Source: Acaryochloris marina S15
GTDB lineage: Bacteria; Cyanobacteriota; Cyanobacteriia; Thermosynechococcales; Thermosynechococcaceae
Assembly: GCF_018336915.1 (NCBI RefSeq)
Contig: NZ_CP064923.1
Span: 510,001 to 542,000, forward strand
Direction of reading: 5' to 3'
DNA length: 32,000 nt
Positions 1 through 32,000 of the stretch are shown here, piece after piece. Position 1 is the stretch's first letter, and each line of letters starts with the position of its first letter. The notes under the pieces were generated by a model. The model was given only the letters and a program-made list of their open reading frames with translations. It had not been told where the DNA came from and ran no database searches. Made by a program: the position numbers and the translations under genes.

Positions 1-1009
1 GTTTCGCCTCAAGGATGGTCTGAATCTGGGGATTCCCATCGATACTGCTATTGAGGTCTTTGGCTTGGAGCAGCTCGCTCCCACGGTGGCTCAAGCGCCT
101 GAATCGGAGTCTCAACCCCCTGAGCCTGAGCCGCCAGCGGAAGAGACTCCCTCGCCTGAATCCGATTTGGCGAGCTTCACCTTTGAGGTTCTGGGGGTGA
201 ATGACAAGGGCCAGGTGCGTAAACGGACCCAACAGTCGGCCCAATACTATCGCCAACCCCTGGTAGAAGGAGTGGACTTGGAGATGGTGTCTATTCCAGA
301 GGGACAGTTCACGATGGGCTCCCCTGTGACCGAAACCCATCGAGAGAAAAACGAAGATCCCAAACATGTGGTGGATGTCCCTGGGTTTTTTATGGGGAAA
401 TATCCCATTACCCAAGCCCAATGGCAGGCCATTATGGGGGACAATCCCTCTAAATTTCAGGGGGCCAATCATCCCGTCGATCAGGTCAGCTGGTTTTTAG
501 CAGAAGAGTTTTGCCAAAAGCTATCGGTGGCCACGGGGCAGGATTACCGTTTGCCCAGCGAAGCGGAATGGGAATATGCAGCGCGAGCAGGCACCCACAC
601 GCCATTTCACTTTGGTAAGACTATCACCACAGATCTGGCCAATTACGACGGCAATTACACCTATGACAAAGGGCCGAAAGGAACCTTCAGACGAAAAACA
701 CTGGGAGTTGACCAATTCACGGGCAATGGGTTTGGCCTCTTCAATATGCATGGTCAAGTTTGGGAATGGTGTTTAGACCATTGGCATGATCATTACAAGG
801 GGGCTCCCACTGATGGCACCGCCTGGATTGAGAAAGGAGACCCGAAACTGCAGCGAGTACGACGAGGGGGATCTTGGTATGATAGCCCCCATGCTTGCCG
901 GTCTGCCTTTCGCTACCGTTCCCATCCTTATACCTATAAAAGTTCGTTTGGGTTACGGGTTGTCTTGCCAATCCTAAAGCCCTCGGTTGAGATAATTGCG
1001 GTGCCGTAG
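1..1009 (+). CDS. 3' portion of a trypsin-like serine protease / FGE-sulfatase (SUMF1-type) fusion protein; 5' end lies outside the window
   Basis: Frame 2 is open from base 2 (FRLKDGLNLGIPIDTAIEVFG). This aligns with VRIKDGLNLGIPINTAITAFG near the end of the protease domain of the 4904..6526 product, so the ATG at 65 is internal. A P/E-rich linker follows, then FGE-sulfatase motifs GKYPITQAQW, RLPSEAEWEYAARAG, MHGQVWEWCLD, RRGGSWY, GLRVV. Confidence 0.8.
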   Translation, partial: FRLKDGLNLGIPIDTAIEVFGLEQLAPTVAQAPESESQPPEPEPPAEETPSPESDLASFTFEVLGVNDKGQVRKRTQQSAQYYRQPLVEGVDLEMVSIPEGQFTMGSPVTETHREKNEDPKHVVDVPGFFMGKYPITQAQWQAIMGDNPSKFQGANHPVDQVSWFLAEEFCQKLSVATGQDYRLPSEAEWEYAARAGTHTPFHFGKTITTDLANYDGNYTYDKGPKGTFRRKTLGVDQFTGNGFGLFNMHGQVWEWCLDHWHDHYKGAPTDGTAWIEKGDPKLQRVRRGGSWYDSPHACRSAFRYRSHPYTYKSSFGLRVVLPILKPSVEIIAVP

Positions 1010-1363
1010 ATTCCCTAGGGAAGTAGAAAATATTGAGGGACGTATCCATGAGTTGTTCAGGGTCAACTCTTCCAGTCTCGGTATTAGACCTCTTGCAATA
1101 TGCGTTTCATGATGGGCTACCAACTCAATTTATGCCGCCCGTGATCTGACTTGGAGTACTAGGCCTCTACCATATCGGTAATTGAATTATGTAATAGGTC
1201 TAATGACATAACGATATGACTTGGGGTAGTGATCTAACGAAATCTTCAGTAGCGACAATGAGTCGTTTGCTGCAAAACATTGTTTGCTAACTCTTTCACT
1301 GGGGGCTGATCAACTGTATATCTATCTTGAGAAGCAGGTTGACGAACATTGCACCTCCTGTCT

Positions 1364-4363
1364 TCAGGGGTGTTCTGGCGCTGTAGCCAGTGACTTAAGA
1401 AGCTTCTGCAAACCAGCTTCGCGTTTTGTTTCTGGAAACAGATCGATGTGCTGAATCCGCTCCAATGTTCGCGTGTCGTCAATCTCAATGGGTGGAACAT
1501 CGCATTTCGCTAACCGCACGGGAAAGATGTAGGAATGTCCAGGGCCGAACTGTCTGAAGGTGGTAATTGCGTCGCGTATTTCGGGATAGACACCAGAACG
1601 ATAACGCTCCTTGGTCAAGTCCGGCGACAGGCAGACCACTACGGCATAGGCATTTTTCATCGCCTCGCGTATTGCTTCCTTCCAGTCACGACCGCCAAGA
1701 ATGAACTCATCCCACCACACTAATTCGCCTGCATTTCCCAGATCTTCAACCAGCCGCGAAACGTCGTCCTTGTTGTCGTGGCAATAAGATATAAAAACGT
1801 GCTTCTCTCCCATTTTTTTTCTCTCCTCTCGTCTTTGCCCTTGGCGTTTATTCTGATAGCGAATTGAATCGATGCCGTTCAGCAATTCTGTTACCGAATA
1901 GCATTTGTCCGCTCCAACCGGGAAGTACTTACTTTCACCATGTTCCCCCAGCTTCAAAAGGTGATCATACGGCACCGTAACGTCTGGTCTGTCTGGCAAT
2001 GGCACTTCCTCTGTGGGGGCCAGCGTCGGAATTGTCGAATGAACGTAACGGAAAGCGTCACGTACAACAGCAAGGCTTTCTTTCCGGTTCTTGATCGCTC
2101 CTTGCACCGCTATAAATACCTTGTTTTTCTCTATGTCTCCGCGAACAAGAACCGTGTTGCCATCAATCTTCAGTACTGTCCCGCTTCGCCAACTGAGATT
2201 TTGGTTCACATGCTGGTGCATCCGCACAATGAAGCGACAGATCACACCGGCTGGTAGGACAGTATAAGCATATTGGAAGTTCAATGATTCTTGAGGCTTC
2301 CATTGGAGCGTCTTAGGCTCTTTTGGGTCGAGCAGTTCCGGGATCAGCCAGTGTGTCTGCTTGCGATGATCAATTTGATAGGCCAACTCAAACTGCATCA
2401 TCTTGCGCACGATGAAATCATGACGGTTTTTGGGATATCCTTCAAGCGTGTTCAGCACTGCTGAAAGCTGCTGACAACTTAGGAGACCGTCTCGTTTCTC
2501 TTTCAGGTTCTTGTCATTGATGATTGCATAAACACCATCAGTTACCCATTCAGGATTGAGGACGTAGGGATCGTTCTGACCATAGGGATCGTCGGGGTCC
2601 TGGAAGTTAAGGACTACGCCTAGATCGTGCAGAAAACGGATCAAGCGATCTTGGTTTTCAGACTTCTTGACATTATAGCGACTGGAAATCTTACGATAGT
2701 CTTCAATTGGGATGTAGTTTCTCTCAGCCGCTGCCTGCTCTAGTTCGGCCATAACATCAAAGTAGCTCTGCGGCAGTTCATTAAAGACGTGCGGCAGGCG
2801 ACGGATATGCTTGCCGATCTCGCGGCGAAGTTTCGCGATTCCTTGGCCTGTGGAACAACTTGTCTGGATGAAACCTTGGATGTTCGGGTAGTCTTGTATC
2901 AGGCGCGTTTCATTCAGTTCGTGGGGATGCTGATCGCTTTTATTTATCACCACTAGCACGGGCGACTCACCCCCGTAGCTCTGGATGATCTTTAGCCAGT
3001 AATGGATGTTACTCTCCTTTTCGCCAGCGCGTGCGTCGATCACGAGGAGGTAGAGACTGCGGCGCGTGAGGAAAAACTGGTGCGTGGCGTGCATAATTTC
3101 CTGGCCGCCAAAATCCCAGATATGGACGTTGATCCGCTCGAACTTACCGCCAGTGCCTTTCTTGCCTTGGACGTCCCAGTTATCGATATTGATGCCTTCG
3201 GTCGGCAGCTCGCCAAGATTGCACGGCTTGTTTTGGATAAGGTAGTGAACCAGCGAAGTCTTGCCTACGCCACCCTGACCGACCAATAACATCTTCGCTT
3301 CGTTTAGCCGTCGCGCAGGTTCAGTCCGCGATTGCAAGTACCAGGCCAGGATTGACTTTGGATCGGCTGGAGCTTTCTCTCCGCTAAATGATATTGTAGA
3401 TTCAATCAAGGTCGGGCCAAGGACCTCTGGCGGAATGCCCAACGCCTCGTTGTCTTGGAGGAAGAGGCCTTCCAGTAACTCACAGTTGTCCAGCGACTCA
3501 GGCAGCGCCGTCAATTGGTTTGCTTCAAGATCAAGCAAACGTAGTTTTTTAAGCTGGTTGATTGATTTTGGTAATGTCTTCAGCTTATTAGTATTATCAC
3601 CCCAATATGTTTGACGATTCTGTTCCTTGACAAACTTCCCTAAGTAGAGATTCTGTAGATTCGAGAGAGAGCCTAGCCACCCCGGTAGCACTTCAAGAGA
3701 TGTCGTAGCAGCTCCAAGCGTGATCAACAGAGTGAGCCGTGCCAAAGATGATGGCAACTTTTTGAGTCGGTTACTTGAAATTTCTAATTCAGTCAGTTGT
3801 GTAAGCTGGCCCAGCGACTCCGGCAGCGCCGTCAGTTGGTTCCTGCTGAGGTTCAGCGATTGCAACTGGGAGAGCTGGCCCAGCGACTCCGGCAGCGCCG
3901 TCAGTTGGTTGTTGGTGAGGTCCAGCGTCTGCAACTGGGAGAGCCGACCCAACGACTCCGGCAGCGCCGTCAGTTGGTTGCTGCTGAGGTTCAGCGATTG
4001 CAACTGGGAGAGCTGGCCCAGCGACTCCGGCAGCGCCGTCAGTTGGTTGTTGCTGAGGTTCAGCGATTGCAACTGGGAGAGCCGACCCAACGACTCCGGC
4101 AGCGCCGTCAGTTGGTTGTTGGTGAGGTCCAGCGTCTGCAACTGGGAGAGCCGACCCAACGACTCCGGCAGCGCCGTCAGTTGGTTGCTGCGGAGGTTCA
4201 GCGATTGCAACTGGGAGAGCTGGCCCAGCGACTCTGGCAGCTCAGTAAGCTTTTCAGAGTTATCAGCATTCCAATTACATCTCAGATCGAGCTTGGTCGC
4301 TCCGGTATGCCGCGCTTCGGCGATTTTACGTTCGGCCTTTTGATATGGCGTTTCTGTTGCCAT
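1364..4363 (-). CDS. LRR - Roc GTPase - COR - TIR multidomain protein (ROCO family with C-terminal TIR effector)
   Basis: About eleven 23-aa LRRs (LTALPESLGxLSQLQxLxLxxNQ, aa 39-300). Roc G-motifs GQGGVGKTS (K368), DFGGQ (D417), NKSD (N474). COR-like region aa ~525-835 (LPQSYFDV, FLHDLGVVLNF). TIR-like domain aa ~853-980 (KHVFISYCHDNKDDV, WWDEFILGGRDW, SGVYPEIRDAI). Confidence 0.9.
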   Translation of the reverse strand: MATETPYQKAERKIAEARHTGATKLDLRCNWNADNSEKLTELPESLGQLSQLQSLNLRSNQLTALPESLGRLSQLQTLDLTNNQLTALPESLGRLSQLQSLNLSNNQLTALPESLGQLSQLQSLNLSSNQLTALPESLGRLSQLQTLDLTNNQLTALPESLGQLSQLQSLNLSRNQLTALPESLGQLTQLTELEISSNRLKKLPSSLARLTLLITLGAATTSLEVLPGWLGSLSNLQNLYLGKFVKEQNRQTYWGDNTNKLKTLPKSINQLKKLRLLDLEANQLTALPESLDNCELLEGLFLQDNEALGIPPEVLGPTLIESTISFSGEKAPADPKSILAWYLQSRTEPARRLNEAKMLLVGQGGVGKTSLVHYLIQNKPCNLGELPTEGINIDNWDVQGKKGTGGKFERINVHIWDFGGQEIMHATHQFFLTRRSLYLLVIDARAGEKESNIHYWLKIIQSYGGESPVLVVINKSDQHPHELNETRLIQDYPNIQGFIQTSCSTGQGIAKLRREIGKHIRRLPHVFNELPQSYFDVMAELEQAAAERNYIPIEDYRKISSRYNVKKSENQDRLIRFLHDLGVVLNFQDPDDPYGQNDPYVLNPEWVTDGVYAIINDKNLKEKRDGLLSCQQLSAVLNTLEGYPKNRHDFIVRKMMQFELAYQIDHRKQTHWLIPELLDPKEPKTLQWKPQESLNFQYAYTVLPAGVICRFIVRMHQHVNQNLSWRSGTVLKIDGNTVLVRGDIEKNKVFIAVQGAIKNRKESLAVVRDAFRYVHSTIPTLAPTEEVPLPDRPDVTVPYDHLLKLGEHGESKYFPVGADKCYSVTELLNGIDSIRYQNKRQGQRREERKKMGEKHVFISYCHDNKDDVSRLVEDLGNAGELVWWDEFILGGRDWKEAIREAMKNAYAVVVCLSPDLTKERYRSGVYPEIRDAITTFRQFGPGHSYIFPVRLAKCDVPPIEIDDTRTLERIQHIDLFPETKREAGLQKLLKSLATAPEHP
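3767..4249 (-). repeat. Seven near-identical 69-bp tandem coding repeats (one LRR each)
   Basis: The plus-strand motif cca(g/a)cgactccggcagcgccgtcagttggtt recurs at 3811, 3880, 3949, 4018, 4087, 4156 and 4225, an exact 69-bp (23-codon) period. Confidence 0.9.
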
Positions 4364-4439
4364 TGTCAGTCTTGCTTTAATATTTTTCCAGTTATACCTC
4401 GAAAAATGATGATTATCGAAAACTTAAAGCCTGATCTCT

Positions 4440-4521
4440 AAGGAAATGTCTGAGCGGTCTGCCAACCCGGCTTAAACAATAAGGAAATGTCTGAGCAGAC
4501 TGCCAACCCGGCTTGAACGAT
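4440..4521. repeat. Two tandem copies of a 41-bp intergenic direct repeat
   Basis: aaggaaatgtctgagcggtctgccaacccggcttaaacaat (4440..4480) is followed directly by aaggaaatgtctgagcagactgccaacccggcttgaacgat (4481..4521). The copies differ at a few positions only. Confidence 0.85.
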
Positions 4522-4903
4522 TCGGTCGAGGCAGAGACCTGAGTCTTTCCAGTTTATAGTTGCTGCCTTGACCGCAGTGTTGGCCATTGGTCCAAATCAT
4601 GGCTAGACGGTTTATGGTTCAACTCAGTGCAGGTTAAGTCACCACACTCAATAGCCATGCCGCTGCCAAGCAAGCGATCCGTTGTACATGATTCCAGCGA
4701 TCCCATTGAATTAAGAGAGCGACGCCATAGGGCTAAGCCTTGGGTGCACTTCGGATCGACCTGAAGCCACGGCGACTAAAGTCGCTCGCCGACAGGATTA
4801 CTATCAGCCAACCAGCCCGGATAGCCTTCTGAACCCGAGACATTCCTAAATTGAGCGGATACATTAGGAATAAGGGTTTTGCAGAGTATTGATATAGGTT
4901 GGA

Positions 4904-6526
4904 ATGGGCATTAAGCGACGTCAGTTTTTGTGGTTCGGGGGGACTGCTGTTCTTAGTTTGGCCTCTTCCCCATGGTCTTTAGCCAAGTCGGTGCGGGATA
5001 TTCGCCAAATTGCCCGCCGCATTACCGTTCGCATTATGACTCAAGGCCCCTCTGGTTCCGGGGTGTTGATCAAGCGGAATGACAATATCTACACCGTGCT
5101 AACGGCGGCCCATGTGATCAAAAACTCTAACCGGGGCGAGGAAGCCTATGTGGAAACCTATGACGGTGAAACCCATCTCCTCAACACTCAATTGATGCAG
5201 GTGGATGCCAAAGCGGATATTGCGATCGCAACCTTCACTACCAACAACAACTATCGCGTCACAGACATCGGCAAGTTTAAAAACCTCGGTATTTTGGATG
5301 ATATTTATGTGGGGGGCTATCCTCTAGCCGATCAGGCCATTTCCGTCTCCACCATTACCCTCACCCGTGGAGAGGTGGCCTCCATTGGTGAATTTGAGGA
5401 TGGCTATGGATTTTCCTACACCGCCGTCACCAAGGCAGGCATGAGTGGTGGCCCCGTATTGGATCGAGAAGGTCGTCTGATTGGCATTCATGGACGGGCA
5501 GCGGGGCGACGGCTCCAGGAGGTGCGGATTAAGGATGGCCTGAATTTGGGGATACCGATCAATACTGCGATCACAGCATTTGGCCTGGGTAATAAGTACA
5601 GGCCCCTCACTGCGGAGCAACCTGAAAACCCTGAACAACCTCCTTCTGAACCCACGGAAAAAGAGACCACGGAGGAGCCACCCGAACAGAAGACCCTGCC
5701 CGGACTGTCCCGGTTTGCCTTTGAAGTGGTTGGCGTCAATGCAACAGGCCAGATCCAAAAGCGAAGCCGTCAGTCTGCCCAGTATTATCGCCAAGATCTG
5801 AAAGAAGGACAGTCCCTGGATATGGTCTATATCCCTGGGGGACGGTTTAGCATGGGCTCTCCGGCGGCGGAAGCCAATCGCCAAAAAAGCGAAGGTCCCC
5901 AACATCAGGTGATAGTGCCCACCTTTTTTATGGGCAAATACCCCATTACCCAAGCCCAGTGGCAAGCGGTGATGGGTGAGAATCCATCGAAGTTTCAGGG
6001 GGCGAATCGTCCCGTTGAGCGAGTGAGTTGGGAAGCCGCCACGGAATTTTGCCAGAAACTTTCGGAACTCACGGGGCAGGAATATCGCTTACCCAGCGAG
6101 GCCGAATGGGAATTTGCCGCCCGCGCCGGGACGAGTTCTCCGTTTTGCGTCGGTGCAACCTTAACCACAGAGATAGCCAACTACGACGGCAACTATACCT
6201 ATGGTCGCGGCCCTCGTGGCACCTTTAGAAAGGCCACCACTCCTGTAGGCCAGTTTGCCCCTAATACATTGGGCCTCTACGACATGCATGGTCAAGTCTG
6301 GGAATGGTGCCAAGATCATTGGCATGACACCTATAAAGGAGCACCCACGAATGGATCGGCTTGGGTGAAGCAAGATGATCTGCGATCTCACCGGGTTCGA
6401 CGCGGGGGATCTTGGTACGATGGCCCTCATGCCTGCCGGTCAGCGTTTCGCTATCGCTCGTTGCCCAGCAACTTCCAGAACTCCTATGGCCTGAGAGTGG
6501 TGTGCCAAGACTTAAAGGATATTTAG
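4904..6526 (+). CDS. Exported trypsin-like serine protease fused to an FGE-sulfatase (SUMF1-type) domain
   Basis: Tat-like signal MGIKRRQFLWFGGTAVLSLASSPWSLA. Chymotrypsin-fold triad contexts TAAHV (His), ADIAIA (Asp), GMSGGPV (Ser). P/E-rich linker (PENPEQPPSEPTEKETTEEPPEQ). FGE-domain motifs GKYPITQAQW, RLPSEAEWEFAARAG, MHGQVWEWCQD, RRGGSWY, GLRVV. Confidence 0.85.
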   Translation: MGIKRRQFLWFGGTAVLSLASSPWSLAKSVRDIRQIARRITVRIMTQGPSGSGVLIKRNDNIYTVLTAAHVIKNSNRGEEAYVETYDGETHLLNTQLMQVDAKADIAIATFTTNNNYRVTDIGKFKNLGILDDIYVGGYPLADQAISVSTITLTRGEVASIGEFEDGYGFSYTAVTKAGMSGGPVLDREGRLIGIHGRAAGRRLQEVRIKDGLNLGIPINTAITAFGLGNKYRPLTAEQPENPEQPPSEPTEKETTEEPPEQKTLPGLSRFAFEVVGVNATGQIQKRSRQSAQYYRQDLKEGQSLDMVYIPGGRFSMGSPAAEANRQKSEGPQHQVIVPTFFMGKYPITQAQWQAVMGENPSKFQGANRPVERVSWEAATEFCQKLSELTGQEYRLPSEAEWEFAARAGTSSPFCVGATLTTEIANYDGNYTYGRGPRGTFRKATTPVGQFAPNTLGLYDMHGQVWEWCQDHWHDTYKGAPTNGSAWVKQDDLRSHRVRRGGSWYDGPHACRSAFRYRSLPSNFQNSYGLRVVCQDLKDI

Positions 6527-6545
6527 GGGCCGATTTGAGACCCAG

Positions 6546-9500
6546 TTAACCGACTAATTCCGGTGTCTTCTGGTCGATAAATCCGGCTAGGGTATCTAGT
6601 AATTCCTGCTCGTTAAACGGTTTAGAGAAATAGGCTGACGCCCCTAAGTTCATGGCGACTTTGCGGTGTTTCTCATGACTACGGGAGGTGAGCATGACAA
6701 TGGGTAAATCTTCAAATCGGCGCTGGCCTTTGACTTCTTCGAGGACACCGTAGCCATCCAGCCTCGGCATTTCAATGTCACAGACGACTGCCTGCACCGT
6801 TAAGCCACTTTCCAGCTTATCAACGGCTTCTTGACCATCCCTGGCCTGCTCAACCAGATAGCCTGCTTTTTCCAGGGTCATGGCTAGGAAGCGACGAACA
6901 TTAACCGAGTCATCCACCACGAGGACCGTATTGCCTTGGCTGGCTTGGGACACTGGTTCCACCGATGCTGCGATTAGACCGGATTGTTCGCGCTCTAGGC
7001 ACCATTTGAGCACAGGCAATGGATCAATAATCGGGACGACCCGGCCATCCCCTAATACCGTAGAGCTAACGAATCCAGGCGGCATGGGTAAGGGGCTGTC
7101 GATGTTGCGAATCGTGACTTCTTGTTCCCCCCAGAATCGCTCAATTTCCAGGCCGCCCACAGTGGATTCTTCGCCAACCACTAGAACCGTGGGTTGATTA
7201 ATAACGGGTGTTCCCAACATTTCGGAGAATTTGCGGGTTTGGCTAAAGGCCCAGTGCCTCGCCAAATTCATCACTGGAATGGACTGATCCTGCCAGGTCA
7301 ATTTTTGAGTCTGTTCAATCGTGTGGAGTTGGTCTGCCTCTATGCGCAGCAGTTCGCGGATGTTGTCTACGGGCACTGCAAAAATTAAGCCAGAATGCTC
7401 CAAGAGCATGACTCGCAGAACCGAAAGGGTATAGGGGACCGTAATTGTAAAGGTGGTGCCGACACTGCGTTCGGTGTTTACATAAATATCGCCTCGGATG
7501 TCCCGGAGGTTGGTTCGCACCACATCCATACCCACGCCTCGACCTGAAATCTCAGTCACTTGGTCAGCAGTACTAAAGCCGGGTTCAAAGATACAGTCCA
7601 GTAAGTCCTGATCCGACATCTGCAAGACTTCTGATTCGGTGAGTCCCATGGATTGCAGGCGATTGCGCACCTTATCCAACCGGATGCCAGCCCCATCATC
7701 GCTAATGGTGATGACGGTTTGAGCTCCTCGGTTCCGAGCTTTAATCGTAATCTTGCCTTCGGGTGCTTTGCCAATGGACAGCCGACGCTCTTGGCTGCCA
7801 ATCCCATGGTCAAAGGCATTCCGCAACAGGTGGTTGAGGGCATCCCCTAGGGATTCAAGCACGGACCGATCAATCAGGGTGGCATCCCCTTCCATGACCA
7901 AGTTCACGGGCTTATTGAACTGAACGCTCAAATCCCGAATCACCCGTGGGAATCGCTTGACGATCTCTCTAAAGGGCACCATCTGGGTGCGGGTGACATT
8001 GGTCTGCAACGAGCGGGTGGTTTGGTTAATGTCTCGAACGGCCTGACCCATGTCTTGCAGGGTCAAGTTAATATCTGAGCCCACCTCTTGCAGTTGGACA
8101 ATCGTTTCAATTTGGTCTTGGGCAATCAGGTGTAAGTCGGTATATTGGTCCATTTCTAGGGCATCAAATTGCCCTGGCCTGGGTTCGGCGATTTGTTCGG
8201 GCTGAGCGGGGGCAGCTGCCTCTGCCGGGACAATTCCTTCCAGGGAGGCTCGGTCATACCATTGCTGCAATTGGGTATTGGATGCTTCTAGTTGTTGAAT
8301 CCGCTGTCGAATCAGTTGGGTATAGGTTTGCAACTGCTCAAAGCGCAGATTGACGGTATTCCGTTCCAGAATCAGTTTCCCAAACAGGGCGTTAAATTGC
8401 TCCAGTTGTTCCACCGGAACCCGCACGGTTTTACCGCTTAACGGCTTTGCTGCTGGTGCAGCGGCAGGCTGGTTGGCCGTGGCTTGTTCCAGAATTTGAG
8501 CGGCACTCTCAAGGGTTAATGGCAGTTCAGAAGGGATAGGACTCTCTGCAGCCGGATTAATGGTGGGAACAGGATTCTCAGGACTTGTTGCAACCACTGG
8601 TTCGGGTAGGGAAACCCCAAGATCCGCGTCAATGGCAAATGCGTCCTGTAGATCCGCAAGCTCCATCGAGTCTTGCAAATTGATGAGATCATCTGCATTT
8701 AATAGGTCATCTGCAGGGATCTCCGCTGGGATGTCAAAGTCAGTTGTATTGAATAAGTCATCTGTAGGGATCTCCGCCGGGATGTCAAAGTCAGCAGCAG
8801 GTAACTCAATGGATAAGGCATTGGCTAAGTTGGCGATGGCCGGATCATTGAGGGAAAGCTCGTCCAGATTGACTGTTTCTAGCGGTTCGGGGCTAGGCAG
8901 ATCCGTGGCTAAAGCTTCGGCTAGGTCAGCTACGGCGGGATCATCTGCAAAAGAGATGGCCTCTGCAGGTAGCTCTGGGGGCATGTCAATCGCGCCAAAG
9001 TCTGCTTGCAGAGCCGACAAGTCCACTAAGTCTAGGGCATTTTCAAAGTCAATTTCAGGACTGGAAGCGATATTGGGCGTAAAGTCCGGAAGCTGGTGGG
9101 GCAGCTTCTCAAAGCTGCGTCGCAGCACCAAGGCATGGGACCGTCGCCAGGTTTTGAGGGCGGCAGTGGATAGTTCTGGAATTTGCTCGGGGATAACTTG
9201 GGGGGCTAGTTCCTGGACGGATTGGCAGAGCTGAATAAAAGGCTCTAAATTCGCCATATGACCAAAAGCCACCAGTTCTTCTGCCGTCATGGCCAGCTCT
9301 GCAGCGAGCTGAGGGGCAGGCAAGGTCTCAAAATAGCCTTCAATCCGATCGAGAACGGCTTCCACGCCATCCTCAAACATCAGTAGTGCCGGATCCGTTT
9401 CATCCTCGTCGCCGTTGAGCAGCGCCGTCTCGTCCTCGTCCGTGACATCCCCTAAATGAACTTGCAGTTGGTCAAAGACGGGATAAATTTGTTCTGCTAG

Positions 9501-9848
9501 CCAGGCTGCATCAATTTCGGCTCCTTGCCGATAGCGATCACCCACCTGTCGCAAGCAATCTAAACCCTGCAATAGCAAGGTCTCTACCTCCGTTTCGATG
9601 GTTTTGGAGGCGTGATGCACCCGCAAGATTTTGAAGAAGTCTTCTAGACGGTGGGCCACTTTACTCAGATCCATCAGCCCCATCATGGCCGCTCCCCCCT
9701 TAACGGTGTGGGAGGCTCTGAGGGCTTCGTCCAGTTGCTCTGGTTCAGCAACGTTTGCTGCTAGACCCAGCAAAGCCCGTTCAATCCTGTCGTAACAATC
9801 TTCTGCTTCTTCGAGAAATTTGAACTGGACTTGTTGTTCTTTATCCAT
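6546..9848 (-). CDS. cheA: CheA-type hybrid histidine kinase (Hpt, acidic linker, HATPase, CheW-like, receiver); PilL/HmpE/TaxAY-like
   Basis: N-terminal Hpt (ALRASHTVKGGAAMMG), a ~300-aa acidic low-complexity linker, kinase core (ISDDGAGI, GRGVGMDVV), a CheW-like domain and a C-terminal receiver (VLVVDDS, CDIEMPRLDG, FSKP). It is the last gene of a PatA-CheY-CheW-MCP-CheA operon. Confidence 0.85.
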   Translation of the reverse strand: MDKEQQVQFKFLEEAEDCYDRIERALLGLAANVAEPEQLDEALRASHTVKGGAAMMGLMDLSKVAHRLEDFFKILRVHHASKTIETEVETLLLQGLDCLRQVGDRYRQGAEIDAAWLAEQIYPVFDQLQVHLGDVTDEDETALLNGDEDETDPALLMFEDGVEAVLDRIEGYFETLPAPQLAAELAMTAEELVAFGHMANLEPFIQLCQSVQELAPQVIPEQIPELSTAALKTWRRSHALVLRRSFEKLPHQLPDFTPNIASSPEIDFENALDLVDLSALQADFGAIDMPPELPAEAISFADDPAVADLAEALATDLPSPEPLETVNLDELSLNDPAIANLANALSIELPAADFDIPAEIPTDDLFNTTDFDIPAEIPADDLLNADDLINLQDSMELADLQDAFAIDADLGVSLPEPVVATSPENPVPTINPAAESPIPSELPLTLESAAQILEQATANQPAAAPAAKPLSGKTVRVPVEQLEQFNALFGKLILERNTVNLRFEQLQTYTQLIRQRIQQLEASNTQLQQWYDRASLEGIVPAEAAAPAQPEQIAEPRPGQFDALEMDQYTDLHLIAQDQIETIVQLQEVGSDINLTLQDMGQAVRDINQTTRSLQTNVTRTQMVPFREIVKRFPRVIRDLSVQFNKPVNLVMEGDATLIDRSVLESLGDALNHLLRNAFDHGIGSQERRLSIGKAPEGKITIKARNRGAQTVITISDDGAGIRLDKVRNRLQSMGLTESEVLQMSDQDLLDCIFEPGFSTADQVTEISGRGVGMDVVRTNLRDIRGDIYVNTERSVGTTFTITVPYTLSVLRVMLLEHSGLIFAVPVDNIRELLRIEADQLHTIEQTQKLTWQDQSIPVMNLARHWAFSQTRKFSEMLGTPVINQPTVLVVGEESTVGGLEIERFWGEQEVTIRNIDSPLPMPPGFVSSTVLGDGRVVPIIDPLPVLKWCLEREQSGLIAASVEPVSQASQGNTVLVVDDSVNVRRFLAMTLEKAGYLVEQARDGQEAVDKLESGLTVQAVVCDIEMPRLDGYGVLEEVKGQRRFEDLPIVMLTSRSHEKHRKVAMNLGASAYFSKPFNEQELLDTLAGFIDQKTPELVG
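8706..8794 (-). repeat. 51-bp (17-codon) tandem duplication inside the CheA acidic linker
   Basis: gtcatctgcagggatctccgctgggatgtcaaagtcag (8706..8743) and gtcatctgtagggatctccgccgggatgtcaaagtcag (8757..8794). They encode DFDIPAEIPTDDL / DFDIPAEIPADDL. Confidence 0.85.
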
Positions 9849-9944
9849 GGTGCTCAGGTGATATTGAGTCGCTAATATCGATGGGGTTCATCCGGCTGCT
9901 AATCTCAAGTCAGGGGGACCGATAGAAGAACGATCCTAAATTCG

Positions 9945-12365
9945 TTAGCTAGATTCTTCGACTTTAAACTGGGCCACAGCGGCTTCCAGCTTCTGGGCAA
10001 CGGCAGCCGTGTCTTGCATGGACTGGGCCATTTTGTTAGAAGATTCCGACCGCTGTTCGGACAATTCTGCCATCTGAGACATCAAAGTGGTCACTGCTTT
10101 TGAGGTTTCAGTCTGGGTCTCAGTTGCGTCAGAAATGGACCGCATGAGGTCGTTGATCTCTTGGGACCGAGTCAGTACTTGGGTCAGCTTCTCTTTGGTC
10201 GTTTCCACCAGGCGAGTACTATCCACCACCTGGGTGGTCCCTACTTCCATCGCCTCCGTCACTTCCTTGGTCTCGGCTTGAATTCCAGCCACAATTTGAG
10301 CGATTTCTTTCGTCGCCGCAGTGGACTGTTCCGCTAGGGCACCCACCTGTTCTGCAACCACGGTGAAACCTTGACCCTGTTCACCGGCACGACTGGCCTC
10401 AACACTGGCGTTAATGGCGAGTAGGTTGGTTTTGAGAGCGATTTCTTCAATCAAGGACACCACCTGAGAAATCTTTTGGGAGGATTCACCCAGTCGCTTA
10501 ATTTTCTTGGAGGTCTCACCGACCGTATTTCGCAGGCCGAGGATACTGTCTACCGTCTGATCCATGGCATTACTGCCTTCTTGGACCGTCGTGTAGGCTT
10601 CATCGGAAATCACAGCGGCTCGACCGGCGTTGCTGGCTACATCCTCAATGGAGACGGACATTTTCTCAATCGAATCGAGGGTGGTTCGGGCTTGCTCAGT
10701 TTCTTGGACGGCTTGCTCCGCTAGGGTCTGAATCTCGGTTCCGTTTGCACCGAGGGAGGAACTCACCTGTACAGAGGACTCTTTTACCTGACCCGCAATC
10801 TCGTTGAGGTTGTCGATAATGGCGTTGAACAAGTCAGCAACGGTACTCATTTCCATCGAGTTTAAGCTGGCGCGTACGGTTAAGTCGCCATCTACCGCTT
10901 CTCCCACTTCGTCGAGGAGCTGGTAGATTTCCATTTCTAGTTTGTCGCGGGATTCTTTTTGTTCTTGAGCGGCTTGTTCCGTTTTGTTTAAGAGGGTCTG
11001 GACCTCGGACACTAGGTTGTTGAAGGTCCGGGCTAGGATTCGGGTTTCGCGGGTTCCTTCAATATCAGCTCGGACATTTAAGTTTCCTTCTGCCGCTTCG
11101 TCGGCGGTGCCCGTTAGCTTAGTTAGAGGATTGGACAAGCTAGTGGAGAGCCAGTAGATCAAGGCGGTGACAATACCCGCCATGAGTAAGCCTGTTAAGG
11201 CAAATACGATTAACTGCTCTCGGGCTGCTGCCGCTTCTTCAGCGGTTTCAACGGATGCGATCGCAACCAGTTTCGTGAACGGAACAATCGATAGGGTAAA
11301 GAATCGGTCTTTGTAAGTAAAGGAAGCAGTTAGTAGCTTAAATTTACCCGCATCTTTTTCTTTGATTTCTACCTCTTTAATCCCAGGAATATTCTCAATC
11401 TGAGCTTTAGTGGCATTCAGATCACCCGACTCAGCTGCCAAGTAATCTTCGATCAGCTTGGCGGTAGCTAGAACGTCCTCGCCTCCGGTCACCTCTTGGT
11501 TGGTCGTATCACTACCCGTTTTGGTGATGGTATTCACCACTGGCCTGGTTTCCAGCTTCGGGTCAACCAGCTGCACAATCTCAGACTCCGTTAGGTTGGG
11601 AGTAATCAGTGTACTAATAGCCTCATCCAGTGCCTTTGTGGGGAGGCCAATTTTGGTCACCCCAATAAAATTGCCTGAGTCATCCGTAATCTGCTTGGAC
11701 AGGGCAAGCACAAAGGTCTGAGAAGAGTCGTCAAATTCAGGCTCTTCAATAAATTGCCCCTTTTCTTTGGCCTGCTGCCACCAGTTTTCATCGTTCTGAA
11801 CAAAGTCAGAGGTGGGAGCACTATAGGCAACATTAAAGCCATTTTTATCTGTCACAAAGACTTCGGCCAGGTCAACGTTCTTAACGACCCGCTGCAGGTA
11901 TGCATTCAGTTTGGCATTGGGCTTTAGCAGCTTGGTGCTAGCAAACTGAGCTTCGACTGCCTCAATCGGCTTTTGAGTCAGTCCCTGGGTTTCCGCCTGT
12001 TGGGCTCCAGCCTTGACCGCCTCTAGCAACAAGGGGTCACTACCGATCAGATCCGGGAACTTCAGGGTGTCTAGCAAGAAGAGGGTGCTGGCCTCACTGG
12101 TCAGGAGACTGACTTCCTCTAACTGCAGCAACGCTTTTGCTTTCAATTCTGCCTCTGTTCGGGTGTAACCAATCGCACTAGCGACCGCCAGGGGCACCAA
12201 GGCAACGGGCAGAACTGTGGTCAACAATCGTTGGCGTAGGGTTGCTGCGGGCTTGGCTGTTTCCATCTCAACAGAAGTGGCCTCGTTAGTACCATTCAGT
12301 TGGTCTTCTATGCTGTTGCCGTTGGTAGAAGCGTCAGCAGGGGAAGTGTCCTTTTGGGTAGTCAT
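9945..12365 (-). CDS. Methyl-accepting chemotaxis protein (TM, ~330-aa periplasmic sensor, TM, HAMP, MCP signalling domain); PilJ/HmpD-like
   Basis: Conserved MCP hairpin [41 protein letters not shown]. Two hydrophobic segments ([21 protein letters not shown]; [21 protein letters not shown]) flank the sensor. No GAF/phytochrome-like region was seen. I prefer the ATG at 12365 (MTTQKD) to the GTG at 12413 used by the ORF track. Confidence 0.85.
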
Positions 12366-12448
12366 GGTCCTGGTTAAATCGGTAAAAGAATAAGTACTCT
12401 CAACTGCCAGCACGAGGTTGACAGATTAAACATCAAACGCGGCTCACA

Positions 12449-13015
12449 CTATGCCGAGTACAATGCCGGCGATTTTGCTAAGGCTGGAGGATAAAAGATA
12501 TACATGAGCTGATCTCCCTGTTGGCAAGCACCTGTAATGTAGGGAGCTAGGTTTGCCGGACAAAAGGTGGGATCCGTTTGTAATTGTTCTTCACTTAGAC
12601 GGGTGACCCCTTGAATTTGGGGAACCGCTAACCCCAACAGGGCATCACCATCCCCCGCCGCCTGATACTCAGAGCGAGGCACCCGCACCACAATCACACG
12701 GTATTGCCGTTGAGTGCCCGTCACATCTGGATAGCCCAATATCTGAGGCAGGTTGACCACACAGAACACCTGCTCCCGGGAATTGATTAGACCTAGGACG
12801 GGTCTGGCCATATTCGGCATAGCCGTAATCTGTTCTGCTGCCACAATCAGGGATTCATGAACATGCTCCATCGAGAGTAAGGCACCCATGCCCTTAGTCA
12901 ATAAAAACCGTAAATAGGGTTGTCCCGATAGTTGGGTAGCCTGAAATAGCTGGGGTAGAAGCTCTTGCAGTCTCGCTAGAGATGTTGTCGAAGCAGTGGG
13001 TTTTTGAGTCGTCAT
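12449..13015 (-). CDS. cheW: CheW-like coupling protein (PilI/HmpC-like)
   Basis: 188 aa with a single CheW-like domain pattern, located between the CheY and MCP genes. Its ATG (13015) directly abuts the stop of the upstream CheY gene (13016), which suggests translational coupling. Confidence 0.75.
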   Translation of the reverse strand: MTTQKPTASTTSLARLQELLPQLFQATQLSGQPYLRFLLTKGMGALLSMEHVHESLIVAAEQITAMPNMARPVLGLINSREQVFCVVNLPQILGYPDVTGTQRQYRVIVVRVPRSEYQAAGDGDALLGLAVPQIQGVTRLSEEQLQTDPTFCPANLAPYITGACQQGDQLMYIFYPPALAKSPALYSA

Positions 13016-13381
13016 TTATTTCATGGCCGCTCTCAGGGCACTTACCAGTTCTTGCTTGGTGCAGGGTTTGGTGACATAGGCTTCAATGCCCTGCTTGGCT
13101 GCCCACATCCGGTCCACATCCCGATCTTTAGCAGTACAGGCTACGACTGGGATATCAGCGGTTTCAGGATTCTTGCGCAGCTTACGGGCCAGGTCCAAGC
13201 CTCCCATCTCTGGCATCATCCAGTCGGTGACAATAGCATCTGGCTTGTTCTGGTTGACCTTCTCTAAGGCTTCTGCGCCATTCGTGGCCGTGACGATGGT
13301 ATAACCTTCTTCTGTGAGGTATTGACAGATTAAGTCGAGTTCAGATTGCAGGTCATCAACGACTAAGATTTTGCTGCTCAT
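13016..13381 (-). CDS. cheY: Single-domain CheY-like response regulator (PilH/HmpB-like)
   Basis: 121 aa. Receiver signature KILVVDD, phospho-acceptor context IVTDWMMPEMGG, VVACTAK, YVTKP. Confidence 0.9.
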   Translation of the reverse strand: MSSKILVVDDLQSELDLICQYLTEEGYTIVTATNGAEALEKVNQNKPDAIVTDWMMPEMGGLDLARKLRKNPETADIPVVACTAKDRDVDRMWAAKQGIEAYVTKPCTKQELVSALRAAMK

Positions 13382-13501
13382 GGTGTGTCCTTGAATGGCT
13401 AGGTAAGCGTAAACGAGAAAGTAATCTGGAGAAACTGGAATCCATTCGGTACAGGAGGAATAGGCTACCTAAACCCGCAACATGGGGCAGTGCCGAGACC
13501 G

Positions 13502-14737
13502 CTAAGCTGGCGTAAATTGAGTCAGATACTTCTCTACCATGTCCATTAGCCCTTTCTGGGTAAAAGGTTTGGTGAAGTAATCTGTGGCACCTGCTAATTT
13601 GGCCCGAGCCTTGTCAATCAGTCCGGTATTGCCCGTCACCATAATGATCGGAGTCTCATCAAACACAGCACTGCTTCTCAGCAAGCTGCATAGGCGATAG
13701 CCATTGATCTTGGGCATGGTGATGTCTAACAAAATGAGATCGGGCTTAATCCGGAAGATCACAGAGGATGCCTGGATTGGATCGTCTACCGTTGTGACCT
13801 CGTAACGAGTGTTCCCCAAACATCGCTCAATCTCACTCAAGATCGTGGGACTATCATCAATGCAAACAATTTTGAAGGTTCTATTCGCGTCCTGGGCGGC
13901 TTGAGCCGCTTGGGCGACCGAGGGTATTTTGGGAATAGCCGGAACCGGAACCCGAGGTAATTGGTCAAAAGGCGGTTGTGGATTCCGCAGAAAAATCACC
14001 TGTTGCTCCACATAAGGACCAAAGAGTTGGGCGATATGTAGCTCGTCCTGTTTCAACAAAACGGATAGCTGACGGATACTAAACCCTCGACTCATCAACT
14101 GAGCGAGTTTGGTCAGGGCTTCTGGCGATAGCTTGCCACCCGCAACGGGCTTGCTAATGTGTTGGAAATCTAAAAGATAAGGGCGTTGATAGGGAGAACA
14201 AATATCCTTACAGCAACTTTGCCAGCTCTTCATTCGATGCTTGAGGAACCGGACTGTATCGACCAATTCCATCAGTGGGGTTGCCCCTAAGACCTGGGTC
14301 ACCCACTCTGGAGACGTGACGCCATTCTCCCAAACCGCTTTGGCTTGCCTGAGCCATAAAAAGGTTTCTAGGGCGTCTTGGGTAATATCTTCAATAATCT
14401 GTCGAGCTTGGATCTCATTCAACATCTGTTGCTCTTGCAGCCACAACATTGAACGCTGAATCAGTCCTTGAGCTTTGATTGCTGTACTGTCCCCATCTAT
14501 CTTCTGCTGAGGAGGCATCTCTTTGAGGGCATTAAAGGCGGGCTCTAATCCTTGGCGGCACAGAAAGTAGCTCAGTTGGGCAAGGGTTTGGACGGAGCAA
14601 TCTACATACTGCAGCTCACCTTCCTTCAAGTAAATATGCCAAATAGATTTACCATTACTGGCTTTGAGAACACCACTAGCTTGAGAGCTTGATAACTCAG
14701 TAAGCAGCTGATACGGATCAAACTTTGTGGTTTCCAT
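13502..14737 (-). CDS. PatA-type response regulator (N-terminal PATAN-like domain plus C-terminal receiver); PilG/HmpA-like
   Basis: C-terminal receiver (KIVCIDDSPT, LILLDITMPKINGY, IIMVTG, YFTKP) preceded by a ~280-aa non-receiver N-terminal region. It is the first gene of the chemosensory operon, the arrangement known for cyanobacterial Tax/Pil/Hmp loci. Confidence 0.8.
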   Translation of the reverse strand: METTKFDPYQLLTELSSSQASGVLKASNGKSIWHIYLKEGELQYVDCSVQTLAQLSYFLCRQGLEPAFNALKEMPPQQKIDGDSTAIKAQGLIQRSMLWLQEQQMLNEIQARQIIEDITQDALETFLWLRQAKAVWENGVTSPEWVTQVLGATPLMELVDTVRFLKHRMKSWQSCCKDICSPYQRPYLLDFQHISKPVAGGKLSPEALTKLAQLMSRGFSIRQLSVLLKQDELHIAQLFGPYVEQQVIFLRNPQPPFDQLPRVPVPAIPKIPSVAQAAQAAQDANRTFKIVCIDDSPTILSEIERCLGNTRYEVTTVDDPIQASSVIFRIKPDLILLDITMPKINGYRLCSLLRSSAVFDETPIIMVTGNTGLIDKARAKLAGATDYFTKPFTQKGLMDMVEKYLTQFTPA

Positions 14738-15071
14738 AAGCTTTTTTGAAGGGAAGAGATAGATCTATTTTTATGTCTGAAATATGAGAAATATTGACTG
14801 TCAAACAATTAATATTCTACAGCTATTTTTTATAATTTTGTTACAAAAATAAATATTTTTCAACAAAAAACAATCTACATTAGTTTACCCAATCTTTTCT
14901 GGGACTTAGATCCGTGATTCTGCGGATATTTGCAGCGTTCATCGTCTGATCCCAATTCATTTTTCTGAGGATTCAGCAACTAAAAGAAATGTTGAGGGTT
15001 GCAATCGTCTGGATCCGCTAAACTCACAGCAGATCAATTTTGACCCGTTCTCTCTTGGCCAATCAACGTCT
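14738..15071. promoter_or_regulatory. Divergent intergenic region, probably carrying promoters for the chemosensory operon and the DUF2817 gene
   Basis: 334 bp between divergently oriented genes. The stretch 14760..14880 is strongly AT-rich with TATAAT-like hexamers (tataat at 14831..14836). No specific operator was recognised. Confidence 0.3.
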
Positions 15072-16142
15072 GTGTTTTCTTCTGACTACTGGCAAGCACG
15101 CGATCGCTTCCGCCAAGCGGCCCAATCCCTAAACTGTGTTCTCGAAACTCATCCCATCAAAGCCCTCGGTCCTCAAGGCCGATCCTTGAGTATTGATATT
15201 GCTCGGTATGGGTCTAAATCTCCCCACACCACCCTGATTCTCTCCAGTGGTTTACATGGAGTGGAAGGCTATTGCGGATCGGCAATTCAGATGGCGACCT
15301 TGACCGATTTGCTGCCCCAGCTCACCTTGCCGAAAGGGGTAGCGGTGCTGTTGATTCATGCCCTCAATCCCTATGGATTTGCGTGGAATCGTCGCTGCAA
15401 CGAAGACAATATTGATCTCAATCGCAATTTTTTATTACCCGGACAATCTTTTTCTGGCAGCCCAGCGGCCTATGGTCAGCTGGATTCTTTTCTGAACCCC
15501 CGTCAACCCCCGACCCCACGAGATCCTTATACTCTCAAGCTGCTGGGTTACGCGCTGCGATATGGCGTTTCATCCCTTAAGAAAACCCTGCCCGTCGGCC
15601 AGTATGACTTTCCCCAGGGCATCTTTTTTGGCGGCCAAGCCCCTGGCCAGACCCAGCAGATTTTGGTGGCTCAACTCCCCATCTGGTTGGGCCAATCCCA
15701 GCGCATCGTCCATCTAGACTTACATACGGGTCTAGGACGCTGGGCGACGCCTACATTTTTAGTCAAGCCCCAAGCCCACCAGAACGATCTGCCCTGGTTT
15801 CAACAGACCTTTACGGCTGCAGGACTGCAAATCCTGGGACAACAAGGGGCTACCTATGTTTGCCAAGGAGATATTGGTCCCTGGTGTCAGGCGTTGATGC
15901 AGGGGTGTGACTATCGATTTGCCACGGTGGAGTTTGGTACCTATCCCATACTTCCGGTTCTCAAGGCGATTCGGGCTGAGAATCAGGCCCATGGGTGGGA
16001 TGAGCCGGGTTCTCCCACCTATACATGGGCCAAGTCTTTGCTGCTAGAAGCTAATGCACCTGCGAATACTGAATGGCGTCAAGCCGTTGTTGCTGCGGGC
16101 GTTGCCATCATTCACCAAGCGCTTACAGGGATAGATGGATGA
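15072..16142 (+). CDS. DUF2817 / M14-like metallopeptidase-fold protein
   Basis: 356 aa with a GTG start. N-terminus FSSDYWQARDRFRQAA and LSSGLHGVEG (HxxE zinc-ligand-like motif of the M14/succinylglutamate-desuccinylase fold), recalled as typical of DUF2817. The family assignment is from memory and was not searched. Confidence 0.6.
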   Translation: MFSSDYWQARDRFRQAAQSLNCVLETHPIKALGPQGRSLSIDIARYGSKSPHTTLILSSGLHGVEGYCGSAIQMATLTDLLPQLTLPKGVAVLLIHALNPYGFAWNRRCNEDNIDLNRNFLLPGQSFSGSPAAYGQLDSFLNPRQPPTPRDPYTLKLLGYALRYGVSSLKKTLPVGQYDFPQGIFFGGQAPGQTQQILVAQLPIWLGQSQRIVHLDLHTGLGRWATPTFLVKPQAHQNDLPWFQQTFTAAGLQILGQQGATYVCQGDIGPWCQALMQGCDYRFATVEFGTYPILPVLKAIRAENQAHGWDEPGSPTYTWAKSLLLEANAPANTEWRQAVVAAGVAIIHQALTGIDG

Positions 16143-16181
16143 CATCACACCTATTAAATCTAGTTTTTATAGGTGTGATGT
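16142..16181. terminator. Perfect 13-bp stem hairpin between convergent genes (candidate bidirectional terminator)
   Basis: acatcacacctat (16142..16154), 14-nt loop taaatctagttttt, ataggtgtgatgt (16169..16181). It starts at the last base of the DUF2817 stop codon and ends 17 nt from the kinase stop codon. No classical U-tract follows on either strand. Confidence 0.55.
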
Positions 16182-16197
16182 ATTGAAGTGGGTGCAA

Positions 16198-18459
16198 TTA
16201 TACAGAGGTTTTGGCCATCGGCTGGGGTTCACATTTTTCTAAGGCAGCGATCAATTCCTTGATATTAATGGGTTTGGTGACATAGTCATCCATGCCAGCC
16301 TGCAAACATGTTTCGCGATCGCCCTGCATGGCATTGGCGGTCATGGCAATAATTCGAGGCCGCTCTGTTGGCGCCCCAGACTGGCAAATATGAGCAGTCG
16401 CTTCTAAGCCATCCATCTCAGGCATATGCACATCCATCAGAATGGCGTCATAGGGCTGGCGTTTCAGGGCCTGCAACACCTCCAATCCGTTTCCTACTAC
16501 ATCAGGGCGATATCCCATTTTGCCTAAAATCAGGACCGCCAGTTTCTGGTTCACAGGGTTATCTTCCGCTAGCAAAAGCCTCAAGGGATGTCGAACCGCC
16601 ATCTCGGTATCTAGCTGTGGTGTTGTGGATTTTTGCGGTTGGACCTCGTTGCCGGTCAAAGATTTTACCAGGGCATTATAGAGCTGGGATTGCTTCACAG
16701 GCTTGTTGAGCCAAGCTGAAAATAGTGCCTTGTGGCTGGCTAAATTCGGTGATTGACCAATCGACGTCAACATCACTAAGGGAAAGTCTTTTCCCCGATC
16801 ATGACTGCGGATTTTCTGAGCCAAGGTCAGACCATCCATTTCGGGCATTTGCATATCCAAAATGGCCAGATCAAAGGGACCTGCATGTTCCAGTAGCCCT
16901 AACGCTTCGTATCCAGAGGCTGCCACTTGGGGCCGCATTTTCCAGGCTTCTGTTTGGAGGGTGAGAACCCGCCGATTCGTATCATTGTCATCTACAATCA
17001 GCACCCGTTTATCGATTAAGGTGGCTGTGGGTAAGGTTTGGAGCAACTCCGTTGTGTCTTCTGTTTCGGCGGCCTGAATGGTAAAGGCAAAGGTAGACCC
17101 TTGACCTTCCGCACTTTCGACCCAAATTCGTCCCCCCATAAGCTCGCTTAACCGCTTACAGATTGCGAGCCCCAGTCCGGTCCCTCCAAATTCGCGAGTC
17201 GTAGAGGAATCCACCTGACTAAAGGATTTAAACAGGCGATCTTGGCGCTCTAGGGGAATGCCCATGCCCGTATCCCGGACGGCAAAACACAGCTCATATT
17301 TGGATGAATCTGTGGCAATCGATTGGGCTGTAACGCTCACCACTACTTCCCCTGATGAGGTGAACTTAATGGCATTCCCCAGTAGGTTCACTAAAATCTG
17401 ACGTAGGCGAGTCACGTCTCCCAAAATGGCCTTGGGCACATCAGTTTGAATAACCCCGGCTAACTCAATGTCTTTAGGACCGACCCGAGAGGCGACTAGC
17501 TCCAATGCGTCTTCGACACACACTCGCAAATTAAAGGCCTGATGTTCTAAGTCCAGCTTGCCCGCTTCAATTTTGGAGAAATCTAGAATGTCATTGATCA
17601 GGGTTAGGAGGCTGTCCCCGCTTTTGCGGATGGTTTCTGTAAATTCTTGCTGTTGAGCCGTTAACGTTGTATCTAGCAACAAACCCGTCATGCCAATCAC
17701 CCCATTCATGGGCGTGCGAATTTCGTGACTCATCATGGCGAGGAAGTCGTCTTTGGCTCGGGCGGCTGCGGTGGCTGCGGCATGCTTCTCTTGGATAATG
17801 CGATCGCCTCGATACACAATGACAAACAATACGCCGTACAGGATAGCCAATACCCCACTGGTACCCCACAAAATATTACGTTGGGTCGTTTCCACCTGAG
17901 CCATTAAAGGCGTGACATCGGTATATAGCTCAAATACCCCTTCGATCTTGCCCTTCGGCCCAGATGGACGCAGGGGAAGATAGCTGGAGAGGAGGTTGCG
18001 ATCGCTCACTCGACCCTGCATGCCCGTAAACGTATCTCGATGGTTGAGCAAAGAGCGGGCTTGGCCCTTAATCGCAATCTGAAACCCTTTGGATTGACGT
18101 TTATCTTGGCCAATTTGCTTCGTACTAGTGGAAAAAACAGTGCGGCCCTCTGTATCAAAGACCTTAATTTTCAAGATGGGTAATGCCTGGGCCCAGGTCT
18201 CGATCTCTTCCGTCAGCTTTAAAGTTTGGGGATGGGATTTCAGCTCTTTTGTACTCAAAGACTGGGTATTGCCTAAAAAAGGCCCATAGGTCTTCCATAA
18301 GGTATTGGCAAAAGACTGGGTTAGGGCAATATTCTTGGTTTCACTAACCTTCACGAGGCTTTGGATAGCGCGATCTCGGGTGTATTGATTCAGTGCCAGA
18401 ATGGCCACCACAAAAGCGATGAAACTGGTGACGGAGTAGTAGCGAAGTAGCTTAAACAC
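16198..18459 (-). CDS. Membrane hybrid sensor histidine kinase with two C-terminal receiver domains
   Basis: Two TM segments flank a ~170-aa external domain. H-box MSHEIRTPMNG, N-box NLLGNAIKFT, G-boxes RDTGMGI and GGTGLGLAI. Receivers: VLIVDDNDTN...LDMQMPEMDG and LLLAEDNPVN...MDVHMPEMDG...VTKP. Confidence 0.9.
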   Translation of the reverse strand: MFKLLRYYSVTSFIAFVVAILALNQYTRDRAIQSLVKVSETKNIALTQSFANTLWKTYGPFLGNTQSLSTKELKSHPQTLKLTEEIETWAQALPILKIKVFDTEGRTVFSTSTKQIGQDKRQSKGFQIAIKGQARSLLNHRDTFTGMQGRVSDRNLLSSYLPLRPSGPKGKIEGVFELYTDVTPLMAQVETTQRNILWGTSGVLAILYGVLFVIVYRGDRIIQEKHAAATAAARAKDDFLAMMSHEIRTPMNGVIGMTGLLLDTTLTAQQQEFTETIRKSGDSLLTLINDILDFSKIEAGKLDLEHQAFNLRVCVEDALELVASRVGPKDIELAGVIQTDVPKAILGDVTRLRQILVNLLGNAIKFTSSGEVVVSVTAQSIATDSSKYELCFAVRDTGMGIPLERQDRLFKSFSQVDSSTTREFGGTGLGLAICKRLSELMGGRIWVESAEGQGSTFAFTIQAAETEDTTELLQTLPTATLIDKRVLIVDDNDTNRRVLTLQTEAWKMRPQVAASGYEALGLLEHAGPFDLAILDMQMPEMDGLTLAQKIRSHDRGKDFPLVMLTSIGQSPNLASHKALFSAWLNKPVKQSQLYNALVKSLTGNEVQPQKSTTPQLDTEMAVRHPLRLLLAEDNPVNQKLAVLILGKMGYRPDVVGNGLEVLQALKRQPYDAILMDVHMPEMDGLEATAHICQSGAPTERPRIIAMTANAMQGDRETCLQAGMDDYVTKPINIKELIAALEKCEPQPMAKTSV

Positions 18460-18732
18460 ACAAGTACCCTGTGGAATAATGCACCATCGTCAGCACGATA
18501 TCTCATCTGAGCAGCGTGCTAGTGTCCGTAGAATGCCCATCTGGTTTGAGCAATCAACGGACGACTATTCTTTACTGATCAAAATATCTGAGGCCGAGGA
18601 GATGCTTTCTTCGATCAATGTAAAACTCTGATCTTTTGTAGCCCAGGCCCTAGCATTTCTCTGCAGAGAACGTCAGGATAAAGAGAAGGAACTGGTTTCC
18701 TTATTGTCATCCCCAAAGTCATAGTTACTTCC

Positions 18733-21700
18733 ATGCCTGAATTGCTCAGTGTTCTCGATCTTCGTTTGGTTTTAGAAAGTGTAGGTGCGCTCCTGTTGGT
18801 GACCGCTACGGTCGATACGCTGCGGCAACGTCAGCGGCAGATGCAGATCTCATCTGCATCTGAGGAACAACAACGGTCTATTGCCGATGACCAAACCCGT
18901 TTGCAGGCAAAGCTACAAACCCTTGCCACAGATAACGAGACGTTAACCACGGCCCTCGATCAGGCTAAAAAGGTAGTGGAGTCTCAGGAACAGAGCGTTG
19001 CTGAGTTAGAGCAGCGGTTCAGCCAGCAGCAACAGCAGCAACAGGCTTGGACAGACGAGAAACAGGCCCAACAGACTGCCTTACAAACCGAACTCGACAC
19101 TCAAAAGGCTCAATGCCAACAGCTTCAAGCTGAATTGGATCAGCGCAGGGCCATTAGTACAGAGCTGGAATCCCTCGCCGCAGCTAAAACCCAAGCCGAG
19201 GTTGATCTTCGCCAAACCCAATCCAAAATGCGGGGCTTACAGCTCCAAGTCGATACCCTGACTCAATCGCAACAGCCATTACAGGCTAAGGTGACGGCAG
19301 CAGAGCAGACTGCCAATTCCTTAACCCAAGCCAATGCCCAACTGGAACAGCAGCTCAAAAAACTGACCCAGGCGCAGCAACAAGACCAATCTCAGGCAAC
19401 GCAAGCCCAAGCAACGATTCAAACCCTCGAACAGCAGCTCAGCAAACTAACCCAGGCGCGGCAGCAAGACCAATCTCAGGTGATGCAAGCCCAGGCAACG
19501 ATTCAAGCCCTCGAACAGCAGCTCAGCAACCTGACCCAGACGCAACAGCAAGACCAGTCTCAGGCGACGCAAGCCCAGGCAACGATTCAAACCCTTGAAC
19601 AGCAGGTTGCCATCTTGACCGCGACGCAAGAGACATTAGAAAGCCAACTGGAACTGCAGACCCAACGGGATCTTCAGCGTCAGAACTTAGCGACGGAAGT
19701 GGCAGGGCTTCAGGATCAAATCGTGGCTCTCACGACCCAAAACCAGAGCTTAGATGAGGATCGAGCCGCTGCCCATCTGGAGAAGGACAGTCTGACCCAG
19801 CACCTAGAGACCTTAACGGTCACCAATGCCCAGTTAGCCACCACCCAAACTGAAACGGTCCAGCAGCTCTCTGCTCTCACTCAAACTCATCAGAATCTGG
19901 AGCAAGCTCATGCTCAGCTCACGGCCGAGCTAGAAGGGCTGCATCATGCTCAAACGACTCTCCCGAACCTTCGCCAAGAAAAGCAAACTCTGGAGTCCCT
20001 GGTTGCAGAGCAAAAGCAAGAAATTGATGCTTTAACCAGCCGACTGACCACGGCCAAAGATCTGCAACGGCAGTTGGCAGAAGATTATGAAACGGCCCAG
20101 ACCTCCTTGTCTGCCTTAGAAACCCAAGACACAGACTTCAACACTGAATTGGCCGTAGATCTCCAAGATGCCCATGCCCAAATTAAGACCCTTCAGCAAA
20201 ACCTAGAGGCCCTGACCCAAAACAATCAAGATCTGCTCAACCAGGCCGCCTCCGTTCCATCTGAGCAACCTCAAGCCCTACAAGAACTAGAACAGGCCCT
20301 GCAATCAGCTCAATCTAGGGACCAACAACAACAGCAACAGTTGCAAGACCTAGTCCAAGAAAAAGAGACCCTCACCGCTACGCTGCAAGGGACTCAATCC
20401 GACATGACTGAGTTACAGCAACAGATTGAATCCTTAACCCGACAGCAGCAGGAGTTGGAGGCCAGTCTGGAGCAGACCCAAACGGCAGATTCCAGCTTGA
20501 TCACCGAACTCACCACCAATCAGCAACAGCTCACCATCGAGCTGGCCGAGGCTCAAGATCTGGTGACCCACCTGCGCCAGCAAATTTTGGATCTGGAAAC
20601 AACCCAAGAGGCTCAACCCACTCACACAGATATTGAAGCCCTGACTCAAACCAACCAAACCCTATCTGCAGAACTGACAGAATCACAAACGGCATTGGCG
20701 ACCCTGAGGCAGCAACTACAGACTCTAGAGCAGCAACAACAAAGCCTAGAGACTGAACAAGATGAGGTCACTAAGGGCCAGTCCACCACTATCGCCACCC
20801 TAGAATCCCAGCTGCACACCCTGCAACAAGAACGGGAGGTTCTCAATCAGCAGGTTGCGGAATATCAAGACCATCTCCCGCCTTTGCAACAGCAGATTAC
20901 GGATTTAGAACAACAGCGACAAACCCTAGAGTCGGCATTACAAAGTGCTGAGGCTCAAGCCCAACAGCTGGAGCGACAGCTTAATACGCTTAATCAAGGA
21001 CAGAACCAAACCCAACAAGACTTACAGGCCCAGAAGCAACAGGTCATCACCCTCGGACAACAGGTGCAGACCCTGGAAGCGGAGAAAATTCAATTAACGT
21101 CTGCCCTCACAGCAGCTGAAGCCGCCCCCATTCCATTGCAGGAAGCCTTACAGGTTGCTCAAACTGAACAGACCCAACTAGAGCAACAGCTCACAACCCT
21201 GACCCAGCAAAATCAGGATCTGCAAGTCTCTTTGGACCAGGCGTCTAATACCTCGGCTTTGGAAACAGAGTTAGCAGAGGTCAAAGCGGAGAAGGCTCAA
21301 TTAACGTCAGCTCTTAAAGTTGCTGAAGCTGCCCCGATTCCATTGCAAGAAGCCTTACAGGTTGCTCAATCTGAACAGGTTCACCTAGAGCAACAGCTAG
21401 CAGCATTAACAAAGCAAAACCAGGATTTGCAAGTCTCTTTGGAGCAGGCCTCTGATACGTCAGTTTTGGATGCGGAGTTAGCGGAGGTGCAAGCAGAGAA
21501 GATGCAATTAACTGCGGCTTTGCAAACTGCTGAAGCTGCCCCACTGCCTTTGCAAGAAGCATTACAGGTTGCCGAAGCTGAACAGGTCCGACTAGAACAA
21601 CAGCTAATAGTATTAACCAAGCAAAATCAGGATCTGCAAGTTTCTTTAGGCCAAGCCGCTGATACCTCAGCTTTGGACGCAGAGTTAGCTGAAGTGCAAG

Positions 21701-22689
21701 CAGAATGCGATCGCATCTCCCAATCCCAACAAACAGCAGAAACCACCATCCAAACTCTGACCCAAGCCAACGCTCGACTCGAAGCCGATCTGCAACAGGC
21801 TACAACCTTGACGGCAGAAGTAGACCAATTAACTCAGGCTCAGCAGGACTTGCGGGCAGAGCTATCGCAAACTGAAGGGGAGAAACAGGAGTTGCAGGCC
21901 GAGCTATCGCAAACTGAAGGGGAGAAACGAGAGTTGCGGGCCGAGCTATCACAAACTGAAGGGGAGAAACGAGAGTTGCGATCGCAACTCCAAACCTTGG
22001 AACAGCAGATAGTAGATCTGCAATCTTCGACATCATCCGTGAACCGAGAACAGCAGGAGCTGAAGGCAGCACGCGATCAGCTGCAGCAAAACTACGACAC
22101 TGCGACTGCCGAAATCACGACTCTACAGCAGCAAATCCAAACCTTAGAACAACAGGCTGCAGAGCTGCCCGACTTGGGTGATGCCTTACCTGAACAGATG
22201 ATGGCAGCAATGAAAGAGGCGGACCAACATATCACCACCCTGGAAACCCAAGTCAAAACCCTGAAGAAAGACAAGGCAGAGCTGGAAAAAGCGATGAAAA
22301 TGGCCAGGGACGTCGTCTCTCATTTTGAGCAACAAGTTGATACCCTCATCCAAGAGAAGCAACAGTTAGAACAGCAATTTCAGTCGTCTGCCCCAGCCGA
22401 TTCTGCATCGGCGTCACCAGAAGTCGTACCTGAATCTCAACCGGGTCTCCCCCTCTCAGGGCAAAGTTTTGTCATCACAGGCAAGCTGGCCCAGCTTAGT
22501 TATGAACAAGTGAAAACAATCATTCAGGAAGCAGGCGGCACCATCAATACCCACCCCAGTTCTAAAACCAGCTATGTCGTCGTGGGTAAAGACCCTGGCA
22601 ACAAGCTGAAAAAGGCTGAGAAATATAGCATTCCGCAATTATCAGAGCAGCAGCTGATAGAGCTACTGGGCTTAGATCTCTCTGCCTAA
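18733..22689 (+). CDS. Giant Gln-rich coiled-coil protein with a C-terminal LigA-type BRCT domain
   Basis: 1318 aa of almost continuous Q/E/L/T/A-rich sequence. The last ~80 aa (about 22450..22680), LSGQSFVITGKLAQLSYEQVKTIIQEAGGTINTHPSSKTSYVVVGKDPGNKLKKAEKYSIPQLSEQQLIELLG, match the BRCT pattern at the C-terminus of NAD-dependent DNA ligase. Confidence 0.85.
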   Translation: MPELLSVLDLRLVLESVGALLLVTATVDTLRQRQRQMQISSASEEQQRSIADDQTRLQAKLQTLATDNETLTTALDQAKKVVESQEQSVAELEQRFSQQQQQQQAWTDEKQAQQTALQTELDTQKAQCQQLQAELDQRRAISTELESLAAAKTQAEVDLRQTQSKMRGLQLQVDTLTQSQQPLQAKVTAAEQTANSLTQANAQLEQQLKKLTQAQQQDQSQATQAQATIQTLEQQLSKLTQARQQDQSQVMQAQATIQALEQQLSNLTQTQQQDQSQATQAQATIQTLEQQVAILTATQETLESQLELQTQRDLQRQNLATEVAGLQDQIVALTTQNQSLDEDRAAAHLEKDSLTQHLETLTVTNAQLATTQTETVQQLSALTQTHQNLEQAHAQLTAELEGLHHAQTTLPNLRQEKQTLESLVAEQKQEIDALTSRLTTAKDLQRQLAEDYETAQTSLSALETQDTDFNTELAVDLQDAHAQIKTLQQNLEALTQNNQDLLNQAASVPSEQPQALQELEQALQSAQSRDQQQQQQLQDLVQEKETLTATLQGTQSDMTELQQQIESLTRQQQELEASLEQTQTADSSLITELTTNQQQLTIELAEAQDLVTHLRQQILDLETTQEAQPTHTDIEALTQTNQTLSAELTESQTALATLRQQLQTLEQQQQSLETEQDEVTKGQSTTIATLESQLHTLQQEREVLNQQVAEYQDHLPPLQQQITDLEQQRQTLESALQSAEAQAQQLERQLNTLNQGQNQTQQDLQAQKQQVITLGQQVQTLEAEKIQLTSALTAAEAAPIPLQEALQVAQTEQTQLEQQLTTLTQQNQDLQVSLDQASNTSALETELAEVKAEKAQLTSALKVAEAAPIPLQEALQVAQSEQVHLEQQLAALTKQNQDLQVSLEQASDTSVLDAELAEVQAEKMQLTAALQTAEAAPLPLQEALQVAEAEQVRLEQQLIVLTKQNQDLQVSLGQAADTSALDAELAEVQAECDRISQSQQTAETTIQTLTQANARLEADLQQATTLTAEVDQLTQAQQDLRAELSQTEGEKQELQAELSQTEGEKRELRAELSQTEGEKRELRSQLQTLEQQIVDLQSSTSSVNREQQELKAARDQLQQNYDTATAEITTLQQQIQTLEQQAAELPDLGDALPEQMMAAMKEADQHITTLETQVKTLKKDKAELEKAMKMARDVVSHFEQQVDTLIQEKQQLEQQFQSSAPADSASASPEVVPESQPGLPLSGQSFVITGKLAQLSYEQVKTIIQEAGGTINTHPSSKTSYVVVGKDPGNKLKKAEKYSIPQLSEQQLIELLGLDLSA
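19351..19602 (+). repeat. Three tandem 84-bp (28-aa) coding repeats
   Basis: QLKKLTQAQQQDQSQATQAQATIQTLEQ / QLSKLTQARQQDQSQVMQAQATIQALEQ / QLSNLTQTQQQDQSQATQAQATIQTLEQ. DNA copies start at 19351, 19435 and 19519. Confidence 0.9.
21082..21702 (+). repeat. Three tandem 207-bp (69-aa) coding repeats
   Basis: The unit EKxQLTSALxxAEAAPIPLQEALQVAQxEQxxLEQQLxxLTxQNQDLQVSLxQAxxTSxLxxELAEVxA starts at 21082, 21289 and 21496. Confidence 0.9.
21859..21984 (+). repeat. Three tandem 42-bp (14-aa) coding repeats
   Basis: ELSQTEGEKQELQA / ELSQTEGEKRELRA / ELSQTEGEKRELRS. Confidence 0.9.
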
Positions 22690-22848
22690 GCAGTCCAGCA
22701 GCTCCCGAGGGCTTTGTTGCAAAATTTTGCAGTCCTCAAAGAAATATAGAATTCCATTTCTCCCGCGTTAGCAAACCCGCCGAGCCTCAGGTAGGTATGT
22801 GAAAATCGTATTCGGATTTTCTGGCCTATACCCTTAGGAGTTATTTTC

Positions 22849-22983
22849 ATGACAGTGCGCACCATCACAGATCAACAAACTACGATTCGCTTTTCCGGCT
22901 ATAAGCTGGATGATGCTGATGCTTGGCTCGAAACTTTAAAAGAGAATGGACGCCCTGTTCATGGAGAGTTGGCAAAAAGCTAA
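22849..22983 (+). CDS. Small hypothetical protein, 44 aa (below the ORF-track length cutoff)
   Basis: ATG at 22849 is preceded by AGGAG (22836..22840) with 8-nt spacing. Product: MTVRTITDQQTTIRFSGYKLDDADAWLETLKENGRPVHGELAKS, TAA at 22981. A rho-independent terminator lies 68 nt downstream. No homology is recognised. Confidence 0.45.
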   Translation: MTVRTITDQQTTIRFSGYKLDDADAWLETLKENGRPVHGELAKS

Positions 22984-23051
22984 GCTTGTTCTCAACTTTC
23001 ATTCTGCCCAACGTATGTTCCATCGTTAGGCTAGAGTTCCTCTTCTGATGC

Positions 23052-23085
23052 AATACCCTCGACAGGATGCGAGGGTATTTTTTAT
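23052..23085 (+). terminator. Rho-independent terminator
   Basis: aataccctcg (23052..23061), loop acaggatg, cgagggtatt (23070..23079). It runs into a T tract (tattttttat). Confidence 0.7.
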
Positions 23086-23667
23086 GGCATTTCTTTTGCA
23101 TAAATTGCAGATCACCACTAAAAGCTCTCAGGAAGTGGGATTGCCAATGATCACTATCACTATAAATCTCTGCTTAGGATCACCTGCTAGGACTGCTGGT
23201 GGGGGTAGGATCGTGCAAACATTCGAAATGGTGCCAATGATTATTTGACATTACCCAGTAGATTAATCAGAGAAAATCGCTAGTTTTAACGAAGACGAAG
23301 ATTAAGCACATTGTGAGCGTCTCAATTGGTGAATGAGGAGACGATCTCAGCCGTCTTGAACATAGGAATTTTGCGGCCATTTTTTCTGATAAGTGCTAGT
23401 TGTGGCCCAATTCAGGGAATATTAGATGCGAACTTGGTTTCAGTGAATCAGCCAGCGTTTCAAACGCAGGCATAGAATCCTCTTCAATAATTTAGTCCAT
23501 AAATACCCATGTTGGCGTTCATTGACTAAACAACCCATGATGCGCTTACAATTGAGCTTTTCATCAATCATCAAAAGGTTCGATTCAAATCTTTTTTTCG
23601 GCTTCAGATAATCGGTTTTTTCTGTTTCACCCACGCGATCTAATTTTCTTTTTTGAGGAGATATTTA

Positions 23668-25308
23668 ATGGCAACCAAATGGAAACTGATTGTTCCTGGA
23701 ATTATCGCGGGTGCAGTCGCGATTGGGGGAATTGCTGCATATTTTTACCTGAAAGTCATTCCTGCCCAAGAAGGAACCAGTCCAGTCGCCAGTGCAAAAA
23801 TTGTGCCCGATGAAGCCTGGATGGCAGGCTATGTTGATATTACGTCTGACTCTTGGGATAAGCTGAAAGATTTTGGTACGCCAGAAGCCCAAGATATTGT
23901 GTTCGGTGGTTTCGACACGATGACTGCTGACATCAAAAAAGAGTTAGCAAAAGATAAGCTGGATTACGATAAGGACATCAAGCCTTGGCTAGGCAGCGTC
24001 ATGTTTGCAGCGGTTCCTGCGAGCGAAGACCAACCCACTCCTAGTATGTTGATGGTCATTGGCATTAAAGACAAAGTAGAAGTCTTAAACTTTGCCAATA
24101 AGATGAAAGACAAGGAAGATCTAGACGTCAAAGAGACTGACCATAAAGGCGTCAAGATTTTAGAAATTGATAATTCAGGCTCTCCTAGCTTTGTGGCGAT
24201 TCTCGATAATCACCTAGCCATGTCTGACAATCAAGATGTTGTCAAAAAAGCCATTGATTCATCGAAAGGTGATCCGTCCTTGGCCTCTGATGGTGAGACC
24301 CGGAAGATCCTGGAAGAAAGCATGAAGATGGACAACCCCGTTGCTCAAATCTTCATCCCCGACTACGGGAAACTGATTACGCAGGCGGCAGCTTTCAATC
24401 CCAGTAATCCGCTTCCTCCTCAGCTAAAGGATCAACTGAATCAAATTAAATCTGTGTCGGTCGGCATGGGCATTGACAATGAAGGCGTTCGGTTCCGAGC
24501 CGTGACCAAAGTCAATCCCGACTCCTTTAAATGGGAATTTAAGCCAGTTCCCGGCAAAATTATTTCCCAGTTTCCGGCCAATACCCTGTTATCAGCTAAT
24601 GCAGGAGACCTGAGCAGCCAGTGGAATTACGCCCTCGAGCAGCTAGACAGCGTACCTGAATTTAAAGAAGGCTTAGATGAAGTCCGGCAGCAGATTCGTC
24701 AAACCACCCAGCTTGATTTGGATAAAGACATTATTGGCTGGATGGATAAAGAAGTGGGCCTAGCACTCATTCCAGGAAATCAAGGTCTCTTGCAATCCGT
24801 GGGCTTTGGTGGAACCTTGATCTTCAAAACAAGCGATCGCGCCAAAGCTGAGGCAACCTTTGCCAAACTGGATGACCTAGTCAAACAAAGCAATGTCCCT
24901 GTCAACAAGAGCAAAATTGGCAATGTTGATGTGACTCAGTGGCAGTTTCCGCCGACTAAAGAAACCCTAGCCGGCCATGGCTGGATTGATGAGGAAACAG
25001 TGTTCTTCGCCATTGGTGACCCCATCATCAAGGTCATGGCTAAACCCGAAAAAACACTGGATCAGAGCGAGACATTTAAGTCCGTCACGCGAACCTTACC
25101 CGAATCGAATTCAGGTTACTTCTTCGTCAATATGGATGAAGCGAACAAAGTCATTTTGACTAATCCGGCCATTACCAGCCAAGGTCTGATTACGCCTGAA
25201 GTCGAAGCGGTTCTCAAATCCATTCGGGGCATTGGTGTTGCCAGCACCCAAATGGATAAGTCTACCTATACAGGCGATGTCCTCTTAGCACTGAAGCCCA
25301 AATCATAA
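23668..25308 (+). CDS. N-terminally membrane-anchored hypothetical protein, DUF3352-like
   Basis: ATG at 23668 with GAGGAG 7 nt upstream; the ORF-track TTG at 23653 is less likely. TM anchor LIVPGIIAGAVAIGGIAAYFYL, then a ~520-aa soluble domain. Size and cyanobacterial context fit my recollection of DUF3352, which was not searched. Confidence 0.7.
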   Translation: MATKWKLIVPGIIAGAVAIGGIAAYFYLKVIPAQEGTSPVASAKIVPDEAWMAGYVDITSDSWDKLKDFGTPEAQDIVFGGFDTMTADIKKELAKDKLDYDKDIKPWLGSVMFAAVPASEDQPTPSMLMVIGIKDKVEVLNFANKMKDKEDLDVKETDHKGVKILEIDNSGSPSFVAILDNHLAMSDNQDVVKKAIDSSKGDPSLASDGETRKILEESMKMDNPVAQIFIPDYGKLITQAAAFNPSNPLPPQLKDQLNQIKSVSVGMGIDNEGVRFRAVTKVNPDSFKWEFKPVPGKIISQFPANTLLSANAGDLSSQWNYALEQLDSVPEFKEGLDEVRQQIRQTTQLDLDKDIIGWMDKEVGLALIPGNQGLLQSVGFGGTLIFKTSDRAKAEATFAKLDDLVKQSNVPVNKSKIGNVDVTQWQFPPTKETLAGHGWIDEETVFFAIGDPIIKVMAKPEKTLDQSETFKSVTRTLPESNSGYFFVNMDEANKVILTNPAITSQGLITPEVEAVLKSIRGIGVASTQMDKSTYTGDVLLALKPKS

Positions 25309-25330
25309 GAGTCATAGTCTGATTTTGATG

Positions 25331-25366
25331 AGAGCTAGTTGGGTTATTCTCGACTAGCTTTTTTGT
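25331..25366 (+). terminator. Rho-independent terminator
   Basis: Stem agagctagttg / cgactagcttt (11 pairs including two G-U), 9-nt loop, followed by the T run ctttttttg. It begins 23 nt after the stop codon at 25308. Confidence 0.7.
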
Positions 25367-25786
25367 TGCTAAAAGACGAGCAGTAAAGCATTGATCATCT
25401 ACTTGATCGCCTATATTGATATGTCGAGATTAATGAAGGTGCGGGTATTCAAACGTCAATTTAGTAATACGAGAACCATCCCGTATATTGCATCCTAGCC
25501 ATTGATCAATAAGCATCCGTAACTCTCAACGGAACTGGGGTAAAGTCCTGAACGACTTCCTGCAACGAAATCTGTCAGGTTGGAGTAGCCAAAATTGAGG
25601 AATTAATGCCAGTCCCATACCCTCAACACTTCCTACTGGCATCTCATAAGTGTCTCTCATTCCCACTGGAGCATCAACTCAACTCTAGCTATTCAGAGGT
25701 GAGGGCAACATTATGTCCATGTGGAGAATTACTCCTGACGGTTTCGGGAGTTTGTCGGGAGCTACCCTAACCGGTTAAAGAAACGA

Positions 25787-26599
25787 TTAGAGATTACGGG
25801 CACTAGCAAACTGTACTGCTGCCCGAGACGTGCCGATATATCGCCAATGCCAAGGCTCAAAATTAACCCCTTGGGCGTTGTTACGAGGAAATGAAAGTTC
25901 AAATCCATAGTTTCTGGCATTGTTAGTTAACCAGTCATAAGCTGTCGTGCTTTCAAAGGCCACCTTGAGATCTTTTTCCGGCTGGTTGCGATCGCCAATG
26001 TCGATTGCATATCCGGTGTGATGCTCACTAAATCCAGGAGGGGCGCTGAGTTTGGCGGCTTTTTCTTCGCTTCCTAGTTTTTGTACTTGTTTATCGAACA
26101 ATTCTTTTTGGTCGTTAACGGAACGAAACCCCGAAATCGGCTGAAGTGTGAGACTTGCATCAGCAGCAGCATTAACTAATTTGGTAAAGGCTGTTGCCGC
26201 TTCTTGATCCAAAGACTCACTACGACGATACGTTCCCCGCACAAAATCCCCAACATTAATCAGTCGGTTACCTGCATTTTCTGCATAGGGAAGATGACCA
26301 TAGTAGTTGTTAGGTGCTGAAGTGACCGGTGCTGCTGGAGCGTTCGCTGGGGAGGGAGCGTTAGAGATGGAGGGCAAGTTCTCATACAGCGGTGATGTGG
26401 GATTGCTCGTCGGAGGGGACGATGCTTGAGGTACTTCGACAGGGGGGGGAGCTGGCGGTGGCGGTGATTGCTCTTGTGATACGGGTGGATCAGCAGGGAC
26501 CAGTTGGAGGCTAGCCGCTAGCCAGACAATAACCGCTGTGGTCAAAATGCTGATCACCACAAACTGGAACTGGCCGAAAAATTTTTGAAACCCTTTCAT
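25787..26599 (-). CDS. M15-family D-alanyl-D-alanine carboxypeptidase (VanY-like), membrane-anchored
   Basis: LAS/VanY zinc motifs SEHHTGYAIDI (HxxxxxxD) and EPWHWRY, plus SGFRSVNDQ. N-terminal anchor FVVISILTTAVIVWLAA and a Pro-rich spacer. I prefer the ATG at 26599 (MKGFQKFF) to the TTG at 26638. Confidence 0.8.
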   Translation of the reverse strand: MKGFQKFFGQFQFVVISILTTAVIVWLAASLQLVPADPPVSQEQSPPPPAPPPVEVPQASSPPTSNPTSPLYENLPSISNAPSPANAPAAPVTSAPNNYYGHLPYAENAGNRLINVGDFVRGTYRRSESLDQEAATAFTKLVNAAADASLTLQPISGFRSVNDQKELFDKQVQKLGSEEKAAKLSAPPGFSEHHTGYAIDIGDRNQPEKDLKVAFESTTAYDWLTNNARNYGFELSFPRNNAQGVNFEPWHWRYIGTSRAAVQFASARNL

Positions 26600-26663
26600 A
26601 AGTCTATTTGCTGCCCCATTGATAGACAGTAACCACAATAATTGAGAATAGAAGCGTTAGGGT

Positions 26664-28502
26664 CTAATCTCGTTGAATAAGTTGGGCCGCAATCCAGCCC
26701 CGTACCCCTGACTGAGGAAACAATACCTCATACCAGAGGTAGCCACCGCCATCCTTACGTTGACCGACAATGCGAACGCGATCGCCAGGGTAAGCCATAT
26801 GTTTAGTCGAGAATTTTGTCCCCGGCCCTGTCCGAATATTTTTACTTTCTGGGCTTCCTACTATCGCCGCATTGGTGTTCGAAGGCGTGGGCGTGGGCGT
26901 TGGTTTTGGAGAGGGTTGCGCGGCTTGATCAGCTTTAACTAACTGTGCTGCAATCCACCCCTGTGCCTGGGATTCAGGAAAGTAGACGTTATGCCAGAGG
27001 AAGCCGCCCTGATCGCGATCGCTTGTAACAATCGTGATCCGATCGCCTGGGTAAGCCAGATGGGTTTGAGCATAGTTTGTCCCGGGACCAGACCGAATAT
27101 TTTTGGAACCAGGATCTCCTGCAATCCGGGCATTCGTTTGATCGGCATTAGGGGGTAATGCGATCTCAACCGGAGGAGGTGGGATGGGTCGAGTCACCTG
27201 GCTTGTACTGTCATTGGTGGGATTGGACGGGGACGTACTCACGGCTGTATCGGACGTAGAACGGTCTGTATCTGCAGTGGGTGAAGGTGAATTGCGAGTG
27301 AGTAGATCCGAAACCTGACCTCGCAAGAGGACTGCACTCACCAATACAAATACCCCAATCACACTTCCTGTGAGGATGGCTTTTTGCCATTCTGGAAACC
27401 GAGCTGGGTTGACGGTGGGGGGTACGGATGGGTGTTGCGGAACAACGGCTTGAGTCGGCTCAGATACAGCTGGTTCAGAGGAAGCTGAAACAGGAGTTTC
27501 GGCGGTAGGAATGGAGGGCTGTTGGAGGGTATGAGAGACGATATCTGTGGCTTCTACACCCACTGGAGTGGTGGCTTGATTAGCGAGGATCTCTAGATTC
27601 TGGGCACTTGCGTCCTGGACGACATCCACCACATGGGTTGCCGGGAGCACCAAATGATTCATCATGGCTACCGCACTGAGAAACCGTTCATTGGGCTGAG
27701 GGTGAATGGCCTGACTCAGGGTGGCAGAAAATTCTGAGGTGAGATTAGGCACTAAATGCTGCCAAAGAAGCATCCCCGTTTGCGGATCGGTTTCGAGTTC
27801 TTGAGGGATTTTAAGGGTGAGGAGATAGATGGCCGTGAGACCCAAGCTATATAGATCACTGCTGTAGACCGGACGTCCTGCCAGTTGCTCCATAGGCATA
27901 TATCCGGGGGTTCCTACCACAATGGAGCGATTCGTTTGTCCTTGGGAATTCACTACCGTGCTCATGGTCTCTTTAACGGCCCCAAAGTCGATTAGGTTGG
28001 GTATTCCGTCCTTTTGGCGCAAGATAATGTTGTCGGGTTTAATATCTCGATGAACAATCCGCTGTTGGTGAATATAGTCGATGACCGGCAAGAGCTTGAT
28101 CAAGATATCTCGCACTTCTGCCTCACTGAGGGGGCCATGCTGCATTTTCTGGGTCAGGGTTTGACCCGCCACCCACTCTTCCACCAGGTAAAACTGGCCG
28201 GCTTCTTCTAAAAAAGCGTAAAGCATCGGAATTTGGTCATGGCTTTCTCCTAAACGCTCTAGGATGGCAGCCTCCCTCTGAAATCGATCCTTCACCAATT
28301 GGTAAATCTGAGGATTATTATCAATGGGCTTCAACTGCTTGATCACGCATTGGCGGCGGGAGGGCATTTGAGTGTCTTCTGCCAAAAAGGTGGTGCCAAA
28401 TCCACCATCACCAAGGACTTTAATGACCCGGTAGCGGTTATTGAGTAAGGTTGGGGTTTGAGGGGTTTGCACATTGGGAGTATTGGTACCGGAATTCGTC
28501 AT
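26664..28502 (-). CDS. Hanks-type Ser/Thr protein kinase with a TM segment and two C-terminal SH3b-like domains
   Basis: GDGGFGTTFLA (G-loop), CVIKQL (Lys), HRDIKPDN, DFG, GTPGYMPMEQ. TM AILTGSVIGVFVLVSAVLL. Two repeats: G(D/S)P(G/E)SKNIR(S/T)GPGT...YPGDR(I/V)...GWIAAQL. Confidence 0.9.
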   Translation of the reverse strand: MTNSGTNTPNVQTPQTPTLLNNRYRVIKVLGDGGFGTTFLAEDTQMPSRRQCVIKQLKPIDNNPQIYQLVKDRFQREAAILERLGESHDQIPMLYAFLEEAGQFYLVEEWVAGQTLTQKMQHGPLSEAEVRDILIKLLPVIDYIHQQRIVHRDIKPDNIILRQKDGIPNLIDFGAVKETMSTVVNSQGQTNRSIVVGTPGYMPMEQLAGRPVYSSDLYSLGLTAIYLLTLKIPQELETDPQTGMLLWQHLVPNLTSEFSATLSQAIHPQPNERFLSAVAMMNHLVLPATHVVDVVQDASAQNLEILANQATTPVGVEATDIVSHTLQQPSIPTAETPVSASSEPAVSEPTQAVVPQHPSVPPTVNPARFPEWQKAILTGSVIGVFVLVSAVLLRGQVSDLLTRNSPSPTADTDRSTSDTAVSTSPSNPTNDSTSQVTRPIPPPPVEIALPPNADQTNARIAGDPGSKNIRSGPGTNYAQTHLAYPGDRITIVTSDRDQGGFLWHNVYFPESQAQGWIAAQLVKADQAAQPSPKPTPTPTPSNTNAAIVGSPESKNIRTGPGTKFSTKHMAYPGDRVRIVGQRKDGGGYLWYEVLFPQSGVRGWIAAQLIQRD

Positions 28503-28649
28503 GCATCCACCTGGCTGTCGAGAAATTATATGAGGAAGCCTTCATCCCACAATAGAGGCTACCTCTAGAATGTGCAGTGATCGGCTTCGATCTGTCATGT
28601 GATTTAAAACAATGCCGAGGCGAGTCGATCAGCTATCAAAGTCAAGACT

Positions 28650-29573
28650 ATGCAATTTTCCTATCAAACCTATCAACGATCGTTCCAGCAGCCCTTACAA
28701 ACGCGTTATGGTCGGTGGTCTGTTCGTCGGGGTTTGATCGTCACTTTAGAGGATGATGCTGGCAATATCGGCCAAGGTGAAATTGCTCCCCTATCGTGGT
28801 TTGGGTCTGAGACTTGGGAACAGGCTCAGGACTATTGCCAGCAACTGCCACCCCAGTTAACAGATACTCAAATATTGTCTATTCCAGATCACTATCCGGC
28901 TTGCCAGTTTGGATTGGGTTCAGCTTGGGAAGCGTTAACTCAAAATTCAGTATCAGCCTCTGTCCAGCCTAATATCTGTGGACTATTGCCAACCGGGAGG
29001 CAAGCCTTGTCTGCAGTTTCACAGTTATGGGAGCAGGGCTATCGAACCCTAAAGTGGAAAATTGGGGTGGAGGCTCCCGAACAAGAACAGGCAATTTTTC
29101 AGCAGTTGATTGGATCTTTGCCTCAGCAAGCCTTGCTCCGCTTAGATGCCAATGGCGGTTTAACCGATGAGTCTGCTTGTAGTTGGCTACACCTGTGTGA
29201 TCAAGTTGCAGGCCAAATTACCATTGAATATCTGGAGCAACCGCTATCCCCTGAGCAATTTTCTGCCATGTTGTCCTTAAGTCAGCAGTTTCAAACCCCC
29301 TTGGCCTTAGATGAGTCGGTGGCAACGCTATCTCAGCTACACCAGTGTGTTCAACAAGGATGGAACGGCATTTTCGTCATTAAACCTGCTATCTGTGGTT
29401 ATCCTCATCGCTTGCGCCAGTTTTGCCAATCCCATCCCATTGATGCGGTGTTCTCTTCTGTATTTGAATCAGAGGTTGGGCGGCAAGCCTGTCTAAGATT
29501 AGCGGCAGAACTCTCGAATCCCCAGCGGGCCATTGGATTTGGTGTTCGTCATTGGTTGTCACCGGATGAGTAA
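28650..29573 (+). CDS. menC: o-Succinylbenzoate synthase (enolase superfamily)
   Basis: ~307 aa with metal-ligand contexts RLDANGG, YLEQP and LALDES. It lies immediately upstream of, and overlaps, an OSB-CoA ligase gene. Confidence 0.8.
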   Translation: MQFSYQTYQRSFQQPLQTRYGRWSVRRGLIVTLEDDAGNIGQGEIAPLSWFGSETWEQAQDYCQQLPPQLTDTQILSIPDHYPACQFGLGSAWEALTQNSVSASVQPNICGLLPTGRQALSAVSQLWEQGYRTLKWKIGVEAPEQEQAIFQQLIGSLPQQALLRLDANGGLTDESACSWLHLCDQVAGQITIEYLEQPLSPEQFSAMLSLSQQFQTPLALDESVATLSQLHQCVQQGWNGIFVIKPAICGYPHRLRQFCQSHPIDAVFSSVFESEVGRQACLRLAAELSNPQRAIGFGVRHWLSPDE

Positions 29574-31023
29574 TACATCGTTCCCGGTGGATTCAGTTAA
29601 GCCTACTAATGCTCACGTGTTGGGTTCTCCCCAAGAGATATGGCAAAGGCAGGACTGGATTCTGGGCCTCAGTGATCAGCTTTTGTTAGAGCAAATTCAA
29701 CAAAGGCAACAGGAGCTACAAGACGTTATTGATCGAGAGAGATATCCCAGAGTTCTGTTAATCCAGTCCGATCCCTTAGAGTTCTTGGCTGGCTTGATGG
29801 CGGCTTGTTTATGTGATTGTCCTGTGTTTCTCGGGAATCCCCATTGGCAACGCTCTGAATGGCGGCAGGTGTTGCATTTGGTTAAACCCCATGTCATTTG
29901 GGACGCCTCTCAGCTGCCACAGCTGGATATCCCCGAACCAACCCCAGCTAAGCCGGAAGAAAAGGGATGGATTTTGGTTCCTACAGGGGGCTCATCGGGC
30001 CAAGTTCGATTTGCGATTCATACTTGGGCTACTCTAGCCGCTTCGGTTGAAGGCTGCCAACGTCATTTTTTTGGTGATGAATGGGGTGCCATCCATTCCT
30101 GCTGTTGGCTACCGCTGTATCACGTCAGTGGGTTGATGCAGTTTATGCGATCGCTACTCTCATACGGCAAGCTAATCCTCCTCCCTCGCCACTGTTTTTC
30201 CCCCACTCCCTCCTTAACTCCAGACGTTGCAGCTTTTCTGGATTCTCAATCTGAGCAGCCCCATCCGTATTTTCTCTCCCTTGTTCCCACCCAACTCCAA
30301 CGACTCTTGCAACAGAGCGACTCTCGCATACAGTGGCTGGCGCGATTTCGCACCATTCTGGTAGGGGGAGGTCCTACATGGCCTGCTTTACTACAGGCGG
30401 CTCGTCAGCATCATTTACGTCTGGCATTAACCTATGGAATGACGGAAACGGCAGCTCAAGTCGCCACCTTAGATCCAGATCAATTCCTTCTAGGTGCCGC
30501 ACATAATGGCCACATTTTGCCCCACGCTCAGATTGCGATTAAAGATGAGCAACATCAGGGCGTGCTGGCCCATCAAACTGGACAGGTGGTCATTGAAAGT
30601 ACCTCTCTTTGTAAGGGATATTACCCTCAACTATTTGTCTCTGATCACAAATTTTTTACGGATGATTTGGGGTATTTCAATGACCAAAGAGAGTTGCATA
30701 TTGTGGGTCGTTTAAGTCGCAAGATTATCTCTGGGGGTGAGAATGTTTTTCCTGAAGAAATAGAACGGTTAATCCTGGGTACAGGCATAGTGAAAGATGC
30801 CACGGTTTTTGGCCAACCCCACCCAGATTGGGGTCAAAGTATTACAGCAGTTGTGGTCCCTGCAGTAGACTCCTTTTCCCTAGCCGCATTGCAAGTTTTG
30901 CTGAAGACTCAACTCAGCCCCTTTAAACAACCCAAGCAATGGCATGTACTACCCAGACTGCCCCGCAATCCTCAAGGTAAAATCGACCAATCCCAGCTTA
31001 GAAAAGTACTTCAGGCTCATTAG
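29566..31023 (+). CDS. menE: o-Succinylbenzoate-CoA ligase (adenylate-forming enzyme)
   Basis: PTGGSSGQVRF, YGMTETAAQV, GRLSRKIISGGENVFPEE and a C-terminal QGKID lysine context. The ATG at 29566 overlaps the menC stop (29571..29573) by 8 nt; the ORF-track TTG at 29533 is less likely. Confidence 0.8.
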   Translation: MSNTSFPVDSVKPTNAHVLGSPQEIWQRQDWILGLSDQLLLEQIQQRQQELQDVIDRERYPRVLLIQSDPLEFLAGLMAACLCDCPVFLGNPHWQRSEWRQVLHLVKPHVIWDASQLPQLDIPEPTPAKPEEKGWILVPTGGSSGQVRFAIHTWATLAASVEGCQRHFFGDEWGAIHSCCWLPLYHVSGLMQFMRSLLSYGKLILLPRHCFSPTPSLTPDVAAFLDSQSEQPHPYFLSLVPTQLQRLLQQSDSRIQWLARFRTILVGGGPTWPALLQAARQHHLRLALTYGMTETAAQVATLDPDQFLLGAAHNGHILPHAQIAIKDEQHQGVLAHQTGQVVIESTSLCKGYYPQLFVSDHKFFTDDLGYFNDQRELHIVGRLSRKIISGGENVFPEEIERLILGTGIVKDATVFGQPHPDWGQSITAVVVPAVDSFSLAALQVLLKTQLSPFKQPKQWHVLPRLPRNPQGKIDQSQLRKVLQAH

Positions 31024-31441
31024 TAGGAGTTAGGAGACGCAAATTCTGGCGTTAACCCATCTAATTTTATTGATATGTTTCACTCTGTTAACCCCCGCAA
31101 ATAAGAGTGAACTTTAGTAAAATAACTGAGTCAGTCCTGGGGGTTAATGTTAGATTAAACCCAGGTACAAAAAGTCAAAGTTAACAAGTAACCCCAGAGC
31201 ACGTCAGTACCTCCTACCTCTGTTCTGAAGAGCAACCTTCTTCCTGAGAACTTACGATTTGTGGTCATCCTTTTCTATACGAAAAAGCTGAAGACCAGAA
31301 CACTTATCTAGTAAAGATATGTAAGACTTACCTCTTAGAACTGTTGCTGTTGTTAATGTCCACTTTAGTTGTTTTTTTCTTGTACACTCTATCTATTTTT
31401 TCAACTCTGAGCAAACATACATTCTCGGTTTCTATAGGATT

Positions 31442-31471
31442 AAGGGTTTGGTTGCAATAAGCCAAACCCTT
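31442..31471. terminator. Perfect 10-bp stem hairpin downstream of the HAD gene (possible terminator)
   Basis: aagggtttgg (31442..31451), 10-nt loop, ccaaaccctt (31462..31471). It lies 44 nt beyond the minus-strand stop at 31515. The U-tract is weak. Confidence 0.35.
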
Positions 31472-31514
31472 TAGCCGTTTTAGAGGTGTTTGTCATGCTC
31501 GAATAAAGCTTGAA

Positions 31515-32000
31515 TTAATGTGTGAGTAGCCGTTGAGTAATTTCGATAAATCCTAACCCCTCCGCTGCTTGGGTTATCGCTTGGGGATGGTGGTCAATCT
31601 GTTCCAGATAGTGAGACAAATTGGCAACGCCGACTGACAGAGGAAAAACTTGAGGGTCAAAGAGATCTTGATCATTGGGGCTATCGCCAATCGTCAAGAT
31701 TTGGGCTAACTCATATTGCTCAGGCAAGTGATGCTCGAGTACGGTTAGTAGCCCTGCTTGCTTGTTCTGGCCTTGGGGTTTGATGTGGCACTGCACTGTA
31801 CTATAGGTAAAATCAAATCCTTCAGTGGCGCAGAGATTCGCCATCTGATCTAAATCGACCGGATCGAAATCAGGATTATCAAAGGTCCAATCTGTGATCC
31901 TGAAAGCGTTGTCAGCCGTAGTCCGTAGATGCGGGAAATGAGTTTGAAGCATACGAAAGGTATTGGCTAAGTGAGCCCGGTGATCTTTGAGGCCAGGAAT
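31515..32000 (-). CDS. HAD-IIB (Cof / sucrose-phosphatase-like) hydrolase, C-terminal part; 5' end outside the window
   Basis: HAD motif IV ILTIGDSPNDQDLF. The minus-strand frame stays open from 31952 to base 32000 (IPGLKDHRAHLANTFRMLQTH), so the M at 31952 is internal. Confidence 0.7.
   Translation of the reverse strand: MPGLKDHRAHLANTFRMLQTHFPHLRTTADNAFRITDWTFDNPDFDPVDLDQMANLCATEGFDFTYSTVQCHIKPQGQNKQAGLLTVLEHHLPEQYELAQILTIGDSPNDQDLFDPQVFPLSVGVANLSHYLEQIDHHPQAITQAAEGLGFIEITQRLLTH

What the first reader, a model, noticed from the sequence alone, without database searches (positions are those of the whole stretch)
1..6526. ROCO-TIR gene sits inverted between two diverged protease-FGE paralogs: insertion into a tandem pair, or a three-gene module
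The genes at <1..1009 and 4904..6526 are same-strand paralogs. The window start aligns with the end of the protease domain of the second copy. Both then have a P/E-rich linker and an FGE-sulfatase domain, and by eye roughly two thirds of FGE-domain residues are identical (not computed). The only gene between them is the oppositely oriented ROCO-TIR gene, bracketed by 354 bp (1010..1363) and 540 bp (4364..4903) of DNA with no ORF of 60 aa or more. From memory and unverified here, comparative-genomic surveys of NTPase-centred conflict systems in multicellular bacteria flagged FGE-sulfatase-like domains and trypsin-like peptidases as recurrent partners. That would make a functional link plausible. 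Alternatively, the ROCO-TIR cassette simply landed between tandem duplicates.
Basis: inference. Interest (0 to 1): 0.65.

Follow-up and report, generated by a model that had tools for sequence, protein, structure and literature searches.

The report
Foreign ROCO-TIR gene inserted between paralogs
A single immune-type gene (LRR-GTPase-TIR), most similar to planctomycete genes, has been inserted in one Acaryochloris strain between two old neighbouring protease genes that are directly adjacent in five related genomes, so this is an ordinary strain-specific insertion and not a three-gene system.

Summary
Window <1..1009 and 4904..6526 are same-strand trypsin-linker-FGE-like paralogs (64% identity over 331 aa, 69% in the FGE domain). 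The only gene between them is an inverted LRR-Roc-COR-TIR gene (1364..4363).

Of the two readings offered, the insertion is supported and the module is not.
- Five other Acaryochloris genomes have the two protease genes directly adjacent (about 115-135 bp apart). Two of them are 97.5-99% identical to the window in the DNA to the right of the insert.
- 102 ROCO loci elsewhere show one FGE and two weak trypsin matches in their flanks, and no protease-FGE fusion.
- The closest ROCO-TIR relatives (72-83% aa) lie in high-GC contigs. One of these was shown to be Pirellulales. Their surroundings are unrelated to this locus.
- The gene has the most atypical codon usage in the window.
- Against a near-identical strain, divergence is 5.4% over 4821..5338 and then almost zero. 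The upstream paralog is only about 84% identical. The insert therefore probably arrived on a divergent allele by homologous recombination.
- No transposase, tRNA or significant target duplication marks the insert.
- The protease pair looks like core, Tat-exported, non-catalytic-FGE proteins, so physical coupling to a cytoplasmic ROCO-TIR is unlikely.

LRR-Roc-COR-TIR is an already described architecture of a predicted conflict system. Interest is low.

The parts
1..1009 (+). 3' part of the upstream trypsin-linker-FGE-like paralog, cut by the window edge; FGE-like domain about 281..964. It is the ortholog of the upstream copies in other Acaryochloris genomes but is unusually diverged from its closest relatives.
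   Evidence: Pfam FGE-sulfatase 9.3e-52. BLASTP to upstream copies: 86% Moss Beach, 84% P0018 (the L090 upstream copy), 82% MBIC11017, against about 64% to all downstream copies. Nucleotide identity to L090 is 84.5% and to Moss Beach 83-84%.
970..1363 (.). Left junction and left orphan flank of the insert. Alignment to the empty site is lost between about 970 and 1009. The intergenic stretch 1010..1363 is 42.7% GC and lies downstream of the ROCO-TIR stop codon.
   Evidence: No match in any fetched Acaryochloris or planctomycete-like locus or in the rest of the window. No Rfam family or tRNA. The C-terminal tail of the upstream gene differs from its orthologs from this point on.
1364..4363 (-). 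LRR-Roc-COR-A-COR-B-TIR gene (999 aa), the inserted cargo. Domains in window coordinates: TIR 1397..1798, COR-B 1874..2290, COR-A 2330..2773, Roc 2804..3295, LRR 3464..4294.
   Evidence: Pfam COR-A 2.3e-41, COR-B 1.2e-32, Roc 2.7e-28, TIR_2 6.2e-21, LRR_8 1.2e-33. GTPase motifs GQGGVGKT, DFGGQ, NKSD and SCS are present. PDB matches: Chlorobium Roco 6hlu 4e-85 and LRRK2 about 4e-50. The TIR aligns to the AbTIR NADase with a Glu aligned in 'YPEI' versus 'YEL'. Nucleotide similarity to L008 and L009 (about 78%) is confined to window 1362..4347.
3666..4286 (-). Array of 69-bp (23-aa) LRR units, 91-97% identical among the central copies.
   Evidence: the repeat finder family D1, seven registers at 69-bp spacing. 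A short-read assembly of the same strain breaks inside this array (L001).
4364..4820 (.). Right orphan flank of the insert, upstream of the ROCO-TIR start codon. It contains a 41-bp unit repeated twice at 4439..4520.
   Evidence: No counterpart in the empty sites of L090, L002, L006 or L003, or in any other locus except the same strain's own contig L001. Repeat family D6. Weak similarity of 4762..4802 to the empty site, reached by 27 of 500 shuffles, so not significant.
4821..4903 (.). Native spacer retained on the right of the insert. It corresponds to the last 83 bp of the 124-132 bp spacer between the two paralogs in relatives.
   Evidence: Aligned to L090 9670..9752, L002 9918..10000 and L006.
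4904..6526 (+). Downstream trypsin-linker-FGE-like paralog (540 aa). Twin-arginine signal about 4904..4984, Trypsin_2 5054..5488, FGE-like domain 5819..6502.
   Evidence: Pfam. The 'KRRQFLWFGG...SLAK' N-terminus is conserved in all 18 Acaryochloris-type homologues, and TAAHV / DIAI / GMSGGP protease motifs are present. Best PDB match for the FGE-like domain is PvdO (about 1e-37). The first catalytic Cys of FGE is Asp here.
4821..5338 (.). Right end of the divergent allele tract. The last mismatch cluster ends at 5257..5338, which is the inferred right recombination crossover, inside the downstream gene.
   Evidence: 28 differences from L090 in 4821..5338 against 2 in 5339..8834 (Fisher p = 2e-23).

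Best explanation
The locus is a strain-specific insertion, not a module. The ancestral state in the Acaryochloris marina group is two directly adjacent, same-strand paralogous genes. Each encodes a Tat-exported trypsin/HtrA-like serine protease joined by a P/E-rich linker to a non-catalytic, PvdO-like FGE/C-type-lectin-fold domain. They lie next to a PatA-type CheA/MCP/CheW cluster. In the lineage of this window, about 3.8 kb (roughly 971..4820) lies at or next to the 3' end of the upstream gene. It carries one gene, LRR-Roc-COR-TIR, with about 350 and about 460 bp of orphan flanking DNA. Shown: the insert is absent from five relatives, the homologues sit in unrelated contexts, codon usage is foreign, the gene is nested among homologues of which one contig was shown to be Pirellulales and others have planctomycete-type features, and divergence against a near-identical strain changes abruptly. 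Inferred: the gene came ultimately from a planctomycete-like donor. It has resided in lower-GC genomes long enough to be partly ameliorated. It entered this strain as part of a divergent Acaryochloris allele by homologous recombination between the flanking protease genes, with the right crossover near 5260..5340 and the left crossover beyond the window. Inferred function: a self-contained cytoplasmic switch of the AP-GTPase (ROCO) conflict-system type. The LRR array would bind an invader-derived or stress ligand, the Roc-COR GTPase would change state, and the TIR domain would degrade NAD+ or make a nucleotide signal. This would work independently of the exported protease-FGE proteins beside it.
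For: Empty sites: the two protease-FGE genes are adjacent with no gene between them in Acaryochloris sp. 'Moss Beach' (L002), IP29b_bin.148 (L003 and L004), A. marina MBIC11017 and AP026075 (L006 and L005) and the SRR12447962 strain (L090). The downstream CheA/MCP/CheW/RR/PatA genes are conserved in all of them.
Boundaries: window 4821 onward aligns to the spacer and downstream gene, window 1..970 aligns to the upstream gene, and 971..4820 has no counterpart.
Recombination: the window is 99.15% identical to L090 to the right of the insert. Differences number 28 in 4821..5338 and 2 in the next 3.5 kb (p = 2e-23). The upstream copy is only 84.5% identical, whereas L090 and Moss Beach are 97.5% identical across both copies.
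Foreign origin: the best homologues of Roc-COR-TIR are 72-83% identical, and none is labelled Acaryochloris. A neighbour gene on L009 matches only Pirellulaceae/Pirellulales/Planctomycetia among named hits. L008 is sulfatase-rich and L009 carries DUF1570. The window protein is nested within this clade in a neighbour-joining tree. A. marina's own ROCO paralogs are 30-38% identical. Codon-usage distance to the other window genes is 0.190, the largest of 16 genes; other genes of 500 codons or more give 0.069-0.133. GC3 is 0.595, the highest in the window, against 0.75-0.83 in L008 and L009.
No co-occurrence: tblastn with the FGE and trypsin domains against 82 ROCO loci with flanks of up to 10 kb gave one FGE hit and two weak trypsin hits and no fusion. 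Twenty metagenome loci gave none. Two distant trypsin-FGE genes are single genes in housekeeping contexts.
Compartment: a twin-arginine signal is conserved in all 18 orthologs and paralogs, and the protease domain resembles periplasmic DegP/HtrA.
Architecture already described: PMC8195603 describes LRR + AP-GTPase + COR with C-terminal TIR.
Against: The left end of the divergent tract lies outside the window, so the recombination import is seen from one side only. The donor Acaryochloris allele has not been sampled: no database protein is closer than 86% to the upstream copy or 83% to the ROCO-TIR. Taxonomy of the closest ROCO-TIR contigs rests on one neighbour-gene search, a few source labels and gene content, and one relative (L094, 73%) sits in a 50% GC contig. 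The direction of transfer is therefore inferred, not proven. A closer genome-resident relative, even a cyanobacterial one, could therefore have been missed there. Trypsin and FGS domains are fused to AP-GTPases in other bacteria, so the neighbourhood is not biologically implausible as such. Export, NADase activity and any defence role are predictions only.
Confidence: 0.85

Rival explanations
1. Three-gene functional module. The two protease-FGE proteins and the ROCO-TIR protein work together, for example with the FGE-like lectin domains as sensors, the protease as processor and the TIR as effector. The arrangement would then be selected.
For: FGS domains and trypsin-like peptidases recur in NTPase-centred conflict systems and are even fused to AP-GTPase-COR proteins in some bacteria (PMC7159879 and PMC8195603). 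All three genes are intact.
Against: The triad is found in this strain only; five related genomes keep the pair without the ROCO-TIR. None of 102 ROCO loci has a protease-FGE neighbour. The ROCO-TIR is on the opposite strand, separated by 354 and 540 bp. The proteases carry conserved Tat signals, whereas the ROCO-TIR has no signal and starts directly with its LRR region. The FGE-like C-terminal region is invariant, unlike diversified sensor FGS domains. No MoxR, vWA, VMAP, EAD-type or reverse-transcriptase gene is in the window.
Confidence: 0.04
2. Ancestral triad with loss. The ROCO-TIR was present between the paralogs in the Acaryochloris ancestor and was deleted in the other genomes.
For: Defence-type genes are frequently lost. 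The right part of the native spacer is intact next to the insert.
Against: It needs at least three independent clean deletions restoring a similar 115-135 bp spacer in lineages that are 75-99% identical to the window. The gene has the most atypical codon usage in the window. It is nested among planctomycete-type homologues at 72-83% identity, while Acaryochloris ROCO paralogs are 30-38% identical. The closest relatives of the strain (99% and 98% identical to the right of the insert) lack it.
Confidence: 0.04
3. Non-random landing site without direct coupling. The spacer between the paralogs is a recombination or integration hotspot (a small variable islet), so accessory genes such as ROCO-TIR accumulate there and are exchanged by recombination in the repeated flanks.
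For: Tandem 64-70% identical flanks and conserved core genes on both sides give anchors for homologous exchange. The divergent-allele tract ends inside the downstream paralog. Moss Beach has an IS-family transposase and an extra gene just upstream of the pair.
Against: Only one of six genomes has anything in the spacer, so a hotspot is not demonstrated. No integrase, tRNA or repeat marks the site. This is a refinement of the best explanation more than a true alternative.
Confidence: 0.07

Closest known systems
Bacterial LRR-AP-GTPase(Roc)-COR proteins with variable C-terminal effector domains (predicted conflict systems; Kaur, Iyer, Burroughs, Aravind 2021, PMC8195603)
   Same: Same architecture: N-terminal LRR array, Roc/AP-GTPase, COR, and a C-terminal effector. 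TIR is one of the effector domains explicitly listed. It is a single-gene unit.
   Different: Nothing in the architecture differs. What is specific here is the genomic setting (inserted between two protease-FGE paralogs in one Acaryochloris strain) and the closest relatives, which are planctomycete-type. No experimental function is known for the class.
Chlorobium tepidum Roco (CtRoco; PDB 6hlu, 3dpu) and human LRRK2/LRRK1
   Same: LRR-Roc-COR core with strong sequence matches (4e-85 to 6hlu, about 4e-50 to LRRK2). G1, G3, G4 and G5 motifs are present.
   Different: The C-terminal output is a TIR domain, where LRRK2 has a kinase + WD40 and CtRoco has a short C-terminal extension.
Bacterial TIR NADase effectors (AbTIR; TIR effectors of Thoeris, CBASS and Avs-type systems)
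   Same: TIR_2 domain with a Glu aligned to the AbTIR catalytic region. PADLOC gives only generic TIR-domain hits.
   Different: Not part of any catalogued defence system in PADLOC. No ThsA, cyclase, SAVED or STAND partner is present. The upstream switch is a ROCO GTPase.
FGE-fold (FGS / C-type-lectin-fold) proteins: PvdO, DGR variable protein TvpA, and kinase-, caspase- or trypsin-FGS fusions of cyanobacteria
   Same: The FGE-sulfatase fold matches PvdO best (about 1e-37) and then TvpA. Many cyanobacterial homologues carry the same domain fused to kinase, caspase or TIR domains.
   Different: One of the two FGE catalytic cysteines is replaced by Asp, so it is not a formylglycine-generating enzyme. 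The C-terminal region is invariant, so it is not a DGR target. The protein has a Tat signal and an HtrA-like protease, which suggests an extracytoplasmic role and not an intracellular sensor role.

Membership tests
ROCO protein family | Roc (Ras-of-complex) GTPase domain with intact nucleotide-binding motifs | tested here: met
   Pfam Roc 2.7e-28. GQGGVGKT, DFGGQ, NKSD and SCS motifs found.
ROCO protein family | COR domain immediately C-terminal of Roc | tested here: met
   COR-A 2.3e-41 (aa 531-678) and COR-B 1.2e-32 (aa 692-830). Residues 344-840 align to the CtRoco structure 6hlu, 4e-85.
AP-GTPase conflict systems (PMC8195603) | N-terminal LRRs + AP-GTPase + COR + C-terminal effector from the variable set (TIR listed) | tested here: met
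   Domain order LRR, Roc, COR-A, COR-B, TIR_2. Description of the class.
AP-GTPase conflict systems (PMC8195603) | Rapidly evolving LRRs and several paralogs with different effectors in one genome | tested here: inconclusive
   Homologues range from about 800 to 1060 aa with the same Roc-COR-TIR core, and the LRR units are near-identical 69-bp repeats. This is consistent with repeat turnover. The paralog content of this genome could not be examined.
AP-GTPase conflict systems (PMC8195603) | Protective (anti-invader or cell-death) activity | not testable with these tools
PADLOC holds no ROCO system.
TIR NADase effectors | TIR fold with the catalytic glutamate | tested here: inconclusive
   TIR_2 6.2e-21. 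In the phmmer alignment to AbTIR-type chains, the query 'YPEI' Glu aligns to 'YEL'. That this is the catalytic Glu is from memory, and the alignment is gapped at that point.
Three-gene conflict module (protease-FGE + ROCO-TIR) | Conserved co-location of the components across genomes | tested here: not met
   Five Acaryochloris genomes have the pair without the ROCO-TIR. Among 102 ROCO loci there is one FGE hit, two weak trypsin hits and no protease-FGE fusion.
vWA-MoxR ternary / GAP1 GTPase systems (PMC7159879) | MoxR AAA+, vWA and VMAP (or GAP1) core genes in the neighbourhood | tested here: not met
   Pfam annotation of the main window ORFs and of the called genes in the Acaryochloris loci shows none.
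Formylglycine-generating enzyme (true FGE/SUMF1) | Pair of catalytic cysteines in the C-terminal 'C-x4-C' segment | tested here: not met
   Aligned to T. curvata FGE 6s07, 'ggsflChesyCn' corresponds to 'ggswyDgphaCr', so the first Cys is Asp. This is invariant in nine Acaryochloris copies. The best PDB match is the non-FGE PvdO.
DGR (diversity-generating retroelement) target proteins | Hypervariable region at the C-terminal end of the FGS/CLec domain, plus a template repeat and reverse transcriptase | tested here: not met
   'RVRRGGSWYDxPHACRSAFRYRS' is invariant across both paralog groups in four or five genomes. No reverse-transcriptase domain among the window ORFs scanned, and no template-like repeat other than the paralogy itself.
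Trypsin/HtrA-like serine proteases | His-Asp-Ser catalytic triad motifs | tested here: met
   TAAHV (aa 67), DIAI (aa 105) and GMSGGP (aa 179). Trypsin_2 5.6e-23. Matches to DegP/HtrA structures.
Tat-exported proteins | Twin-arginine motif (RRxFL), hydrophobic stretch, Ala-x-Ala-type cleavage site | tested here: inconclusive
   '(K/Q)RRQFL(W/L)FGG...S(L/A)AK' is conserved in all 18 homologues. No signal-peptide predictor was available and export is not shown.
Transposon / IS or integrative-element insertion | Transposase or integrase, terminal inverted repeats, target-site duplication, or a tRNA attachment site | tested here: not met
   No such gene or remnant in 971..4820. No convincing terminal inverted repeats. 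No tRNA. A possible 8-nt duplication is not significant (27 of 500 shuffles). No phage match, and the only plasmid matches are remote (27-42% identity).

The most novel reading that the evidence does not exclude
The landing site is not accidental. The acquired LRR-Roc-COR-TIR switch would be functionally wired to the two exported trypsin-FGS proteins, for example with envelope-level sensing or proteolysis feeding a cytoplasmic TIR response. That would make a newly assembled three-part system that echoes the AP-GTPase-trypsin and AP-GTPase-FGS fusions seen in other bacteria.
Probability: 0.04. Interest if true: 0.6.

Novelty: new member of a known kind. Interest (0 to 1): 0.25.

Why it matters
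It matters mainly as a clean negative result. A neighbourhood that looks like a conflict-system module (NTPase switch + TIR + peptidase + FGS lectin fold) turns out to be a one-strain insertion into an old tandem gene pair. It should not be used as evidence for a ROCO-TIR / protease-FGE system.

There is a modest positive side. It documents an LRR-ROCO-TIR gene whose nearest relatives lie in planctomycete-type, high-GC contigs, sitting in a chlorophyll-d cyanobacterium. The sharp divergence step suggests it moves between Acaryochloris strains by homologous recombination of flanking core genes, with no mobile-element machinery. That pattern is common for accessory defence genes. The Tat-exported trypsin-PvdO-like pair is an uncharacterised, conserved Acaryochloris feature that may deserve its own study.

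Tried and rejected
- Mobile-element signatures around the insert gave nothing. Repeats and inverted repeats, Rfam at permissive threshold, tRNA/tmRNA, small ORFs in both flanks, and blastn/tblastx of the flanks against all 110 loci and the rest of the window found nothing. The phage collection had no match, and plasmid ROCO genes were only 27-42% identical.
- A possible target-site duplication ('CTRAAGCC' at both ends) was tested against shuffles and is not significant (27 of 500).
- The promoter/terminator scan was not above shuffle expectation.
- The DGR hypothesis for the FGE-like domains was rejected. The C-terminal region is invariant and no reverse transcriptase is present.
- The idea that the FGE-like domain is a true FGE was rejected.
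- PADLOC gave only generic domain hits.
It was usable for co-occurrence but not for finding the donor.
- An exact-protein look-up of the window's own ROCO-TIR and of the A. thomasi homologue found nothing on record.
- Gene conversion between the paralogs as the cause of the diverged upstream copy was rejected. The upstream copy is no closer to the downstream copies (about 64%) than its orthologs are.

Full report

Yes. Frame 2 of the plus strand is open from the window edge to 1009. It encodes the last residues of a trypsin-like domain, a P/E-rich linker and an FGE-sulfatase domain (Pfam 9.3e-52). Window 4904..6526 encodes a complete 540-aa Trypsin_2 + FGE-sulfatase protein. The two align at 64% identity over 331 residues (E = 2e-157), and the window start corresponds to residue 208 of the second copy. 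Within the FGE domain 158/228 residues (69%) are identical.

The only gene between them is on the opposite strand (1364..4363, 999 aa). Its domain order is LRR, Roc, COR-A, COR-B, TIR_2. The 354-bp and 540-bp gaps hold no ORF of 60 aa or more lying wholly inside them.

**2. Organism and the orthologous locus**

The downstream protein is 99% identical to a protein of Acaryochloris sp. 'Moss Beach', with further homologues in A. marina MBIC11017, A. thomasi and Acaryochloris MAGs. I fetched the locus from five other genomes:
- Moss Beach (L002)
- IP29b_bin.148 (L003 and L004)
- A. marina MBIC11017 and the AP026075 strain (L006 and L005)
- the strain of run SRR12447962 (L090)

In every one the two protease-FGE genes are directly adjacent on the same strand, about 115-135 bp apart, with no gene between them. 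They are followed by the same convergent Hpt-CheA-CheW-receiver, MCP, CheW, receiver and PatA genes that occupy window 6546..14737.

The window's upstream copy groups with the upstream copies (86, 84 and 82% identity) and not with the downstream copies (about 64%). The duplication is therefore older than these lineages, and the pair is a stable, core feature.

**3. Boundaries and mode of arrival**

Against the empty sites, window 1..970 aligns to the upstream gene and window 4821 onward aligns to the last 83 bp of the native spacer and the downstream gene. Window 971..4820 (3.85 kb) has no counterpart.

The flanks of the ROCO-TIR ORF inside this segment (1010..1363 and 4364..4820) match nothing in any fetched locus or elsewhere in the window. 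There is no transposase or integrase remnant, no tRNA, no Rfam family and no convincing terminal repeat. A possible 8-nt duplication at the two ends is not significant.

The divergence profile is informative:
- To the right of the insert the window is 99.15% identical to L090 over 7.2 kb.
- The differences are not spread evenly: 28 fall in 4821..5338 and only 2 in the following 3.5 kb (Fisher p = 2e-23).
- To the left of the insert, the upstream copy is only 84.5% identical to L090 and 83-84% to Moss Beach.
- L090 and Moss Beach are 97.5% identical to each other across both copies.

So the window strain carries a divergent allele. It spans at least the 3' part of the upstream gene, the insert and the first roughly 400 bp of the downstream gene, and it ends abruptly near 5260..5340. 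The simplest reading (inference) is import by homologous recombination from an unsampled Acaryochloris lineage that already had the ROCO-TIR gene at this site. The left crossover lies outside the window.

**4. Where the ROCO-TIR gene comes from**

A search with the Roc-COR-TIR part found the window's own protein. The next best hits were 72-83% identical proteins from metagenome contigs, and none was labelled Acaryochloris or cyanobacterial. The few named hits are mostly Planctomycetota: Planctomycetaceae at 72%, and further out Phycisphaerae, Tautonia and Sedimentisphaerales.

- The two closest long contigs have planctomycete-type gene content. L008 has multiple sulfatases and a heparinase. 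L009 has DUF1570 and a secretin. Both are about 58% GC.
- The aminodeoxychorismate synthase gene next to the L009 homologue matches only Pirellulaceae, Pirellulales or Planctomycetia among named proteins.
- Seven of the eight metagenome loci at 72-87% identity are 58-66% GC. The exception is L094 at 50% GC.
- In a neighbour-joining tree the window protein is nested inside this clade.
- Nucleotide similarity to L008 and L009 (about 78%) begins and ends at the ORF.
- Acaryochloris' own ROCO paralogs, chromosomal and plasmid-borne, are only 30-38% identical.
- Within the window the gene has the most deviant codon usage: distance 0.190, against 0.069-0.133 for other genes of 500 codons or more. 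It also has the highest GC3 (0.595), which lies between the host and the planctomycete-type homologues at 0.75-0.83.

Together this indicates horizontal acquisition, probably from a Pirellulales-like source, followed by partial amelioration. The direction of transfer is inferred.

**5. Co-occurrence**

- tblastn with the FGE-like and trypsin domains against 82 ROCO loci with up to 10 kb of flank on each side gave one FGE hit (a Saprospiraceae MAG) and two weak trypsin hits. There was no trypsin-FGE fusion.
- Twenty metagenome loci gave nothing.
- Two distant trypsin-FGE genes (Oscillatoria princeps and a Logan contig) are single genes among housekeeping genes with no ROCO or TIR neighbour.

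**6. What the parts probably do**

The ROCO-TIR protein is intact.
- The GTPase motifs are present.
- Roc-COR matches the Chlorobium Roco and LRRK2 structures.
- The TIR aligns to AbTIR-type NADases with a Glu at the expected place.
- LRR + AP-GTPase + COR + a variable C-terminal effector, TIR included, is described as a predicted single-protein conflict system in PMC8195603.

I infer a ligand-gated GTPase switch controlling a TIR NADase. This is untested.

The protease-FGE proteins look like envelope proteins and not like intracellular sensors.
- They have a conserved twin-arginine signal.
- They have an intact His-Asp-Ser protease resembling periplasmic DegP/HtrA.
- Their FGE-fold domain matches PvdO best, and the first catalytic cysteine of true FGEs is Asp.
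- The C-terminal stretch, which is hypervariable in DGR targets, is invariant here.

Different compartments argue further against direct coupling (inference).

**7. Comparison with what is known, and verdict**

The systems described there are vWA-MoxR, GAP1 or STAND systems and domain fusions. None of their core genes is present in the window.

The ROCO-TIR gene is a new member of a known, computationally described class. The arrangement is a strain-specific insertion. Novelty: new member of a known kind. Interest: low (0.25). The points of some interest are the apparent cross-phylum origin of the gene and the clear recombination footprint. The residual chance that the neighbourhood is functional is about 4%.

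Noticed in passing
window 4439..4520: A 41-bp unit (TAAGGAAATGTCTGAGCGGTCTGCCAACCCGGCTTAAACAA) occurs twice in tandem at 90% identity. It lies in the orphan DNA upstream of the ROCO-TIR start codon and has no match in any fetched locus.
   Followed up: partly
window 3666..4286: The LRR region is an array of 69-bp units, 91-97% identical among the central copies. This suggests recent repeat expansion or homogenisation. A short-read assembly of the same strain (L001) breaks inside it.
   Followed up: partly
window 1..969 compared with L090 8618..9598 and L002 8889..9855: Divergence of the upstream paralog from its closest relatives is uneven. Identity is 87-94% in the middle (189..688) and only 73-78% over the last 300 bp next to the insert.
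   Followed up: partly
window 6546..14737: A conserved PatA-type chemotaxis-like cluster lies convergent with the protease pair in all Acaryochloris loci examined. It comprises an Hpt-CheA-CheW-receiver hybrid kinase, a dCache-HAMP MCP, CheW, a receiver and a PatA_N-receiver protein.
   Followed up: no
window 15072..16142; L002 20152..21223: The DUF2817 gene is intact here (356 aa). In Acaryochloris sp. 'Moss Beach' it is called as two overlapping ORFs (169 + 216 aa), probably a frameshifted pseudogene or a sequencing error.
   Followed up: no
L002 4196..6720: Moss Beach has a Transposase_mut gene and a PAF-AH-family gene just upstream of the protease-FGE pair, where MBIC11017 and L090 have DUF2237. 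This is another sign of local plasticity.
   Followed up: no
window 18733..22689: A 1318-aa ORF with long coiled-coil matches ends in a BRCT domain. It lies in a stretch with very strong A-over-T skew (AT skew up to 0.43).
   Followed up: no
window 14501..15000 and 31001..31500: Two GC troughs (0.376 and 0.382) stand against a window mean of about 0.50. Both fall mostly in stretches without a long ORF (14738..15071 and 31024..31514).
   Followed up: no
L094 (Ga0208771_1000676): A 73%-identical ROCO-TIR homologue sits in a 50% GC contig, unlike the other close relatives at 58-66% GC. It may come from a different host lineage, which bears on the direction of transfer.
   Followed up: no

Follow-up and report, generated by a model that had tools for sequence, protein, structure and literature searches.

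We found that the minus-strand reading frame at 1364..4363 of the window, the 32,000-nt stretch of Acaryochloris marina S15 analyzed here (NZ_CP064923.1, 510,001 to 542,000; all coordinates are positions within it), is a genuine, intact gene for one large protein, here called ROCO-TIR, in which leucine-rich repeats as the sensor are joined to a Ras-like GTPase as the switch and to a TIR enzyme domain. Most probably, the product acts on its own in suicide or defense against invaders and belongs to a class predicted by computer in 2021. The product is 100% identical to an NCBI entry from A. marina, 'COR domain-containing protein', and the gene is monocistronic, with intergenic gaps of 354 bp downstream and 540 bp upstream (Table 1). 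All of its domain scores exceed the curated Pfam cut-offs by a wide margin, and its domain and PDB matches are not explicable by chance. The residue numbers given in the initial annotation of this DNA (K368, D417, N474, and E928) agreed with the translation of the reading frame.

Table 1. Features of the ROCO-TIR locus and its immediate surroundings, in window positions
Feature	Position	Strand	Detail
Complete ORF, LRR-Roc-COR-A-COR-B-TIR single polypeptide	1364..4363	-	999 aa, ATG start
LRR solenoid, ~12 repeats of 23 aa, presumed sensor/ligand-binding surface	3461..4294	-	aa ~24-301
Near-identical tandem DNA repeats coding for LRR units	3804..4241	-	69 bp x 6.3 copies, 90% identity
Roc (Ras of complex) small GTPase domain	2789..3316	-	aa ~350-525
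G1/P-loop GQGGVGKTS, with K368	3254..3280	-	aa 362-370; conservation, 56 relatives
G3/switch II DFGGQ (D417-Q421)	3101..3115	-	aa 417-421; conservation, 56 relatives
G4 NKSD, guanine-specificity motif	2933..2944	-	aa 474-477; conservation, 56 relatives
COR-A domain	2330..2773	-	aa 531-678; Pfam 2.3e-41
COR-B domain	1874..2290	-	aa 692-830; Pfam 1.2e-32
TIR domain, presumed NAD+-consuming effector	1367..1804	-	aa 854-999
E928 codon, candidate catalytic glutamate, start of helix after beta-C	1580..1582	-	alignment, conservation
Strain-specific segment, only the ROCO-TIR gene and flanks	971..4820	.	3.85 kb; blastn against Acaryochloris sp. 'Moss Beach' (L017)
Trypsin_2 + FGE-sulfatase (FGS lectin-fold) neighbor, divergently transcribed; context, no demonstrated partner	4904..6526	+	Pfam
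Second Trypsin-FGS paralogue, C-terminal part only; context	2..1009	+	frame open to window edge

The N-terminal block was matched by Pfam LRR_8 (1.2e-33) and LRR_14 (1.7e-31) over aa ~38-300, and LRR_4 also matched. In the AF2 model this region has a pLDDT above 90 and consists of regular strand-helix units, with 12 beta-strands between aa 24 and 301; the eleven LRRs first reported were thus correct as a block but off by at most one unit in number. The 69-bp units of the DNA coding for the repeats share 90-97% mutual identity, and the same stretch can alternatively be read as 207 bp x 2.1 copies at 96% identity. Identity to orthologues was only 43-66% in the LRR region versus 83-90% in the Roc domain of the same proteins, and the orthologous LRR regions range from 151 to 426 aa in length, varying mostly by 23-aa steps. 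Sequence comparison supports sensor-like behavior of the LRR block, which is the most divergent part of the protein and variable in copy number. The identity contrast, tandem units, and copy-number variation together correspond to the rapidly evolving LRRs of Kaur et al. 2021.

Behind the LRRs, Roc, COR-A, and COR-B lie contiguously over aa 357-830 of the one polypeptide, which places it in the ROCO family. The GTPase domain matched Pfam Roc (2.7e-28, aa 357-477) and Ras (2.1e-11) as well as NCBIfam small_GTP (1.8e-13). Across 56 relatives, G362, G364, V366, G367, K368, and T369 of the P-loop, W416 through Q421 at switch II, and N474 were all unchanged, and K475 was conserved in at least 90%. 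With the G2 Thr (T388), all four predicted guanine-nucleotide-binding motifs (G1 to G4) are intact and invariant or nearly so in these relatives. No NACHT or NB-ARC match was found with Pfam and the nucleotide-binding module is a Ras-like GTPase, so the protein falls outside the STAND group. In PDB sequence searches, aa 344-840 aligned with Chlorobium tepidum Roco (CtRoco; 6hlu, 8r4b, and 3dpu; E 4e-85 to 9e-69), LRRK2 matched at ~1e-50, and Foldseek matched CtRoco 6hlu at 4e-40. By Foldseek, COR-A resembled the CtRoco RocCOR structure 3dpu (TMt 0.79) and COR-B the COR domain 3dpt (TMt 0.85); COR-B is the dimerization module in characterized Roco proteins. Pfam, the PDB search, and conservation among the 56 relatives therefore uphold the LRR-Roc-COR core with intact G1, G3, and G4 that had been read from the letters alone.

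The C-terminal domain, joined to COR-B via a predicted helix (aa 834-853), matched Pfam TIR_2 (6.2e-21, aa 856-989) and begins at K854-H855-V856-F857, confirming both the TIR assignment and its originally annotated start. Its AF2 model (pLDDT 73) has the beta-alpha order A-E of the TIR (flavodoxin-like) fold; the best Foldseek matches were SARM1, SPARTA TIR-APAZ, and AbTir (probability 1.00, TM 0.57-0.67), and phmmer matched AbTir at ~1e-5. These sequence and model comparisons support placing the domain among TIRs of the enzymatic type. E928 was unchanged in 45 orthologous clusters and in 46 proteins of other architectures bearing the same TIR subfamily. A pairwise phmmer alignment sets it on the Glu of AbTir 'WTNYELDG', with a 3-residue insertion before the Glu in our protein, which also lacks the W usual in WxxxE motifs and reads G924-V-Y-P-E928 at this place. 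Profile-to-PDB alignments end before E928. E928 is a likely candidate for the catalytic Glu, in an alphaC segment to which both models assign low confidence (pLDDT below 50). Elsewhere, TIR domains of this subfamily are joined to cNMP-binding (6 of the 46 proteins sampled), NACHT, TPR (including MalT-like), GAF-cyclase, FGS (FGE-sulfatase, 2 of 46), WD40, and kinase modules. Catalytic activity that depends on the Glu is documented for TIRs of eukaryotic proteins, among the listed architectures of which is LRR/Roc/COR (bioRxiv 10.64898/2026.04.20.719644). As had been expected, no system model in PADLOC-DB v2.0.0 covered the full-length protein; the matches were confined to the TIR portion (aa ~827-994) and comprised pAgo-associated TIR (2.2e-10), SAVED-TIR, and weak ThsB hits (E about 0.008-0.013).

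The TIR domain might instead generate a signal, a cADPR isomer or related nucleotide acting on a receptor or effector encoded elsewhere as in Thoeris, rather than deplete NAD+ in bulk. Many bacterial and eukaryotic TIRs make signaling nucleotides, and most eukaryotic TIRs tested spared NAD+; strong matches to ThsB models (1.9e-38) come from distant ROCO-TIR proteins encoded on IMG/VR contigs, on one of which (L015) a second, stand-alone TIR gene comes next. We nevertheless consider signal generation unlikely for the window protein: it matches ThsB only marginally (E about 0.008), both in structure and in PADLOC it comes closest to TIRs that deplete NAD+ (SARM1, SPARTA, and pAgo-associated TIR), and neither a ThsA-like gene (SIR2, SLOG, macro) nor another receptor is conserved nearby in the window and 8 orthologue contexts.

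Relatives with C-terminal modules other than this TIR retain the Roc-COR chassis at 50-55% identity. Thirty-two clusters end in 2-TM tails and 13 in a ~165-aa domain that matches LmuA weakly and is possibly a nuclease; others carry PNP_UDP_1, an AAA_21/ABC ATPase, or a different TIR_2, so that the effector position varies among Roc-COR relatives as described by Kaur et al. 2021. The nearest relatives, ~82% identical, were found on planctomycete-like contigs and in a Pirellulales MAG. In Acaryochloris sp. 'Moss Beach' (CP071717.1), 62 bp stand where the window has its 3.85-kb segment; blastn aligned positions 4821-8000 at 97.3% identity and 1-970 at 83%, with no match between. The gene was absent at the syntenic site both there and in two other Acaryochloris-like contigs (L018 and L019). 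ROCO-TIR does not form a cyanobacterial family: in Acaryochloris it is a strain-specific insertion, and the proteins closest to it are planctomycete-like. The comparisons show an accessory, horizontally transferred gene. A cassette bearing ROCO-TIR alone thus separates two close Acaryochloris strains, a clean natural experiment.

Synteny was not conserved around orthologues in the 8 contexts compared. Of 9 orthologue contexts, ~3-4 have recognizable defense genes within 10 kb and the rest are housekeeping. A type I R-M system immediately adjoins one relative (L020), a RAMP (CRISPR-type) gene cluster lies 4 kb from another (L009), HNH, NucS, and TA-like genes form an island beside a third (L021), and a fused PARIS AriAB gene (1.7e-133) is directly upstream of a distant LRR-Roc-COR-TIR gene on IMG/VR contig L014. 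Such neighborhood support is anecdotal. Classical defense genes were not among the immediate neighbors in the window, where a chemotaxis-like (Pix/Tax-type) operon adjoins the gene.

That operon, along with the several orthologue contexts that hold housekeeping genes only, would suit a non-immune regulatory ROCO protein, a GTPase scaffold in stress response, programmed cell death/differentiation, or motility whose TIR serves as a protein-protein interaction module. No function is known for prokaryotic Roco proteins, and some TIR domains are adaptors. The chemotaxis link is not conserved, however, because the operon occurs without ROCO-TIR in other Acaryochloris genomes, and a gene so restricted among strains is yet shared between phyla at ~82% identity. 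The candidate catalytic Glu is invariant even in unrelated architectures, and relatives swap the TIR for membrane, PNP, and nuclease-like modules, a pattern typical of toxic effectors, not adaptors. We regard a non-immune role as improbable.

LmuA, RT-protease, and Avs1b have protease domains similar to the trypsin part of the divergent neighbor, and the frame at the window edge aligns to a 534-aa paralogue in 'Moss Beach'. A multi-gene system, in which FGS would also sense invaders and trypsin would serve as an activator or a second effector, would draw on the position of ROCO-TIR exactly between these two paralogues, on the listing of FGS, trypsin, TIR, and AP-GTPase as components of cyanobacterial conflict systems (PMC7159879, PMC8195603), and on the FGE-sulfatase fusions of the TIR subfamily, but it is very doubtful, given that Trypsin-FGS genes occur without ROCO-TIR in other Acaryochloris genomes (as a pair in 'Moss Beach' and a single copy in L018 and L019) and that FGS or trypsin neighbors ROCO-TIR in 0 of 8 orthologue contexts. 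The adjacency most plausibly reflects insertion at a variable site.

We consider it probable that ROCO-TIR is a stand-alone, single-gene NLR-like counter-invader protein, with Roc-COR in the position of the STAND ATPase and NAD+ depletion leading to abortive infection. The sensor (LRR), switch (Roc-COR), and effector (TIR) logic put forward in the initial annotation is supported because of the conserved motifs, effector swapping, accessory and transferred status, and some defense neighborhoods. The fast-evolving LRR solenoid would autoinhibit the protein and recognize an invader-derived or infection-induced ligand, and binding would release the LRR-Roc hinge. Release may alter the GTP/GDP-dependent conformational and oligomeric cycle of Roc-COR, comparable to the opening and monomerization of Chlorobium Roco, and this could change the pairing or assembly of the TIR domains tethered directly behind COR-B. 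Assembled TIRs would form the active site around E928 and consume NAD+. Because no partner gene is conserved nearby, the infected cell would most likely run out of NAD+ and then stop growing or die. The architecture, the conserved GTPase and TIR residues, the LRR hypervariability, the effector swapping, and the accessory, transferred status of ROCO-TIR are observed here; what it binds, which way it switches, its NADase chemistry, and any phage phenotype are inferred. More tentatively, it may be a true GTPase-gated innate immune receptor, a functional counterpart of NLRs that arose on a Ras-like Roc-COR scaffold, in which the hypervariable LRRs directly bind a phage protein and a GTP-dependent monomer/dimer cycle licenses the TIR NADase, a version to which we give distinctly less credence.

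If this mechanism is true, Ras-like GTPases would be a third class of nucleotide switch in bacterial pattern-recognition immunity, beside STAND ATPases and cyclic-nucleotide sensors, and the LRRK2/DAPK family would be linked to an ancestral role in immunity or cell death, a view that Aravind's group has put forward on sequence grounds only. If the output is NAD+ consumption, the 999-aa soluble protein would lend itself to studying how GTP binding, COR dimerization, and LRR release control a fused enzyme, which bears on LRRK2 regulation. A GTPase-gated receptor would further be the first tractable case of Roc-COR controlling a fused catalytic domain, since NAD+ loss is a simple enzymatic readout. 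As the class was already foreseen in silico, the value of this gene lies in experimental validation and not in discovery of the architecture.

Several known systems share parts of this design. Thoeris has a TIR domain in common with ROCO-TIR and only weak ThsB matches to it, whereas here the TIR is fused to LRR-Roc-COR; membership was rejected, as a ThsA-type partner (SIR2, TM, or macro with SLOG) was absent from the window and the orthologue contexts. SPARTA (TIR-APAZ/short pAgo), SARM1, AbTir, and the TIR effectors of Pycsar/CBASS have a conserved Glu that E928 probably matches, and the cNMP-binding fusions of the present subfamily resemble Pycsar-type effectors, but the activating modules differ (guide RNA/target DNA, the NMN/NAD+ ratio, and cyclic nucleotides). 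Plant TIR-NLRs and bacterial Avs, bNACHT, and STAND-TIR proteins are likewise built from three parts, a repeat sensor, an NTP switch, and a TIR effector. Their switch is a STAND AAA+ ATPase, whereas ROCO-TIR uses a Ras-like TRAFAC GTPase with COR, and the order in ROCO-TIR is sensor-switch-effector with a C-terminal TIR, unlike the TIR-NBD-LRR order of plant TNLs. Ring-shaped resistosome assembly cannot be assumed for ROCO-TIR.

Among ROCO proteins, CtRoco alternates between a GTP-dependent open/monomer state and a closed/dimer state (PMC11052575). CtRoco and human LRRK2/LRRK1 share the LRR-Roc-COR core with the present protein (RocCOR TMt about 0.8), but LRRK2 bears a kinase and WD40 after COR where the present protein bears its TIR directly behind COR-B. 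To our knowledge, neither an output enzyme nor a biological role has been established for CtRoco. The initial annotation knew of no characterized ROCO-based system, which stands for ROCO-TIR, as our literature search found no experimental test of any bacterial ROCO-TIR, but not for ROCO proteins at large: experiments have been done on the gasdermin-activating protease of Runella, which is a Roc-COR-CHAT cell-death component (Johnson et al., bioRxiv 10.1101/2021.06.07.447441). This protease is likewise a bacterial ROCO with a cell-death effector after Roc-COR in a defense/cell-death system, though its caspase-like CHAT protease acts on a separate gasdermin gene in a two-gene arrangement, whereas here the effector is a TIR with no conserved partner.

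The closest counterparts are the AP-GTPase systems of Kaur, Iyer, Burroughs and Aravind (eLife 2021), which join LRRs, an AP-GTPase (Roc), and COR to a C-terminal effector that varies (PMC8195603). That purely computational study presents them, in section 15 and Fig. 6D, as prokaryotic counter-invader systems and names TIR explicitly among the effectors, so the claim of an undescribed system falls. The present protein has the same arrangement, with N-terminal LRRs, AP-GTPase, COR, and an effector from the conflict repertoire (TIR), and it reproduces their architecture, fast-evolving LRRs, and effector swapping. PMC8195603 does not cover this protein or its TIR subfamily, and our analysis adds to it the strain-specific insertion, the transfer between planctomycete and cyanobacterium, and the promiscuity of the TIR subfamily.

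The ROCO-TIR gene encodes a single LRR-Roc-COR-TIR polypeptide, as the initial annotation had read it from sequence. Every domain match exceeded the curated Pfam cut-offs (table), small_GTP from NCBIfam also matched, and a PDB sequence search aligned residues 344-840 with Chlorobium tepidum Roco (CtRoco; E 4e-85) and returned LRRK2 at about 1e-50. The residue numbers assigned earlier were also right, with K368 in GQGGVGKTS, D417 in DFGGQ, N474 in NKSD, and E928 encoded by codon 1580-1582. Structure prediction bore out the domain order: the full-length AF2 model (pLDDT 83) shows some 12 LRR units followed by a Ras-like fold, COR-A/B, and the TIR, the structure closest to it is the crystal structure of CtRoco LRR-Roc-COR (4e-40), and RocCOR substructures match at a TMt of about 0.8. 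An NCBI entry, 'COR domain-containing protein [Acaryochloris marina]', is 100% identical to this protein.

Features of the window and domains of the ROCO-TIR protein (nucleotide positions unless marked aa)
Feature	Position	Strand	Description or Pfam match
Trypsin-FGS paralogue, cut by window edge	2-1009	+	Trypsin_2 + FGE-sulfatase
ROCO-TIR ORF	1364..4363	-	999 aa
LRR families	aa ~38-300		LRR_8 1.2e-33
Roc	aa 357-477		2.7e-28
COR-A	aa 531-678		2.3e-41
COR-B	aa 692-830		1.2e-32
Predicted tether helix, COR-B to TIR	aa 834-853
TIR_2	aa 856-989		6.2e-21
Trypsin-FGS paralogue	4904-6526	+	Trypsin_2 + FGE-sulfatase
Chemotaxis-like operon, complete	6546-14737	-	Pix/Tax type
1318-aa protein	18733-22689	+	mostly coiled coil, C-terminal BRCT
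Ser/Thr kinase	26664-28502	-	C-terminal SH3_3 domains

Across an alignment of 56 relatives reaching down to about 42% identity, the P-loop residues G362, G364, V366, G367, K368, and T369, the switch-I T388, the entire WDFGGQ motif, and N474/K475 were invariant or nearly so, which indicates purifying selection on the Roc GTPase. In the TIR, E928 was invariant in 45 orthologous 90%-clusters, along with F857, S859, Y860, W883, W884, D885, G891, D893, K895, S913, R920, and G924. A TIR-only model (pLDDT 73) matched SARM1, SPARTA TIR-APAZ, AbTir, and Hydra TRR-2 in Foldseek (TM 0.57-0.67), which are mostly NAD+-consuming TIRs. E928 occupies the first position of the helix after beta-C, and the one alignment that spanned it, a pairwise phmmer comparison with AbTir, paired it with the Glu of 'WTNYELDG' across a 3-residue insertion in ROCO-TIR. 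Because both AF2 models give residues 916-932 a pLDDT below 50, alignments of the TIR profile with PDB entries stopped at beta-C/alphaC, short of E928, and the usual WxxxE motif lacks its Trp here, we regard E928 as the likely catalytic Glu and no more.

Identity to orthologues was 83-90% for Roc, 65-83% for COR-A, 70-82% for COR-B, and 72-87% for the TIR, but just 43-66% for the LRR region. This region also ranged from 151 to 426 aa among orthologues, in steps of mostly 23 aa. Six LRR units of the window gene are encoded by 69-bp tandem repeats with 90% identity, alternatively described as 207-bp units with 96% identity, and such near-identical repeats are a substrate for recombinational gain and loss of units. 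On sequence comparison, a recognition surface would be expected to show just such divergence and copy-number variation.

Relatives in the next tier, with Roc-COR 50-55% identical, lacked the TIR type of ROCO-TIR and carried other modules at the C-terminus. In 32 clusters of LRR-Roc-COR relatives (P0049-P0060 and others) this was a tail of ~125 aa with two hydrophobic helices, which matched no Pfam or PADLOC family and is a probable membrane-disrupting effector. A conserved domain of ~165 aa ended the proteins of 13 further LRR-Roc-COR clusters (P0088, P0095, P0100-P0106, and others); it matched nothing in Pfam or among PDB sequences and had a single weak PADLOC match, to LmuA (E 2.4e-4), and its 'GIDL...QCK' motif hints at a possible PD-(D/E)xK-type nuclease. 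Next-tier Roc-COR was also joined to a helical C-terminal tail (5 clusters), a different TIR_2, an AAA_21/ABC-type ATPase, or a PNP_UDP_1 nucleosidase-type domain. We searched for the TIR subfamily of ROCO-TIR in a representative library of 1.84 billion proteins and found it at 45-58% identity in proteins of 147-1568 aa, where it was N-terminal, C-terminal, or alone. Partners among the 46 proteins sampled were cNMP-binding domains (6), TPR (4), MalT-TPR (3), HEAT, FGE-sulfatase, GAF-cyclase, and NACHT (2 each), as well as kinase, WD40, and LRR, and the Glu and WW motif were invariant in these other architectures. One toxic-type module on many sensor chassis, and one chassis with many modules, form what we read from these comparisons as the signature of a conflict system.

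The gene varies between strains. Strains were compared via the neighboring Trypsin-FGS protein (Trypsin_2 plus the FGE-sulfatase domain FGS, of C-type-lectin fold): Acaryochloris sp. 'Moss Beach' (CP071717.1) encodes this neighbor at 99% identity, with the two paralogues 124 bp apart and the ROCO-TIR gene absent. Window positions 4821-8000 align with 'Moss Beach' at 97.3% and positions 1-970 at 83%; because these flanks alone align, the 3.85 kb between them (971-4820), with ROCO-TIR as its sole gene, stands in place of 62 bp. ROCO-TIR was also absent from two other Acaryochloris-like contigs. No tRNA was found, the 3.85-kb segment contained no integrase or transposase, and inverted repeats were likewise absent; the only candidate target-site duplication was a 7-bp TCCTAAA, possibly a chance match. 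A deletion in the other strain, instead of a gain in A. marina S15, is a possible origin of the difference. In the intergenic stretch upstream of ROCO-TIR within the segment, two tandem copies of a 41-nt direct repeat (4439-4520; 90% identical) could be a regulatory site or the remnant of an insertion event. The window contained no Rfam families, and promoter and terminator predictions did not exceed the count expected from shuffled sequence. In 'Moss Beach', an IS256-family transposase (Transposase_mut; L017 3482-4720) lies upstream of the two tandem Trypsin-FGS genes, at a distance of about 1.5 kb, suggesting a site prone to rearrangement in Acaryochloris genomes.

A scan of the genome-contig collection returned ROCO-TIR at just two loci, one on a Pirellulales MAG and one on an 'Alcaligenaceae' MAG contig, and the lack of an Acaryochloris representative among these matches would fit strain-variable presence. 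The closest homologues, about 82% identical over Roc-COR-TIR, lie on contigs with planctomycete-type neighbors (sulfatases, DUF1570) and on a Pirellulales MAG, and the named relatives belong to Planctomycetaceae, Planctomycetota, and Abditibacteriaceae. With the gene absent from 'Moss Beach' and two Acaryochloris-like contigs and its closest homologues planctomycete-like, these comparisons identify ROCO-TIR as an accessory, horizontally exchanged gene and not a cyanobacterial family.

In this Acaryochloris chromosome segment, ROCO-TIR is flanked by the two Trypsin-FGS paralogues, whose FGS parts are 70-75% identical in DNA, and the rest of its surroundings comprise a chemotaxis-like operon and genes of ordinary kinds. 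The adjoining operon encodes a PatA-type DUF4388 response regulator, a CheY-like response regulator, CheW, an MCP with dCache/HAMP, and a hybrid CheA with Hpt, CheW, and receiver domains, a makeup typical of cyanobacterial Pix/Tax phototaxis clusters; it is kept in other Acaryochloris strains with or without ROCO-TIR. The Aravind group has described the Trypsin-FGS architecture as a component of cyanobacterial conflict systems that is often DGR-diversified, and no reverse transcriptase was found among the scanned window ORFs of 120 aa or more. We rejected an obligatory link of ROCO-TIR to either neighbor because both occur without it in other strains and its orthologues lack them. Farther along the window, the coding region of the 1318-aa protein has a striking AT skew (0.27-0.37) with negative GC skew, and its PADLOC assignment as LmuB/JetC was set aside as apparent coiled-coil similarity only. 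The kinase matched PADLOC PD-T4-6 kinase models at 2.7e-102, which we also rejected as probably generic kinase-domain similarity since the gene sits among housekeeping VanY, MenC, and MenE-like genes.

The eight orthologue contexts shared no common synteny, and ROCO-TIR stood alone in every one. HTH_17 and type I R-M genes directly adjoined one orthologue (contig L020), a RAMP gene cluster lay 4 kb from another (L009), and others had HNH, two NucS_C, and small DUF4258/DUF2442 genes (L021), RelB (L005), or a Y1 transposase (L003) nearby; in three (L004, L007, L022) the neighbors were housekeeping only. Distant LRR-Roc-COR-TIR proteins (25-26% identity) were found on IMG/VR contigs. One of these, at 26% identity on a contig classified as viral (L014, IMGVR_UViG_3300028585_000519, 4338-10952), is directly downstream of a fused PARIS AriAB (PADLOC 1.7e-133) and an AriA/OLD-like ATPase, in what looks like a defence island on a mobile element. 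Another (L015, IMGVR_UViG_2884371665_000002, 5388-11523) encodes a protein of 1843 aa with a very long LRR region, and the separate gene after it codes for a stand-alone TIR of 160 aa. The two TIRs match a ThsB model at 1.9e-38 and 1e-33, and the arrangement may represent a version of the architecture with two TIRs. These neighborhoods are suggestive of a defence association, as individual contexts rather than statistics.

The active site of TIR enzymes, among them SARM1, AbTir, SPARTA, and plant TNLs, forms only when TIR domains assemble with one another. In CtRoco, the LRR-Roc hinge opens on GTP binding, which turns the closed dimer into an open monomer (PMC11052575). On these two grounds, we propose that the LRR would keep ROCO-TIR closed until a putative invader-derived ligand binds, after which the Roc-COR nucleotide cycle would alter how the TIRs are placed relative to one another, or their oligomeric state, the TIRs being tethered by their helix directly behind the COR-B dimerization module, with either the dimer or the monomer as the active form. 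The assembled TIRs would then presumably consume NAD+. No partner gene is conserved near ROCO-TIR, and for that reason we favor direct NAD+ depletion (abortive infection) as the output; a Thoeris-like signal is a less likely but live alternative.

No PADLOC model covers ROCO-TIR as a system. The claim of an undescribed system in the initial annotation was not supported: Kaur, Iyer, Burroughs and Aravind (eLife 2021, PMC8195603) had already published the architecture, read it as a counter-invader system, and described rapidly evolving LRRs, an AP-GTPase (Roc), and COR followed by any of 24 or more C-terminal domains, among them TIR, DRHyd, caspase, trypsin, FGS, and GT4. An earlier paper from the Aravind group (2020, PMC7159879) counted AP-GTPase-COR and FGS among the domains of conflict systems in cyanobacteria. 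In Runella, the protease that activates gasdermin is a Roc-COR-CHAT protein (bioRxiv 10.1101/2021.06.07.447441), so experimental work on a ROCO-type component of cell death already exists, and a 2026 preprint describes eukaryotic TIR domains as Glu-dependent cADPR producers, with LRR/Roc/COR among the architectures given (bioRxiv 10.64898/2026.04.20.719644). Our literature search, in which coverage of subscription journals was thin, turned up no experiments on a bacterial ROCO-TIR or on ROCO anti-phage function. The proposed sensor-switch-effector logic is well supported by comparative evidence, and the claim of novelty is not; the class has been predicted computationally ahead of laboratory work, and its architecture is unlikely to surprise a specialist. 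The locus provides a clean, isogenic-like pair of strains and a simple enzymatic output for testing how a Roc-COR GTPase gates an effector, a question that bears on LRRK2 biology and on the evolution of NLR-like immunity. ROCO-TIR belongs to the ROCO family and to the AP-GTPase-centered class of Kaur et al. (2021). It lacks ThsA and is not a Thoeris system, and, with neither NACHT nor NB-ARC, it is not a STAND/NLR protein, though by analogy we suggest that it may work in a similar way.
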